Below, piece by piece: positions 1-64,000 of a DNA stretch of 64,000 nucleotides. This DNA is from Planctomycetota bacterium. GTDB taxonomy: Bacteria; Planctomycetota; GCA-002687715; DRQF01. Both the position numbers and the translations under genes were made by a program. The DNA is taken from NCBI GenBank assembly GCA_036479435.1, contig JAZGFI010000235.1, positions 1-64,000 of the forward strand, given 5' to 3'. The notes beneath the pieces are model-generated. The model was not told the origin of the DNA. It searched no databases and saw only the letters and a program-made list of their open reading frames with translations. The first letter of the stretch is position 1; each line of letters begins with the position of its first letter.

Positions 1-134
1 GTTCCAGCTGGTGGTCGACCTTGGCCGGATGGGATTGGGTACCCATAGGGTTTCGAACAAAGTTTCAGATCTGACTAAGTCATTTCGTACTCCTTGACTG
101 AGCTTTCCCAGCGCACTGACGCCGTATAGCAGGT

Positions 135-692
135 TTACTTCCAGGGGAAGGCGACGGGGATGGGCTTCATGAGCTTGCGAGTGTAGTGGAAGCGATAGGC
201 CTGTTTTTGGCCCTTGAAGACGGGCTGGACCCAGTAGGCGTCAGAGCTGTCGGTCTCGATGATAAGACCCTCAGGCATGGAGGGAGAGCTGCCGACACCA
301 CGGTGCGCCACGGCATTCGAGCCTCCCGAATCAACCGCCCCATCAAAGATCAACAAGTCGTAGCGGTGCCGCACGATCTGACCGTCGAGGCCGACGGCCG
401 GCTCCGTAACGCGGGTCCGAATGCTGCAAAGCTTGCGATCTGAAACTGAAAAAGTCCCCGCGGCAGCTCGGTCCAAGCCGACGTCTCGCTGGGGAGCCGG
501 CTCAGAAAAAAGGAGATGGGCTCCCGCCGCCACGGCCTCTTGGTCGATCTCGATGCGGTCGAGGATGAAAACCTTGCGATCGGCCTTGGGGCCGGCCCGG
601 CCACTTCGGTAGGTGTTGGTCGTCGTAGAAGAACAGCCCAAAAACGCAAGTAAAACGGCACACAGCAGCGTAGCGCGTGGCTCAAAGCCCAT
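135..692 (-). CDS. Hypothetical lipoprotein
   Basis: 185-aa ORF with GGAG-like RBS, hydrophobic N-terminus and lipobox-like FLGC; lies downstream of scpA on the same strand. Confidence 0.6.
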   Translation of the reverse strand: MGFEPRATLLCAVLLAFLGCSSTTTNTYRSGRAGPKADRKVFILDRIEIDQEAVAAGAHLLFSEPAPQRDVGLDRAAAGTFSVSDRKLCSIRTRVTEPAVGLDGQIVRHRYDLLIFDGAVDSGGSNAVAHRGVGSSPSMPEGLIIETDSSDAYWVQPVFKGQKQAYRFHYTRKLMKPIPVAFPWK

Positions 693-755
693 AGTGGAGG
701 CTCCTTGGCTGGGATAGATCGAGGCTTAGACGGCGCGCGCGTCGACGAGCTTTCA

Positions 756-1535
756 TCAATCGCGAAAATCGTCCGCGAGTTCGAGTTCTTGAGCGCGAGC
801 TTCGTCGCTGAGCTCCCTCGGAGTGATCCGAATGTCGCCGTACTGGCCCGATTGCACCGCGCTGACCACTTGGGTTTTCAGCAGCAACAAGATCGCCAAG
901 AAGTAGCCGATGAGTTCAGACTTGTCCTTAGCGTCTCCCACGAGCTCGGACAAAAAGATCGGCGCCTGGCGCACTCGCTTCTCTAACTTGGCCGCGTAAC
1001 TTCGAACCGGCACTTGGCGGCCGGTGATGACGCGGTCCTTGCGAGCGTCCATGAGCGTTTCGGACATGACTTTCTGGAAGTAGCGAAACAGGTCCCAAAC
1101 CTGCAACTCGTCCAGAGTGCGGTCTTCTTCGATCTCGCCTTCGGGCCGTGCACTCGTGGGTCGACCCAGACGCTTGATCTGAATATGGGCCCGATTCTCA
1201 AGAGACTTGCTGCGCTCTTTTATTTTTTTGTATTCGAGGAGCTGCTGGACGAGTTCGTAGCGAGGGTCTAGCTCTTCGGCGAGATCTACTTCCTCCACGG
1301 GGAGCAACATCTTCGACTTGATGACCATGAGGGTCGAAGCCATGACGGCGAAGTCACCGGCATCATCGAGGCTCACTTCCTGGAGCAACTCCAGGTAGGC
1401 CAAGTACTGATCCAAGATGTTGCCGATGGGGATTTCGTAGATCTCTACCTCTTCTTTTCGAATGAGGTAAAGCAGCAAGTCCATCGGCCCCGCAAAGTGG
1501 TCGAGACTGACTTTGTATTCGTGCGGCGCAGTCAT
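756..1535 (-). CDS. scpA: Segregation and condensation protein A (kleisin)
   Basis: F-x-GPMDLLLYLI...EIYEIPI...QYL and MASTLMVIKSKMLLP...DPR.ELV.QLLEYK motifs; ATG at 1535 overlaps the upstream stop (ATGA). Confidence 0.9.
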   Translation of the reverse strand: MTAPHEYKVSLDHFAGPMDLLLYLIRKEEVEIYEIPIGNILDQYLAYLELLQEVSLDDAGDFAVMASTLMVIKSKMLLPVEEVDLAEELDPRYELVQQLLEYKKIKERSKSLENRAHIQIKRLGRPTSARPEGEIEEDRTLDELQVWDLFRYFQKVMSETLMDARKDRVITGRQVPVRSYAAKLEKRVRQAPIFLSELVGDAKDKSELIGYFLAILLLLKTQVVSAVQSGQYGDIRITPRELSDEARAQELELADDFRD

Positions 1536-2215
1536 GCGGCGATCCAATCCCTCAAGACCAGCTGCCAACGGTGAAGGCCATTGAGGGCCCTAAGGGTGGC
1601 AGCCGAAAACTCTTGCTTGTAGACGTAGCTCAAGATCAAAAACCCTCCGAGGAGCAAGATCATGCCCGGGATGGTCAAGGTAGAGTAATAGAGATTACGG
1701 ACTTTCTCCGGCAAAAGAGCCGCCACGACCCGACTTCCGTCCAGCGGCGGGATCGGAATGAGATTCAAGAAGCCGAGAAAGATCGAAAACCCCACCGCAA
1801 ACAGCGCATAACTGTAGTGAGTGTCAAAAGCTAGCGACGGCAACAGGACCCCGGCGTGGACCAGTCCGGTCACGATGGCGAGCGAAAAGCCGGCCGTCAG
1901 GAAGTTCCCCATCGGTCCGGCCAAAGCCACCAAGGCCATTCGATAAGGTCCAATCGAAGTCCGAACCTGAACCGGGCGAGCTCCGCCAATGATGAATCCG
2001 ACAAAAAGGACGAGGAGCGCCGGAATCACGATCGTGAACCACAGACTGATGTGGCTAAAGCTGAGTGGTGACATCCTGGTCTTGATGTAGGCGCGTTGGT
2101 CGCCACAGCGCCAGGCTGCCCAGGCGTGGCCCGCCTCGTGAACACAGGATGTGATGATGAGCATGCCCAGCAACCAAGGCAGCATTTCCAACTTGTCCGA
2201 CCAATCGCTTCCCAT
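1532..2215 (-). CDS. Site-2 protease family (M50) membrane metalloprotease
   Basis: HEAGH zinc motif, AGPMGN, NLIPIPPLDG, several TM segments; ATG 2215 with GGGGAG RBS. Confidence 0.88.
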   Translation of the reverse strand: MGSDWSDKLEMLPWLLGMLIITSCVHEAGHAWAAWRCGDQRAYIKTRMSPLSFSHISLWFTIVIPALLVLFVGFIIGGARPVQVRTSIGPYRMALVALAGPMGNFLTAGFSLAIVTGLVHAGVLLPSLAFDTHYSYALFAVGFSIFLGFLNLIPIPPLDGSRVVAALLPEKVRNLYYSTLTIPGMILLLGGFLILSYVYKQEFSAATLRALNGLHRWQLVLRDWIAA

Positions 2216-2494
2216 GAACTCTCCCCAGCGAAATCCCGCTTTTTTACCGCCGCCGCGACTTCCCCGAAACCCTATCCCCAACGCGGCTTGGGGCCGATTC
2301 TCTGGCCTTGGGGTGGGCCCTACAATCCGGCCCCCCTATAGTACGATGCTCGCTCGCCTCGCTCAGCAATTCTTGGCGAAGGGCGCCCGGAGCCCCAGAA
2401 AGTAAGGAACTGGCCCCCGCGGGGCCAATCCCGGCCCATTCGCCAGATCCGGTGTGGGGTCCGCCACGATCCGGATGAGAAAAGGAGGAGCTGA

Positions 2495-3463
2495 GTGACC
2501 GATCTCAGCGAAGCCATCGCGGTCATCAAAGCTGAGGCAGCTGCCGTTCAAGCTCTCATCGAGCACCTCGATGAGCAGTTCGAGCACGTCGTCGAGCTGG
2601 GTTTGAAGTGCGAGGGCCGCCTCGCCTTGAGCGGAATGGGGAAAGCAGGCCTCATCGCGGAAAAAATCAGTGCCACTCTGGCCAGCACCGGAACGCCTAG
2701 CTTTTTCCTCCACCCCGCCGAGGCGGTCCACGGCGACCTGGGCCGCTTGCGGCGAGAGGATCTCATCCTCGCGCTTTCCAACAGCGGTGAAACCGCCGAA
2801 ATGCTCCGCCTTGTCGACCCCGTCAAGGCGCTCGGCTCCGGCTTGGTCGCAATGACGGGCGCCCCCGAATCGACGATGGCCCGCTACGCCGATCACCACC
2901 TGTCTATCGGCAAGCCGGATGAAGCGGGGCCGATGGGACTCGCTCCGACTTCATCCACTACCGCCATGCTGGTCCTCGGGGACGCGCTCGCGATGTCGAT
3001 TTTGAAACGCCGAGATTTTGGTCCCAGAGACTACGCACGCTTTCACCCCGGTGGCAGCCTTGGTGCCAAGCTCATGACCGTGGCGGAGATCATGCGGAAG
3101 GGAGATCGCAATCCTGTGGTCTTAGAGTCCGCCAGTGTCCACGAGACCCTGAAGGCAATCAACCACACCTCGGGCCGCCCCGGGGCCGCTAGTGTTGTTG
3201 ACGGCCGACAGATGCTCGTGGGTTTCATCACCGACGGTGACATTGTCCGCGCCCTAGAAAACGGCGCGGATTTCCTCAGCCGCCCCATCGTCGACATCAT
3301 GGCCAAAAGCCCGAAGTCCGTGCACCCTCATCAACTCGCATCGGAAGCCGCCAGGATCTTGCGCGACAAACACATCGACCAACTTGCCGTCGTCGATGAC
3401 ACTGGCCGTGCCGTCGGACTTGTCGATATCCAAGACTTGGTTGCAGCTGGGGTGCGAGGATGA
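2495..3463 (+). CDS. kdsD: Arabinose-5-phosphate isomerase (KpsF/GutQ; SIS + 2 CBS domains)
   Basis: GMGKAG, ATLASTGTP, HPAEAVHGDLG, APTSST, FHPGGSLG; AGGAGG RBS; adjacent to kdsC. Confidence 0.93.
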   Translation: MTDLSEAIAVIKAEAAAVQALIEHLDEQFEHVVELGLKCEGRLALSGMGKAGLIAEKISATLASTGTPSFFLHPAEAVHGDLGRLRREDLILALSNSGETAEMLRLVDPVKALGSGLVAMTGAPESTMARYADHHLSIGKPDEAGPMGLAPTSSTTAMLVLGDALAMSILKRRDFGPRDYARFHPGGSLGAKLMTVAEIMRKGDRNPVVLESASVHETLKAINHTSGRPGAASVVDGRQMLVGFITDGDIVRALENGADFLSRPIVDIMAKSPKSVHPHQLASEAARILRDKHIDQLAVVDDTGRAVGLVDIQDLVAAGVRG

Positions 3464-4023
3464 ACTCGCCCTCGACTTCAAATTCGGGCTCATCAACAAG
3501 ACCCGTCAGCCCTAATAGACTCAAGGCCTTGCTACTCGATGTCGACGGGGTCCTCACCGACAACGGACTCTATATCGACGAGGAGGGGCGCACCTCAAAG
3601 CGTTTCGATGTGCGCGACGGCCAAGGCGTCGTCTTAGCCCAACGAGCCGGGCTACAGGTCGGATTGATAAGCGGCCACGATTCCAAAGCGGTACGCGAGC
3701 GCGCCCAAGGCCTCGGAATTTCGATTTGTTTCACTGGGGTCAAGGACAAGATCCCCGTCTATGAAAAAGTGCTGGAACAGCACGCTTGGTCCGATGATGA
3801 AATCGCCTACGTCGGTGATGACCTTATGGACCTTGGGATCTTGGGACGTTGCGGATTTGCGGCAACGGTTGCCGACGCTCATCCTCTCGTCCGCGAGATT
3901 GCCCACTTCACCACGAGGCGGCCGGGAGGTTTCGGCGCGGTACGCGAACTGATCGAGCACTTGCTCAAAGCGCGCGGGCAATGGACTCAGCTGACCAATA
4001 GTTATCGGGAACCGGGAGACTAA
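3460..4023 (+). CDS. kdsC: KDO-8-phosphate phosphatase (HAD family)
   Basis: DVDGVLTD, FDVRDG, YVGDDLMD, GGFGAVRE; ATGA overlap with kdsD. Confidence 0.92.
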   Translation: MNSPSTSNSGSSTRPVSPNRLKALLLDVDGVLTDNGLYIDEEGRTSKRFDVRDGQGVVLAQRAGLQVGLISGHDSKAVRERAQGLGISICFTGVKDKIPVYEKVLEQHAWSDDEIAYVGDDLMDLGILGRCGFAATVADAHPLVREIAHFTTRRPGGFGAVRELIEHLLKARGQWTQLTNSYREPGD

Positions 4024-4026
4024 GAC

Positions 4027-6987
4027 ATGCGCCGAGGCATTCTGATCGCACTCGTGTTGCTGCCGAGCGTGCTTGCGTATTGGCTTTACCAGAACTGGAA
4101 GCACGAATCTCGGGCCGCCCTTCGGCCCAGTGAGGGCACCAGTGCTACGACCCTCGGTGGCCAGCTGAGCCCCTTCCAAGGTACCGCCGGGCGCGAGACC
4201 TTTTTCATTCGCCGAGAGAAAGTCAGCCCCGAACCAGATGCGGCGGAGTATCCCGCCTGGTACTACCACCTAGGCGAATGGGAACGCATCGAGGATGAGG
4301 TCATTGTCGCCGAGCGCGTTTTTGCCCTTCAGAATCTCCCCCCCAAACAAAACCCCAGCCCGAATTCAGAACCAGTGGAAATGCTGCTTCTCAACAACGA
4401 TGACAGCCTGCAGGAACGCTTGGCAAGGCTGAAAGGCGCCGCCAAGACTCACACTTCTCTTTCGGCCGGGCATGCGCGCTTTAGCGGCGGCGCGACCATC
4501 GACAAGGCCAACCAGATCGACTTTGGCCGCGGGGTCAAGTTGAATGTCGTGACCCGCAAGGCTGGGCGTGGCTTCACGCTTAGCACCGAAGCGCTTGGCA
4601 TCCAGCTCGACGCGGGGGAAGTCGTCGAGTTGCGTCTCGACATGCCCTTTGACTTCAATCACCCCAGCTACCGATTGCGGGGCTCGGGTTTGCGTCTCAA
4701 AAAAGGGCTCACTCGTTACCACATCAAAAAACTCGACTCCCTTCAGTTCAACCGATACTCCAAGACTGAAGTCGCTTCCAAAAAGTTGAGAATTGAGAGC
4801 CAGGGCGAGTTGATTTTCGAGCCCTCTGCTCGCCAACTCGAGGACATGAAAGTCGCCACAGGCTTGCTGCAGTCCCTGCGACTGGACGAGGGACGATTTC
4901 GGGTCAGCGGCGGCGCGGTCTTGGTTTTCGATTCGTTTCACCTCAAAGCACAAACTCTCAGCGGGGAGGTTGTCGCCCAGAGGGATGCTGATGGTCGCGT
5001 AAGGGCTCGTCGGTTTCGCAAACTAGTCGCGGAGGGCGACGTCGTCGTGACCTCTCCCGACGGCGAGATTCGCGGCGGCAAGGCCATCATTTCGCTCGAC
5101 GAACAACGCCTCCAAGTGATCCTAGTTGAGGATGGGCCCGTCACCGTGCGCCTGGGTGCAGACTTTGCCCAGCCCGGCAAGAAGCTCGGCCCCGCCACAG
5201 GGCGCCCCAAAGTGCTCACCAGTCGCTCCGAGGGTTTCGTTGAGATCGTGGTGAATCGAGATCCCGCTGGCACCTTGCTCGGCTACCGCGTCACGCTTCA
5301 CGAGAAAGTCACCCTCGATCTTGACGAAGGCACCGCCGCCTCGATCCATGCGGTCGGCGAGCACTTGGTTGCCGACATCGAGATGGGCCCGACGAATCGC
5401 GTTGGCGCCGCCGCAGACGATCAAGTGGCTCGATTCCAAAGCGCCATCCTTGAAGGCGATGTCAGGGGCAAAGCCAAAGACCTCACCTTTGTCGGAAAGA
5501 CTCTCGACATCGTCCGTCACTACAATTCCGACGGCCTTGAGTTGGACGACGTGGCGACCTTATCGGGGCCGGCCGAGCTTCGCTTCGAGTTGCCCGCAGA
5601 TCCCAAGAAGAACCGCGAGGCGGGTGATGCAGCTCTGACGGCATCCGAGAGCATCGTGTTAGTTCGCAGTGCATCACCATTTTCGCCTTCGCGGGCCGAT
5701 GCCAAGGGGTCCACTCAATTTTTGGTCAAGCGTCCTGGTGACGATGACCTGCTTTTGAAGGGCGACCAAATTACCCTGCTCGTGTTCGCCGATGCCGAAC
5801 AACGAAGAAAGTCCGGACGCCACTTCGAAGGCCTGCGAGTACTGGGATCAGCTGACGTCTCTCGCGGCAAGAACCTCCGGGTATTGGCCGAGTCCGTGGT
5901 CGCCACGGTGGGTGGAGCCGTTTTGGACATCGAGGGAGCGACGGCCTTGGCCAAGGTCGATTACCTCGACCCCCAAGGCCGTCAACAACACATTCAGGCT
6001 TATTCGATCCGCGTCGACGAAGAGCGCGGCAAGGTGACCGCCAAAGGCGATGTCACCGCCCGAGTGTTCATGAAGGGACTGGTCCTCACCGGACAAGAGA
6101 AAGCGGAGGTGAAGCGTGCGGCCTCCGCCATGGATGAGCCGCCCGATCTCGCGGTTCCCTGGGACCTGAGATGCCGAGAGCTCGAAGGCACATTCGGGGG
6201 CGGGATAGGCCTTTCCGACTCGAAGGCCAAACGAACACTCACTCTGCGGGACCTACGCGGCAAGGGGAGTTTTGAGCTCCGAAATCCAAACCAATCCGTC
6301 ACCGCTCGTGAGTTTTTCTACGACTTCGTGTCGGGTAGTGGGCACGCTTTTGGCTCGCCCGCTCGCATCTCTGCGCGACGAGAACTGGCTGCTTTCGGCG
6401 GAGCGCCGAGCCGAGGCCTCCAAGATGAGCTCGAGGCCGAGACGATCCGCATTCACCCCGACTGGAGCCTGCTCGAGGGCAACTGCCGCGCCATCTATTG
6501 GGTCGAATCCACCAACCGTGAGTTGGGGTCCTCGATCAAAAGTGGCCTGGGTTATGAAAAGCTCGAGGTGCGTTGCGTCCGCGAGATTCTCTTGAAATCC
6601 GAGCTGGCCTATTTTAGCGGCGCGACAGTCCTGGAGCGAGGAGATGTGACCCGGGGGGGCATGAAGATTGAAGCTCAGCGCGTCGTGGCGCGTCTCCTTC
6701 CCGCCTCACAACGCGGCAACCGCCTCGTGCGAATTGGGCACCTTGAGGCTTACGATCGCGTCAGATTGCGTTGGCGAGACCTCAGCGGTAAGGGTGATCT
6801 GATGGACTTAGATGTGCCGGGCCGCAAGCTCTACTTGCGGGCAAAAGATGGCGGCGGCAACTGCCGCATGACCCTCAAGGGGCATACGATGAACAACCGT
6901 GCGCTCGTCTACGACATGGACCGTGGGCACTTACGCACTTATCACGTCAAGGGTGAGATTAGTAACGTGAGAAGACCGGGTCGATGA
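4027..6987 (+). CDS. Large N-terminally anchored beta-rich protein, probable multi-domain LptC/LptA (OstA-like) LPS transport protein
   Basis: Single N-terminal TM, repeated A-x-GDV/GSA strand motifs and 'x-A-x-x-I-x-Y/V-D' patterns; occupies the lptC/lptA position between kdsC and lptD. Confidence 0.5.
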   Translation: MRRGILIALVLLPSVLAYWLYQNWKHESRAALRPSEGTSATTLGGQLSPFQGTAGRETFFIRREKVSPEPDAAEYPAWYYHLGEWERIEDEVIVAERVFALQNLPPKQNPSPNSEPVEMLLLNNDDSLQERLARLKGAAKTHTSLSAGHARFSGGATIDKANQIDFGRGVKLNVVTRKAGRGFTLSTEALGIQLDAGEVVELRLDMPFDFNHPSYRLRGSGLRLKKGLTRYHIKKLDSLQFNRYSKTEVASKKLRIESQGELIFEPSARQLEDMKVATGLLQSLRLDEGRFRVSGGAVLVFDSFHLKAQTLSGEVVAQRDADGRVRARRFRKLVAEGDVVVTSPDGEIRGGKAIISLDEQRLQVILVEDGPVTVRLGADFAQPGKKLGPATGRPKVLTSRSEGFVEIVVNRDPAGTLLGYRVTLHEKVTLDLDEGTAASIHAVGEHLVADIEMGPTNRVGAAADDQVARFQSAILEGDVRGKAKDLTFVGKTLDIVRHYNSDGLELDDVATLSGPAELRFELPADPKKNREAGDAALTASESIVLVRSASPFSPSRADAKGSTQFLVKRPGDDDLLLKGDQITLLVFADAEQRRKSGRHFEGLRVLGSADVSRGKNLRVLAESVVATVGGAVLDIEGATALAKVDYLDPQGRQQHIQAYSIRVDEERGKVTAKGDVTARVFMKGLVLTGQEKAEVKRAASAMDEPPDLAVPWDLRCRELEGTFGGGIGLSDSKAKRTLTLRDLRGKGSFELRNPNQSVTAREFFYDFVSGSGHAFGSPARISARRELAAFGGAPSRGLQDELEAETIRIHPDWSLLEGNCRAIYWVESTNRELGSSIKSGLGYEKLEVRCVREILLKSELAYFSGATVLERGDVTRGGMKIEAQRVVARLLPASQRGNRLVRIGHLEAYDRVRLRWRDLSGKGDLMDLDVPGRKLYLRAKDGGGNCRMTLKGHTMNNRALVYDMDRGHLRTYHVKGEISNVRRPGR

Positions 6988-9275
6988 CCAAAACCCTCGG
7001 GACAAATGCCGCGATTCTCTTCGCGTTTTTGGGTTCACTCGCGTGGATGGTTGGCACCAGTGCGGCCCAAGGTCAAAGGCTCGCCGGAGTGAAGGTCGAC
7101 TTCGAAGCTGACCTGGTCGACTTTTATCTCGAGGACGGCCGCGCCCACGCCGTGGGCAACGTGGTTCTCACTTGGGAGGGGTCTCGACTTCGCTGCGACA
7201 ACGCCGTCATTTGGCTGGTCAAAAACGGGGCTCCGGACACCGACGCTGAAGAAGTTGCCGCAGATGGTCGCCGGGGCGGCGTCACCGTCAGTGAAATCTA
7301 CGCCGAGGGCGTGGTGGTGCTGAGTCGCTACGCTGATGAACAGGTTTTTCGCTGTCATCGTTTGTTCTTCGACCTCGTTTCGAACCGTGGCACTTTTTGG
7401 GATGCGGCACTGCGCCAGAGCCTTGATCGGCGCGGTGAAAAACTCGACCTCGTCATGCGCGCCGGTGAGCTTCGTCAGCTCTCTCGCGACCGCTACGAGA
7501 TGTTCGACACCACTTTCACGACGAACCCCTCGGTCGAACCCGGCTACCGCCTGGTAACCCCCTCGGCGCGGGTGGAGATCGACGAAAAGGCGGTTGACCG
7601 ACAGGGCAATAGCTACCGCAACGTCCGCTTCGAACTCGACTCTTCGGTGCTCTACATCGGAGAGTTGCCGATCCTCAAGACGCCTCCGTTCTCCGGTCAA
7701 ACCAAGGACCGCGGGGGCAACCTCTACCGCCGCATCGAAGTCGACAGCAGTAAAAAGTTCGGTCCCTCCGCACGCCTAACTCTAGGGAAAGAAATCTGGT
7801 TCGATGATGAGCGCTGGGGTGATCTTGAATTTTACGGCCAGTACTTTGGCAAACGAGGCCTGGGCGGCGGCATTGACCTGCGCTACGAGCAAACGGACTA
7901 CCGAGGCTCCCTCCGTGGGGTTTATCAGCGCGACCGCGGCCGGGACGAGCTTTTCAACACGCCCACCGACAAGGATCGCGGACGAGTGTTGTTACGCCAC
8001 CGTCACCAATTGCCTGAGCACATCCAACTCGACATTGAGTTGAGCAAGATCTCCGATCGCGGCTTTTTATCCGAGTACTACGAAAACGAGTTTCAGTCGG
8101 ACAAAGAACAAGAGACTCTCATCTACGCGAAACGTGCGGTCGGTGCATCGGCGTTGACGTTCTTAGCCAACACGCGACTCAATGATTTCCAAACTCAAAC
8201 GGAGTTTTTGCCCCGCGCTAGCTATCAACTGATCTCCTATCCACTCATCGACATCGGGAACCGTTCAAGTCTCTACTTCGATGCCCGCTATGAGGTCTCG
8301 AATGCGCGCCTACGATTCGACGACGAACTTCACCGCCCCAACGCGCGTACCTACCGCGCGGACTTCGACCAGACTGTCGCCCTTCCCTTCTTCCTCGGTC
8401 CGGTCAAGATCGAGCCTTTCGTTGGGTTTCGCTACACGCGCTATGGCCGCGGCGCACTCGTCGACGAGTCTTTTGACCGCATCGGAAACCTCTATGGCGC
8501 GCGGGCCACGACCCAACTGTCGCGTACTTTTGATGCTCGGGGCGGCCTCTTCAATCTGGACGGACTGCGTCACATCGTGACGCCCAGCGTCGAGTATCGA
8601 AACATTAGTCACGTCTCTCACTCTGTTGACGACTTCATCCCCTTTGACGACGTCGAGTTATTCACGGAGCGCGAAGAGCTTGTGTTCCGTCTTCGCAACC
8701 GCCTACAGACGCAGTGGCACGACGGCGACAACAGCGAAGTCGTCGACTTGATCGACCTTGACCTGAAATGGACCTTTTTCCCTTCGGCGGAACGCGACAA
8801 TTTTGGACACCATGTGGGCAATCTCGATGTCGAGGCTGACTTTCGACTCTCGCCTGAGCTCATCTGGTCGACTGATTTCGAGTATTCCTTCGTCCTGGAC
8901 GAGCTGGAGATCTTTAACACCACCTTGGGTTGGGCCCCTCGCCCCAGTCTTTTGCTCGCGGCCGGGTATCGGCGCTTCGTCGGCGTAAACGACGCCATTT
9001 TCGTCACCACCCAGTGGCGCGCGAGTCAAAAATTGGGGATTCAGATCTATTCGGGTTACGACTTTGTTGAGGACGACCTCCAAGACCAGCGCCTGACGAT
9101 CCAACGGTTCGGTGAAGATTGGGTCTTTGAGTTCGAATTCGAGTACGACAACCGCGGCGGAGTTGGATTTGGTATCGCCATCCGCCCCCGGGCCCTTTTT
9201 GATCCCCGTCTTCGGGTGCGCTCGATTCGCAATGAGCCCCACTTCGACGACTTTAAGCACGAGCACCTCCGCTAA
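6984..9275 (+). CDS. lptD: LPS-assembly outer membrane protein LptD
   Basis: Signal peptide, OstA-like N-domain (AVGNVVL), ISDRGFLSEYY, TEFLPR, LRHIVTP, RNRLQT beta-barrel motifs; context with kdsD/kdsC. Confidence 0.8.
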   Translation: MTKTLGTNAAILFAFLGSLAWMVGTSAAQGQRLAGVKVDFEADLVDFYLEDGRAHAVGNVVLTWEGSRLRCDNAVIWLVKNGAPDTDAEEVAADGRRGGVTVSEIYAEGVVVLSRYADEQVFRCHRLFFDLVSNRGTFWDAALRQSLDRRGEKLDLVMRAGELRQLSRDRYEMFDTTFTTNPSVEPGYRLVTPSARVEIDEKAVDRQGNSYRNVRFELDSSVLYIGELPILKTPPFSGQTKDRGGNLYRRIEVDSSKKFGPSARLTLGKEIWFDDERWGDLEFYGQYFGKRGLGGGIDLRYEQTDYRGSLRGVYQRDRGRDELFNTPTDKDRGRVLLRHRHQLPEHIQLDIELSKISDRGFLSEYYENEFQSDKEQETLIYAKRAVGASALTFLANTRLNDFQTQTEFLPRASYQLISYPLIDIGNRSSLYFDARYEVSNARLRFDDELHRPNARTYRADFDQTVALPFFLGPVKIEPFVGFRYTRYGRGALVDESFDRIGNLYGARATTQLSRTFDARGGLFNLDGLRHIVTPSVEYRNISHVSHSVDDFIPFDDVELFTEREELVFRLRNRLQTQWHDGDNSEVVDLIDLDLKWTFFPSAERDNFGHHVGNLDVEADFRLSPELIWSTDFEYSFVLDELEIFNTTLGWAPRPSLLLAAGYRRFVGVNDAIFVTTQWRASQKLGIQIYSGYDFVEDDLQDQRLTIQRFGEDWVFEFEFEYDNRGGVGFGIAIRPRALFDPRLRVRSIRNEPHFDDFKHEHLR

Positions 9276-9279
9276 GGCC

Positions 9280-9696
9280 ATGAGCTTCGCAACCGTCATT
9301 TTTTTGGGATTCGGCCTCGGCACCATGGAGATGGTCGTCATTGGCATTGTGGGCCTGCTGATTTTCGGGCGGCGCCTACCGGAAGTCGGCCACTCGCTCG
9401 GCAAGACCTTTTTTGATCTTCGCCGCGGCATGAATGACATCAAACGAGAAATGGATGTTGCCGAACACCTAGCCGACGATGATGGCCACGACGACCATTA
9501 CCGGGACCACAACGACCACTACTCAGATCCCGGGCGGCGTGACGACGAAGAGATTGTGAAGGAAGCGCAGGCTTTTGGTGAGGGGGTTTCGGAGACTGGC
9601 GATAGCGCTGATTCCCATGAGGGGCCGATCGCGCGCGAAGAGACTCCGGCGAAACCGGACCGCCCCTCAAGCTCAAGTTCTGAATCCAAAGACTAG
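9280..9696 (+). CDS. tatA: Twin-arginine translocase TatA/TatE family subunit
   Basis: GTMEMVVIGIVGLLIFGRRLPEVGHSLGK (TM + FG hinge + amphipathic helix); acidic tail; ATG at 9280. Confidence 0.88.
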   Translation: MSFATVIFLGFGLGTMEMVVIGIVGLLIFGRRLPEVGHSLGKTFFDLRRGMNDIKREMDVAEHLADDDGHDDHYRDHNDHYSDPGRRDDEEIVKEAQAFGEGVSETGDSADSHEGPIAREETPAKPDRPSSSSSESKD

Positions 9697-11222
9697 ACCA
9701 CTTCTAGTTGAATGGCGCGGCATGCACTCGCGTTGCGCCCGCCCTCTTTGGCTTCGTAGAGCAAGGCGTCGGCGGACTTCAAAAGGTTGTGGGCGAGGCT
9801 TTCCTCGACGATGCCTGTGGCGCAGGCGCCGCCAATGCTGATCGTGACCGACAATTCTTTGCCGTCCATTTTCACTTTCGTCGCCTCAATCGTCCTGCGG
9901 ATGTTCTCCGCCAATTCCAGGAGTTCGTCCTCTTGGGTTTCCGGCACGATCACCACGAACTCTTCGCCACCGTAGCGCGCCGGGAAAAAACCCTCAGGGG
10001 TGACGTCCAAGAACACCTTGGCCACCGTCTTCAAAACTTCGTCGCCAACAACGTGACCATGGGTGTCGTTAAAGAGCTTGAACCTGTCCACATCCAACAA
10101 CAAAATTCCAAGCCAGCGCTCAGTCGAAGAATCCTTGACCTTTTGCACTTCAGCAGACAATTGTCGGTCAAAGAAGGCTCGGTTGTTCAGGCCCGTCATC
10201 TTGTCGGTGTTGGCCTCGTGCTCTAACTCCGCGTTGTCTTGTTCGAGTTGTTGATTGCGAGACTCTGAAGCTTGCAAGTCCGCGGCGGCGCCCAGACTAA
10301 TCTGCACCATTTGCATCCGGGCCTGGTCGACAATGGCAGCAAAGTTCGCCTGATTCTCCAAGCCGAGATCCAACAGTTCCGCGACTTCGTCGACAGAGGA
10401 CTGCATGCCCACCAAAAACTCCTGCAAGGTGCTCTCGTCGAGATCGAAGACGAACTCGAAAGTGTCCGAGAGGGTCTGCATTGCTGAACCCTTGTCATCA
10501 TCTAAGAGCACAGACTCCGCCAGGCTCGCCACGCGTACGATCATGGCGAGATTCATGGCTTCTTCAGAGGCGCCGTCCGGCATGGCCGTCGGGTCACTGA
10601 CATGGCGCACCACTACGGAGATGAGTTCCGGCAAACCCCATTTTTCAAGAAGACTCCCACTCACCTCGCAGTGGTCATAGCCCAAGTACTCTTGTTCAAG
10701 GGAAGCTGAAGGTAGTTGGTAGTCGGCGGCGGCGATAACCTCCTGGTAGGTGTCTTTGGCCACGATGAACAGGGCGAGTTGGCCCAGCCGCGACAAGAGG
10801 CCACACAGAAAGGCCTCCTCACCGTTTTTTTGTTTGAGCAGGGCGGCGAAGTTGCGGCCAGCAACCGCGCGAACTAGGCCGTGCTTCCAAAACAAGGGAA
10901 AGTCAAAACCTTCACCCTTGGACTGCTGAACGCTATTCACCAGGGAAAAGCTCAAGGCCATCAGCTTCACGGTCTTCAGCCCCAAGCGCATCATGGCTTG
11001 GTCCAAAGAAACCACGTCGGTCCCGCGCGCGAAAAGCGAGGAATTCGCGAGCTTCATGAGCTTCGCGGTAAGCGCGGGATCTTGCGAGACCACCATTGAC
11101 AGCTCATCCAAAGAAACGCCTTCGTCTCGGGTAAGACGAAGGATCTCGGTGGCCACCATAGGCGGTGTAGGCAAGTTGTCAGCGTTCACGATTTCGACAA
11201 GCGACGGAAGGGATGCGCTCAC
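9693..11222 (-). CDS. HDOD-GGDEF diguanylate cyclase
   Basis: HDOD (DPALTAKLMKLANS, KWGLP), coiled-coil linker, DKMTGLNNR, DVDRFKLFNDTHGH, RYGGEEF. Confidence 0.9.
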   Translation of the reverse strand: MSASLPSLVEIVNADNLPTPPMVATEILRLTRDEGVSLDELSMVVSQDPALTAKLMKLANSSLFARGTDVVSLDQAMMRLGLKTVKLMALSFSLVNSVQQSKGEGFDFPLFWKHGLVRAVAGRNFAALLKQKNGEEAFLCGLLSRLGQLALFIVAKDTYQEVIAAADYQLPSASLEQEYLGYDHCEVSGSLLEKWGLPELISVVVRHVSDPTAMPDGASEEAMNLAMIVRVASLAESVLLDDDKGSAMQTLSDTFEFVFDLDESTLQEFLVGMQSSVDEVAELLDLGLENQANFAAIVDQARMQMVQISLGAAADLQASESRNQQLEQDNAELEHEANTDKMTGLNNRAFFDRQLSAEVQKVKDSSTERWLGILLLDVDRFKLFNDTHGHVVGDEVLKTVAKVFLDVTPEGFFPARYGGEEFVVIVPETQEDELLELAENIRRTIEATKVKMDGKELSVTISIGGACATGIVEESLAHNLLKSADALLYEAKEGGRNASACRAIQLEVV

Positions 11223-11453
11223 GGTTTAGGTCCTCGACACGGCTTTGACTGCTGATGCGATGCTGGGTGAGAAGAATATCCAAGTGGAAATGATTCTCGT
11301 GCCAAGGGACTCATCGGCGCTCTGCGGGCAAAAGTTGACCTATTGCGTTGATACCCCGAGGTTTATCGAAAGTAGGTGTGGACGCGGCCAAGGTATGCCA
11401 AAAGGCCGCATTATTCCGCTTCTCTGTCTCAAATTGGGGCACTTGGGGGGCGA

Positions 11454-14214
<2,761 letters not shown>

Positions 14215-14218
<4 letters not shown>

Positions 14219-15327
14219 ACGTTTCTCATGGTGACGGGCATGACAACGTAAACGAGATCTTCTTCGCCAAGGATCTTGGCCGGCGTGTTGGGGCGCGACA
14301 GTCCGATTTCGACTTCGTCCGTGTCCATCACCTTGAGACCTTCGGTGAAAAAGTCGGGGTTGAAGGAAATTGAGAAGGGCTCCCCTTTGTGGTCGGGAGC
14401 ATCCAGCTCGATCTTGGCATCGCCGGCATCAAGCGCCTGCGCCGAAAGAGTGGCGCGGCCATCTTCGAGCGAAAACCTCACCGACCGAGTCTCCTGACTC
14501 GTGAGGAGGGCCGCTTGTCGAAACGCCGAAATGAGATCGTCGCGCCGGAACCGCACCGACATCGATGTCTCTTTGGGAATGACGCCGGTGTAATTCGGAA
14601 AACTCCCATCGACCAGGCGAGAAGAAATCTCCGCTCGCGTCGTCTTCACCATGATCTGACGTTCGTCGAGCGCGATGCGGACGGTTTCGTCGTCATCGGT
14701 CATGGCTTTCTCGAAAACTTGAAGAGCTCGCGCCGGGACGATGGGCCCCGCTGAGATGTTGTCGGAATTGTCGATGGCAACGACTTTGGTGGCCAGGCGC
14801 TTGCCGTCCGTGGCCACCATGCGGGCGGTGTCGCCCTCAATAATGAGCTTGGCTCCGTTGAAAGCGAAACGCGACTTTTCCTTGGCGACCGCGAACAGAG
14901 TCTTGCGTATCAGGAGCAACAATTTTTCGCGATCCAGTCCGAAGGCTTGGTCGCCATCAAACTCGGGCATTTCGGGAAACTCCTCGGGATTCTCCCCAAG
15001 AAGGTTGAAGGAACTGCGGCCGGACTTGATGCGAAGCTTGCCCGTTTCGTCGGTCTCAAATCCAACCTCTTCGGTGGACACCTCGCGCAGAATCGAAGCG
15101 ACTCGGGACGCCGGCACGACGACTTCGCCCAACTCCGCGCCCGCTTGCAGGGGCAGGTCAAAGCGAATGGTGATCTCAAGGTCACTGGACATCAGGCGAA
15201 CCCTCGCCGGGTCATCCACGAGGATATGGACACAACCCAGAATCGGCCGCATGGGGCGGCTCGAAATGATCGAGCCCACCAGCTGGAAAGCCTCAAGAAT
15301 GGCCTGACGTTGGACGCTGAATCTCAT
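14215..15327 (-). CDS. dnaN: DNA polymerase III beta clamp
   Basis: PIL..., SDLEI, EEFP, VATDGKRLA, LVDGSFPNY, FNPDF, YVVMPV; ATG 15327 with GAGG RBS; downstream of dnaA. Confidence 0.95.
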
Positions 15328-15583
15328 GGAACCGGCCTCTTCGTTCGCGGATTGGAGCTCGAGTTTCCCCAAGCGCGCTTTGAATCTCCATGATACGAAA
15401 GGAGGAGGTCTTTTTACAGTGAGGGGGCTTGTGGGGGGGTGGCCTGAAACCCTTACCAACAATGGACTTGTGCGCGCTTGGTCTAGACCCCTTCGAGCCT
15501 GGGGGCCAATGACTAAAGAACCCGCTTATGGGCCGCAGAATCCAAGTTATCAACCGGTTCTCACCAGCGCCTCGGATCTGCGA

Positions 15584-17053
15584 TCAGCTGGCGGTCAAGC
15601 CCCTCCTCAACTCGTCGACAATCAGAGCGAGATCGGGGTCTGTTTCGACTTTCTTTTGGATCTTGTCAATCGCATACAGCACGGTGGAGTGGTCACGGCC
15701 ACCAAAATAGCCCCCAATCTCAGATAGGGAGTGGTTGGTCAGTTTTCGAATCAGGTACATGCAAACCTGTCGAGGCAAGGTGATGGATTGCAGGCGTTTT
15801 TGAGATTGAAGCTCTGATAAGCGAACGCGGTAGTGGTCGGTGACCGCCTCAATCACTTGGTCGACGTTGACCCGACGCTTCCCAGATCCTAGGTCTCCCA
15901 GCGCCGTTTTGGCGTTGGCCATGTTGACTGGGCAGTCCATAAGCCTCGCGTAGCCCAGCAGTCGCGTCACCGCCCCCTCGATTTCTCGGATGCTCGTTCT
16001 CACCGTGCTGGCGAGGTACTCCATCACATCGTCCGGCACATCAACTCCGCTGTGCTGAGCCTTTTTGCGCACGATGGCCAACCTCGTCTCAAAGGTCGGG
16101 GGCTCGATTTCACAGACAAATCCCCAAGTAAAGCGCGAGACCAGGCGCTCTTCCAGGGTTGGAATCTCTTTTGGGGGACTGTCCGACGAGATGATGATCT
16201 GTTTTTGCTCGCTGTAGAGCGCGTTGAAGGTGTGGAAAAACTCTTCCTGGGTTTGGTCTTTGGCCGCCAGGAAGTGAATGTCGTCGACCAATAGAACGTC
16301 GACCTGCCGATAGTAGTCGCGGAACTCTGAAATGCAGTTCTTCTCAAGCGACGAAATGAAGTGGTTCACAAAGCGCTCACAGGGGATGTAGAGCATCTTG
16401 ATCCCGGGGCGCTGTTTAATCAGTTCGTGGCAAATCCCCTGCAATACGTGCGTTTTGCCGAGCCCCAACCCCCCGTGGATAAACAGAGGATTGTAGACGC
16501 GGCCCGCCTGCTGAACGACGGCGAGGCCCGCAGCTTGGGCGAGGCGGTTGCTGGGTCCTACGACAAAGTTGTCGAAGGTATAGGCGGGATTGAGTTTTAG
16601 CGACTCGATACGCGCAGTATCGAGTGCTGAGTTGGTGCGTGCGCCGTCGAGTGATGCCTTCGTCGTCGACTTGGGCGCCGGGTGTTGTTGGTGATGGGTT
16701 GAGGTTACGGCATCGATTTGGGGCAGTGGCCCCGAGTTGCCGGTGGCGGGAGCAAAATTTGCTGGGCCCCCTAGGCCGACAGCGGTGTTGGCCGCACCCT
16801 CGACCAGGCGAAACTCTAAAGGCGGACAGGCCTCTTTCATGACCTCGCTCGCCGCGCGTCGAATCGTCTCGCGGTAGGTGCGTTCGAGCCATTCGAGGTT
16901 AAAGGAGTTTGCAACCCCAATCACGATCGCCTTGTCGTCCACTTGGAGGCACTCGGTTCGCGAAAACCATGTTTCGAACTGGCCCTCGGAAAGGTCGCGG
17001 TTGACGACTTCCAACACCTTGAACCAGAATGTCTTTTGGTCGACGATGGCCAT
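15584..17053 (-). CDS. dnaA: Chromosomal replication initiator DnaA
   Basis: YTFDNFVVGPSN, YNPLFIHGGLGLGKTH, LLVDDIHF, QEEFFHTFN, RLVSRF, FGGRDHSTV. Confidence 0.97.
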   Translation of the reverse strand: MAIVDQKTFWFKVLEVVNRDLSEGQFETWFSRTECLQVDDKAIVIGVANSFNLEWLERTYRETIRRAASEVMKEACPPLEFRLVEGAANTAVGLGGPANFAPATGNSGPLPQIDAVTSTHHQQHPAPKSTTKASLDGARTNSALDTARIESLKLNPAYTFDNFVVGPSNRLAQAAGLAVVQQAGRVYNPLFIHGGLGLGKTHVLQGICHELIKQRPGIKMLYIPCERFVNHFISSLEKNCISEFRDYYRQVDVLLVDDIHFLAAKDQTQEEFFHTFNALYSEQKQIIISSDSPPKEIPTLEERLVSRFTWGFVCEIEPPTFETRLAIVRKKAQHSGVDVPDDVMEYLASTVRTSIREIEGAVTRLLGYARLMDCPVNMANAKTALGDLGSGKRRVNVDQVIEAVTDHYRVRLSELQSQKRLQSITLPRQVCMYLIRKLTNHSLSEIGGYFGGRDHSTVLYAIDKIQKKVETDPDLALIVDELRRGLTAS

Positions 17054-17381
17054 CTTTCTCAACCACTTTCATTGGGCGGACGCTGGCTGGAAACGAAGTG
17101 GTCGCATTCTTGTCTGCGAGTCTTCGCCTTTCGGCACGCGCCGTTTCAGGTCATGGATTTTTCGGTGCGGAGCGGGCGAAGTTTCGCGCGCTGTCCCCCC
17201 CGGTGACGAGGCGCGACTATAGGTCTAGATTCCGAAGGCGTCAATCGAATTTGAGCACACTTTCGCTGCAACTTTTTCGCCGACGACCGGCACCTTCCCA
17301 AAACGGAAGGGAGACCAAAGGTTGAGAACTTATCGTTGTTCTGTGGCTTTCTTTTTTTCGACCAATGTCTGGAGTTTGAGA

Positions 17382-18512
17382 CTAGTTTGCGATGTCGGCA
17401 AGGGCTTTGACGAAGGCCTCAACCTCGGTCTTGTTGTTGCCATGCCCGAGCGACACGCGCAGGGAAGCGTGGTTGTCTGCAAGTGAAAGGCCGATGGCGC
17501 GTAGGACGTGCGAGGCCTCCGCGGAGCCCGAAGAACAGGCGCTTCCTAAGCTCACGGCAAAGCCGGCCAGATCTAGTCGCATGAGTGCTGTTTCGCCATT
17601 GAGGCTCGGCACGCGTAGGCTCAGGCTTCCTGGCACTCTTGCCGCGTCCGCGCTGTTGAGCACCGCGTGTGAGATGCGGGTCGATAATTCTCGACGCAGA
17701 TGTTCATCGAGTTCCTTCAGGCTCGCCTGACGCGTCTTTTGTTCTTCGATAGCTAAACTAAGCGCTGCCGCCATGCCAACGGCTGACACGAGGTTCTCGG
17801 TGCCAGCGCGGCGCTCGCGCTCCTGTCCGCCACCGATAAGCTGGGCTTGAATTCGCTGTTCCGTACGAAGAAACAGGAGTCCAACTCCCATAGGACCGTT
17901 TGCTTTGTGGGCCGAGAAGCTGGCCGACGTCAGGCCTTCGCGCGCCAATGAGATGGGATGCTTGCCCAAGGCTTGGACGGCATCGCTGTGGAAGGGCACA
18001 CCAACTTGGAAACAACGTTCACAAAGTTGCGATACCGGTTGGATGGTGCCTAGCTCGTTATTAACCCACATCATCGTGAGCATTGCGCAGTCTTCGTCGA
18101 CGAGTTCGCAGGCTTTTTCAACATCGACAACCCCGCGACGGTCCACGGGAAGCCATTCGACCACAAACCCACTGGCCGCGAGGCTTTCGAGGGGGGCTAG
18201 AATCGATGGGTGTTCAATCGGGCTCGCCAAGATGCGGCGCCTCGACTTGGGCGCGGCGGCGGCGAGGCCGAACAGCGCCAGATTGTTGGCCTCGGTCGCA
18301 GACGCCGTGAAAACCAGCTCGCGGTCTTTGACGCCAAGCGCTAGCGCCGCCTCCGCTCGGGCATCCTCAAGAACCCTGCGGGCACGGCGTCCAAAGCTGT
18401 GAAGACTGCTGGGATTTCCCACCTCCAAGTCAAGGACAGCGTTCATCCGGCCGCGTACTCGCAAATCGAGGGGTGTGGTTGCGTTGTGGTCGAGATAGAT
18501 TCTCTTCACCAT
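17382..18512 (-). CDS. Cysteine desulfurase (IscS/NifS family)
   Basis: IYLDHNATTP, GNPSSLH, HSDAVQ, SAHK (PLP Lys), GGGQE..RAGTEN, GSACSSG (catalytic Cys). Confidence 0.92.
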   Translation of the reverse strand: MVKRIYLDHNATTPLDLRVRGRMNAVLDLEVGNPSSLHSFGRRARRVLEDARAEAALALGVKDRELVFTASATEANNLALFGLAAAAPKSRRRILASPIEHPSILAPLESLAASGFVVEWLPVDRRGVVDVEKACELVDEDCAMLTMMWVNNELGTIQPVSQLCERCFQVGVPFHSDAVQALGKHPISLAREGLTSASFSAHKANGPMGVGLLFLRTEQRIQAQLIGGGQERERRAGTENLVSAVGMAAALSLAIEEQKTRQASLKELDEHLRRELSTRISHAVLNSADAARVPGSLSLRVPSLNGETALMRLDLAGFAVSLGSACSSGSAEASHVLRAIGLSLADNHASLRVSLGHGNNKTEVEAFVKALADIAN

Positions 18513-18636
18513 CGACGGATTCCGTTCAAGTTGCTGACCTTCAAGATCCGAAAAAGAGAACAACCATCAAAAGGTTGCGTTGGCCTCGGTTTCGGTCCCA
18601 AGGCCGTCCACGCCGCCTTCAAGTAGAAGATCCTCT

Positions 18637-19296
18637 ATGAGCATCGTGAATACCCGCGAAAAATCGATTAACACCAAGGTCGTCTACTACGGAACGGGTT
18701 TGGGTGGGAAGACTACCAGTCTTCAGTACGTCCACTCCGTCCTTGACCCATCTGAGTCGATCAAGATGGTGTCACTTAAGACTGACGAAGAGCGAACCCT
18801 CTTCTTCGATTTCCTTCCGATCGATCTCGGCGAACTTGAGGGCTACACCGTCAAGATTCAGGGCTTCACAGTCCCCGGCCAGGTGAAATACAACCTAACC
18901 CGGAAGTACGTCTTGATGGGGGCCGACGGCGTTGTTTTTGTTGCTGACTCCGACCCTACACGCCTCGAAGAAAACATCCAAAGCATGGCGAACTTGCAGG
19001 AGAATCTCCGCGCAAACGGACTCGACCCTCAGACCATCCCCATTGCCATTCAGTTCAACAAGCGTGACCTTAAGACCACGACTTCCGTCGCAGATCTAAA
19101 GGAGGCGCTGTGCTTCCGCGAGATGCCCTGCTACGAGACCAGCGCGACCTTGGGGACGGGTGTTTTTGAGGCCTTTGTGGATGTCTCGGAGGCGGTGCTG
19201 CGGTGTACGGCAGAGCGTTACCAGCTCACCTGTCCGAACGGCGACATCGGTGACTTGGTTCGGAAGAACCTCGAGTCCTTCGCTAGCCCGTCCTAA
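18637..19296 (+). CDS. mglA: MglA-family small GTPase
   Basis: INTKVVYYGTGLGGKTT, ERTLFFDFLP, TVPGQV, GADGVVFVADS, NKRD. Confidence 0.85.
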   Translation: MSIVNTREKSINTKVVYYGTGLGGKTTSLQYVHSVLDPSESIKMVSLKTDEERTLFFDFLPIDLGELEGYTVKIQGFTVPGQVKYNLTRKYVLMGADGVVFVADSDPTRLEENIQSMANLQENLRANGLDPQTIPIAIQFNKRDLKTTTSVADLKEALCFREMPCYETSATLGTGVFEAFVDVSEAVLRCTAERYQLTCPNGDIGDLVRKNLESFASPS

Positions 19297-19337
19297 ATCC
19301 AGCTCCTCCTTCGTCGTGGTGGGGTGGCTTAGCTCGG

Positions 19338-20471
19338 CTAATTCCCCAAGACTTCGCGATAAAACTTCTCGTATCGCGGAACGATATCTTGCAGGGCGAA
19401 GTGTTCCTCCGCCCGACGTCGTGCGGCTTGTCCCATCACCTTCAAATGTTCTTTGTCTGCGGCCGCTTTCACCAAAATTGTGGTCAACGAGTCCAATTCG
19501 TCGGCTTCAAATAACCAACCCGTTTCGCCCTCGACCACGACTTCGGGCAAGCCCCCACCTCGGGCGCCGATAACGGGAACGCCGCATGCCATGGCCTCAA
19601 GGGCTGAGAGGCCGAACGACTCAAATCGCGAAGGCAGGACGAAGATGTCGGCACAGGGGATGATCGTCTCGACGGCATCTTGCGATCCCAAAAAGTGGAC
19701 GCGCTCTTGTACCCCTAATTCGGTGGCAAGCGCTTCCGCCGCCGCTCGGTCTGGCCCATCACCGACCATCAACAAACGCGCGGGGCGCTCTGCGGCCAAG
19801 GCTGCGAAAGCCTTCACCAGTAAAAAGACGCGTTTGACGGGTCGAAAGTTTGAAACGTGAATAAGGACCGTCTCGCCCGCCTGCCGCAGGGAGTCCGCTT
19901 CGGGACAGGACCGCATTTGGAAACGCTCAAGATCGATGAAGTTGGGAATGGTCTCAATGTGGCGTTCGATGTCGAAGATCCGGTGAGTTTCGGCCGTGAG
20001 GTATTTTGAAACTGCGGTGACGCCGTCTGCTTTCTCGATCGAAAATCTCGTGACGCGAGTATAGGAGGTGTCGTTGCCAACAATGGTGATGTCGGTTCCG
20101 TGAAGGGTGGCGATGATCTTGAGGTCATCGCGGTGGCTCATTTCCTTCGCGAGGTGAGCGCTCACGCTGTGGGGAATGGCGTAGTGGGCGTGGATCAGAT
20201 CAAGGTGGTGGTTCTCGGCGACTTCGGCCATCTTGGTGGCAAGGGCCAGCGCGTACGGCGGATACTTAAAGAGCGGGTAGTCGGGAACACTCACCTGGTG
20301 GTAAAAGACGTTTCCACGAAAGCCGCTGAGTCGCACCGGATACTCGTGTGCCAAGAAGTGGATTTCGTGGCCCTGGTCTGCCAACGCCAGCCCGATTTCG
20401 GTTGCGACGACACCACTGCCTCCAAAAGTTGGCCAGCACGCGATTCCAATTCGAAGGCTCGGCTTGCTCAT
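19338..20471 (-). CDS. bshA: N-acetyl-alpha-D-glucosaminyl L-malate synthase
   Basis: CWPTFGGSGVVATEIG, YPLFKYPPY, HAHYAIPH, TLHGTDIT.VG, HVSNFRPVKR, ESFGLSALEAM. Confidence 0.95.
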   Translation of the reverse strand: MSKPSLRIGIACWPTFGGSGVVATEIGLALADQGHEIHFLAHEYPVRLSGFRGNVFYHQVSVPDYPLFKYPPYALALATKMAEVAENHHLDLIHAHYAIPHSVSAHLAKEMSHRDDLKIIATLHGTDITIVGNDTSYTRVTRFSIEKADGVTAVSKYLTAETHRIFDIERHIETIPNFIDLERFQMRSCPEADSLRQAGETVLIHVSNFRPVKRVFLLVKAFAALAAERPARLLMVGDGPDRAAAEALATELGVQERVHFLGSQDAVETIIPCADIFVLPSRFESFGLSALEAMACGVPVIGARGGGLPEVVVEGETGWLFEADELDSLTTILVKAAADKEHLKVMGQAARRRAEEHFALQDIVPRYEKFYREVLGN

Positions 20472-21223
20472 TGTTTTTCCAAAGTGGATTCGTTTTTATA
20501 CTTGCCGAAACCTTCGAACATCGCAAAAGGGTTTCGGGTCGGGATGGGTCCGTTGGTCGAAAACGGCTCGCCGTAAGCAACGCCGATAAGGTGACCCCAG
20601 TACGCGGCGCGACCTTCCCACCAGTGCCAAAAGTTTGAATTCGAAATAAAGGTCGAGCGCTCTTTAGAACCCGCTTGGTGAAATTGTGATCCGTAGGCTT
20701 CGGCAGCCTTGCGCTTAGCTTCGATCACCTCCGAGATATCTACAATGAGGTCTGGTTCAAACTGAGTGTGGGACATGTAGTACAGCACCCGATCGGGTCG
20801 CCACGCGGGTTGGTTTGTGTCCCACTTCGCCAAACCTGACAAGAAGGCGCACTCTTTGATGAGTCGCCCCGCGGCTTGATGGTCGGGATGCAGGTCTTCC
20901 CAGTACGGAGCCAAGATGATGCGGGGTTGGTGACGGCGAATAGATCGAATGATCTTGTCTTTCGACTCTATGTCGACACTAACTCTGCCGTCGGGCAAGC
21001 CGAGGATTTCCATCGAGTCTGCGTGTAGCAGTCTTGCCGCCGTTTCGGCTTCTTGTTGCCTCGAACTCGCCGTTCCGTGGGTTCCCATTTCGCCCGCGGT
21101 GAGGTGACAAACCGCTATCGGGAGTCCCGCCTCGTGCGCCACTATCAGGCTTCCCCCTACCGACAATTCAACATCGTCCGGGTGAGCTCCAAAGGCGAGA
21201 ACTCCGGGGTTTTGTTTTTTCAT
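20468..21223 (-). CDS. bshB1: Bacillithiol biosynthesis deacetylase
   Basis: AFGAHPDDVEL, LTAGEMGT, HPDH, AYGSQF, YGEPF; in operon with bshA and bshC. Confidence 0.9.
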   Translation of the reverse strand: MKKQNPGVLAFGAHPDDVELSVGGSLIVAHEAGLPIAVCHLTAGEMGTHGTASSRQQEAETAARLLHADSMEILGLPDGRVSVDIESKDKIIRSIRRHQPRIILAPYWEDLHPDHQAAGRLIKECAFLSGLAKWDTNQPAWRPDRVLYYMSHTQFEPDLIVDISEVIEAKRKAAEAYGSQFHQAGSKERSTFISNSNFWHWWEGRAAYWGHLIGVAYGEPFSTNGPIPTRNPFAMFEGFGKYKNESTLEKQ

Positions 21224-21226
21224 CGC

Positions 21227-22783
21227 TTAGGGCTCATCAAAGAGGACAAGGCGAGGCTGGTGATCCTTGGGATCTAGTTGGCGCAAGAGTTTTTTGACCA
21301 GCTTATTTCCGGCGCCAGGGTAACACGCCAACGATCGAATCCGGTCCTGATCTTGGCCTTTGGGTCGCAAACTCTCGCCGATCTTTGTGAGGCGAGACAG
21401 GTTCTCGCGGTTAAGGCGACGGTGGAGTTTTTCGAGCTTCTTGTTGAAGTTTGTAAAGGCCTTGGCTTCGCTTGCAAGATAGGAGGCTAACGCTGTGGTC
21501 AGCTCATCGTTCCTGTCGGCGGGCTCGGCGTTCGCTGCAAGGTAGCGTTGGCGATGTGTAGATAATTGTTCTTGACGGCGGTGCCAGCCCGGTGGCCAAT
21601 CAAATTCTTGTGCTTTCGTCTTGAGGACTTCCTCCAAGCTACCGTCAAAGACCTGTTGCTCTTCGATACCGAGACTCTTTAGCGTCTCGGCCTCTCGCAT
21701 TGAGATCCACGCGCCGCTAAACCGGGGCCAAAGCATCGGCGCCTCCAAGTTGAGTTCCGAAAATAGGGTCTGGAGTTGAGCGGCGTAGGCAATCTCAGCG
21801 GGGCCAGATACTTGTGCGATTGGACCTAGAACCTGTTGCTGAAACAGCGGTCTAAGGTGGGCAGAGCAGGAAAAGTTGGCGCCCTCAGCTTGAAGAGTTT
21901 CTTCCAGGTCGTTGAAGTTTGAGATCTTGTTGTCACCAAAAACGAAACCACCTCCGGAGCGTCGCAAGCGCTTGCGGCCCTGGGGATGATCGACGAAGAG
22001 CCAGGTTTGTTCAGAACTGGTGGGCTCTATTTGCCGGCCAAAGCCCGCCGCCTCTATTTTTTTGGTTTGGGTTTCAAATAAGTTCTGAAATATCTCTGCT
22101 TCGCACGCGGCCTTTCGAACCAGATCGCTCCCGAGTTTGAAAAGTTGGCGGGGTTCAACCACGAGAAGTCCTTGCCCTGCAAAACGCTCCGCGAGTACAC
22201 GCGACATCCATTCGCCCAGGTTTTCACAATTTCTCGGCAGTTCGCGCTCAGATCCGAGTTGTTCTCCACTCTCGGCGAAAAGGTTTTGGAGGGCGCGACG
22301 ATGTTCGTCGCCTAGTAAGACTCGATGCAAGGCCTTTCGATCTTGGGGAAAGTCCAAGCGCGCAAGATTTGTTTGCTCGCGTTGTGTGCGGCGGAGAAAA
22401 ATACGATTGGCTTCGTCGAGGTCGTGATCTTCTGACGCATTCCAAAAAATGGTGACACAGGGAAGTCCAATCGCGTCGAGGTCGCGCGCAAGAACCAAAG
22501 CCGTCGCGATCTTGAAATCCACTAAGGTTGGTCCGCCGAGCAATCCCGGTTGCTGTCCCGTGACAATGACAGCGGCTCCCGACCTCAGTTTTTCAATGGC
22601 AGCCTCGCGCGATTCGTCGCGAGCAAGGTGTTCCTGGGAGGATTCAATTACATCTATCGTTGCTGCTGGTAGCGCCGTGACTTGTTGGGCGCGATCTCTT
22701 AGAGCTTCCCATCCCAAGGGTTGAACAAACAGTTCTGACGCCAATTTGCTTCGGGCTATTAGCTCATCACGAAGCGAAGACAT
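21227..22783 (-). CDS. bshC: Bacillithiol cysteine-adding enzyme
   Basis: VTGQQPGLLGGP, FWNASEDHDLDE, GPAEIAY.AQL, LRP..QDR; TGATG coupling to the upstream gene. Confidence 0.85.
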   Translation of the reverse strand: MSSLRDELIARSKLASELFVQPLGWEALRDRAQQVTALPAATIDVIESSQEHLARDESREAAIEKLRSGAAVIVTGQQPGLLGGPTLVDFKIATALVLARDLDAIGLPCVTIFWNASEDHDLDEANRIFLRRTQREQTNLARLDFPQDRKALHRVLLGDEHRRALQNLFAESGEQLGSERELPRNCENLGEWMSRVLAERFAGQGLLVVEPRQLFKLGSDLVRKAACEAEIFQNLFETQTKKIEAAGFGRQIEPTSSEQTWLFVDHPQGRKRLRRSGGGFVFGDNKISNFNDLEETLQAEGANFSCSAHLRPLFQQQVLGPIAQVSGPAEIAYAAQLQTLFSELNLEAPMLWPRFSGAWISMREAETLKSLGIEEQQVFDGSLEEVLKTKAQEFDWPPGWHRRQEQLSTHRQRYLAANAEPADRNDELTTALASYLASEAKAFTNFNKKLEKLHRRLNRENLSRLTKIGESLRPKGQDQDRIRSLACYPGAGNKLVKKLLRQLDPKDHQPRLVLFDEP

Positions 22784-23553
22784 CAAACTCGGATTTCTGG
22801 TTTCTTGGCGACGAGGATGACGCGTGATGATTGTGGCGTAATGGGCTTGCCACCGAAGTCGCCATAGCGTTGATCTAAGACCAAGCCAGCCTCTTCCATC
22901 ATTTCTTGCAGGTCTTGTTCATTGTAAAGGCGAACCGACTCCCGGTGTTCTCGTTGCCAACCATCGTCGCGAATCATGGTGATCGTTTTTTCGACTCGTT
23001 TTCCGTCGGCTGTGATGCGGCGCTGTTGGTAAACGACCAGGTCTTTTTTTCGTTCCTCGCTTCGTTCGACAAGATGGTGACGGACGTAGTCAGCGTTCAG
23101 GAAATCAAGAACGAAACTACCTCCAGGGAGCAGGGATTTTGCAACGCCGACCACAACCGTGAGGTCTTCGGCATCGTCTTCAAAGTAACCGAAAGATGTG
23201 AACAGGGAGGTCACGAGTTGAAAGTAAGAGTCGAAAGAAAGGTGGCGCATGTCTCCTTCCAAAAACAAGACGTTGGCAAGACGCCTCGCTCGAGCTTCCT
23301 GAATGAGGTCGTTGGAAAGATCGAGGCCAAGAACGGACAGCTGCTTTCGGGACCAGGCCGCTGCGTGTCTTCCGTTGCCACAACCCAAATCTAAGACTGG
23401 TGCGGAAAGGGCGGCGTCAACTTTGGTCCAAGTTGATATCTTGTCGACTTCCTGCGAAGCGGCTTCGTCGGTCCGGTGTGCGTAGAGGTCGAGATAAACT
23501 TTTTCGAAAGCACGACGGAACCACTCAGATCCTCGCTGCTTAGATTCGCTCAT
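22783..23553 (-). CDS. Class I SAM-dependent methyltransferase
   Basis: VLDLGCGNGRH, GDMR, LFTSFGYF, LPGGSFVLDFLN, ESVRLY. Confidence 0.9.
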   Translation of the reverse strand: MSESKQRGSEWFRRAFEKVYLDLYAHRTDEAASQEVDKISTWTKVDAALSAPVLDLGCGNGRHAAAWSRKQLSVLGLDLSNDLIQEARARRLANVLFLEGDMRHLSFDSYFQLVTSLFTSFGYFEDDAEDLTVVVGVAKSLLPGGSFVLDFLNADYVRHHLVERSEERKKDLVVYQQRRITADGKRVEKTITMIRDDGWQREHRESVRLYNEQDLQEMMEEAGLVLDQRYGDFGGKPITPQSSRVILVAKKPEIRV

Positions 23554-24461
23554 CGAGACGGCTTTCTGGCGTCATCAAGTTCGCGATTCCATTGTTTTAC
23601 CGCGGACTCGATTGCGCTTTTCCAAGCTATTGGTGCCGGGCCTTTACCCCAAGGCTCGGTGATCCCCCGCGACAAGGCGACAAGAGCGCGGCTTCCTTCA
23701 GAGTCGAAGGCATGGGCGGCATCGGCCATGGTCGCCCCCTGGGCACCAACTCCGGGCACCAAAAACCAAGTGTTCGGCATCATGGCCCGCAGGTGCTCAA
23801 GTTCTTCGGCGTGAGTTGCGCCCACAACTGCGGCAACGAGTGGGGACTCCTCGTCCGATCGACGCATTGAGTTCCCCCACTCCTTGACCAACTCAGCAAC
23901 CCTCTCAAAGACCTTCCCCCCACCGGAGGATTCCGATAAAGGCAATTCCAAAAGTTCAGCCGAAGAGGGATTGCTGGTGCGAACCAAGACAAAGACTCCC
24001 TTTCCCATCGTGGCGGCTCGTTTGAAAAACGGCATGACGCCATCGCTACCAAACCAGGGATTTACGGTGATGGCATCAAATGCGGTGTTTTTATGGCCCG
24101 TTCCTAAGCTTGCTCTTGCGTAGGCTTCCGCGGTGCTTCCAATATCAGCCCTTTTGATGTCGGCGATCGTGATGAGACCACAGGCCTGTGCATGCGCTGC
24201 GAGCTCATCCATGACTTGAAGCCCGGACGTTCCGAAAACCTCAAAGAATGCGCTTTGAAATTTGATTGCCGCGGAAAGCGGGCCAACAAGATCAATCACC
24301 GCTCGTCCAAAATCGGCAATAGCTGTCGTCTCAGAGGAAGATGCAGCAATTAATTCCGAAGGAATGCGGTCCGGGCGGGGATCAAACCCGACACAGAGGT
24401 GAGAACCGACTTTTCGACAGCGCTGAGTCAGGCGATTCGCAAAGGAGGCGTTTAAGTCCAT
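23550..24461 (-). CDS. pyrF: Orotidine-5'-phosphate decarboxylase
   Basis: LCVGFDP, KFQSAFFE, DIKRADIGST, TVNPW.G.D, LVRTSNP, VVGAT, LVPGVGAQG. Confidence 0.93.
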   Translation of the reverse strand: MDLNASFANRLTQRCRKVGSHLCVGFDPRPDRIPSELIAASSSETTAIADFGRAVIDLVGPLSAAIKFQSAFFEVFGTSGLQVMDELAAHAQACGLITIADIKRADIGSTAEAYARASLGTGHKNTAFDAITVNPWFGSDGVMPFFKRAATMGKGVFVLVRTSNPSSAELLELPLSESSGGGKVFERVAELVKEWGNSMRRSDEESPLVAAVVGATHAEELEHLRAMMPNTWFLVPGVGAQGATMADAAHAFDSEGSRALVALSRGITEPWGKGPAPIAWKSAIESAVKQWNRELDDARKPSR

Positions 24462-25057
24462 GAAAGGAAGTTCCTAAGCATGAGAGCCCCACCCTCCGTA
24501 AGGAAAGACTCCGGATGAAACTGAACTGCTTCCCAGGGGCGTTCGCGATGCCGCAGTCCCATCAGCACCCGCGATGACCCCATGGTCCAAGCGCTTGGCT
24601 CGAGTTCGGCGTGGGCTGGCATGATGGGGACAGACAGCGAATGGTAACGAGTCACCGAAAGAGGGTTGGCCAAACCTAAAAAGATTCCTCGACCGTCGTG
24701 GCGGATTGTTTCTGCTTTGCCGTGTACTGGGGTTGGACTGAGCTCCCATCTTAGTCCGAAGTGCGCAGCAAGACACTGTTGACCGAGGCAGACGCCGAAT
24801 AGGGGAAGCTGTGGCGGCAACAATTTTAGTAGACCCATGGCGACCGGGGCTTCGTCGGGGTTACCTGGTCCCGGTGAGATCAGAACTCGAGTCGGCATGG
24901 GGTTCAACAATTGCTGCAGCCGTCGTTCGAGATCCCGACCAAGGTCAAGGCCGAGGTCGGCGCTTCGAACCACCTTTGGCCGGTCACCCAACTCTTCGAG
25001 AAGGTGAACGAGATTCCAGGTGAAAGAATCATTGTTGTCGAGAACTAAGGTTCCCAG
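24452..25057 (-). CDS. Class I glutamine amidotransferase (TrpG/PabA family)
   Basis: VLDNNDSFTWNL (upstream of the ORF-track start), ISPGPGNP, GVCLGQQ, HGK, RYHSL, VQFHPES; probable CTG start at 25057. Confidence 0.88.
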   Translation of the reverse strand: MGTLVLDNNDSFTWNLVHLLEELGDRPKVVRSADLGLDLGRDLERRLQQLLNPMPTRVLISPGPGNPDEAPVAMGLLKLLPPQLPLFGVCLGQQCLAAHFGLRWELSPTPVHGKAETIRHDGRGIFLGLANPLSVTRYHSLSVPIMPAHAELEPSAWTMGSSRVLMGLRHRERPWEAVQFHPESFLTEGGALMLRNFLSWT

Positions 25058-25094
25058 CGATCAACCCTCAGTCAGTTTAGGTCGTAGCCCCATG

Positions 25095-25450
25095 TATGGC
25101 TTTCTTCTCTTATCTAGAGAAGCAGTCATCATCATAAGGGCACGTCGTATTGGGAACAGCGCTTGGGGAAAATGTCGAAAGTCGTTCCAAGCGGGGACTT
25201 TAAGGACTCGTGTTGGATTGGGGAATGGGCGTGGAGGAAGTGCGGATGGCGTGTCAAAAGACGGCGGGAATAGAGCCAGTTCTCAACAGCCCTGAGGCGG
25301 TAGGCGTCCGAGCTGTGGATAACTCGGCCCTTTTTACCCACGGGCTTCACCGTCTTCCCACAAGAACGCGACAGAAAGTGTGTGTAGAGGTGGGGGTGGT
25401 TGGATCCAAGACCCCCCAAGGAGAGGCGGGGATCACCTTGGGGGTAACGC
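25095..25450. other. Candidate chromosomal replication origin (oriC): DnaA-box cluster with DnaA-trio-like repeats
   Basis: Perfect TGTGGATAA at 25314-25322; variant boxes TGGGGAAAA 25164, TTCTCAACA 25280, TTACCCACG 25334, CTTCCCACA 25354, TGTGTAGAG 25381, TGGGGGTAA 25439; CAT-CAT-CAT-AAG-GGC at 25127-25141; non-coding gap between the dnaA and parAB loci. Confidence 0.72.
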
Positions 25451-25488
25451 CGCCAACGCACCACCCTTGGCCGCCCCAAAGGAGTGCG

Positions 25489-26295
25489 CTAGGGGTTGAG
25501 GATCTGACCCAAGCGCCGCAGGCAACTCAATTCGATTTGCCGGACTTTTTCACGGCTTGATCCGAGGATCTTGCCGATTTCCTTCAGAGTCATCGGCTCG
25601 ACGCCCTCCAAACCATAGCGCAATTTCAGCACCGTTCGTTCGGCTTCCGAGAGGTCCTTCACCAAGCTCTCAAGATGCTTGAGCTCAAGGTCATGGAGAA
25701 CGCTGAGGTCAGGGCCCCTCCCCCGCTCATCAATCACCTCGTCACGGACGCGCTGAGAAGCATCGAGAGAGCTGATTTGTTCAAGATGCGTCGAGGTGTC
25801 GATGGCCCGACGAAAGCTGCGACGCTCGGAGTTTTTTAGTTCCATGGCGTCGAAAAGCTCGTCGTCGCGGGGCCGGCGACCTAAAGCCAGTTCCATTTCT
25901 ATGCGCTTGGTCTTCCAGCGCGAGATGAGATCAAGAACATAGGTAGGTATCCGCACTGTCTTCGTCTGATTGTTGATGGATCGACCGATCGACTGCCTAA
26001 TCCACCAGGACGCATAAGTGCTGAACCGACACCCTTCTTCGGGATCGAACTTCTCAACCGCTCGGATGAGGCCCAGGTTTCCTTCCTCAATAAGGTCGAG
26101 AAGGGTCAAGCCGCGACCCAGGTAGGCCTTTGCGATAGAGACCACCAACCTCAGGTTGGATTGGATCATCTCTTCGCGTGCCGCCGAGTCTCCCTGTCGC
26201 ACCCGGCAGGCAAGCGTCCGCTCACCCTTGGCATCCAGGAGCGCTGTTTCTGAAATTTCTGCCAAATAGGTCTGCAAAACAGATTTTTCAGCCAC
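25489..26295 (-). CDS. Sigma-70 family factor, group 2-like (no region 1.1)
   Basis: [49 protein letters not shown]...SREKVRQIE. Confidence 0.9.
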
Positions 26296-26357
26296 CGTCG
26301 AACCCCCTAGGACCCCAAAGCTCCGGGCGGCAAGGGGACCCTAAGTGCCCACTACAA

Positions 26358-27506
26358 TCAGGGCACTTCGGGATCTCGACCCGGGACAAAATCGAACTGC
26401 TTGCGATGGTGCCGTAGGAAAAACTGACGCGCCGTGGCGAAGACCACAAAGAGGTCCAAGCAGGGCGACCAGGTATTCACGTAGGCGAGATCGAGATCGA
26501 GCCGACGACGAATCGAGGTGTTTCCGACGTATCCGAACGCTTGCGCCAGGCCCGTCAGGCCCCCACGCGCACAATGTCTGTGGGGATACATCGTCATACT
26601 TTTAGTAAATACTTGAACAAACTCTGGACGCTCTGGTCGCGGTCCAATCAAACTGAGATCACCGCGCACGACGTTCCAAAGCTGTGGTAGTTCATCAGCC
26701 CAAGAACAACGTAACCATCGACCCAAAGCGGTGATGCGATCGTCGTGGGGGCCCGGCCAAACCGGCTTGTTGTCAAGCTCGGCGCCTCGTTTCATGCTCC
26801 TGATCTTCAAGATGTGAAAAGGACGGCCACCCTCCGTTAAGCGCACTTGCTTGTAGAATCCGGGGGAGCCCTGAGTGATGCGAACCAAGAGCCATAAGAC
26901 CGCCAAGACGGGTACCAAGGCCAGAAAAAGAGGAACCGCGAACAAGAGGTCACTGAGGCGCTTCACCCTTCCACTCAAGCCCTCGATAGGCCACTCCCGT
27001 GCCTGGATGCGGCGTCCCGAGGGTGAATGAACAAAGACGCGCAGACCTTCAGCAAATCCGTCTGGTAGGTGCCAAACCTCAGTAGCTGCCCCACTTGGGG
27101 CGGCCTCAACCGCCCAAGCCGGGCTGTCTTTTAGGGCGGCGACGAGCGCCGTAAGCTCGCCCTCAGAGCCACGAAACTCAACCAAAGTGCGGCAGCACCG
27201 CGATGCGCCATAAATGAGGACGAGCCGAATGGCGCAAGCGAGGCCAAGGAATGTCCACAAATGAAGGAAGCCAGGCCCCCGAAAAGGCGTCAAAACGGCG
27301 AGCAGAGACCACAAACCGATAGCGATCAGTCCCACGAATCCGAAAGCCGCGACTCGAAGCGAGAGACACATGGGGATTCGGAAGTCGTACTGGCGAAACC
27401 AGTAAAGGAGCGCAATGCTGACCCCAGCGACCACCACAATCGACCCTAGGTCTGAGGTACACCCCCAAGCCCACATCAGCACGAGACCGTCAAAGACGAT
27501 CGCCAT
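26358..27506 (-). CDS. Polyprenyl-phosphate sugar phosphotransferase (WcaJ/WbaP-like bacterial sugar transferase)
   Basis: N-terminal TMs, KRLSDL, KIRSM, DELPQLWNVVRGDLSLIGPRPERP, LTGLAQ; start uncertain (27506 or 27593). Confidence 0.85.
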   Translation of the reverse strand: MAIVFDGLVLMWAWGCTSDLGSIVVVAGVSIALLYWFRQYDFRIPMCLSLRVAAFGFVGLIAIGLWSLLAVLTPFRGPGFLHLWTFLGLACAIRLVLIYGASRCCRTLVEFRGSEGELTALVAALKDSPAWAVEAAPSGAATEVWHLPDGFAEGLRVFVHSPSGRRIQAREWPIEGLSGRVKRLSDLLFAVPLFLALVPVLAVLWLLVRITQGSPGFYKQVRLTEGGRPFHILKIRSMKRGAELDNKPVWPGPHDDRITALGRWLRCSWADELPQLWNVVRGDLSLIGPRPERPEFVQVFTKSMTMYPHRHCARGGLTGLAQAFGYVGNTSIRRRLDLDLAYVNTWSPCLDLFVVFATARQFFLRHHRKQFDFVPGRDPEVP

Positions 27507-27694
27507 GCTCCCCAAACACAAAGCCCGAATCCGGGTCAAATGAGGAGCTCCCCAAGGGCAGCGGGCGGCCAGCAAGGGTCCAACGCCGCGCAAAAATATC
27601 GTAATTCTTTTGTGGGTAATCGATTCGGAGACATTTGACTATGGCGGCCGACTGGGACTTTCCACTTTTCAGGCTATAATCGCGCGCCGACACC

Positions 27695-29041
27695 ATGACG
27701 CAAGAATCAAGACCAAGACCAACGCTCACCGAATCCCCCGCCCCCCCGCCGGTCGAGACGGTTTGCAGCGAAACAGAATTCGCGGGCATTCTGGCGATGC
27801 ACGTGCCATCGCTGATTCGAATCGACAACCTGGTCGAGTCGAATCGGCGCGCCCGCCTAAGTCGTCGGGTGCTGTCAACGATCAGCGAAGAAGCTTCCAA
27901 GCTTGAAGACTTGCTGACGGACTACGATGCTCCCTACAACCACGCCTTTTGCAAGTTTTACGAGCTTGTCGCAGCCCTCAGAAGTTTCAGCGCCGCAGGC
28001 TATACCGCCAAAGTTGTTGAGCTTCGCACGGCGCGCCGACCCAGTTTTAATGACAAAAAACTCGACGCTGCCTTTCGCGAGGAGACTGCGAAAGCCCTGG
28101 GGTTCATCGAGGAAGGGGTGCGGCAGCTGCTGAGATCGTGCCGCTCTGAGGTCGAAAAGCTCAGTGGCACAGAGCTTGAGGAGGCAGCCCCCCAACACAT
28201 TTTTCAAGACAGCATGGACCACCGCTCTTTGCCCCACACCCTTGGGGCCGACGACGTTACCGATCAAAAAAGTCGTATTGCGGCGGAGGCCTCTCTTTTT
28301 CTTACCGCACACCAGACATTGCACCGCCGTTCCCAAGGGGCGCGGTTCGACGACCCCGAGCTTATGCAAAGGTTTGTCTTGGATGTTTGCGACGAAGAGC
28401 AGTCGCGATTTTTTGAGGTGAAACTTCAGAACATCCAAAGTCGCTACGATACCTTTGTCATGAACACCCTGGCGGAAAAACGGGATCCACTCCTTCGCGA
28501 GTTTCGCGTGGCGGTCGGGAACAGTTTAGAGCTGATACGTATCGTGGCTCGACTCGTTCACTTTTTTGAGCGACACGAGGATGACTCTCGTCCAGAAGAA
28601 GCCAAGGCGGCCGTTGCCCAACTTGTCGACAAGCAGGGGGTCCTCGATACGATCTTGAATTATGCGCTTTATTACGCGCATCGATTCATGGAAGTCGGCG
28701 AGCCCTTGGCGGAGTCCCTTCTCCAAAAGTACACCGTCAAGGAATCGGTGGCCTTGTCGCTGCCGGCAGGCGTCGTCCTTCACGCGCGGCCCGCGTCGCT
28801 CATCGTGAAAGTGGTTCAACACCACGGAACACCGGTTCAAATCCAACTGGGCGACCACTCCTGCTATGCGGGCTCGATTACTCAGATCATCATGGCAGCG
28901 GGCCAAAACCCCGCGATTGGCTCGGTGAAATTTGAAGGCGACCGCAAACCGATTGCAGACCTCACGCTTTTATTTGAGCATCGGCTCGGCGAAGATGGCC
29001 TAGATAATCTCCCTCCCGATCTGAGTTACCTACGTCGTTAA
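27695..29041 (+). CDS. Protein with large helical N-domain and C-terminal HPr-like phosphocarrier domain
   Basis: C-terminal LHARPASLIVKVV...AGSITQII (HPr His15 and Ser46 motifs). Confidence 0.75.
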   Translation: MTQESRPRPTLTESPAPPPVETVCSETEFAGILAMHVPSLIRIDNLVESNRRARLSRRVLSTISEEASKLEDLLTDYDAPYNHAFCKFYELVAALRSFSAAGYTAKVVELRTARRPSFNDKKLDAAFREETAKALGFIEEGVRQLLRSCRSEVEKLSGTELEEAAPQHIFQDSMDHRSLPHTLGADDVTDQKSRIAAEASLFLTAHQTLHRRSQGARFDDPELMQRFVLDVCDEEQSRFFEVKLQNIQSRYDTFVMNTLAEKRDPLLREFRVAVGNSLELIRIVARLVHFFERHEDDSRPEEAKAAVAQLVDKQGVLDTILNYALYYAHRFMEVGEPLAESLLQKYTVKESVALSLPAGVVLHARPASLIVKVVQHHGTPVQIQLGDHSCYAGSITQIIMAAGQNPAIGSVKFEGDRKPIADLTLLFEHRLGEDGLDNLPPDLSYLRR

Positions 29042-29147
29042 GCGGCCCCCGCAGAGCGCCGGCAATTGAAGGCTATTGGCCTCTCAAGCCCCCGTGTTAC
29101 GGTGCCGCGCCTTGCAGCATGTCCCTTATTTCCAACTCTTGAGGTAA

Positions 29148-29645
29148 GTGCGGTCCATGTGGATCGGAGTGATTTCAGACACAGATGGTGGGCTTCATCC
29201 GAAGATCCTTGAGATCTTTTCGACCATGGACTTCATTATCCACTGCGGCGCCATTGGCGCTCCGGAGGTTCTACTGGACCTGTCAAACTGCTCGCCTATC
29301 TCCGGGGTTTTGGGGCCCAATGACCATGCGGAGGAATTTCAGCCGCTTGGGCTGGAGTTGTGCAAGACCTTTTTAGAGGTGCCGCTGTTCGTCCGCCATG
29401 ATCTCGGAACCCCGAGCAAGCCGACGAAGGACCTGCCTCGCATCCTCGAAACCGTCGCCCCTAAAGTCCTTTTGTTTGGCAAGACTCGAGAGGTCTTCAA
29501 CGGCACCGTTGATGACCGACTTTGGTTCAATCCAGGGTCCGGGTCACCATCATCAAATGGGCGCGCCTGCAGCATTGGGATTTTGGAGATCGAAGGGCAG
29601 AGCGTTCGAGGCGAGATCATCCCCCTGCCGAACACCTTGAGCTAG
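29148..29645 (+). CDS. YfcE/MJ0936-like metallophosphoesterase homolog with degenerate metal ligands
   Basis: IGVISDTDG, IIHCGAIG, VLGPND, LFGKTR and FNPGS align with the SDTHG / HAGD / GNND / GHTH / NPGS pattern. Confidence 0.7.
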   Translation: MRSMWIGVISDTDGGLHPKILEIFSTMDFIIHCGAIGAPEVLLDLSNCSPISGVLGPNDHAEEFQPLGLELCKTFLEVPLFVRHDLGTPSKPTKDLPRILETVAPKVLLFGKTREVFNGTVDDRLWFNPGSGSPSSNGRACSIGILEIEGQSVRGEIIPLPNTLS

Positions 29646-29692
29646 GGCGCGCGCTCATCCGGGAATTTAGGTGAAGAGACTCAAGGGACGAC

Positions 29693-30418
29693 CTATCGCC
29701 CGAGCCTGAGTCGCTCGGCGAGCAGCTCTGGCAGCCCCGCGGCGCGGATCTTGTCACCCGCACGCTGCAAATCGTAGCGAACGCGTTCTAGGCGGTACTC
29801 ACCTGTTTCCGAATCGTAGACCCCATAGGCGGCCTTTGGGTTCTCGTCCCGCGGTTGCCCAATGCTGCCGACATTGACCAAGGCTCTTCGAAATCCCGAC
29901 AGATCGGCCCGGTGCGACATGGAGAGGTGAATGGTTTCGTCCATGGCGAATATCAGGGGAACATGGGAATGCCCGACAAAACAAACCGTCGTGGTCATGG
30001 CGTTGAGGGACCGTGCCGCATCGTAATAGGACTGGATGTAGTTGAATTCTTCCGGCTTGTCGACCGTGGCGTGGGTGACCATGACTTCGTTGGATACGAT
30101 TTCTTGCAGCGAGAGGGATGCGATCCATTCACGATCTTCGGCGCTGAGGGCTTGAGCCGTCCAGTCGATCGCAGCTTTCGCGTAAGCATTGAAAAATGAA
30201 GTATCGAGCTGGCCCACGGCGGCCCAATCGTGATTTCCAGCCACCACCGTGGCGCCGATCTCCCGCACTCGCCTAATACAGGGCGAAGGATCAGCGCCGT
30301 ATCCAACGATGTCACCAACACTTAGGTAGTGGGCGACACCCTCAGCCTCAAGGGCTTCAATGACCGCATCGAGGGCCTCGATGTTGGCGTGAATGTCGCC
30401 CAATACACCGTACTTCAC
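29693..30418 (-). CDS. Metallophosphoesterase (calcineurin-like), motifs intact
   Basis: GDIHAN, GDIVGYG, GNHD, GHSH, NVGSIGQPRD; GTG 30418 with GAGGAGG RBS. Confidence 0.9.
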   Translation of the reverse strand: MKYGVLGDIHANIEALDAVIEALEAEGVAHYLSVGDIVGYGADPSPCIRRVREIGATVVAGNHDWAAVGQLDTSFFNAYAKAAIDWTAQALSAEDREWIASLSLQEIVSNEVMVTHATVDKPEEFNYIQSYYDAARSLNAMTTTVCFVGHSHVPLIFAMDETIHLSMSHRADLSGFRRALVNVGSIGQPRDENPKAAYGVYDSETGEYRLERVRYDLQRAGDKIRAAGLPELLAERLRLGR

Positions 30419-30459
30419 AAGCCGAGCCCCTCCTCTGCCCACAATCTCATGGGTACATG

Positions 30460-31263
30460 CTATGACTGTGACGAACTGCCGTCAAGCGGTACCAGGGTAG
30501 TCCCTAGGCGTTCTAATATCCAAGTAAGGACCAAGTTAGAAGTTAGCCAGTACAAGGAAGTTGAGGCGAAAAACCAAGCCCATGCTGCCGCGTCATGGGA
30601 GGCGATCTGCAGATGACGCCCGAGATCAAGGGCAGGAAAAAGGAGCCCCAGCGAGTGTTGCCAAAAGGCCAGCTGATTTTGGCCTTCGAGGGGATGATGA
30701 AGGGTCGAAGACAGAAGCTGGGTGGCAAAGAGAAGAGCCAGAAACACCAGAGCGGCCGGGGCGAACCGCAACCGGACCCCAATGATCCTGGCGAGGGCCA
30801 GAAGTCCGACGCCCTGCAGAAGCCCGGAGCTAAAGCCAGCCACCAGGGTTGCCAGATCGCCACGACTCCAATGTACGTCAGGCCGCCACCAAGGCAGGGT
30901 GATCAAGCCCACAAGTTGGACCCCCAAAACCAGCAAACTTCCCAAGCAAAACACGAGCAAGAGCCCCAATCCATGGCGAAGGACGACTCCCAAGGTTGCC
31001 CACGCGGGTGTACCCAGCACTTCGGCCCGAAAAAGGAACTTGCCACTTTGGGTTGAAGGAAGACCGCACAGGATCGCGAAAAATACTCCCCACAAGAGAC
31101 TTGTGGCGGGCGCGCCCTCAAGCGCGAAGGCTACAGGGCCCCGAAACCGTACTGGTACCAGTATGGGCCCGAGGGCAAGGAAGGCCCCAACCCCCAAGGC
31201 CACCCTGAAGACAGTTGACCTCCATGTTTCCAGAAAGGCAACCTTGGTGGTAGAGTGAAGCAA
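30460..31263 (-). CDS. Hypothetical multi-pass membrane protein (weakly ABC-permease-like)
   Basis: About six hydrophobic segments; TTG 31263 with GGAG RBS is the likeliest start. Confidence 0.55.
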   Translation of the reverse strand: MLHSTTKVAFLETWRSTVFRVALGVGAFLALGPILVPVRFRGPVAFALEGAPATSLLWGVFFAILCGLPSTQSGKFLFRAEVLGTPAWATLGVVLRHGLGLLLVFCLGSLLVLGVQLVGLITLPWWRPDVHWSRGDLATLVAGFSSGLLQGVGLLALARIIGVRLRFAPAALVFLALLFATQLLSSTLHHPLEGQNQLAFWQHSLGLLFPALDLGRHLQIASHDAAAWAWFFASTSLYWLTSNLVLTWILERLGTTLVPLDGSSSQS

Positions 31264-31307
31264 TCGAATGACTCCGGTGGCGGTCGTTCGCCGACAAGAA
31301 ATGGGGA

Positions 31308-32027
31308 ATGTTCCACGTGGAACATCATGCAAAGCGGGGACAGGGCCGAGTAGTGGTCGTAAAGGGTTTGCACCCTCGATCTATTTCCACCACCACGACG
31401 ATCCGCCTCGCACAACTCTTCGCTTTTGCTTCGGAATCTTGCCTTCTCATTGACCTGGGGCCAAGAGGGGACGCTACACGCCGCCTGGGCGCTTCTTTGA
31501 CCCAGTCCGGCCTCCTCGCCGCCATCTTGTCTGGCGCCGAGCCTGGAGGGCGTCTCGGCCTCCTGGTCCGCTCGGTAGCGCCTGGGCTCGACCTTGTCCC
31601 CTATGATCTTGCCCTGGACGATGTGGAAGTCTCCGGAGTCCTGGCCGAGGCCGAGGCCTGGGCCCAGACTTTGCGCGAATTTTGCGCGCAGTACAGCTGG
31701 ATCCTCATCGATTGTCCTCCGGCCAACCCTAAGCTGGGCCGAGGCTGTTTTGCCGCCTCCGATGAGATCCTTTTCACCACCACTAAGCCCGAGTATCTGA
31801 CTTGTGAGCTTGGTGAGAAGAACCGAAAGGGTGACCCGGGGCAGGTTCTCAGGTGCCGAGATGCTTTTGGGGGCGCTTTGGACCTGGACTCAAAAAATGG
31901 CGTGCCCGAGGATTTAAGCTATCTGCGCCCTGACAACTCTGACTGGGACGATCTAGAAACGACACTCGAGAGGCGTGCGACGCGCGCCTACATCGCACTC
32001 GCAAAGGAGCTAAGAAACGGTGGTTGA
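31308..32027 (+). CDS. ParA/Soj-like protein with degenerate Walker A
   Basis: TTTT.RLA, LLIDLGPRGDAT, LDLVP, WILIDCPP, AASDEI, AYIALAKEL; overlaps parB start; true start may be GTG 31353. Confidence 0.72.
   Translation: MFHVEHHAKRGQGRVVVVKGLHPRSISTTTTIRLAQLFAFASESCLLIDLGPRGDATRRLGASLTQSGLLAAILSGAEPGGRLGLLVRSVAPGLDLVPYDLALDDVEVSGVLAEAEAWAQTLREFCAQYSWILIDCPPANPKLGRGCFAASDEILFTTTKPEYLTCELGEKNRKGDPGQVLRCRDAFGGALDLDSKNGVPEDLSYLRPDNSDWDDLETTLERRATRAYIALAKELRNGG
31309..31324. promoter_or_regulatory. parS: parS centromere-like site
   Basis: Perfect 16-bp palindrome TGTTCCACGTGGAACA matching the parS consensus, at the head of the parA-like/parB pair. Confidence 0.95.
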
Positions 32028-32937
32028 ACGAAAATTAGGCCGAGGACTCGACTTCCTCATCAAAAAACCCACGACTCCCGAAGTTCCTAAGGTTCTGGAA
32101 ACGGCTTCCGAGACTCGCGGCAAAACGATGATCTCGGTGGAGGACTTGGTCCCGAACCCCTTTCAGCCCCGTCGTGTTTTCGACATCGAGGAACTCAATC
32201 AGCTCATCGAGAGTGTTCGCCTCCACGGCGTCCTACAGCCGGTTGCTGTGCGGCAAGCCGCAAATGGCTTTGAGCTCATTGCGGGCGAAAGGCGTTGGCG
32301 GGCGAGCCGGGAGCTCGGGCTTGAGACGATCCCCGCGGTCATCCACGAGGTCAGCGACCAAAAGATGCTCGAACTGGCTCTGATCGAGAACCTGCAGCGA
32401 GAAGATCTTGATCCGATTGAGAAGGCGAAGGCCTACCGTCAATTGATGCGAGAATTCAATTTGACCCAAGAAGAAGCGTCAAAGCAGCTTTCCATCAAGC
32501 GGTCAACGGTGGCGAACCACCTCCGTCTGCTCGACCTTCCCCGCGAGATCCAAGAACTCGTCTCCTCTAAAAGGCTCTCAATGGGGCATGCGCGAGCGCT
32601 CCTGGCGGCGCCAAGTCCCGAGCAGAGGCTCAGTTTGGCAAAACGAGCCGTGGCGGGGGAGTTGACGGTGCGAGATGTTGAGCGCCTGGCAAGCGCAAGT
32701 AAGCAGGCTTCCGAGCTCGCGAACCCCGGCAAGCCCAGCCCCAAGCAACTCGACCCCAATCTTGAGGACTACCTATCTCGATTGAGGAGTGGCCTGGGTA
32801 CCAAGGTGACCCTCCGAGGGACCGCCAAGCGCGGCAAGATCACGATCGACTACTTTGACGCCAACACGCTCAATCATCTCTTGGAGGCCATTGAGGCCAC
32901 CCCCGCGCGACGTTCAGAGGCAGAGCAAGTGGAGTAG
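32020..32937 (+). CDS. parB: Chromosome partitioning protein ParB
   Basis: LGRGLD, PNPFQPRRVF, IAGERRWRA, ALIENLQREDL, HTH with RSTVANHLRLL, MGHARAL. Confidence 0.95.
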   Translation: MVERKLGRGLDFLIKKPTTPEVPKVLETASETRGKTMISVEDLVPNPFQPRRVFDIEELNQLIESVRLHGVLQPVAVRQAANGFELIAGERRWRASRELGLETIPAVIHEVSDQKMLELALIENLQREDLDPIEKAKAYRQLMREFNLTQEEASKQLSIKRSTVANHLRLLDLPREIQELVSSKRLSMGHARALLAAPSPEQRLSLAKRAVAGELTVRDVERLASASKQASELANPGKPSPKQLDPNLEDYLSRLRSGLGTKVTLRGTAKRGKITIDYFDANTLNHLLEAIEATPARRSEAEQVE

Positions 32938-32959
32938 TCTTTGCTGCGCGGCCAATCCC

Positions 32960-32999
32960 AAAAAAAAGCCCCACAGCCATGTCGGTCGTGGGGTTTTTT
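32960..32999. terminator. Bidirectional intrinsic terminator between convergent genes
   Basis: A-tract, GCCCCAC...GTGGGGT stem and T-tract between parB and the convergent ORF. Confidence 0.7.
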
Positions 33000-33053
33000 C
33001 AATGTCGCGGGGTAACGAGGGCCGCCGGGCGATCCGTTTTGAACTCGCGGATC

Positions 33054-34442
33054 TCAGTCCTTTTTCTGATCGTCTTTTGTATCGGGCTCGGCGTCGGTCT
33101 TGGCCTCTTCTTTGATGGCCTCGTAGAAGCCCTTTTCTTGGTCGGTCTCGTCAGGGACCTCAGGCAGTTTTGGGCTCGGCTTCCAACTGTCCACGCTCGG
33201 GAATGCGATGACTCCCTCCACCGTGACCGACTCAAGTCCCAGACGCACCCGAGGTAGATCCGGGTTGCTGATTCCAGTTTCGTCGTGGACTTCGGTTTGG
33301 AACCACTCCTTCAGACTGTCGAGGCCTTCGGTCACTTCAGCGAAGACGGTGAAGCGCTTCGACGTGGCTTCTTGGGCCGCCATGTGGACATTGAAGTGAA
33401 AGCCATCCGTGTTCACCCCGCGACCGGAGAAGGAAACGCTGCCCTTTTTGACGGGAAGCAGCGCGTTCTGCTCGTTCGGCACGGTGTAGTGCCCTTGAGT
33501 GTTATTCCAAATCGCCTTGCGTCCGCTGGCCAACCTCGAGAGGGGGTTTCCAAAACTGATGGTGTTGTCGATCTTGTTGATCGCATGTACCGCGGTGCCC
33601 TCATAGAAACCGCCCTTCACATTCTCGAGGAAGGCGGCAACCGTCTTGGGCGCGACGCGGCTAAAGAACTTGAACATGAGGGTCTGGCCATTGGCAAACT
33701 TGAGGGTCGCACTCAGGCCTTGGTCGGCGGTGATCGCAGCGTCCAAGTTGTGTTTTTCGAAAAAAGCCAGCTCTTTGCGAGCAAGCTCGCGCCACAAGGT
33801 GATGCCACTTGAGTCCGGATCGCGCGTATCGGACTTCAACTTGAGGGCGATGACGTCGCCATGATCTTTCTCTAAGGTGTCGAGCAGCTTCATTTGCTCG
33901 TTCAAAAAGGCGATCTTTTTGTTGTTGTCACGGCTGTTGCGCGCGGCGAAAAACAAAAGTTGCTGGCGAACGTGCAAGTAAAGCCAAGCTTGGTCGCTCG
34001 CCAAGAGAAGATCTTTTTTTTCGTCAAAGGTCGCGAGCACGGACTCAACTTTGTCAACGTACTTTTTGCAGTCCTCGGGTGTTGTGAGTGGGCCGACCAC
34101 GGACTTGCGTTGCGCGTTGGGAACCGCGAGCTGGTCGTAGTAGGCGCCGCCTTCCGCCGTCGTTCCGAGACTAGCCTTATTGATGGTCATGAAGTCACGA
34201 AGGGGAGTGGACGGCAACAGCTCGATGCCGGAAAAAATCAGGTCACTAGCTTCAGCTTTAGTGTCCGAGTCGCCCTTTTTGATGAACTGCCAAGCCGTGA
34301 TCCCGATAGCGACGACAAGCGCGGCGATCACGAGGTACTTCAAGAGGCCCATGACCGTGTCGCCACCCTGCTTTTGGTCGGCCATATTCTGGAGCCAACT
34401 TGGCGCGCCACCTTCGGGGGGATTCTTTGTCTTGGTATTCAT
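33054..34442 (-). CDS. Membrane-anchored protein with C-terminal cyclophilin-like domain (degenerate)
   Basis: TM near the N-terminus, helical middle, APKTVAAFLENVKGGFYEGTAVH and FTVFAEVTEGLD cyclophilin-like motifs. Confidence 0.7.
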   Translation of the reverse strand: MNTKTKNPPEGGAPSWLQNMADQKQGGDTVMGLLKYLVIAALVVAIGITAWQFIKKGDSDTKAEASDLIFSGIELLPSTPLRDFMTINKASLGTTAEGGAYYDQLAVPNAQRKSVVGPLTTPEDCKKYVDKVESVLATFDEKKDLLLASDQAWLYLHVRQQLLFFAARNSRDNNKKIAFLNEQMKLLDTLEKDHGDVIALKLKSDTRDPDSSGITLWRELARKELAFFEKHNLDAAITADQGLSATLKFANGQTLMFKFFSRVAPKTVAAFLENVKGGFYEGTAVHAINKIDNTISFGNPLSRLASGRKAIWNNTQGHYTVPNEQNALLPVKKGSVSFSGRGVNTDGFHFNVHMAAQEATSKRFTVFAEVTEGLDSLKEWFQTEVHDETGISNPDLPRVRLGLESVTVEGVIAFPSVDSWKPSPKLPEVPDETDQEKGFYEAIKEEAKTDAEPDTKDDQKKD

Positions 34443-34444
34443 TA

Positions 34445-34936
34445 TTAAGTGCTTTCTACAAAGATGGTTATCAAAAACTCATCCTTGCCGTCTTGAGCGT
34501 CTGGGGTCAGGGTGACGGTACACCTTTGACCGGTCTTCACGAAGGTCATTCGATCTGAAGCGGCCTGAACCGAGGATTCGCCGCGTTTCCAACCAAAGGG
34601 CCCTTTGGGCATCATGGCTTCAAAGTGCCGGAGGAGTTCAGCGCGCTTGCCGTAACCCCAGTAGACGAAACGCCCAATCCTACGATCGCCGAAACGATAG
34701 CTAAAGCTCTCGTTTCGATGGTTCCGCAGGAAAAAGCCCTCGGGGACGGGGATATCATCAAACTGGATTCGCGACAACTCCTCGGACCGGCTTCGGGCCT
34801 CTGGAGGGGTGGTAGCCCCCACGCCGGTGAGCGAATCACTGATCGGGTTGTTGGTTTCCTCGACATTGACACATGCGGTGGTCCACACGAGGACCAGGAG
34901 GAGTGGCAAGATCTTCAATTCGTATCGGCTGGTCAT
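34445..34936 (-). CDS. Hypothetical lipoprotein
   Basis: GGAGG RBS, signal peptide ending in TTAC, QFDDIPVP motif; 2 nt from the next start. Confidence 0.65.
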   Translation of the reverse strand: MTSRYELKILPLLLVLVWTTACVNVEETNNPISDSLTGVGATTPPEARSRSEELSRIQFDDIPVPEGFFLRNHRNESFSYRFGDRRIGRFVYWGYGKRAELLRHFEAMMPKGPFGWKRGESSVQAASDRMTFVKTGQRCTVTLTPDAQDGKDEFLITIFVEST

Positions 34937-34997
34937 GTTGAGCACCCTCCCCGGTGCATGGTCATCAATCTGGTTACGCCGCGTGGCGTCGACTTGA

Positions 34998-35723
34998 TTA
35001 TAGCGCGGAGTGGGGCCGACCCGCAGAGGGCGGTTGCATTCCGAACTGAGCCCAGAATTCTCGAACTTTTCGATCCGCTTCCCGGACGAACTCATCCATC
35101 AATTCGGAGAGCAGCGAAAGAAGAAGGTCCGCCGCCACCGACTCCACGCCGGCGATGGTCGCCGTGTCGGCTTGCCGCAGTCCCGAGAAGCGACGGTCGA
35201 GGAAACGCCGCCCCTCCGCGTCGCGTAACAAGACATGGAACTCGATCTCGGCCAGGACCTCGATACTCGGGATGATGGGAATGAGTCCCAAGAGGTCGCG
35301 ATCGGATTTGGCATAAAAGTGGTAGAGCGTGATCTCGAGTTCGTGGCTGGCCTCTTGGCCCCCTGCGTTTGATCGAAAGACGCCGGCTTGGGCAAATTCG
35401 CCGAGCACGACGCGCTTGAAATTGCTGGCGACCGAGCCCCGCAAGAGCGACTCGGAATACCAAGACTCGTTTAGGTAGTTGATCCGGCCGATCTCGAAAC
35501 TGGGGCGGCGGTCACGAAAACTCGTGAGCGAAAGATCTCCGTAAGGCGGATGAGAGGCACGGAACAGGGTTGACTGATAAGAGGCATCACCCGCCGACAA
35601 CGGAGCCCGTGGATTGGTCCCACAAGCCCCCAAGATCGAGAGCGCTATCAAGGCTCCCAAGCCGTTTCCTGCGAGCTTCCAGATCGATAATCTAGACGGC
35701 GTTAGTGTTTTCGCACGAGCCAT
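34998..35723 (-). CDS. Hypothetical lipoprotein
   Basis: Hydrophobic stretch ending in LGAC; follows purM on the same strand. Confidence 0.6.
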   Translation of the reverse strand: MARAKTLTPSRLSIWKLAGNGLGALIALSILGACGTNPRAPLSAGDASYQSTLFRASHPPYGDLSLTSFRDRRPSFEIGRINYLNESWYSESLLRGSVASNFKRVVLGEFAQAGVFRSNAGGQEASHELEITLYHFYAKSDRDLLGLIPIIPSIEVLAEIEFHVLLRDAEGRRFLDRRFSGLRQADTATIAGVESVAADLLLSLLSELMDEFVREADRKVREFWAQFGMQPPSAGRPHSAL

Positions 35724-35739
35724 GAATACCACGAGGGAC

Positions 35740-36837
35740 TCAGCTCCGGTGAAGTCTATCCTTGCCGCCCACGAGGCCATACTGCGGCAGGCGTACTTCT
35801 TTTTTGTGTTCATCAGTGGCGTAGCCGATGACCTGGGCCTTGGCACCGGTCTTTTCGATAAGGCCAAGGGCATCCTCTACGCGGTCCTTGGGGATCACGG
35901 CGCAAAAACCAATCCCCATATTGAAGACTGAGAACATCTCCGCGTCTTCAATGCCGCCCGTCTCTTGAATCAAGCCAAAGATTGCCCCCGGTTCTGGCAG
36001 GCGATCAATGACGAAGCCGACATCGGCTCGGATGCGGTTGAGGTTGCAGTATCCGTCACCAGTGAGGTGTACGAGTGCGTTGAGCGGAATGCCAGCGTCG
36101 CGCAGCGCCATGATGGGCGCGACGTAAATGCGGGTCGGCTCCAAAAGAGCATCGCCGAGCGTTCGCTTTAGGCCGCTGGGAACCGCGCGCAGATCCAGGC
36201 CGCCTTTTTCCAACAGAATATGCCGTGCCAAGGTGAAGCCATTGGAGTGCAGGCCACTCGATGCGATGCCGATTACCACATCCTGCGACCGGACGGCCTG
36301 ACCCCAATTGATTTGATCCCAAGCCACTAAACCCACGGCGGTCCCTACGAGGTCGAGCCCCTTTGAGGCTCCATGGCTTTGTAGCAGTTCCTTGACCTGA
36401 GCAATTTCACCGCCGGGAATAGAAATCTTCGATTGCCGCGCCCCCTCCAGGAGGCCGCGCCCCAATTGGTCAAAAACTTCGTCGTCGATGTTGCCGACCG
36501 CGATGTAATCCACGAGGGCAAAAGGCTCGGCGCCGACGCACAAGATATCGTTGACATTCATCGCAATCATGTCGATGGGGATGGTGTCATAGCGTCCAAG
36601 GGCGTCGGCAATGAGGATTTTGGTTCCGACACCGTCGGTGCAAATCGCTAGACCTTGTCGACCGGGCAGCTCCAAGACATTCGCGAAGTAACCGAGTCCC
36701 ATCGCGGGCCGACCAAAGTCGCTGCCATCGCGAAGGGTCAGGGTTTGATTGATCGACCGCGCGAGGCGACCCAAGCCGGTCTGTGCGCGCTCGGTGTCAA
36801 CTCCGACTTCGTCATACTGGAAGGCATCTTGATTCAT
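35740..36837 (-). CDS. purM: Phosphoribosylformylglycinamidine cyclo-ligase (AIR synthetase)
   Basis: TDGVGTK, AMNVND, DYIA, GGEIA, SSGLHSNGF, LLEPTRIY, VFNMGIG; start approximate. Confidence 0.95.
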   Translation of the reverse strand: MNQDAFQYDEVGVDTERAQTGLGRLARSINQTLTLRDGSDFGRPAMGLGYFANVLELPGRQGLAICTDGVGTKILIADALGRYDTIPIDMIAMNVNDILCVGAEPFALVDYIAVGNIDDEVFDQLGRGLLEGARQSKISIPGGEIAQVKELLQSHGASKGLDLVGTAVGLVAWDQINWGQAVRSQDVVIGIASSGLHSNGFTLARHILLEKGGLDLRAVPSGLKRTLGDALLEPTRIYVAPIMALRDAGIPLNALVHLTGDGYCNLNRIRADVGFVIDRLPEPGAIFGLIQETGGIEDAEMFSVFNMGIGFCAVIPKDRVEDALGLIEKTGAKAQVIGYATDEHKKEVRLPQYGLVGGKDRLHRS

Positions 36838-37165
36838 GGTCGTTCCATCACTCACAGCTTGTTCTTGGCCCAAAAGGCCGAAACGCTGGTCTGGCTCGGG
36901 ATGAGGATTTCATTTCTTTCCAAAGGAAGGTCCTTAATTCACCCCGAGGGGGTGACGTCGACCGGGCCAGAACTTCAAGTTCTTGCCTCGGAGAGGGCAG
37001 AGTAGGAACTGCGAATAAGGGCAGCAAGCACAGTGCCCACCGACTTGGGAGCGTTTGGCCACCCTTATAGAATGCGGCCCATCTCCGCTTGGCGTCTCGC
37101 CCTCGGGGAGCCTAGAACCCGAGGCAGCAAGACCCACTGCCCACCACGACCGCTCGGAGCCTCTC

Positions 37166-38314
37166 ATGAAAATCGAAACCAAGGCGATACACGTCGGCCA
37201 AGAGCCTTGTGCCCTAACGGGCGCGGTCGCGGTGCCCATCTATCAGACCAGCACTTACGTGCAGCCCGAAGTCGGCGTCCATCTTGGCCACGAATATAGC
37301 CGCACCAGCAATCCCACCCGTGATGCCCTAGAATCTTGCCTCGCTTCGCTCGAAAACGCCGAGCATGGCCTCGCTTTTGCGTCGGGCATGGCCGCGATCA
37401 CCACCATCATGGCGCTCTTTAAGCAGGGCGACCACATCGTTTGCGCCGACGATGTCTACGGCGGCACCTTTCGGGTCTTCGACAAGATCATGGGCCACTA
37501 CGGGCTCGACTTCAGCTTCGTCGACACCACCAATCTCGATGCCGTACGGGAGGCCATGCGGCCCGATACCCGCTTGCTCTGGCTCGAAACCCCTAGCAAC
37601 CCCATGCTAAAAATCTCGGACATCTCGGCACTGGCTGAGATTGCTCACGAAAAAGACGCCTGGTTGGGCGTCGACAACACCTTCCTGAGCCCCTATTTCC
37701 AGCGGCCGCTCGATTTTGGGGCGGATTTGGTCATGCACAGTTCCACCAAGTACCTCGGGGGCCACTCGGATGTTGTCGGTGGGGCCGTGGTGACTTCCCA
37801 TCCAGAAATCGCCGAGCGCCTGCGCTTCAACCAAAACTCCATGGGCGCTATCCCCGGACCCTTCGACTCTTGGCTGACCCTGAGAGGCATCAAGACCCTA
37901 GGGGTCCGACTCCAGCGGCACGAGGAGAACGCTCAGGCTGTCGTGGCTTTTCTTCAAGAACACAAATTAGTTGATCGGATCTACTATCCTGGCCTCAGCG
38001 ACCACCCTGGCCACGAAATCCAATGCAAACAGGCAAATGGCTTCGGAGGCATGGTTTCTTTGACCCTCAAGGCGGATCTTGAGGGCACAAAACGGTTTTG
38101 CCAGTCGACCAAGCTCTTTTTCTTGGCTGAGAGCCTAGGAGGGGTCGAATCGTTGCTTGAGCACCCCGCAATCATGACCCACGCCTCGGTTCCGGTCGAA
38201 ACGAGGGCCGAACTTGGCATCCTCGACAACTTCGTTCGCTTGTCCGTTGGCATCGAAAACCAAGATGATCTTCTGAAGGACCTGGACCAAGCGCTCGACT
38301 CCGTCGATAATTAG
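37166..38314 (+). CDS. Cystathionine gamma-lyase/synthase (PLP trans-sulfuration enzyme)
   Basis: PIYQTSTY, YSRTSNPTR, FASGMAA, ETPSNP, DNTF, HSSTKYLGGHSD, AESLGGVESL. Confidence 0.93.
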   Translation: MKIETKAIHVGQEPCALTGAVAVPIYQTSTYVQPEVGVHLGHEYSRTSNPTRDALESCLASLENAEHGLAFASGMAAITTIMALFKQGDHIVCADDVYGGTFRVFDKIMGHYGLDFSFVDTTNLDAVREAMRPDTRLLWLETPSNPMLKISDISALAEIAHEKDAWLGVDNTFLSPYFQRPLDFGADLVMHSSTKYLGGHSDVVGGAVVTSHPEIAERLRFNQNSMGAIPGPFDSWLTLRGIKTLGVRLQRHEENAQAVVAFLQEHKLVDRIYYPGLSDHPGHEIQCKQANGFGGMVSLTLKADLEGTKRFCQSTKLFFLAESLGGVESLLEHPAIMTHASVPVETRAELGILDNFVRLSVGIENQDDLLKDLDQALDSVDN

Positions 38315-38462
38315 CCCCCGGTCGTCACCTATAGTGGACGACCGCCGCCTTCGGCGGAGCAGTCGAAAATCATCGAATGCTCACCGGGGGCGGCGAGAAC
38401 AAATTGGTGGGGGCCCAAGGCGTCTTCTGCCCAACTTCTAGTTCCAGTATTCGGAGTCATTC

Positions 38463-38843
38463 GTGAAGAGTTTTTTGGAAAGCCGAGAGCTGATTCGCCG
38501 CTTGAAAGAAGGTTCCCCAATTGAGGTTGATGGCGAAGTCGTCAGACTTCCTCGCTTCTCAGAAATCCAGGAAGCACAGCCGGGGGATTTTGGTGCCAAG
38601 GGCAAACAGGATTTAATCGTCGCGAAAGCTCGCACTGCGACTTGGTGTGTGTGGCCACTTAACCGGCGCGCGAAGTTTCAAAAGAAAGACAGCGAGGGCT
38701 TCACCCTAATCTTGAAGGCACTCGAAGAGTCTATTCCTGACAAGCCGGTAGTGGGTTGGGTTTTGACGACGGGTCCGATTGACGACGCCGTCCGAGCCAA
38801 GATGAATGAGGACGGCCACCGCGTTAATCGCGTTCCGCTTTAG
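38463..38843 (+). CDS. Hypothetical protein
   Basis: 126-aa ORF with GGAG RBS and protein-like composition; stop abuts the convergent NAD kinase stop. Confidence 0.6.
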   Translation: MKSFLESRELIRRLKEGSPIEVDGEVVRLPRFSEIQEAQPGDFGAKGKQDLIVAKARTATWCVWPLNRRAKFQKKDSEGFTLILKALEESIPDKPVVGWVLTTGPIDDAVRAKMNEDGHRVNRVPL

Positions 38844-39578
38844 TCAGAATCGCCGGCGCGGTGCGTGCGAGTATCGGCATTGTCCGCAACGGAGACTGTC
38901 GATGCCGTAGACCACCGCGCTGCGCGTGGAACGCTGAATAACGAAGGCGTCACCGTTGCTGAGGTCGATGATTTCGGGGCTGTTGTCGGCGGTGAGTTGC
39001 GCCGGGCCCCGAACAATTTCTACCTGCACGACGTCATCGGGCTTCAGCACCAGGTGGTGTAGGAACTCGGTGCAGTTGTTGAAGGCGAGACCCATCCCGG
39101 TTCTGATGACGGTGTTGGTGATACTGCGGAAGTAGGCCGAGCTGCCGAAGGGCGTCGCGGCTACTAAGCCGTCGCCAATGGTCTCGTCGCTCACCATCTT
39201 ATTGTTCACTGCGACGCGAAAGCGAACCGAGCTCCGAACATCTGAGTTGCGAAGGATGATGTCGTTCATTCCACGTAGACGCTTGCCGTCGATGGTGGCG
39301 GTGATCTTCATCAATTCTGTTTTGGCCAGCTCCCCGCTCAAGAAGCGATCCAAGACGAGGGCGTCTTCATGCTCGGGGCATTTGGTGACCGCGCTCGCAT
39401 CGCGCATGCCGAGTTTGGGAACTTCCGGAAACTCTCGTTCGGCACCAATCAAAGTGCCGTCACCGCCGTAAGAAATAAGCAAGTCTGCGGCGTCGAAAGA
39501 ATCGGCGAGTTCGATTCCTCGGGCCTCCAGCAGAGGCTTCAGGATAGCGGCGTTCTTACCCACCAATCCGAATTTCAT
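38844..39578 (-). CDS. NAD(+) kinase family protein
   Basis: YGGDGTL, MND, GDGLVAATPFGSSAY. Confidence 0.85.
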   Translation of the reverse strand: MKFGLVGKNAAILKPLLEARGIELADSFDAADLLISYGGDGTLIGAEREFPEVPKLGMRDASAVTKCPEHEDALVLDRFLSGELAKTELMKITATIDGKRLRGMNDIILRNSDVRSSVRFRVAVNNKMVSDETIGDGLVAATPFGSSAYFRSITNTVIRTGMGLAFNNCTEFLHHLVLKPDDVVQVEIVRGPAQLTADNSPEIIDLSNGDAFVIQRSTRSAVVYGIDSLRCGQCRYSHAPRRRF

Positions 39579-39670
39579 CGCACACCCCCAATCCGAACGA
39601 CTTACCAGGGATCATTATCGGCCTCCACGCTTTGGGCGCAACCCGCCCCGCGACCTCCCGACGGTGAATT

Positions 39671-40798
39671 TCAGCGCAACTTGAGGGTGGCGAAACTTAG
39701 GACGCAACAAAGTAGCGAAACGATCCAAAAGCGCAGCACGACTTTTGTTTCCGCGAGGCCCTGGTGCTGGTAGCCGTGGTGGGCGGGAGCTCGAAAAAAA
39801 ATGCGCCGGCCAATCCAGCGGATGCCGACGTAGTCTTGGATCAACACCGAAAAAGCTTCGAAGACGAAAACCCCGCCCGCGATAAGGAAGAGGAGCTCCT
39901 GCTTCGACAAGATTGCCATCGCCCCCAAGCTACCTCCAAGCGCCATTGCACCGGTGTCGCCCATGAACATCTGAGCCGGATATCCATTGAACCACAAAAA
40001 GCCAAAACAGGACCCGACGACTGCCGAGGCGAAGATCGCAATCGCTTGCATGTCATGGGCCGGCATGTAGTCAAAAGCGAAGAACTTAGAGGTTTGGTTG
40101 TTCCACATCATGTACGCGACGACGCCAAAGACCGCAGCGGTGAGGGCTGTCGGTAAGACCGCCAGCCCGTCTAAGCCGTCGGCGAAATTGATCGCGTTGG
40201 TGATCGACACCAGGGCGACAACCACGAATGGCAAGTAGAAGTAGCCGAGGTCGATGGGCCCCAGAATCTCGGGTCTCGGAAAGGGGAAGTAGAGATTGGT
40301 GCGAATCTCCGCGGGGAAGGGCGAGGTGCCGTCAGACAAGATGATCGCGCCAAAGAAAAAGGCGAACAGGGCCTGGAGAAAAAACTTTAGATTACGAGAC
40401 ATCCCGGCGTCACTCGACCCACCCACAACTTTCATCATGTCGTCGACGCAACCAAGCGCTCCGTACCAAAGCACCGTTAAGACCAAGAGGTGTGCCACTC
40501 GGTTCTCAGCTTCGGAGAACAACAAGGTCGCCAAGATGATGCCACCCACGATCAGCAGGCCCCCCATCGTAGGCGTGCCACTTTTCGAGTGGTTGAAGTA
40601 CTCGCCGTAGTCGCGAACCCGATCGCGCATGCCGCGACGGTAGAGCCAGGCCGCTGTCCTGCGTCCAAGGAGAAGCACAAATCCAAACGCGACGATGAAA
40701 GCACCCACGCAACGGACCGAGGCGTACTGAAGAATGCGAAGCGGCGTTTCGCCCAGATTCAGCGGAGCGGACAACAAGTCATAGAGCCACGGCAACAT
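39671..40798 (-). CDS. mraY: Phospho-N-acetylmuramoyl-pentapeptide transferase
   Basis: KSGTPTMGG, VDD, NAINFADGLDGL, FLWFNGYPAQMFMGDTG, E.KVV.RFWI; 3 nt downstream of the murG-murJ fusion. Confidence 0.93.
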   Translation of the reverse strand: MLPWLYDLLSAPLNLGETPLRILQYASVRCVGAFIVAFGFVLLLGRRTAAWLYRRGMRDRVRDYGEYFNHSKSGTPTMGGLLIVGGIILATLLFSEAENRVAHLLVLTVLWYGALGCVDDMMKVVGGSSDAGMSRNLKFFLQALFAFFFGAIILSDGTSPFPAEIRTNLYFPFPRPEILGPIDLGYFYLPFVVVALVSITNAINFADGLDGLAVLPTALTAAVFGVVAYMMWNNQTSKFFAFDYMPAHDMQAIAIFASAVVGSCFGFLWFNGYPAQMFMGDTGAMALGGSLGAMAILSKQELLFLIAGGVFVFEAFSVLIQDYVGIRWIGRRIFFRAPAHHGYQHQGLAETKVVLRFWIVSLLCCVLSFATLKLR

Positions 40799-40801
40799 CG
40801 A

Positions 40802-43800
40802 TCAGCTCTCCTGAGGGGCCGGCCCGGTCGCCGCTAGAGGACCCGAATCTTCGGACCCTGCATCTTGCAGACCATTTCGGGCGGTGAAAATCGCCTCCTT
40901 GAGCGCGAAAGTCGGATTGAAAGAGTCGCAGGTAATCAAGACATCATCAAGTTTGGACAACAAGAGTTGCCAGTCCTCGACGACCCCACGTTTCCACAGC
41001 TCGTGGTAGACCTTGACGACCGCGCTACGCACCTGCCAATTGCGGTGATAGTGGAGCTTTTCGAGGTCCAACAGAATCGATTCGTCCAAAGCCGTGGCGC
41101 CGTAGGCCAACACCGCGGCGACGGCGACCTCAAAGTTGCGTTCGCGGACGCGAACGCGAAGGCGGGCGTTGGCGCGTTCGCGAGCCGGTGGGGTTAGCAC
41201 CGTGGCGTAGGTGCGTAGAGCATGAGCGGCCGTGCTTCGAACTTCGTAATAGGGATCGTCCAATGCCGTCAGGAGAGCGTCTTCAACGTCCGGGTCGATG
41301 GCCTCAAGTGTTCTCAGGGCAACGACCGCATTGCGACGCACAAAGCCGGGCTGTTCGAAGTCCGCGCCCCAAATACGCGGCCACAATGGTGCCGGGCGTC
41401 GGTTCTTGACGATGTCGCAGAGTTCGTAGCGCAAGGCCTGTATTTTCAACATGCCTGCGAGTTTCACACCGACATTGCGAACACGCCAATCGCTGTTGCC
41501 GAGGAAACTCTTGACTCGGCGAGTGAGGTTGGCGCCCTTCACGGCGGCGGGCCGGTGTAGGGCTACCGAGAGCAAGTGAAAGGGCTTAAGGCAGTAGACG
41601 TTAAGCGGCATGGAACGGGCAGGCGCTCCTCGCCGCTGCCGCGGCAAAAACCTGCTGACGCGCGCCAAGACTTCATCCACCTCGGGAGACTTGGCGACGA
41701 AGGCGACACCCAAAAAGACGAGGGCACCTAATCCCGCCGGAATGCTGAACACGACCAAGCGTGACAGAACGGTCGGCAGCAAGTCGAAATCCCGAGTGAC
41801 TTCATAGGTGAACCACGCCACCGGGGCGGCAGCTAGGGTTCCCAGCATCGTCGCTTGCAAGGAGGGCAAAAGGTCTTTGGCTTGAAAGCCTCCGCCGTCG
41901 CGAGTGAGATTGCGATTGAGATGCCAAATGCGGAACAGGCCGTTCGCCAAGAATGAAATCGAAGTTCCCAGCGCAACGCCAACGAAGGACAGGTTTAATC
42001 CGAACGCAAAGTAGAGTGACAACACGATGTTGAGGGCGACGGCGCCGAGGTTGATCAACATCGCTTGGCCGACCTCAAGCCTCGCGGCGTAGAAGCGACC
42101 GGTAAGGCCCTGCAAACCCCACCCGATCAAACCAATCGAGTAGGCGCAGAGAGCCGCCGCGACTTTCTGCGTGTCGGAGACATCAAAGTTGCCGTACTCC
42201 AACACCAACTCGACTGTGGGAACCGACAACACCACCATCAATGCCGAGATCGGAATCAGCAAGAACACGTTCCAGTTGATCCCGCTAGTGACCAGGCGGC
42301 GGCAGTAATCCAGATCACGCGCGGCCTGCGACTCAGAAAACTCTTTGAGGGCGACCGTATTGATCGACTGCGACACCAAAGCAAAGGGAAGTTGAAACAA
42401 GACCAAAGCGAAGAAGAGGGTCGAAGGGTCTCCGACGGCGAGCGTTGAGACGATCATGATGTCGACGACGGAGCCGACTTTCGAAATCGTGACGTCGCCA
42501 AGGATCTTCGGCGCCGCGCCGCGCACCTTTTTGGCGCCCGTCTCTCCCCATGCGAACAGAGGGCGGAAGTCGACCTTGAAGCCCCGTCGAAACTCTTTGC
42601 CCAAGATCACGGGCAAATGGAGGGCGGCTTGCCCCAAGCCCCCGAGCAACACCCCAACTCCCAATCCCATGATTCCCAGCCGGGGATAGAGAAGGATGCC
42701 GACGATGACGCCGATGCTGTACATCAGCGACGCGTAAGCGGGAAGGCCGAAGCGATTGTGAGCCCGGCAGACCGCACTGAAAATCGCCGCCACCGTAACC
42801 AGGACGAGGTAGGGCAACATGAGCCGAGTCAGGGTGATGGCGTCGCCAATCAAACCCTTGGCGACAAAGCCAGGCAAGACCCAAGGCAGCCACCAGTGTA
42901 CCGTCAGCATCGCCAGGGCCGCCACGACGGCAGAGGCGCCGACTACCGTGGTGAAGACGGTTCGCAGCAAGCGCTGTGCTTCTTCGGGACGGCCATTGCG
43001 CCGCAACATCATGAAGCTCGGCAAGAACGCGCTGTCGATGGCGTTCTCGGCGAAGATGCGTCGAAAGAGGTTCGAGATTGTCAGGCTGGCGGCAAAGATA
43101 TCCATGACGCCGGTGGTGGCGAAAGTGAGACCCAGCACCAGGGTTCGAACCAAGCCAAAACAACGCGAAAGAAGGGTCCCTAGCCCGGTTGCGATAACTC
43201 GCGAAAGAACGCTTCCGCGTTGATGGGGAATTTCGAGAGTTCGAATCTTGGCATCGAAAGTCAGCCGATTGGGACCAATGCTCAAGACTTGACCGGGCGA
43301 CAGTTTGGTTTTGCTCTCAACTTTGATGCCGTCTACCGAGATCTGTCCACGCCGCGGAATCAGAAGATACTCGGTGTTCTCGCGACCCACTCCGACGCGG
43401 CGAATCAAGGCACGTTCGCGCTGGCCGCGGTCCTTCAAGACGATGTCGGAGCCACTTCCGTGTCCGAGGGTGCTGACGTTGAAGAGCAACTCGGTTTCGA
43501 TCCCAGTCGCATCGCGAATCAAGCCCACTAACTGCTGCTGACTCTTGCTAGTGGGCGCGGGGGGAGGAGACGCCAAGGCGAGAACGGCATCGGTGTTGGC
43601 GGCTAGGGCATTGGGCACGACGAGTTCCCGAAGCGCTTCCGACATCGATTCTCGACGCGCCGAGTCTTCGAGAAGCTCGCGGACTCGGCGCGCTAGTTGA
43701 TCGCCGTGAACTCGCGTGATCGCTGCCCGCCCTTCGTCGTAGCTTTCTTCGAGCATGACGTCGGCGCGACCTTGGTCTTTCAGCGTGATGGCGTTTGCAA

Positions 43801-44734
43801 GCTGATGGGCATCGGCCCCATCGCTCTTGGGGATGAGAAGGATGGGCTTGCCTAGCGTCGCAAGCTCCATGATCGCTCCCGCACCGGCGCGCGTCACGAT
43901 GAGGTCACTCGCCCCGTAGGCGGCTTCGATCTCGTCAAAAAATCGTCTCGGAAGATAGCGTTCCCGGCGCTGCGGACTCAGCGAAGTTTTCTCAAGGCGA
44001 AGTCGGGTGTCGTTCCAGGCGTCATAGGCGCCGCGTTCGGCCAATCCCGTGCTGTGAATGACGGTGATGTTCTCGTCTTCGAGAAGTCGATTCAGGCCGT
44101 CGATCGTGGCCCGGTTGATCGATCGTGATCCCATCGATCCGCCAACAAAAAAAGCAACACGGTGGTGATTCGGAATCCCGAGTCGCTCGCGGTGCTCTTG
44201 GCGGCTAGCGTTGCCAAATCGAGCGCGAACGGGATAGCCAGCGTGGATCGCCTTGCTTTCGGGAAAAAAGTCGAGCGATTCCCGAAAAGAAACTCCGATC
44301 TTGGTCGCGAAACGCGACAGCAATAGGTTCGCTTTGCCGGGGTGGACGTTTTGTTCGTGCAAATAAATGGGTCGGCGGAGAATCGCCGCCGCCAACACCG
44401 TTGGCACGGACACATAGCCGCCGCTGGCGACGACAACGTCGGGACGAAATCGCCACAGCGTCACGAGCGCACGCAATACTCCTAAGCAAAGGGCGAGGCT
44501 AAAACGCGCAAAGGCGTAAAGACGGCGGGGCGAAACGAAGGGGTGCGCGGACAGGGATAGAAAGGGAATCTCGGCCTTGCCGACCATCTCGTGTTCGGCG
44601 CCACGCGCCGTGCCGAGATAGAGAATCTCTGCCTCCGGTTCACGTTGCCGTAATTCGCGAATGATCGCGAGATTGGGCGTGACGTGTCCTCCGGTCCCTC
44701 CGCCGGTAAAAACAAAACGCTGATTGCGACTCAA
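40802..44734 (-). CDS. Fusion protein: MurG glycosyltransferase + FHA-like domain + MurJ/MviN flippase + HEAT-like repeats
   Basis: MurG motifs GGGTGGH, GGYVS.P, HEQN, GGSMG, RAGA, HQ..NA; FHA-like segment ~43255-43530; MurJ motifs SRCFGLVR, NLFRRIFAE...SAFLP, QLP; HEAT-like DWRVR, DPYYEVR, NWQVR; one uninterrupted frame. Confidence 0.88.
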   Translation of the reverse strand: MSRNQRFVFTGGGTGGHVTPNLAIIRELRQREPEAEILYLGTARGAEHEMVGKAEIPFLSLSAHPFVSPRRLYAFARFSLALCLGVLRALVTLWRFRPDVVVASGGYVSVPTVLAAAILRRPIYLHEQNVHPGKANLLLSRFATKIGVSFRESLDFFPESKAIHAGYPVRARFGNASRQEHRERLGIPNHHRVAFFVGGSMGSRSINRATIDGLNRLLEDENITVIHSTGLAERGAYDAWNDTRLRLEKTSLSPQRRERYLPRRFFDEIEAAYGASDLIVTRAGAGAIMELATLGKPILLIPKSDGADAHQLANAITLKDQGRADVMLEESYDEGRAAITRVHGDQLARRVRELLEDSARRESMSEALRELVVPNALAANTDAVLALASPPPAPTSKSQQQLVGLIRDATGIETELLFNVSTLGHGSGSDIVLKDRGQRERALIRRVGVGRENTEYLLIPRRGQISVDGIKVESKTKLSPGQVLSIGPNRLTFDAKIRTLEIPHQRGSVLSRVIATGLGTLLSRCFGLVRTLVLGLTFATTGVMDIFAASLTISNLFRRIFAENAIDSAFLPSFMMLRRNGRPEEAQRLLRTVFTTVVGASAVVAALAMLTVHWWLPWVLPGFVAKGLIGDAITLTRLMLPYLVLVTVAAIFSAVCRAHNRFGLPAYASLMYSIGVIVGILLYPRLGIMGLGVGVLLGGLGQAALHLPVILGKEFRRGFKVDFRPLFAWGETGAKKVRGAAPKILGDVTISKVGSVVDIMIVSTLAVGDPSTLFFALVLFQLPFALVSQSINTVALKEFSESQAARDLDYCRRLVTSGINWNVFLLIPISALMVVLSVPTVELVLEYGNFDVSDTQKVAAALCAYSIGLIGWGLQGLTGRFYAARLEVGQAMLINLGAVALNIVLSLYFAFGLNLSFVGVALGTSISFLANGLFRIWHLNRNLTRDGGGFQAKDLLPSLQATMLGTLAAAPVAWFTYEVTRDFDLLPTVLSRLVVFSIPAGLGALVFLGVAFVAKSPEVDEVLARVSRFLPRQRRGAPARSMPLNVYCLKPFHLLSVALHRPAAVKGANLTRRVKSFLGNSDWRVRNVGVKLAGMLKIQALRYELCDIVKNRRPAPLWPRIWGADFEQPGFVRRNAVVALRTLEAIDPDVEDALLTALDDPYYEVRSTAAHALRTYATVLTPPARERANARLRVRVRERNFEVAVAAVLAYGATALDESILLDLEKLHYHRNWQVRSAVVKVYHELWKRGVVEDWQLLLSKLDDVLITCDSFNPTFALKEAIFTARNGLQDAGSEDSGPLAATGPAPQES

Positions 44735-45006
44735 TTTGGACTCCCCATCGCCCGGCGGAATCTCAGTACGGAGACTCCCTGGCTATGCCGACGCGCAGCC
44801 CCCAGCCTACTGGTCGCCGCCGACGGCTCTTGGGCCTGAAGTTCGCGGCATGAGCCCTCAGGAAATGTCATTCCCAGGGTTGGAGAGGTGTTTGTGTTTG
44901 TTTGGGTTCGCCCCGTTCCTGGTGGATGGCAGGGGGCGAAACTTCGCAACCACCGCCGAGGTCGCGAAGGGCCAGAATAGCCGGGCTGGCGCCGAAAGTG
45001 AAGTGG

Positions 45007-46023
45007 CTACTCCGTCACTTTCGGGATGACCCCATCTTGGGCATCGAGCTCGGCGTTTAAGCGCCTTCGCTTGGACCAACGCATGATGACCAAAAAGAAA
45101 GTGATCACCGCGATAAAGGCCCCGAATCCAAACTCCATGAGCTTGCCCGGCGGAAACCCGAACCAACTTCGCTGACCCTCTAGCCATTCGGCCTCTAGGC
45201 CCGCGCGATCGACCCCGATCACGGCTTTTAGCGAGAAGTCGAGATCGAAACCGCGACTGAGCAGCTTCAGTAGATCGGGGATGTTGCGTCTTTTGCTGCC
45301 ACGCTCTGCGATGAAACGGACGAGGGACAAGGACTGGACGTAGGCCAGCTGGCTAGCCCCCTCTTCGTCGGGAAAATCCCGTTCGAGTTCGTGAAGCGGA
45401 ATCAGGGAATTTGCGGCGCGGGCCCTTTCCAAGACTTCGTTGCTCCCCCAAAACACTTTTTCACTCGTCCATTGTGCGAGCCCTTCGTTGAGCCAAGTCG
45501 GAATAATGCAGCGCGGGCGGACCCTCATGAGGTGTCCCAAAAAACAGTGCACGAGCTCGTGTTGGAAGATGGTTTCGAGAGTCTCGCGGTGATTCGCGGT
45601 CCAGGCGCGGCTCTTAAGGATAATGAGGTCCTGGAATCCGAAGGCCACCGCCGCGATGTGGTCCGGCTTGGGCCGACCTCCTTCGGCGATGATGTTGGCG
45701 TTGAAGGCCTCGTGATCCCGAAAAAGCCGGACCCGAAGGCGTTGCGGGTAAGAAAACCCTAGTCGTTCCTGGGTTTCTCGCAAGATCCGGGGGTAAAACT
45801 CGCGAATGCGGCGGGCGGCACCCTCCAGGCCGTCCGCCGCCTGAATGTCGAGTGCTTGGGGGTCCGAGGGAGCTTGTTTGAGAAAGGAACCCCGCGCTTC
45901 GGCCCCTTTTTGGCCTGCAGCTGCGGCAACTGGCGGGCCTTGCGGCGGCACGCTCGCCGAAATCGGGGACGAAAGCGCCCACAGCATCGCTAAGACCGAG
46001 ACCGGGACGAAGACGAGTCCCAT
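45007..46023 (-). CDS. Peptidase MA-like (gluzincin) metallopeptidase with C-terminal TM
   Basis: HELVH...PTWLNEGLAQW, LAYVQS; signal peptide; start uncertain. Confidence 0.8.
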   Translation of the reverse strand: MGLVFVPVSVLAMLWALSSPISASVPPQGPPVAAAAGQKGAEARGSFLKQAPSDPQALDIQAADGLEGAARRIREFYPRILRETQERLGFSYPQRLRVRLFRDHEAFNANIIAEGGRPKPDHIAAVAFGFQDLIILKSRAWTANHRETLETIFQHELVHCFLGHLMRVRPRCIIPTWLNEGLAQWTSEKVFWGSNEVLERARAANSLIPLHELERDFPDEEGASQLAYVQSLSLVRFIAERGSKRRNIPDLLKLLSRGFDLDFSLKAVIGVDRAGLEAEWLEGQRSWFGFPPGKLMEFGFGAFIAVITFFLVIMRWSKRRRLNAELDAQDGVIPKVTE

Positions 46024-46082
46024 CAGCGCCGGGCCAAGAGGGCTGTTAGCATGGCGGCCCCTACTCACCATCGAGAGTTTTT

Positions 46083-46967
46083 GTGTCCTCAACATTCGTA
46101 GCCAAGCTATCAGCCCTTGAGATGTCCGCGCTGGAAAACGCCATGCGCGGCGGCAGTTTTAGTTTCAAAGCCCTGGCCTATGCAGTCTTTAGCGCCAAGG
46201 GTGAAGGGGTTTCCTGTGCTCTTTATAACTCCGGAAAATGCGTGGTGCAGGGCAAAGGTACCGAGCAATTCGTCGCCCATTATCTTCCTAATCACGCGGT
46301 TGCCCTGGAGGCACCCCTAAGGCTGGAAGCCGAGTTCACCCAAACGGTGATCGGCAGCGACGAGTCGGGCAAAGGCGACTATTTTGGACCTCTGGTTACC
46401 GCAGCAGTGGCCTGTGGCCCCGAACACGCGGTACTGCTCGAGGACGTTTTGGTTACCGACAGCAAAAAGATGTCCGCCGGAGCTATTCGGCAGAGCGCCG
46501 CGGGTATTCGCGAGACTCTCGACTACGCGATCGTGGTCATCAATCCCGAGCGCTACAACCAGCTTTACGCCAAGATCGGCAACCTCAACAAGTTGCTCGC
46601 ATGGTGCCACGGCACGGCGATCGAAGAGGTGTTGGAAAAAAGAGACGTCGGCATGCTGGTCGTCGACAAGTTTTGCGACGAGCGAACGCTACTGGCCGGG
46701 TTTAAGCCCAAAGCCAAAACCAAACAATTGGTGCTGCGTCCCAAAGCGGAAAGTAATCCGGCGGTCGGTGCCGCTTCGATTCTCGCCTCGGACGCCTTTA
46801 CACGCGGACTCGAGAAACTTGGGCGCGACAACAATCTCAAGCTGCCGAAGGGCGCCGGCAGCCCCGTCGAAGCCGCGGCGAGGAGGCTGCTCCAATCTCA
46901 GGGTCGCGAAGTTCTGAGTCGGGTGGCAAAGATGCACTTTCGGACGACGGAAAAAATCGGCGGATGA
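46083..46967 (+). CDS. rnhC: Ribonuclease HIII
   Basis: TBP-like N-domain (YNSGKCVVQGK), IGSDESGKGDYFGPL, DSKK, YNQLY, VDKF, VGAASILA, LPKGA, KMHF. Confidence 0.92.
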   Translation: MSSTFVAKLSALEMSALENAMRGGSFSFKALAYAVFSAKGEGVSCALYNSGKCVVQGKGTEQFVAHYLPNHAVALEAPLRLEAEFTQTVIGSDESGKGDYFGPLVTAAVACGPEHAVLLEDVLVTDSKKMSAGAIRQSAAGIRETLDYAIVVINPERYNQLYAKIGNLNKLLAWCHGTAIEEVLEKRDVGMLVVDKFCDERTLLAGFKPKAKTKQLVLRPKAESNPAVGAASILASDAFTRGLEKLGRDNNLKLPKGAGSPVEAAARRLLQSQGREVLSRVAKMHFRTTEKIGG

Positions 46968-46980
46968 TCGAGGTCAAACC

Positions 46981-48978
46981 GTGATCGAAACGGTGGTCGC
47001 AACCCTAATCGCGTGGATTCTCGCAACTGCTGCTGCTGGAGGAGCGAGTGGGGAGCCCCTCCTTGACGGGTTTTGGGCTTGGGCTCTACCGGTGGCCTAT
47101 GTCGCCATCGTGCCCATCGTGCGCGGCCTGTACGCTCGAGTTTTCGTGAAGCGAATCGCTGCGATTCGCCGCGGGCAATCGGGGTTTTCCGGTGCGGTGA
47201 CCTTGCTTCAGGTCATCGGTTTCGCGGCACTGTGCAACAGCGGATGGGCGCAGTCATGGTTTGCGGGCCGACCTAATTTCGAGCTGGCCGCGCTCATGAT
47301 GCCCTGGTTCGCCGCGCACGCTCTATCTTTGTTCGCGCGGCGAGCGGTGGATCAAGCGCGCACGAATCGCGCCTGGTCTTTTGCCTCCTATTGGCATCTT
47401 CACTTGCGCCTGTTGCTGCTGCCGACGCTGCTCGTGCTGCTGTTGCTAGTCGTAGAGCGCGTGAGCGCTGGTGTCTTTTGGGGCGACGAAGTCATGGCCG
47501 CCTTCCCCATTTTGGCCGCCGCTATGGTCTTGGTGGCGATTGGGCTGTCTTTTGTCTTGGCGCCCTTCTTTTTGAGGATTGCCCTGCCCACGCGCACTTT
47601 GGCGAAGGGCGTTCTTCGGGACCGCCTCGAGGCACTGGCCGCCAATGAGGGGTTCAAGCTGCGCGACATTCGCGTGATTGAAACCGATCGCAACGTCGTG
47701 AACGCGGCGCTGGTCGGACTCATGGGCTGGGCGCGCTACGTTTTCTTCTCCGACGGCATTCTCGATCGTCTTGACGAGGACGACTTGGTGGGGGTGTTCG
47801 CGCACGAGATGGGCCACGCCCAGCGGCGGCACCTGCTCTTGAACTTCATCATGTTGGCGTCTTTTATCGCGCTCATGACGGTTATCAGCACCTTGTTGCT
47901 GCGATCCGTCGGAGTGTCGTCTTGGGTTGAGTACGGGTTGCCCATTGTTGCGATGCCCGCTTTCTTGATCCTGTTCTTTTTTCCGACCACGCGAGCCTTC
48001 GAAACCGAAGCTGACGTTTACGCGGGGGAGGTTTTGGGTGGAGCCAAGGGAATCCACCCGGCGCTGAGTTCCATCGCGCGGCTGTTCCCATCAAAAATGG
48101 CGAAAGGGGGCATCTTGCACCCCAGCCTTTCGCAACGTCTCGAGTTCCTCACCCGCTACTTCGAAAGCGAAGATGTTCGAAGCGAGTTTCGCGTTCGCGG
48201 CATCAAGTTACGAGCTCGTGTTCTCGCGCTGGCGGCGTGCGCGATTTTGGTTTGGGGTGCGGTTCTTCCCGGTGAGCTGAGTCGAGGCGGCCTGTTGCTG
48301 CGGGTCGAAAAGGCCTACCGCAACGACGACGAGGCTCTCGCGAAGGAGGCTTTGGTTGATCTCGACGCGGCGGTGGCCAAAGGCCGTGAACAAGACCCCA
48401 ATTTTCGCCTTCGCATGCCGCTGTGGCAGGTCATCAGCACGGAATACCAAGATCGTGGCGACTACGAGGGGGCCGAGTTTTGGCTCGACAAGATGCGGGC
48501 CGCGCGTGACTCCTTTGCGGTGGACGATGCCGCCAGCCACTACAGCGCGGCCATCATCTTGGCGCAACAGGCGGCGGCCAAAGGCCGCTGGCCCGCCTTT
48601 AGCCGCGAGCTTGACCGCGCCGCACACTGGCTCGAGAAGTTGGAGTTGCGCTACGAGACCGCCCCCAGGTCCCTTTTGAAGGAGAGAATTGACCTCGGCT
48701 TCCTGCGTCGCGGCGTCCAGCTCTTGGAACGGCGAAAGGTCTTGGTGATGACCGGCACGCATCCTCCGCTCCCCGCCTTGCCCCTTGGGCCTGAGTACGA
48801 TCTGATTTGCCGGTGGACCATCGCCCCGGACGCCGCCCCCCTAAGCGGCGAAGATGCTCTCGACAGCCCCGCCATGAAGGGATTGAAGGAGCGCTGGCGC
48901 CGGGATTTTCTGCTTCAGCTGGCGGCCATTTCTGCACCCCGCAAAACGCCCTCAAACCCGAGCCCTGACGGGCAATAA
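46981..48978 (+). CDS. M48 family membrane metalloprotease with helical C-terminal extension
   Basis: VNAAL, GVFAHEMGH, FETEADVYA, HPSLSQRL; multiple TMs. Confidence 0.85.
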   Translation: MIETVVATLIAWILATAAAGGASGEPLLDGFWAWALPVAYVAIVPIVRGLYARVFVKRIAAIRRGQSGFSGAVTLLQVIGFAALCNSGWAQSWFAGRPNFELAALMMPWFAAHALSLFARRAVDQARTNRAWSFASYWHLHLRLLLLPTLLVLLLLVVERVSAGVFWGDEVMAAFPILAAAMVLVAIGLSFVLAPFFLRIALPTRTLAKGVLRDRLEALAANEGFKLRDIRVIETDRNVVNAALVGLMGWARYVFFSDGILDRLDEDDLVGVFAHEMGHAQRRHLLLNFIMLASFIALMTVISTLLLRSVGVSSWVEYGLPIVAMPAFLILFFFPTTRAFETEADVYAGEVLGGAKGIHPALSSIARLFPSKMAKGGILHPSLSQRLEFLTRYFESEDVRSEFRVRGIKLRARVLALAACAILVWGAVLPGELSRGGLLLRVEKAYRNDDEALAKEALVDLDAAVAKGREQDPNFRLRMPLWQVISTEYQDRGDYEGAEFWLDKMRAARDSFAVDDAASHYSAAIILAQQAAAKGRWPAFSRELDRAAHWLEKLELRYETAPRSLLKERIDLGFLRRGVQLLERRKVLVMTGTHPPLPALPLGPEYDLICRWTIAPDAAPLSGEDALDSPAMKGLKERWRRDFLLQLAAISAPRKTPSNPSPDGQ

Positions 48979-49119
48979 GTGCTTGAAACTAAAGCACTTT
49001 TGGTTAAATTCCTCGGTTCGCGACCACGTCTAAATTCATCCTGATTCAAGGGGGTGAAACGCGGTCGTAAGCTCTTCCCGAACAAGGGTTAAGGACGGCC
49101 GCTTTCAGGCCGAAACGGC

Positions 49120-51615
49120 ATGAGCGAAAAAGACCCCGAATCAGGCGATCAAGAGGAAGTGGACCTCAATCTCCGAGTGGCCGAGCAACAGCTCGATCAG
49201 GAGATGAAAGAGTCTTACCTGTCCTACGCCATGAGCGTCATTATCCAGCGCGCTCTACCCGATGTGCGCGACGGCCTGAAGCCCTCTCAGCGCCGTATCA
49301 TGGTGGCGATGAACGACCTGAATCTTGGGCCGCGCACGAAGTTTCGCAAGTGCGCCAAGATTGTTGGTGACGCGACGGGTAACTATCACCCGCATGGAGA
49401 CCAGACCGTCTACCCGACACTGGTGCGCCTAGCTCAAGGCTTCAACATGCGCTACAAGCTGATCGACCCGCAGGGGAACTTCGGCTACGTCGACGGCTCA
49501 CCGCCCGCCGCGATGCGCTATACCGAAGCCCGCATGACGGCGTCGGCGACCGAGATGCTCGACGACCTCGAAAAAGACACCGTCGACTTCGAGCCGAACT
49601 ACGACGATACGCGGCTTGAACCCTCGGTGTTGCCCGCACGTTTCCCAAACCTGCTCTGTAACGGATCACAGGGCATTGCCGTCGGGATGGCGACGAGTAT
49701 CCCGCCCCACAACGTGGGGGAGACTTGTGACGCTTTGATCGCGCTCATCGAGAACCCCGACATCGAGTTTGCCGAGATTCTACGGCACATTCCCGGGCCG
49801 GATTTTCCGACGGGCGGCATCATTTGTGGGCGCGCTGGCATTACCAAGGCCTATCTTACCGGCCGAGGCCTGATCACGGTGCGCGGTAAGGTTGATATCG
49901 AGCAAAAGCGGGGTGATCGCCAAGCCATCGTCATTACCGAGCTGCCCTACCAGGTCAATCCCAACACGATCTTCGACCGCCTCAAGATCTTGATCGCCGA
50001 CGGCATCATCAAGGGCATTACGAACGTCAACGACGAAACGGACCGCCGAGCCGGCCTCCGCTTGGTTATTGACATCAAGCGCGGCGAGAACGCCGAGCTT
50101 ATTACGAATCAGCTCTACAAGATGACGCCGTTGCAGTCGACTTTCAGCATCATCATGTTGGCCCTCGACAAAGGGCGGCCCCGCACCTTTGATTTGAAGG
50201 GGATGTTGGAGGCGTTCCGCGATCACCGCATCGTCGTCATTCAGCGTCGGACGCGCTACTTGTTGCGCAAAGCACTTGACCGCTGCCACATCGTGGAAGG
50301 TCTAAGAATTGCCGTCGCCAACATCGACGAAGTCGTTCGACTGATTCGGGAATCGAAAAACCCGGAGTTGGCACGCGATGCTCTAATCGCGACCTTTGAG
50401 CTGTCGAAGCGCCAAGCGGACGCCATCTTGGCCATGCGTTTGGCGCGCCTCACGGGCCTTGAAGTCACCAAACTCGAGGAGGAGTACCGTCTTCTTCTTG
50501 AAGAGATCGAACGTCTGAAGTCGATCCTGGGTGATGTCTCAATCGTCCACGGCATGATCATGGACGACCTTCGGGAGATGAAGGAAAAGTTTGGCGACCC
50601 GCGCCGGACCGCTATCGAAGAAGTTGAGACCGAGATCGAAGACGAGTCTTTGATCGAAGACGAGTCCGTCATAGTTTCCGTGTCGCACTCTGGCTACATC
50701 AAACGTGCGGTCACTGAGACCTATCGTGCCCAGGGTCGAGGCGGCAAGGGAGTGGCGGGCGCCGATCTGAAAGACGGCGACTTCATCGAACGGATCATCG
50801 CCGCGCGCACGAAGGACTTCTTCCTCATCTTTACCGACCGGGGTCGGATGCACTGGTTGAAGGTCTACCGAATCCCTGAGATGTCGCGGACGAGCCGCGG
50901 CCGGGCCGTCGTGAATCTCTTGCAGCTGCAAGACGACGAATCGGTGACCTCGATCATCCCTGTTCGCGAATTCGATGAGCGCTTTTTGGTCATGGTCACG
51001 GAGAAGGGCTTCATCAAAAAAACGCCCCTTTCCGCCTTCAGCAACGTACGTTCCGCCGGCATCATCGCGATCTCGCTGGACGAAGGTGATCGGCTCCGCA
51101 AGGCCGTCATCACCGAAGGCGAAAACGAGATCCTCGTCGCCACAGCTTCGGGTCAGGCCATTCGCTTCCCGGAGACGGGAGTGCGACCGATGGGCCGCAC
51201 CGCGCGAGGCGTTCGCGCCCTGAAGTTCAAAAAAGAAGACGATCGGGTCGTGGGTGTCGTCGTGATCCAAGACGACACGACCTTGCTGACCATCTGTGAG
51301 GGTGGCTACGGCAAGCGCACCGAATTCTCGGAATACCGGGCCCAAGGTCGCGGTGGTTCCGGTATTCGCAACATCAAGACCCCAGAACGCAACGGATCAG
51401 TGGTGAACGTCTTGGCGGTTCGTGATGACGAGGACCTCATCTTCATGTCCGAAAAGGGCATGGTCATGCGGACGGGCGTCGACACAGTTTCTCTTATTGG
51501 TCGTGACACTCAAGGCGTTCGGGTGATGGGCTTAAAGCCCGAAGACCGCCTCGTCGCCTGTGCCATCTTGGCCAGGGAGCCGGACGAAGTGGTTCCCGAG
51601 GAAGAAGAATCTTGA
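49120..51615 (+). CDS. gyrA: DNA gyrase subunit A
   Basis: [41 protein letters not shown], GyrA-box QGRGGKG, C-terminal pinwheel blades. Confidence 0.97.
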
Positions 51616-51843
51616 TGGCTCGCAAAAAACCGCAGGCCTCAGCTTGCAAGACCACGAATCCCGTTGAGATCCTGGAGAATTTGGGGAGTATTTCTGAACT
51701 TAGCGAACTTGATGGCGCACAAAGCTTTAGCGAAGCGCCGATCTCCACGAGAGCGTGTTTTTAGCAGATTTGAGACAGATTTTGCGCCGTTTTGGGCTGA
51801 ACCTCGCCAAGAGGAGTGGGAAAAACGGTGCTTAGGGCTCGTT

Positions 51844-51882
51844 GGTAGCGCCAAGGCTTAACAGCCTTGGCGCTATCTTTTT
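51844..51882 (+). terminator. Intrinsic terminator downstream of gyrA
   Basis: TAGCGCCAAGGC-N6-GCCTTGGCGCTA followed by TCTTTTT. Confidence 0.8.
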
Positions 51883-52199
51883 AGCTCGACTTTAGGCGCG
51901 TCGGACGCCAGTTCTCGTTGCCCTTCGCTGTGCCGACCTTTCCTATCTGGATTCTTTGGATCGATGAACCTGGAGGTGCCGCGCCGCGTTTAGGTAGCGG
52001 GCCCCAGCCTGATCAGGTGCCACCCTGGCGAATCTTGAGAGGGAGGTGGAGGCCCACCGCTTGATGCACCAGCAAAGCCTTCCTATTTTACTCTCCTGCC
52101 AAGGGCGGAGCGAGAATCTAAGCCTCGTTGCCATAGGCAGTTAAATATCAAACCCTGCCCTCCAAGGTGGGGACTTTCAGCCGAGAGAGCGAGTTTTCG

Positions 52200-53333
52200 A
52201 TGTCGCACCCTGTCAAAATAGCGATCTTCTTTACGACGCTGGCTCTTTTCTTGCTGCCTCACAGTGGCTGGGCTCAAAGCGCGCGGGCCAAGGTTGCCTA
52301 TCGCAACAGCAGCGGCACCGAGCGTAGTGAGCGCGGAGACGTCTTGAGCCACAGTTGCCGCGGTTTAGTGATGAAGCGCCGTGGTGGTCAAAAAACAATC
52401 GCCGAAGACGATTTGATTAGTGTCACCTACTCGAAACTACCGAACGGCTATGTGGCCGCGATGGAACTCTTTCAGACCGGCGGTTACTACGAGGCCATCG
52501 ACGCTCTGCTCGAGATTCTGCCGGAAGTCGAAAAAAAGAAGTCTCTCAGCTGGGCGAAGCAGGAAATTTACTTCCACGCTTCAGAGGCGGCCTACCGAGT
52601 GGGCGACTACGCCGCCGCGGCCGAGTACGCCAAGACCCTCAGCTCAAAGATCGCCGATACGCGCTACCGGCCGCAACTTGAATTGCGCAGCGCGGGCGAT
52701 TTACTCGCCGCGGGAAAATACAAAGAGGCTTTGGCCGCCTACGGGAAGACGAGTTCGGGGGGACCGAAAAAGTACTCCGCGAGTTTCGTGCTCGCGGGTG
52801 CCGTCGGCAAAGTTCGGACCCACCTCCATGCGGGCAATCTCGAATCGGCGATGTCGGCCGTGAAAGCAGCGGAAGCCCTCGTGAAGAAGCCCGAGGGCAA
52901 AGACCTCGTCGCGGCCTGGAAAGCCCGTACGCTCGTTGCACAAAAGAAGTTTGCGGACGCAGCGAACCAGCTCAGCGCTTTGCTTCTCAAAGCCAGCGCC
53001 AACAAGCGTTATCAAAGACAACCGGCGCTCTTGGCCGTGGCGGCGAACGGACTCGGTGATATTGCTTTCCAAAAGCAAGACTTCGAGAAGGCCGCCCTGG
53101 AGTACTCTAAGACCTTCGCTCTTTTCGGCGACCTGGCCGACCTTCGTCACGATGTCGGCTGGGCGACCTGGCAGTTCTCCCTGTGTTGCAAGCGAATCGC
53201 CACCTCGACGAAGGAAGACGATAAGCGAAAAGTCTACACGGGCCGCCATCGCAGGATGCGCGAACGCGCCGCGGAAGATTTTCAAATGACGCGAGGGGGT
53301 CAACTCGCTCGTAAGGAACTCGGTATGAACTAA
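52200..53333 (+). CDS. Exported TPR-like protein
   Basis: Signal peptide ending in GWA-Q; repeated A..G.Y..A helical pairs. Confidence 0.7.
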   Translation: MSHPVKIAIFFTTLALFLLPHSGWAQSARAKVAYRNSSGTERSERGDVLSHSCRGLVMKRRGGQKTIAEDDLISVTYSKLPNGYVAAMELFQTGGYYEAIDALLEILPEVEKKKSLSWAKQEIYFHASEAAYRVGDYAAAAEYAKTLSSKIADTRYRPQLELRSAGDLLAAGKYKEALAAYGKTSSGGPKKYSASFVLAGAVGKVRTHLHAGNLESAMSAVKAAEALVKKPEGKDLVAAWKARTLVAQKKFADAANQLSALLLKASANKRYQRQPALLAVAANGLGDIAFQKQDFEKAALEYSKTFALFGDLADLRHDVGWATWQFSLCCKRIATSTKEDDKRKVYTGRHRRMRERAAEDFQMTRGGQLARKELGMN

Positions 53334-53593
53334 GGGCTCGGTCAAGAATAAGTTCGCAGAGTTCGCACTCAGATTTGCGTCAGATTTGGTTCGGGCGATT
53401 GAGCACGGACCGAAGATGGCGTGAAGCTGAGCGGCGAGAATGTGAAGTTATTTTTGATTGAGCCCTAAGAGCGCGCGCCCTGATTCCTCGCTCGAGATTG
53501 GCTCGGCGAGGTGCTGCGATTTTGTTCGCATGGGCGCGTCAACGGCGAAGTCTCAGGGGTACTCCCGATTGATTCTGAGAGCACGAGGCACCG

Positions 53594-55600
53594 GTGGCAC
53601 CTGCTAAGAAGAAACGTCTGATCTTTGCTGGCCTCCTTGGCCTTCTCATCGCCCTCGTCGCCATTTGGGTTTTCCGCCATGTCTACGACCCCTTCGCGGA
53701 TGACGTCGAGGACTTGGCGCTCTTGCTGCCCCAAGACATCGACTTTTTCGTAGAGATCGACGACTTCCCCAGCTTCGTGCGCGGCCTCGAAAACCGCGAG
53801 TTCTTCTCGCGGCTTGACCGCAACCGTGACATCCAGGCCTTCCTTTCGAGCCCGCGGGTCGAGGAGACGGAGTTCATCCCCTTGCTGCGGAATGCCTTGC
53901 GAGAGGTCAATCGCGCTCAGTCCAATCCCGACATCCCACTGGGCTTGGAGGTGCTGGGAGACCTGTCGGGGACTCAAGTTGTCGTCGGCGGCTACTTGCC
54001 CAAGAACGACGGCGAAGACATCAAGATGATGGTTTGCTTCAAGCCGGAGTCGGTGAAGGCGATCGTCGCGATCAACGCGGTCCTCGACGAGACGATCTTC
54101 AAGTTTTTTGTCGAAGACCGCTTGCCGGATGTTGAGGTCGTTCACCGTAATTGGGGGGCTGAGCTAACCATCGTCCAAGACGGCAAGCGGCAAGTTTGGG
54201 CCTTAGCCAGAATTGAGAATGCGGTCATCATTGGCAATGAGCTGGATTTAGTGAAACGCAGTGTCAATCGCGTACGCCGCGATGGGATCTTACAGGTTCG
54301 ACCGCGACGGCTCGAGGGTCGGTGGGTGTTTGAAGGTGCTAGCGGGGCCACCATCCGAGCCGCGATGTCGCAGGGGACCGCGGGCGAGAAAGTGAGCATC
54401 ATCGACCGTTTCTTGGCTCCTCTGTGGGGCCAAGATTCAGCCAGTGCTTTCGAGAGCATCTTTCCGAGCTTCGAGGGGGATGACTTACGCCTGGGCTTGG
54501 AAATCGACGAGGTCTTCACCGCGAAGTTGGCGATTGAGTCCGTTGCTCGCCATCGCCCGAGCCCTTTTGAAGAGATGACGAGCCTGAATGTCGAACGGGT
54601 CGAGTCCCAGTTTGAAGATGTCCTCGAAAAACTTCCTCACTATGTATTTGGCTACGGCTACATCTCTAGCCGGCCGGGTACGCTGGTATCTCACCTGTTC
54701 AACCAACCGGGTTTGGTCGACGCTGACAAGCGGGCGCTTTGGTTCGAAGAACTGGCCAAGAACATGCCGAGGTTTGCCGACGCCCCCATGGGCGGTGACG
54801 GGGTGCCCGATCTCGTGCCCCGGTTGCAGCGCGAGTTTGATACGGCCTTTGGCCGCGGTGTCGGATTTGCGTTGTTCAAAAAAGAGCGCGATGACGGAGG
54901 CGAGAACAAGGAGCCGGGACTGGCGCTCGTTCTGGATGTCAACGACCGAACTTTCATCGAAGAGTTGATCCAAGCCCTAGGCGCCATCGCTGGCGAAGAT
55001 CGCCGCGCGCTTGAACGCGAAGAGATCGACGGCGACGTCTTTTGGCGGGTCGCGAACACCTCATTTTTGGACGACGCTGAGAACAACCGACCTGGTTTCG
55101 CGCTGATTGGCGATCACTTTGTCATCACCAACTGGTACCGACTTCTCGAGGACTACCGTGCCGTGAGTCGCCGCGAACTCGCCAGTTTTGGGGCCGTGAA
55201 CGCCATTCGCGACGGGATCGATCGGTCCGAAGACTGGACCCGCGGGTTCTTTTTCCTCGACTCGGCTCGGCTCTACGCCTATATGGATGACGCGAAGCCG
55301 GGTTGGATTAAAGAGCGCATGGTAGTCAGCGACGAGGATACCTTTGCCGCGGCCCGCAAGTTTGAACTCGAAGCGGAGCGTCGCCGCTTGCCCGCGGAGG
55401 GCCGCGATCTTTGGATTGACCAGCAGGTGGAAGTCTGGTTGAGAAACGAAAGGCAAAGTCGTAATGAGCAGGCGATAGCCCACGAGATTGATCAGTATCT
55501 GGACTACTTCCGAGCTGCTTTTGAATCCGTATTCATCTCCGTCGGCCAAGTCGACGACGAGGTGAGGATTGGCCTCAGACTCTTGGCTTCCCAGCTTTAG
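53594..55600 (+). CDS. Hypothetical membrane-anchored periplasmic protein
   Basis: 668-aa ORF; KKKR plus one N-terminal TM; acidic soluble remainder. Confidence 0.7.
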   Translation: MAPAKKKRLIFAGLLGLLIALVAIWVFRHVYDPFADDVEDLALLLPQDIDFFVEIDDFPSFVRGLENREFFSRLDRNRDIQAFLSSPRVEETEFIPLLRNALREVNRAQSNPDIPLGLEVLGDLSGTQVVVGGYLPKNDGEDIKMMVCFKPESVKAIVAINAVLDETIFKFFVEDRLPDVEVVHRNWGAELTIVQDGKRQVWALARIENAVIIGNELDLVKRSVNRVRRDGILQVRPRRLEGRWVFEGASGATIRAAMSQGTAGEKVSIIDRFLAPLWGQDSASAFESIFPSFEGDDLRLGLEIDEVFTAKLAIESVARHRPSPFEEMTSLNVERVESQFEDVLEKLPHYVFGYGYISSRPGTLVSHLFNQPGLVDADKRALWFEELAKNMPRFADAPMGGDGVPDLVPRLQREFDTAFGRGVGFALFKKERDDGGENKEPGLALVLDVNDRTFIEELIQALGAIAGEDRRALEREEIDGDVFWRVANTSFLDDAENNRPGFALIGDHFVITNWYRLLEDYRAVSRRELASFGAVNAIRDGIDRSEDWTRGFFFLDSARLYAYMDDAKPGWIKERMVVSDEDTFAAARKFELEAERRRLPAEGRDLWIDQQVEVWLRNERQSRNEQAIAHEIDQYLDYFRAAFESVFISVGQVDDEVRIGLRLLASQL

Positions 55601-55658
55601 GCCGGGCTTTTTGGTCTGGAAGTCCGGGGCGCGCGCCCTATAATCCCCCAGCTACTGA

Positions 55659-55744
<86 letters not shown>

Positions 55745-55751
55745 CTCTTTG

Positions 55752-55833
55752 AAAGACCAACGCAAGCTGGTCTTTTTTGAAGACCAACGCAAGCTGGTCT
55801 TTTTTGAAGACCAACGCAAGTTGGTCTTTTTTT
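55752..55833 (+). repeat. Three tandem 27-bp copies of an intrinsic terminator
   Basis: (R)AAGACCAACGCAAGYTGGTCTTTTTT units at 55752, 55779 and 55806; hairpin with GCAA tetraloop and T-tract. Confidence 0.9.
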
Positions 55834-56020
55834 ATCGCACACTCAAAGTGATCCTTCTTGAACACCTGACCTGAGCCAGTCTTTTCCCTGCCGCAGGGCG
55901 CGAGCCAACGCTCATCGCGCGCACCATCCCCCCTCCAATACCATCGGACACGAAGAAGGCCCCCGGCGGCGATAGCCACCGGGAGCCCCCCAGCTAATGC
56001 TTTGCGTTTAGGTCTAGGGC

Positions 56021-57007
56021 CTAAGGCCAGACGTAGCGCTTGACCGAGCTTTGCGATTCCAAAGTTCCTGCGAAGACGACGGCGAGCACGTAGTCAAAAG
56101 TGGTCCCCGAGGGGACGGCGGCCGACGATACGAAGGTCGAGTAGTCGCCCATGGGGTCCGTCCCGGTGTGGAGACCGGCGGTGCCGAAGGGCAAAGACAG
56201 GATGTCGAAGATCAAGGGATCAAGGTAAAGGCCCAGAAGCGGACCACCACCGATGGGGCCACCGAGGTTGCCGCTGATCAAGTTGTAGAATTCGCGCGAA
56301 GGTTGAACCGTGTGGACGGCAATCATCTGCGATGCGCCTTGGTCACTAAAGGTGACGCTGTCGGCTTCAAAGCCGGTGCCCGCGGCGAAGTCGAAGTTGT
56401 CGAAGTAGCCGCGCGAGCCTTGCGTGCCGGTGTTCAAGTTGCCGATATGTAAAGTCACCGTGAAAATCGTCGACGTCGTTGCGGTCGGGAAGAGAGCTCC
56501 GAGATCGGCGCTGATGTTAGATATCGGGCTTGTGGAGCTGCCTGCGGCGGATGAAGGCGTGCCGCCGGGCGTGTCGCTCGCATCGAGGTGCATGATGTTG
56601 TAGACGATGGCGCCGTCACTGACGCTCGCTTCCATGAAGTCACCGTTCGTGGCATCCAAGCTCACGAACTGGCAATCGAAGGTCAAGAGCGTGTTCGACT
56701 CGTTGGGAGTCGAAAAAGTCTGTGAGAGCTGCGCGGTCCCCGTTGCATCGCTGCCGGCGCCGCCTTCATTCGAATGTGGGGTTCCAGGCCCGGTGCTTGC
56801 CCCAAAGAACGACAGGAAGAACGAGCCGGCGGTCGGCATGTCCGCGTCGGTAAAAACAGTCGCTCCCGGCGAGCCTCCGCCCGCAGGCGTCCAGTCGTTT
56901 GGAACTCCAAAATTACTCTCGAAGCCAGGATTGGCAAGTTGCGCCGATGCGCTCAGACCGCAGGTCGCGATCAGAGCGATGGCGAGGATGATTCGTGTCG
57001 CGTTCAT
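56021..57007 (-). CDS. Secreted Gly/Ser/Thr-rich beta protein (NPGFE N-terminus, CBM-like)
   Basis: Signal peptide ending in ASA-Q, LANPGFES, YFDNF; GGAG RBS before ATG 57007. Confidence 0.7.
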   Translation of the reverse strand: MNATRIILAIALIATCGLSASAQLANPGFESNFGVPNDWTPAGGGSPGATVFTDADMPTAGSFFLSFFGASTGPGTPHSNEGGAGSDATGTAQLSQTFSTPNESNTLLTFDCQFVSLDATNGDFMEASVSDGAIVYNIMHLDASDTPGGTPSSAAGSSTSPISNISADLGALFPTATTSTIFTVTLHIGNLNTGTQGSRGYFDNFDFAAGTGFEADSVTFSDQGASQMIAVHTVQPSREFYNLISGNLGGPIGGGPLLGLYLDPLIFDILSLPFGTAGLHTGTDPMGDYSTFVSSAAVPSGTTFDYVLAVVFAGTLESQSSVKRYVWP

Positions 57008-57255
57008 GCTCACTCCGTCAAAGGAAAGGCCCAGGATGGGGCCGTCACGAAAACTAATGTCTTGGGCTTTGGCTGCAGGCCCGAATAACAACCAGCCGGG
57101 CTCAGCCATGGCCTCGACTCTTGCGAGGCATCGTGGGGGTGAAATCAGGGCTAGTGATAGACCAGCCGTTCCGGCATTGAAACCGAATGTGCTCCCGGGG
57201 CCCAGCCTTTTCTAGAAACCAGTCGATATCCAGGGGCATGAACACCCAGCTTTCT

Positions 57256-57283
57256 TCAAGTTTCAGTGGGTATTTGCCGAAGA
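57256..57283 (+). promoter_or_regulatory. Putative sigma28 promoter upstream of the flgM-like gene
   Basis: TCAAGTTT-N12-GCCGAAGA resembles TAAAGTTT-N11-GCCGATAA; a second -10-like GCCGATAG lies at 57448. Confidence 0.4.
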
Positions 57284-57527
57284 TAGAGAGTCTCTAGATC
57301 TCTGCGGGGGCCGCATTGGACCCGGAGCGGGCAAGACCCGTGAAAAACACGGTCTCAGCCGCTTGGGCTAAATAACGTTGCGGCAAAGACTTCCTGCGAA
57401 ACAGCTCAAAGCTGCGAAAAGGACTCGGAAAAAGCCTCAAGGCTTTGGCCGATAGTCCTAAAAGAGAAATGGAAGAAAAGCTAGTGAATGAGGCCCCCCG
57501 GGGCCCCGAGGCAGAAAGGAGTATCCG

Positions 57528-57830
57528 ATGGACATTCATGGGATCGGACCCAAGGCCGGATCGTCGGCTGCAAATAGTCACAAAACCACCAAAACTCAGG
57601 GTGGGACTAAGGGCGAGGCTCACGCCGAGCTGTCCAGTGCCACCGACTTCTTTGAGAACTCTGGGAAGCTGGGCCGTGTTCGGGCTCTCATCAACGACTT
57701 GGTGCAGGTTCCCGACTTTGACCTCGAGGCGGTAGCGCGAGGCAAGGAGCTCCTTGAGTCAGGAGCACTTGATTCGGCCGAAGCCTTCGAAGGTGCGGCC
57801 GAGGGATTTCTAAGTGGCGACGCTTACTAG
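57528..57830 (+). CDS. FlgM-like anti-sigma28 factor
   Basis: AAGGAG RBS; MDIHGI start, low-complexity N-half, AELS, and a VPD...V...KELLESG C-terminal helix pattern like FlgM; fliA 3.3 kb away. Confidence 0.6.
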   Translation: MDIHGIGPKAGSSAANSHKTTKTQGGTKGEAHAELSSATDFFENSGKLGRVRALINDLVQVPDFDLEAVARGKELLESGALDSAEAFEGAAEGFLSGDAY

Positions 57831-57870
57831 TTAGCTTCGCTGGGCTAGGCGCCCAGATATCCAGACAACA

Positions 57871-57909
57871 AAGACCCGGCCCGAGGGAGTTACCTTCGGG
57901 CCGGGTCTT
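57871..57909. terminator. Hairpin terminator between convergent flgM-like and GT2 genes
   Basis: AAGACCCGGCCCGAGGG-N5-CCTTCGGGCCGGGTCTT. Confidence 0.75.
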
Positions 57910-57934
57910 GTTGGTTGAGACGAAACGTCTTTTC

Positions 57935-59506
57935 TTAAGCGGTCTCAGCTGAGACGGAGGCTGTGGCCAGAGTTGGGCGAGCTTGCACCACGGACTTGTA
58001 GCCGACGTAACCAAAGCCCCAAAAGAACAAGAACAAAAACGGTACGGCCATCCAGAGGCCTTGCCAGACGGCGTAAAGCAAGACCATAAAGAAGTAAGCG
58101 GCGAAGAAGAGTTCAAGCATGGGCATCATGCTGCGGCGCGCCTTGTATTTCTTGGCTTTCCAGGCGTCCTTATCGTGTTCGCCCGCGAGATACTTCGGCG
58201 TGCGAACGAAAGGACTTTCGTGCCCAAACAAAGCCTCGAACACGGCTTTTGATTGACTTAGGCAAAGCCCGATGCCAATCGCCATCAACAGCGGCATGTA
58301 GTGAAGCCGTTGGTACCAGCGCGAATTGATCTGACGTTCGGAATAGGTGTAGAACGACAAGATGCTGACGGTCGCGCCGACGAAGAGACTGACGTCGAAG
58401 AAAATGGCCCACCACCCGGTCAGCATCTGACTCCGGTAGTAAAGAGCTGGCATCATCAAGATGCTCAGCAAGACCATTAAGGGGTAGGTCAGGTTGTTGC
58501 ACAAATGGAAGGTCGCTTCGATCTTCACTTTCAGTGGTTGCGAACTCTTCCAAACCGGGCCTAGGAGCTTGAGCATCGCTTGAATGAAGCCTTTCGCCCA
58601 ACGATGCTGCTGGCTTTTGAAGCCGTTCATGTCGACCGGCAACTCCGCCGGAACTGCTTGGTCAACGAGGTAGACCCCCTTCCAACCCTTTAGCTGGCAG
58701 CGGTAGGAGAGGTCGCAATCTTCAACGAGGGTGTCGTGTTCCCAGCCTCCGGCATCGGCGATCGTGGCCTTGCGCCACGTGCCCGCCGTTCCCGAGAAGG
58801 TGAAGAAGCGACCCGAGCGATGGCGTGCCGTGTGCTCAAGAACGAAATGCCCGTTTAAGAACAGGGCCTGGAGTTTCGTGAGAAGGGAGTGGTTCTCGTT
58901 GAGGTGAGCCCAGCGAGCTTGCACAAACCCGACCTTGGGGTCACTGAAGTGGTGGACCTGGCGTCGGATGAAATCTTTGGTCGGAACAAAGTCGGCGTCG
59001 AACATGACGATAAACTCGCCACGGCAGATCTTCAGACCTTCGTCTAGGGCACCAGCCTTGTAGCCGTTGCGATTGCTGCGGTGGATGTGGCTGATGTCGA
59101 AGCCTTTGTCCGCCCACTTGGCGACATGAGCTCGGCAAATCTCGACGGTTTCATCGGTCGAATCGTCGAGCACCTGAATCTCAAGTTTGTCGCGCGGGTA
59201 GTCGATGGAACACACCGCATCGAGCAGGCGCCGAACGACATACATCTCGTTGAAGACGGCCAACTGAACCGTCACGACCGGAAGGTCGGCTTCGGCGAAA
59301 GGCGCCAGGGCTTGCGGGGCGTTCTTTTTGTAGCGCGCGTAAGTGGCCATGATCGTGTAGCGGTGAACGCCAAAAAGCCACAGCACAAACAAGACGACCG
59401 CGTAGAGACCAAGCACGAAAATCTTGAGCCATCCGGCGTCATCGGGGGCCATCACAGCACCCTGAATTATTCCGTCATTGAAAACGGCAAAACCGGTCCC
59501 AAACAT
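57935..59506 (-). CDS. Processive GT2 glycosyltransferase (cellulose synthase-like)
   Basis: LDDSTD, KAGAL, FDADF, VQARW, VED, QQHRW (D,D,D,QxxRW); flanking TMs. Confidence 0.9.
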   Translation of the reverse strand: MFGTGFAVFNDGIIQGAVMAPDDAGWLKIFVLGLYAVVLFVLWLFGVHRYTIMATYARYKKNAPQALAPFAEADLPVVTVQLAVFNEMYVVRRLLDAVCSIDYPRDKLEIQVLDDSTDETVEICRAHVAKWADKGFDISHIHRSNRNGYKAGALDEGLKICRGEFIVMFDADFVPTKDFIRRQVHHFSDPKVGFVQARWAHLNENHSLLTKLQALFLNGHFVLEHTARHRSGRFFTFSGTAGTWRKATIADAGGWEHDTLVEDCDLSYRCQLKGWKGVYLVDQAVPAELPVDMNGFKSQQHRWAKGFIQAMLKLLGPVWKSSQPLKVKIEATFHLCNNLTYPLMVLLSILMMPALYYRSQMLTGWWAIFFDVSLFVGATVSILSFYTYSERQINSRWYQRLHYMPLLMAIGIGLCLSQSKAVFEALFGHESPFVRTPKYLAGEHDKDAWKAKKYKARRSMMPMLELFFAAYFFMVLLYAVWQGLWMAVPFLFLFFWGFGYVGYKSVVQARPTLATASVSAETA

Positions 59507-59757
59507 CGCATTGCCTCACTCTGTCACGAGTCACCTAAGACTCAATTGGCGTCGCGGCCACCCCGCATTCGAAATGACGCCCGATGATTTTGACGCGGCT
59601 GGAATAGTGAGTCCGGGATGACCCGCACTTGGCGCCTGCCAAGGGACTTCATCCGCGGGCCGGGGATTCAATTCGCGTACAAGATCTACGGGGAGTATAG
59701 CCCTGGCCGAATGGCCATCAAGCGTACCCAGGGGCGGGACAGCCACTGTTTTCGATC

Positions 59758-60432
59758 TTATGGATCGGAGCTGGGAGGAGCCGGGCGGCGCTTCAGGGCC
59801 CGATCGAGCGTTGCGATGGTGCGATCGGCCACAAACTGGCGAAAGAGCCGAGGAGAAATGAGGACCTTTTCATGCTCAATGAGCGAGCGATTTGGGTCTT
59901 GGTAATGAACATCATAATAATTATGAGCATCTGCCGCGACCCGCTGGTCGTTGGCATCGAGCCGAAAATCGCTGGCCCAGGCCACGCGACCCGTTCGACA
60001 GTCCAAAAGGAACAAGCGAACACCGAGTCGGATGGAGGGGTAGGTGCGAGACTCGGTGATCGACCCCGCCAGAACGCCGTCCACTCCGAATCGTCGGTTC
60101 AGGGCACGGAGGTCCTCCGTGCTGTAGGTCCCGCGGTTGCGAGCGCTGCTCAGATTGATGTCGTCGAGATCCCGCTCAGAAATGGGAAGAGCTTCGAAAA
60201 GACCACGTTGAGTGATGGCGCCTCGAAGCTCTTCTCGAAAGCTCGCGGCCGTCTTGTCGTCGAATCCTTCGATCTCGAAGGGGATCAAAGCGACCCGCTC
60301 GAAGCGTTGCGGTGCTCGATCGGGCCTTTCGTAGGGGATGATGTCTTGGATTCCTGGGGTGCGATCGAGAATGATGCAACCGCCAAGGCCCAGACTGATC
60401 GCCAAGGTGAAGATGGGAAACAGCGTTCTCAT
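59758..60432 (-). CDS. Lipoprotein, CsgG/LpoB-like alpha/beta fold suspected
   Basis: Lipobox LGGC; RVALIPF, GVDGVLAGSIT, LLDCRTGRVAW. Confidence 0.65.
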   Translation of the reverse strand: MRTLFPIFTLAISLGLGGCIILDRTPGIQDIIPYERPDRAPQRFERVALIPFEIEGFDDKTAASFREELRGAITQRGLFEALPISERDLDDINLSSARNRGTYSTEDLRALNRRFGVDGVLAGSITESRTYPSIRLGVRLFLLDCRTGRVAWASDFRLDANDQRVAADAHNYYDVHYQDPNRSLIEHEKVLISPRLFRQFVADRTIATLDRALKRRPAPPSSDP

Positions 60433-60932
60433 TGACCGTCGTTCGTGCTTCCGATGCCACCGATTTGTTCGCGCACTGCGGCCTGTTCTTGGCGAACGGC
60501 CTCCAGACGAGCGAGTAGCAACTGGCGTTGCAGTTCACGCTCACGTTCTTGCGATGCCTTGAGCAGGTTCTGAAGGCGATCAATGTCGTCCTCGAGGCCG
60601 GCCTCTTGCGACAAGTTCATGCTTGATTTTTTCTCGTGGCGTTGGAGCTTCGCGGAAACCGTCTCGAGTTCGCCGCGCAAGCTCTCGCGGTCGGAACGCA
60701 GTTGCTCGATCATGGCGAGCTGGTTGTCTTCGATGTCGCGTTCGTCAAGAGTGGGTGCAGACTTGATCGTCGGCGCGCCCCGCGGCTCCGTGTCCGAGTC
60801 GCCGGCCGGCGGCATGGAGATCTTCAAGAGCGCCTCGTTGCCGCTACCGGTACTGGCGCAAGACCCGGCGAGCGACAGGCCAATGGAAAGCAGAAGGGTC
60901 AAGATGAACAATCGCTGTAGTTGGGTCTTCAC
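60429..60932 (-). CDS. Coiled-coil lipoprotein
   Basis: GTG 60932 in a GTGA overlap with GAGGAG RBS; signal ending in AGSC; heptad-rich C-half. Confidence 0.65.
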   Translation of the reverse strand: MKTQLQRLFILTLLLSIGLSLAGSCASTGSGNEALLKISMPPAGDSDTEPRGAPTIKSAPTLDERDIEDNQLAMIEQLRSDRESLRGELETVSAKLQRHEKKSSMNLSQEAGLEDDIDRLQNLLKASQERERELQRQLLLARLEAVRQEQAAVREQIGGIGSTNDGQ

Positions 60933-61162
60933 GGTGTAGTCTCCTCGGAATACTCGCACTCGATGATGATCGTCTTGCCGCAAGAGCAAGCGACTTCAAT
61001 GGCTTTGATTTCGTCGCCTTCGCGGTGCAAGACAATGCTGGGTTCTGGCCCCTGGGGACGGCTTGCCGTCTCGGAAGCAGCAATGCCGACGGACAGCCCC
61101 AAAGTGGGCGCTCCTACCTGAATACGGCCTTTCTTAATGATGCGCCGCGTGGGGACGGTCAT
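60929..61162 (-). CDS. Small Cys-containing protein (CxC...C)
   Basis: 77 aa; CAGGAG RBS; abuts the fliA stop; IEVACSCGKTIIIECEY. Confidence 0.65.
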   Translation of the reverse strand: MTVPTRRIIKKGRIQVGAPTLGLSVGIAASETASRPQGPEPSIVLHREGDEIKAIEVACSCGKTIIIECEYSEETTP

Positions 61163-61924
61163 TCAGATCTCCTGTTTGTTTTCGTAACTGAGCGCCTGGT
61201 TGAGGCGAAAAACCGCGCGGCTATGCAGCTGAGAAACGCGCGACTCCGTGACGCCCAAGATGGCACCAATTTCCTTCAACAGCATGCCCTCTTTGTAGTA
61301 AAGCACGATCATGTGCCGCTCGTTTTTGGGCAGGGCCGCGATGGCTACCTGAAGCTGCGCTTTGAGTTCGTTGCGCTCTGAAAGATCGGCTGGCGTCGGG
61401 GTGTTCATGCACGACAAGCAGGCGGCGAGACTAGAATTCTCCTGCCCTTCGCTGTTACTCTCGCCTTGGTCGAGAGAGAGAATGGCCGCGCCGTGCATGT
61501 TCACTAAGACACTCTCGACCTGTTCGATCGAAAGCCCCATGGCGTCGGCGATTTCTTCGGGAGTGGCGCAGCGGCCAAGCTCTTCTTCCAACTCGTCGGC
61601 TGCCTGCTTTACTTGCTTGATCCGATCGCGGCGCGAGCGAGGCAAGACGTCGTGGCGTCTTAGCTCATCCAAAATGGCGCCGCGGATGTTGACATAGGCG
61701 TGGGTCTTGAACTGCGCACCCTTGTTGGGATTGAATGACTTCGCCGCGTTCATCAAGCCGAGGACACCAACTTCAAAAAGATCGTCTTGATCCATGAAGG
61801 CCGGCAGCGACAGCGGCAAACGCCCAATCACATGGCGAACGAGCGGCAAGTACTCTTCGACGAGAGTGTTGCGCTCTTTGTCCGTAATGGAACCGCGGGC
61901 GTAGGCGTCTTCGGCGTAACTCAT
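61163..61924 (-). CDS. fliA: FliA/WhiG family sigma28 factor
   Basis: EYLPLVR, DDL..GVLGL..A, IRGAILDELR..D..PRS.R, LYY.E...LKEIG.ILGVTESRVSQLH. Confidence 0.93.
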   Translation of the reverse strand: MSYAEDAYARGSITDKERNTLVEEYLPLVRHVIGRLPLSLPAFMDQDDLFEVGVLGLMNAAKSFNPNKGAQFKTHAYVNIRGAILDELRRHDVLPRSRRDRIKQVKQAADELEEELGRCATPEEIADAMGLSIEQVESVLVNMHGAAILSLDQGESNSEGQENSSLAACLSCMNTPTPADLSERNELKAQLQVAIAALPKNERHMIVLYYKEGMLLKEIGAILGVTESRVSQLHSRAVFRLNQALSYENKQEI

Positions 61925-62223
61925 GCTGCCTCAGAACCCGTGGCAGCCGGCAGCTCAGAATTTCTCGACACCTTGAGGCCAGATGATGGTGAGCGTCCGA
62001 GTTCTCTTCCGAGCGTGTGCATCAAGACACGGGTTAGCAGCGACAAGCCCACGAACATGATCACTCCCACCACCACCGCGCGGCCCATGGCGGTGGACAA
62101 TGCCACCCCTTGCCACAGGGCAGCAGCGTAGGCCAAGCCCGCAGTCGGGAGGGCGACCGTGGCGCCCACGAGCTTGCCAAGCAAGGCGGGGGCGCTGAGT
62201 TTTCGGGGCGGATTCTTCGCCAT
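61921..62223 (-). CDS. Small two-TM membrane protein leading the fliA operon
   Basis: GAGG RBS, two hydrophobic segments, ATGA overlap with fliA. Confidence 0.6.
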   Translation of the reverse strand: MAKNPPRKLSAPALLGKLVGATVALPTAGLAYAAALWQGVALSTAMGRAVVVGVIMFVGLSLLTRVLMHTLGRELGRSPSSGLKVSRNSELPAATGSEAA

Positions 62224-62255
62224 AGTCCTCGGATCCAGGTCTCCTTACGAAACCT

Positions 62256-62284
62256 TTATCGGCATTTTCATGCATCCACCCTGA
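62256..62284 (-). promoter_or_regulatory. Putative sigma28 promoter of the fliA operon
   Basis: Minus strand TCAGG-N16-GCCGATAA with a perfect sigma28 -10 element, ~30 nt before the operon start. Confidence 0.55.
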
Positions 62285-62508
62285 GGCCCCGCCTGCATGA
62301 ATTCTCAGAGCCAGATTCGATTCGAGAGCCCCTTCTGACCTCGCGCAACCTGCCTTAACAGTATATTGACAAATGATTTAAACTGATCTGCCTGGATTTC
62401 TTCAGCGAAAACGCAAAGCCGACCGAAAGGTGGGTGCTCGGAGACGGCGACCCAACCAGGCGCGCGCCGAGCTCGAAAGCCTCTTTTTCTACGCAAAGGA
62501 GACGAGCG

Positions 62509-64000
62509 ATGAACTTCCTCGCCACCATCCCCTCTCGCCCCGCATTGACGCGGTCTTGGTCCCTCTTCATGACGATGACCCTGGTCGCCGCCGCCCTGCT
62601 TTTTGGCAGTGCCGCCTCCCTCATCGGGCAAACCGCCTACGTCGGCCTCTACGACAAAGGCAAAGGCCCAGCCTTTTTGGCTGAGCTCAGCAGCTTCAAG
62701 TCCTTCGTCAAGCACGACGCCACGATGGCCCAAAAGGGCCTCCGCCTGATCGACTTCAAAGCAACAGGCAGCGGAGCGGACCGGCGTTACCTCGGCAGCT
62801 ACGTCGCCGGCGGCGGCAAGCGTTTTTTGTCTCGCCTGGAGTCCTTCGGGGCTTTCTCTAAACACTTCTCGAAGAAATTCAAAGATGGCCTTCGTCTGAT
62901 CGACTTCGAGACCTTCAACTCCGCGGGAAAGCGCCACTACGTAGGCGTCTACCGTCAAGGCAAGGGCGGAGCCTTCCTCTCTCATTTCACCAAGTACAAG
63001 GCCTTTAGCAAACACCTCGCCACCGCCTACGGCCAAGGTTTGCGTCTGATCGACTTCGAGTGCTTTGTCGAAGGCGGCAAGCGCCACTACGTAGGCGTCT
63101 ATCGTCAGGGCAAGGGTGGCAACATTTTGGCGATGAAGGACAGTTGGAAGGGATTCCGCAGCAATCACAAAAAGCTCCTCGCCAAAAACCTCCGCCTCGT
63201 CGATTTTGACTACTACCGTGATTCTAAGAAACGCCACTACGTCGGCGTGTATCGCGCCGGCAAAGGCCCGTCCTTGGCACTTCGCCATTCGGGTTTCGAA
63301 GCCTTCAAGGCGAGCTACAGCAAACGATACAAAAAGGGCTTTCGCTTGCGCGACATTGAAGTCGTCCCCGCTCCGCCCTGGTCGAAGAAAAAGGCCGTAA
63401 GTGCCGCGATGGCGAAGTATCGTGCCGCCAACAAAGTCACCGGGATGAGCACCGCGATTCTAAAAGACGGTGAACTCGTGTACTGCGAGGGTAGTGGTTG
63501 GGAAGACCGCAAGAACAAAAAGAAGGCGGGCGCCAACACCATCTACCGCTTGGCTTCGGTCTCCAAGCCCATCACTTCGACGATTGCCATGCGCCTCGTG
63601 GATCAGGGAAAACTCGACATCACCCGCGATGCGCGGGCCTACGCCAAGGGCCTCCCCAAGAAAAAATGGTCGTTCACCGTACGTGACCTCATGTGCCACC
63701 TCTCCGGAATCCGCCACTACGCGGGCAGCAACGACCCGATCCGAAACGTGAAGAAAGAGTATGCAACCTGCACGGAGGCGATGAACTTGTTCAAAAACGA
63801 CCCCCTAAAGTTCAAGCCGCGCACCAAGGTAGCTAAGTCCTACAGCACCCCGGCCATCACCGTTCTCGGCGCTTGTATCGAAACCGCCGCTAAGCGTTCT
63901 TTCAAGTCTCACTTCGAAGCGCTCATCACCAAGAAGTTCGGCTGCAAGACTTTCCGCGCCTACAACGCCAAATCAAAACTGCCGCACGTCTCCAAACTCT
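62509..64000 (+). CDS. Secreted serine hydrolase (beta-lactamase/PBP-like) with five N-terminal 50-aa tandem repeats; truncated by the window end
   Basis: Not in the ORF track because no stop is reached. AAGGAG RBS and ATG 62509; signal peptide; repeats GLRLIDF...RHYVGVY at 150-nt period; IYRLASVSK (SxxK) at 63556, LMCHLSGI, YST at 63841. Confidence 0.85.
   Translation, partial: MNFLATIPSRPALTRSWSLFMTMTLVAAALLFGSAASLIGQTAYVGLYDKGKGPAFLAELSSFKSFVKHDATMAQKGLRLIDFKATGSGADRRYLGSYVAGGGKRFLSRLESFGAFSKHFSKKFKDGLRLIDFETFNSAGKRHYVGVYRQGKGGAFLSHFTKYKAFSKHLATAYGQGLRLIDFECFVEGGKRHYVGVYRQGKGGNILAMKDSWKGFRSNHKKLLAKNLRLVDFDYYRDSKKRHYVGVYRAGKGPSLALRHSGFEAFKASYSKRYKKGFRLRDIEVVPAPPWSKKKAVSAAMAKYRAANKVTGMSTAILKDGELVYCEGSGWEDRKNKKKAGANTIYRLASVSKPITSTIAMRLVDQGKLDITRDARAYAKGLPKKKWSFTVRDLMCHLSGIRHYAGSNDPIRNVKKEYATCTEAMNLFKNDPLKFKPRTKVAKSYSTPAITVLGACIETAAKRSFKSHFEALITKKFGCKTFRAYNAKSKLPHVSKL

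Follow-up and report, generated by a model that had tools for sequence, protein, structure and literature searches.

A conserved MurG-MurJ fusion protein with FHA-fold and HEAT modules, encoded next to mraY, as the probable main route of lipid II synthesis and flipping in a bacterium of the Planctomycetota

In peptidoglycan precursor synthesis, MraY makes lipid I, MurG converts it to lipid II and MurJ flips lipid II; the three are normally separate proteins. This is the case in E. coli, where mraY and murG belong to the dcw cluster (mraY...murG) and murJ is located elsewhere. How lipid II reaches the flippase from MurG, and whether MraY, MurG and MurJ form a physical complex, are questions still debated on the evidence of separate proteins.

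Natural fusions of pathway members have been surveyed. The available text of that survey (PMC10214165) names the chimeras MurE-MurF, MurC-Ddl, MurC-MurB, MurG-MurC, MurD-FtsW and MraY-MurG, and takes them to hint at complexes or at a fixed stoichiometry. A MurG-MurJ chimera is absent from the same text, the survey having left out unidentified species (PMC10214165). A literature search for MurG-MurJ fusions and for HEAT repeats with MurJ, MraY or MurG returned no paper on the four-module architecture described below. The first-pass annotation of the locus had likewise known of no characterised protein with a MurG-FHA-MurJ-HEAT arrangement, and none was found in the literature searched.

The window analysed here comprises 64,000 nt from a Planctomycetota bacterium (assembly GCA_036479435.1, contig JAZGFI010000235.1). 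It contains a two-gene unit of this fusion and mraY. We consider it probable that the organism relies mainly, and apparently solely, on this unit for the membrane steps in the synthesis of peptidoglycan precursors, with the HEAT domain most likely docking MraY.

The two-gene unit and its modules

The features of the unit are as follows.

40802..44734, minus strand: fusion gene, a single open frame of 1310 aa (stop included in the coordinates) with MurG, an FHA-fold module, MurJ and a HEAT domain
43565..44734, minus strand: MurG module, a GT28 glycosyltransferase, residues 1-390
43226..43549, minus strand: FHA-fold module without the canonical phosphothreonine-binding residues, residues ~396-503
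41648..43210, minus strand: MurJ module, a 14-helix MOP flippase, residues ~509-1029
40847..41596, minus strand: HEAT-repeat domain, residues ~1047-1296
44741..44746, minus strand: GGGGAG, a putative Shine-Dalgarno-like motif read from the sequence, 6 nt 5' of the TTG start of the fusion gene
39671..40798, minus strand: mraY, phospho-MurNAc-pentapeptide transferase of a HEAT-linked subfamily, 375 aa

The TTG start is the earliest start codon in the open frame. As annotated before, mraY begins 3 nt past the fusion stop, the junction reading ...AGC TGA tcg ATG. A scan of positions 38700-45200 for sigma-70 promoters gave no site, and the eight terminator-like sites in the same interval are uninformative against 8.1 expected.

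In the Pfam scan of the fusion protein, Glyco_transf_28 (PF03033; residues 7-147, 7.4e-32, 110.8 bits) and Glyco_tran_28_C (PF04101; 194-367, 6.9e-22, 78.7 bits) score above their cut-offs, and MurJ (PF03023) matches residues 538-980 at 5.6e-79. HEAT_2 (1132-1176, 8e-6) reaches 26.5 bits with the single sequence, slightly below the cut-off of 27.7. The region between MurG and MurJ gives a weak match to a member of the FHA clan, Yop-YscD_cpl (410-494, E = 0.012), with 16.3 bits against a cut-off of 33.2. By Pfam, NCBIfam and the orthologues, the 1310-aa MurG / FHA-like / MurJ / HEAT frame proposed initially is real and conserved, and all modules of the protein look intact. The Pro-rich linker proposed with it is present in the window (ASPPPAPTS, residues 388-396) but is not conserved in the orthologues.

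The MurG module comprises both GT-B halves and aligns to the MurG structures 3s2u and 1f0k (E ~1e-29), with short insertions relative to both. The G-loop and donor-site motifs of MurG (GGTGGH, HEQN, GGSxG, RxGAxxxxE and HQxxNA) are represented by GGGTGGH (11-17), HEQN (126-129), GGSxG (198-202), RAGAG (282-286), E290, H310-Q311 and N314, which are invariant or at least 90% conserved among 91 sequences. The equivalog score is not reached: NCBIfam murG (TIGR01133) gives 221 bits, and 224.9 bits in a six-frame search, both below the cut-off of 250.25.

The MurJ module exceeds the equivalog cut-off (TIGR01695, 275.7 bits against 235.55) and matches the model over nearly its full length (positions 2-505 of 506). 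Its AF2 model has 14 long helices, counted by DSSP of the model since Kyte-Doolittle hydropathy is too crude for this purpose, and superimposes on MurJ 7waw with a TMt of 0.91 and an rmsd of 2.5 Å. WzxE and MATE structures ranked lower, so that the fold is nearer to MurJ than to Wzx or MATE. The equivalents of E. coli R18, R24, D39, R52 and E57 (numbering checked on 7waw) are conserved. R524, R530 and R558, corresponding to R18, R24 and R52, are found in 41/41 sequences of a first group and in 48, 50 and 48 of the 50 sequences of a second. R270 is counted among the essential cavity residues of E. coli MurJ, together with R18, R24 and R52. The R270 equivalent in the window is V778 (local residues L777, V778 and Q781), and a basic residue near this position occurs in only part of the family, as K/R at 777 (8/41 and 32/50) or R at 781 (4/41 and 41/50).

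MraY scores 270.6 bits with TIGR00445 (cut-off 192.05) and aligns to Aquifex MraY 4j72 at E = 2.1e-67. It keeps the DD, GDxG and APxHH motifs, with D119-D120 and H340 invariant and D281 and H341 at least 90% conserved. Both the score and the active-site Asp/His motifs place it in the MraY family (TIGR00445/PF00953), although the third His of HHH is Gly.

HEAT domain, FHA-fold module and the proposed assembly

A profile of the HEAT domain built from 11 sequences matches alphaRep (2.5e-14) and PP2A-A (7e-9) in the PDB. The domain is all-helical in the model, with a pLDDT mostly above 90, and consists of tandem helical hairpins that fit HEAT profiles. It travels with mraY even without MurJ or MurG. 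MurG-HEAT proteins that lack MurJ carry a homologous domain (33% identity, E = 4e-34) and are followed by mraY in 3/3 loci (L032-L034), and a stand-alone HEAT ORF precedes mraY in two Planctomycetota from other orders (L118 and L119). The position of HEAT directly 5' of mraY in three architectures and several phyla points to a specific partnership with MraY. Among the other genomes of the order, an mraY match was obtained in 19, and in 17 of these mraY is found immediately downstream of the fusion. In one genus of the same family (G001 and G005), mraY is located elsewhere with no HEAT match beside it; the adjacency of fusion and mraY is thus not obligatory.

A structure prediction with MraY, suggested in the first-pass annotation, was run for the HEAT domain alone. 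It gave an ipSAE of 0.35 (0.41, 0.35 and 0.31 in the individual runs), compared with 0.00 for the best of three controls; at least 88% of the contacts agree between runs and the partner pLDDT is at least 81. In the calibration, 116 of 157 solved complexes passed the mark, as did 2 of 215 mismatched pairs, and passing it at ≤0.60 was seen for only 18 of the 157 solved complexes and for both passing mismatches. The prediction therefore lends weak support to a HEAT-MraY contact; going by this calibration, results of that grade are wrong more often than they are right, except where the contact was likely to begin with.

In the proposed mechanism, lipid I made by MraY would be turned into lipid II by the MurG module and then flipped by the MurJ module, both carried on the 1310-aa polypeptide. 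Both termini of E. coli MurJ are cytoplasmic, and a corresponding topology would place MurG, the FHA-fold module and the HEAT domain all on the cytoplasmic face. In the models, about 8-10 residues tether MurG to the FHA-fold module and about 5 residues lie between the last FHA strand and MurJ helix 1. Such short tethers would keep MurG near the flippase's cytoplasmic mouth, beside which lipid II would be released. The model of the FHA-MurJ-HEAT part (residues 392-1310, 919 aa) has a pLDDT of 92.8 and a pTM of 0.77, the latter possibly carried mostly by the MurJ core. The HEAT domain, which a flexible linker of about 17 residues joins to the last MurJ helix, would most likely dock MraY, giving one MraY-MurG-MurJ assembly.

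The conserved fusion and gene order, the short tethers in the model and the weak HEAT-MraY docking point indirectly to a possible channelled complex of the three steps. A more far-reaching version is put forward tentatively, as a possibility that we would not call probable. Here, HEAT would be a dedicated MraY-docking adaptor, and the two genes would build a hard-wired metabolon of MraY, MurG and MurJ that retains lipid I throughout its synthesis, conversion and flipping. The module would have a single origin, would have moved between phyla (Planctomycetota, Acidobacteriota/Aminicenantes, KSB1 and others) and, in the order, would have taken the place of the mraY and murG of the dcw cluster.

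Alternatively, the fusion may have been selected for dosage or stability: stoichiometry and co-localisation would be fixed and mraY translationally coupled, with no direct hand-off, and HEAT and the FHA fold would bind other partners, e.g. divisome or elongasome scaffolds. Known Mur chimeras include non-consecutive steps (MurG-MurC, MurC-Ddl, MurD-FtsW), and the available text of PMC10214165 considers that such fusions may help stoichiometry or stability, so that a fusion alone is no proof of channelling. Native mass spectrometry on separate E. coli enzymes, as presented in the accessible part of PMC9046198, explains the passage of lipids by affinity gradients with no fixed complex, and the weak docking score also fits a role of HEAT away from MraY. 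We nevertheless regard the dosage explanation as unlikely, because the recurrence of HEAT directly before mraY argues for a specific MraY partnership and because the short tethers keep MurG at the flippase mouth no matter why the fusion was selected.

The AF2 model of the FHA-fold module has a pLDDT of 93.9 and a pTM of 0.85. The top Foldseek matches are all FHA domains (probability 1.00, TMq 0.60-0.68; 62 matches at E ≤ 1e-3), and its profile finds the EmbR FHA domain in the PDB at 4.4e-4; the Pfam scan of the fusion protein gave no PF00498 match. The beta-sandwich fold of FHA is thus present, as annotated, but the phosphopeptide-binding residues are substituted or variable. These residues are the Arg of GR, the Ser and His of SxxH and the Asn of NG. 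Mapped through the EmbR alignment in 91 sequences, the Arg position is occupied by H, N or T and the Ser position is variable. At the His position, the planctomycete group has Arg and the other group has L, I or V, and the Asn position in the NG loop holds R or K. With these residues absent, the module is unlikely to be a phospho-dependent interaction module.

A phosphothreonine switch, by which a Ser/Thr kinase would control lipid II flipping in the manner of FhaA on mycobacterial MviN, is very improbable for the same reason, as the binding positions are not conserved in the 91 sequences. The fold itself speaks for such a switch, M. tuberculosis FhaA (Rv0020c, 2lc1) is among the structural matches, and FhaA binds the phosphorylated pseudokinase domain of MviN according to the available part of bioRxiv 10.1101/2024.08.13.607006. 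Also against the switch, the best Pfam match is the structural FHA-like Yop-YscD_cpl of type III secretion systems, below its cut-off. In the proposed assembly, the FHA-fold module would act as a rigid spacer or docking piece and not as a phosphothreonine reader.

Genome context, distribution and integrity of the frame

The genes around the unit are housekeeping genes (AIR-synthase-like, Cys/Met PLP enzyme, NAD-kinase-like, peptidase MA, RNase HII, M48 peptidase and gyrA), and the earlier observation that no murC/D/E/F, ftsW or ftsI is adjacent holds, no mur or fts gene being among them. Two further matches elsewhere in the genome were rejected: a second MurJ-family match is a Wzx-type Polysacc_synt protein beside a GT2 gene and not MurJ, and a second GT28_C match is MGDG-synthase-like and not MurG.

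The fusion and mraY are the only murG, murJ and mraY found in this 92%-complete genome. The remaining pathway is represented by murA, murB, murC, murD, murE, murF, a ddl-like gene, ftsW with ftsI and rodA with pbp2. The dcw cluster is located on a contig other than that of the fusion (C18) and reads mraZ-rsmH-ftsI-murE-murF-ftsW-LysM-?-murC-murB; it lacks exactly mraY, murD and murG. As the murF stop overlaps the ftsW start, the slots of these three genes are empty. Sole copies and empty slots together indicate that the fusion-mraY unit is the main peptidoglycan route, one of two roles left open in the first-pass annotation. The other, a second route for a different lipid-linked glycan, is highly improbable: no other murG, murJ or mraY was found in the 92%-complete genome, and murA-F, the ddl-like gene, ftsW/ftsI and rodA/pbp2 would otherwise be without a lipid-linked partner in a genome whose dcw cluster lacks just mraY and murG. 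In its favour are the MurG score below the equivalog cut-off and the divergent lineage of MraY and MurG with altered motifs (HHG for HHH, no R270 equivalent).

Full-length orthologues of the fusion share 44-63% identity. Among 22 other genomes of the order, 16 encode it in full length (one with an internal TGA), four have it cut by contig ends and two gave no match, so that the four-module protein is found in 20/22. On genome contigs, related loci were found with an alignment as query and not with the single protein. In a sample of 300 Planctomycetota genomes, strong matches are confined to the order (13/15, compared with 0/285 others). The architecture is not unique to the window: about 93 full-length protein clusters carry the four modules, including clusters from Aminicenantes/Acidobacteriota, one of which aligns end to end at 31% identity. 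They bear automatic names such as 'MurJ' or 'MurJ/MurG'. A natural family member of 1191 aa (P0094) has deletions in the FHA region.

In the MraY tree, 27 HEAT-linked rows form one clade (SH-aLRT 99) separate from 9 MraY of other Planctomycetota, and in the MurG tree 28 HEAT-linked rows form one clade (SH-aLRT 99) separate from 14 MurG of other Planctomycetota; both are unrooted trees from quick searches with SH-aLRT support only and long branches. On these trees, MraY and MurG fall into a HEAT-linked lineage that crosses phyla and stands apart from the other planctomycete lineages. This lineage has probably replaced the mraY and murG copies of the dcw cluster.

Positions 39671-44734 are covered in one piece, with no differences and no gaps, by contigs of four public runs from at most three samples and at most three studies; two of the runs may be the source of this DNA, and the other two come from a study not marked as a possible source. 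These contigs span the fusion unchanged, and in 11 aligned orthologues the junctions are gap-free and the frame is open. An artefact of assembly or a frameshift fusing separate genes has a negligible probability, given these contigs and the same open frame in 16 other genomes of the order and about 93 protein clusters. The protein is accordingly a natural Mur chimera, uninterrupted, conserved in relatives and not a product of assembly.

Comparison with known systems

A conserved natural protein that keeps MurG within about 15 residues of MurJ helix 1, with a HEAT module linked to mraY, offers a target that already exists and is probably stable for study by cryo-EM, cross-linking and coupled synthesis-flipping assays. 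If true, the metabolon would serve as a natural 'Rosetta stone' for the delivery of substrate to MurJ. MraY, MurG and MurJ are all antibiotic targets, and knowledge of their contacts is generally useful. The emptying of the dcw slots of mraY and murG in favour of the fusion module in this order also bears on the evolution of cell-wall gene order and of complexes.

The cytoplasmic FHA-like domain of YscD/EscD in type III secretion systems (4a0e, 4d9v), which is among the Foldseek matches, likewise has an FHA fold that is attached directly to a membrane segment. The domain lacks canonical phosphothreonine residues and serves as a structural module. It differs in belonging to a secretion system and in having no sequence relationship past the fold.

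FhaA is said to have been described as a regulator of mycobacterial MviN in an original report of 2012. In mycobacterial MviN, which consists of MurJ and a pseudokinase domain, an FHA-fold domain is also tied to a lipid II flippase on the cytoplasmic side, as far as the available part of bioRxiv 10.1101/2024.08.13.607006 goes. There, FhaA is a separate protein that binds a phosphothreonine of MviN, whereas the planctomycete FHA fold is fused in cis and is without the phosphopeptide-binding residues.

With MraY, MurG and MurJ of E. coli (8g01, 1f0k, 6cc4), the unit shares the protein families, the reaction order and, largely, the catalytic and cavity motifs. In contrast to E. coli, its gene order is murG-(FHA)-murJ-HEAT followed by mraY, and neither R270 of MurJ nor the third His of MraY is retained at the equivalent position.

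Like the natural Mur chimeras in the available text of PMC10214165, the fusion places two peptidoglycan-pathway proteins in one polypeptide and is limited to particular lineages. In contrast to those chimeras, it joins the enzyme of the cytoplasmic face to the flippase itself, together with two non-enzymatic modules (FHA fold and HEAT), and the planctomycete unit lies outside the dcw cluster.

The fusion gene and the lipid II pathway of the genome

MurG, an FHA-fold module, MurJ and a HEAT domain are encoded in one reading frame on the reverse strand of the window, next to mraY. The features are:

40802-44734 (-), fusion gene, single open frame, 1310 aa
Fusion residues 7-147 and 194-367, the two GT28 halves (Pfam)
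Fusion residues 410-494, weak FHA-clan match (Pfam)
Fusion residues 538-980, MurJ domain (Pfam, E 5.6e-79)
Fusion residues 1132-1176, HEAT_2 (Pfam)
39671-40798 (-), mraY, 270.6 bits against a cut-off of 192.05

The frame opens with TTG, the earliest start available, and GGGGAG lies 6 nt 5' of it. Against the NCBIfam models, the fusion scores 275.7 bits for murJ (cut-off 235.55), covering nearly the entire model, and 221 bits for murG, under the cut-off of 250.25. The fusion stop and the mraY start are 3 nt apart (AGC TGA tcg ATG). These scores and the junction bear out the first-pass annotation, which had described this frame and the adjoining mraY; it had also reported no adjacent murC/D/E/F, ftsW or ftsI, and the surrounding genes are indeed housekeeping genes without any mur or fts neighbor.

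The genome of the window (5.47 Mb, 299 contigs, 92% complete) contains no further credible murG, murJ or mraY. The fusion and mraY are therefore the main lipid II route of the organism; the first-pass annotation had left a second route open. A second MurJ-family match was rejected as a Polysacc_synt (Wzx-type) protein adjoining a GT2 gene, and a second GT28_C match as MGDG-synthase-like. At G000:C193:4610-6894 (open frame 1041 aa), a protein of 694 aa or more has an MGDG-synthase-like, GT28-type C-terminal half and no Pfam match in its N-terminal 400 residues.

Also present are murA, murD, a rodA-pbp2 pair and a ddl-like gene, whose 237 bits fall short of the 245.65 cut-off. The dcw cluster on contig C18 (G000:C18:1-20000, approximately 3762-15902) reads mraZ-rsmH-ftsI-murE-murF-ftsW-LysM protein-small ORF-murC-murB. 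As the stop of murF overlaps the start of ftsW, the slots that usually hold mraY, murD and murG are empty. The LysM protein stands at the usual place of murG.

Conservation and distribution

The region 39671-44734 is unbroken, with 0 differences and 0 gaps, in contigs from four public runs, which represent at most three samples from three studies and two of which may be the source of the window DNA. Eleven orthologs from related genomes align across all four modules at 44-63% identity with gap-free junctions. Within the order, the fusion is present in 20 of 22 other genomes, full-length in 16 and interrupted by contig ends in four. One full-length copy (G011:C161:3838-7707) carries a single in-frame TGA, which may reflect a sequencing error, pseudogenization or recoding. 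The remaining two genomes, G014 and G015, are small (2.4 and 2.6 Mb; 86% and 90% complete) and gave no match to the fusion, to a separate MurG or MurJ part or to MraY; the locus may be unassembled or the pathway lost in these lineages. In a 300-genome sample of the phylum, 13 of 15 genomes of the order have strong matches (E<=1e-90), as against none of the 285 others, and 18 examined genomes of other orders have separate murG and murJ matches.

A search of a large protein collection yielded 120 listed proteins at E<=1e-10 from 7,997 scored candidates. Among these matches, about 93 clusters (P0003-P0092, P0094, P0095, P0099; 1191-1349 aa) show at least 89% query coverage and both GT28 and MurJ domains; their source names are automatic only ('MurJ' or 'MurJ/MurG'). 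One set shares 37-63% identity with the fusion, and its named records are all labelled Planctomycetota. A second set (about 1257 aa, 27-35% identity) has few named records, which are Aminicenantes or Acidobacteriota, and one of its members aligns end to end with the fusion, including the FHA-like and HEAT parts. Seventeen more clusters (P0100-P0116, 720-766 aa) lack the FHA-like and MurJ parts and combine MurG directly with this HEAT domain. Weaker matches include a MurG-MurC chimera (P0120, 831 aa), a MurG-MurC-MurB protein (P0121, 1179 aa) and a MurJ protein with PF19516 (P0122, 1241 aa).

The gene order is largely conserved: among the order's 19 other genomes with an mraY match, 17 have mraY directly 3' of the fusion. 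Both exceptions (G001:C6, G005:C212) belong to one genus of the window's family; their mraY is away from the fusion gene, with no HEAT match within about 1.5 kb. mraY also directly follows the MurG-HEAT gene in 3 of 3 such loci (a KSB1 MAG and two unclassified MAGs). In two Planctomycetota of other orders, it directly follows a HEAT ORF that stands alone (L118, G034:C157, open frame 298 aa; L119, G027:C74, open frame 227 aa). Where other phyla have a canonical dcw cluster, mraY is located about 2.8 kb upstream of murG. The constant feature of the family is a HEAT domain followed by mraY.

Two quick, unrooted tree searches, with some long branches, bear on the origin of the unit. In the first (IQ-TREE), 27 of 50 MraY sequences form one clade (SH-aLRT 99): 15 from the order, eight closest relatives (named Latescibacteria, KSB1, Delongbacteria, Calditrichaeota, Aminicenantes or Acidobacteriota), two downstream of MurG-HEAT and two downstream of a stand-alone HEAT ORF. 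Nine MraY from other Planctomycetota fall outside this clade, as do dcw-type MraY; the L118 and L119 sequences sit inside it on long branches. In the second tree, of 59 MurG sequences, a single clade (SH-aLRT 99) holds the 28 that are HEAT-associated, and a branch with support 98 separates them from 14 stand-alone MurG of other Planctomycetota. Both topologies are equally compatible with a module that spread horizontally and with an ancient paralogous lineage, the dcw-cluster copies being lost afterwards.

Characteristics of the modules

Residue conservation was assessed in an alignment of 91 sequences, which omits P0003 (identical to the fusion of the window) and the shorter or partial P0039, P0043, P0093 and P0096-P0098. 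The MurG G-loop, HEQN, GGSxG, RAGAG...E and HQxxN positions vary little or not at all and align with the MurG structures 3s2u and 1f0k. A model of residues 392-1310 (pLDDT 92.8, pTM 0.77) contains 14 long helices and fits MurJ (7waw, TMt 0.91) ahead of WzxE and MATE transporters. In E. coli MurJ, the cavity arginines R18, R24, R52 and R270 are essential. R524, R530, D545, R558 and E563 of the fusion are the conserved equivalents of R18, R24, D39, R52 and E57. The R270 position is Val in the window; D269-R270 correspond to L777-V778, within residues 774-778 (window 42400-42414). A basic residue one position away (K or R at 777) or a helical turn away (R at 781) is limited to some members of the family. 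The mraY product matches Aquifex MraY (4j72; E 2.1e-67) and retains DD, GDxG and APxHH; the third His of the motif is Gly.

The FHA-like module proposed in the first-pass annotation holds as a fold: its model (pLDDT 93.9) gives only FHA domains as top Foldseek matches (CEP170, EmbR, GarA, OdhI, KIF1A, FhaA, YscD). The phosphothreonine-binding Arg, Ser, His and Asn positions are each substituted or variable, and the module does not look like a phosphothreonine reader. The C-terminal domain resembles HEAT repeats (alphaRep, E 2.5e-14; PP2A-A, E 7e-9).

Docking of the HEAT domain to MraY gave an ipSAE of 0.35 (runs 0.41, 0.35 and 0.31; best of three controls 0.00), with contact agreement between runs of at least 88% and partner pLDDT of at least 81. 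Of 157 solved complexes, 116 passed the calibration mark, as did 2 of 215 mismatched pairs; only 18 of the 157 complexes passed with 0.60 or less, and so did both of these mismatches. With synteny as a prior, the prediction weakly suggests that the two may interact, a modest point in favor and nothing further.

Possible function and comparison with known systems

Both termini of E. coli MurJ are cytoplasmic, and the three other modules of the fusion (MurG, FHA-fold and HEAT) would therefore lie on the cytoplasmic side. The model places the start of the FHA-fold module about 8-10 residues past the MurG end and leaves about 5 residues between its final long strand and MurJ helix 1. A low-confidence linker of about 17 residues separates the last MurJ helices from the HEAT domain. 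The short tethers would thus keep MurG near the flippase opening on the cytoplasmic face, whereas the linker would leave the HEAT domain free to reach a partner. An MraY-MurG-MurJ assembly, in which lipid II would be made beside its exporter, is the simplest reading, and physical channelling is plausible. That the fusion serves only stoichiometry or stability is a live rival to such channelling.

Functionally, the closest parallel to an FHA fold located at the flippase is the mycobacterial FhaA-MviN link (bioRxiv 10.1101/2024.08.13.607006). That link depends on phosphothreonine binding, unlike the module of the fusion, which is without the binding residues. The available part of a survey of natural Mur chimeras, which left out unidentified species, names MurE-MurF, MurC-Ddl, MurC-MurB, MurG-MurC, MurD-FtsW and MraY-MurG (PMC10214165). 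The first-pass annotation knew of no characterized protein with the present architecture, and the literature search likewise found no description of a MurG-MurJ fusion or of a HEAT domain with MurG, MurJ or MraY; the fusion is apparently undescribed. It is a real, conserved variant within the known class of Mur chimeras.
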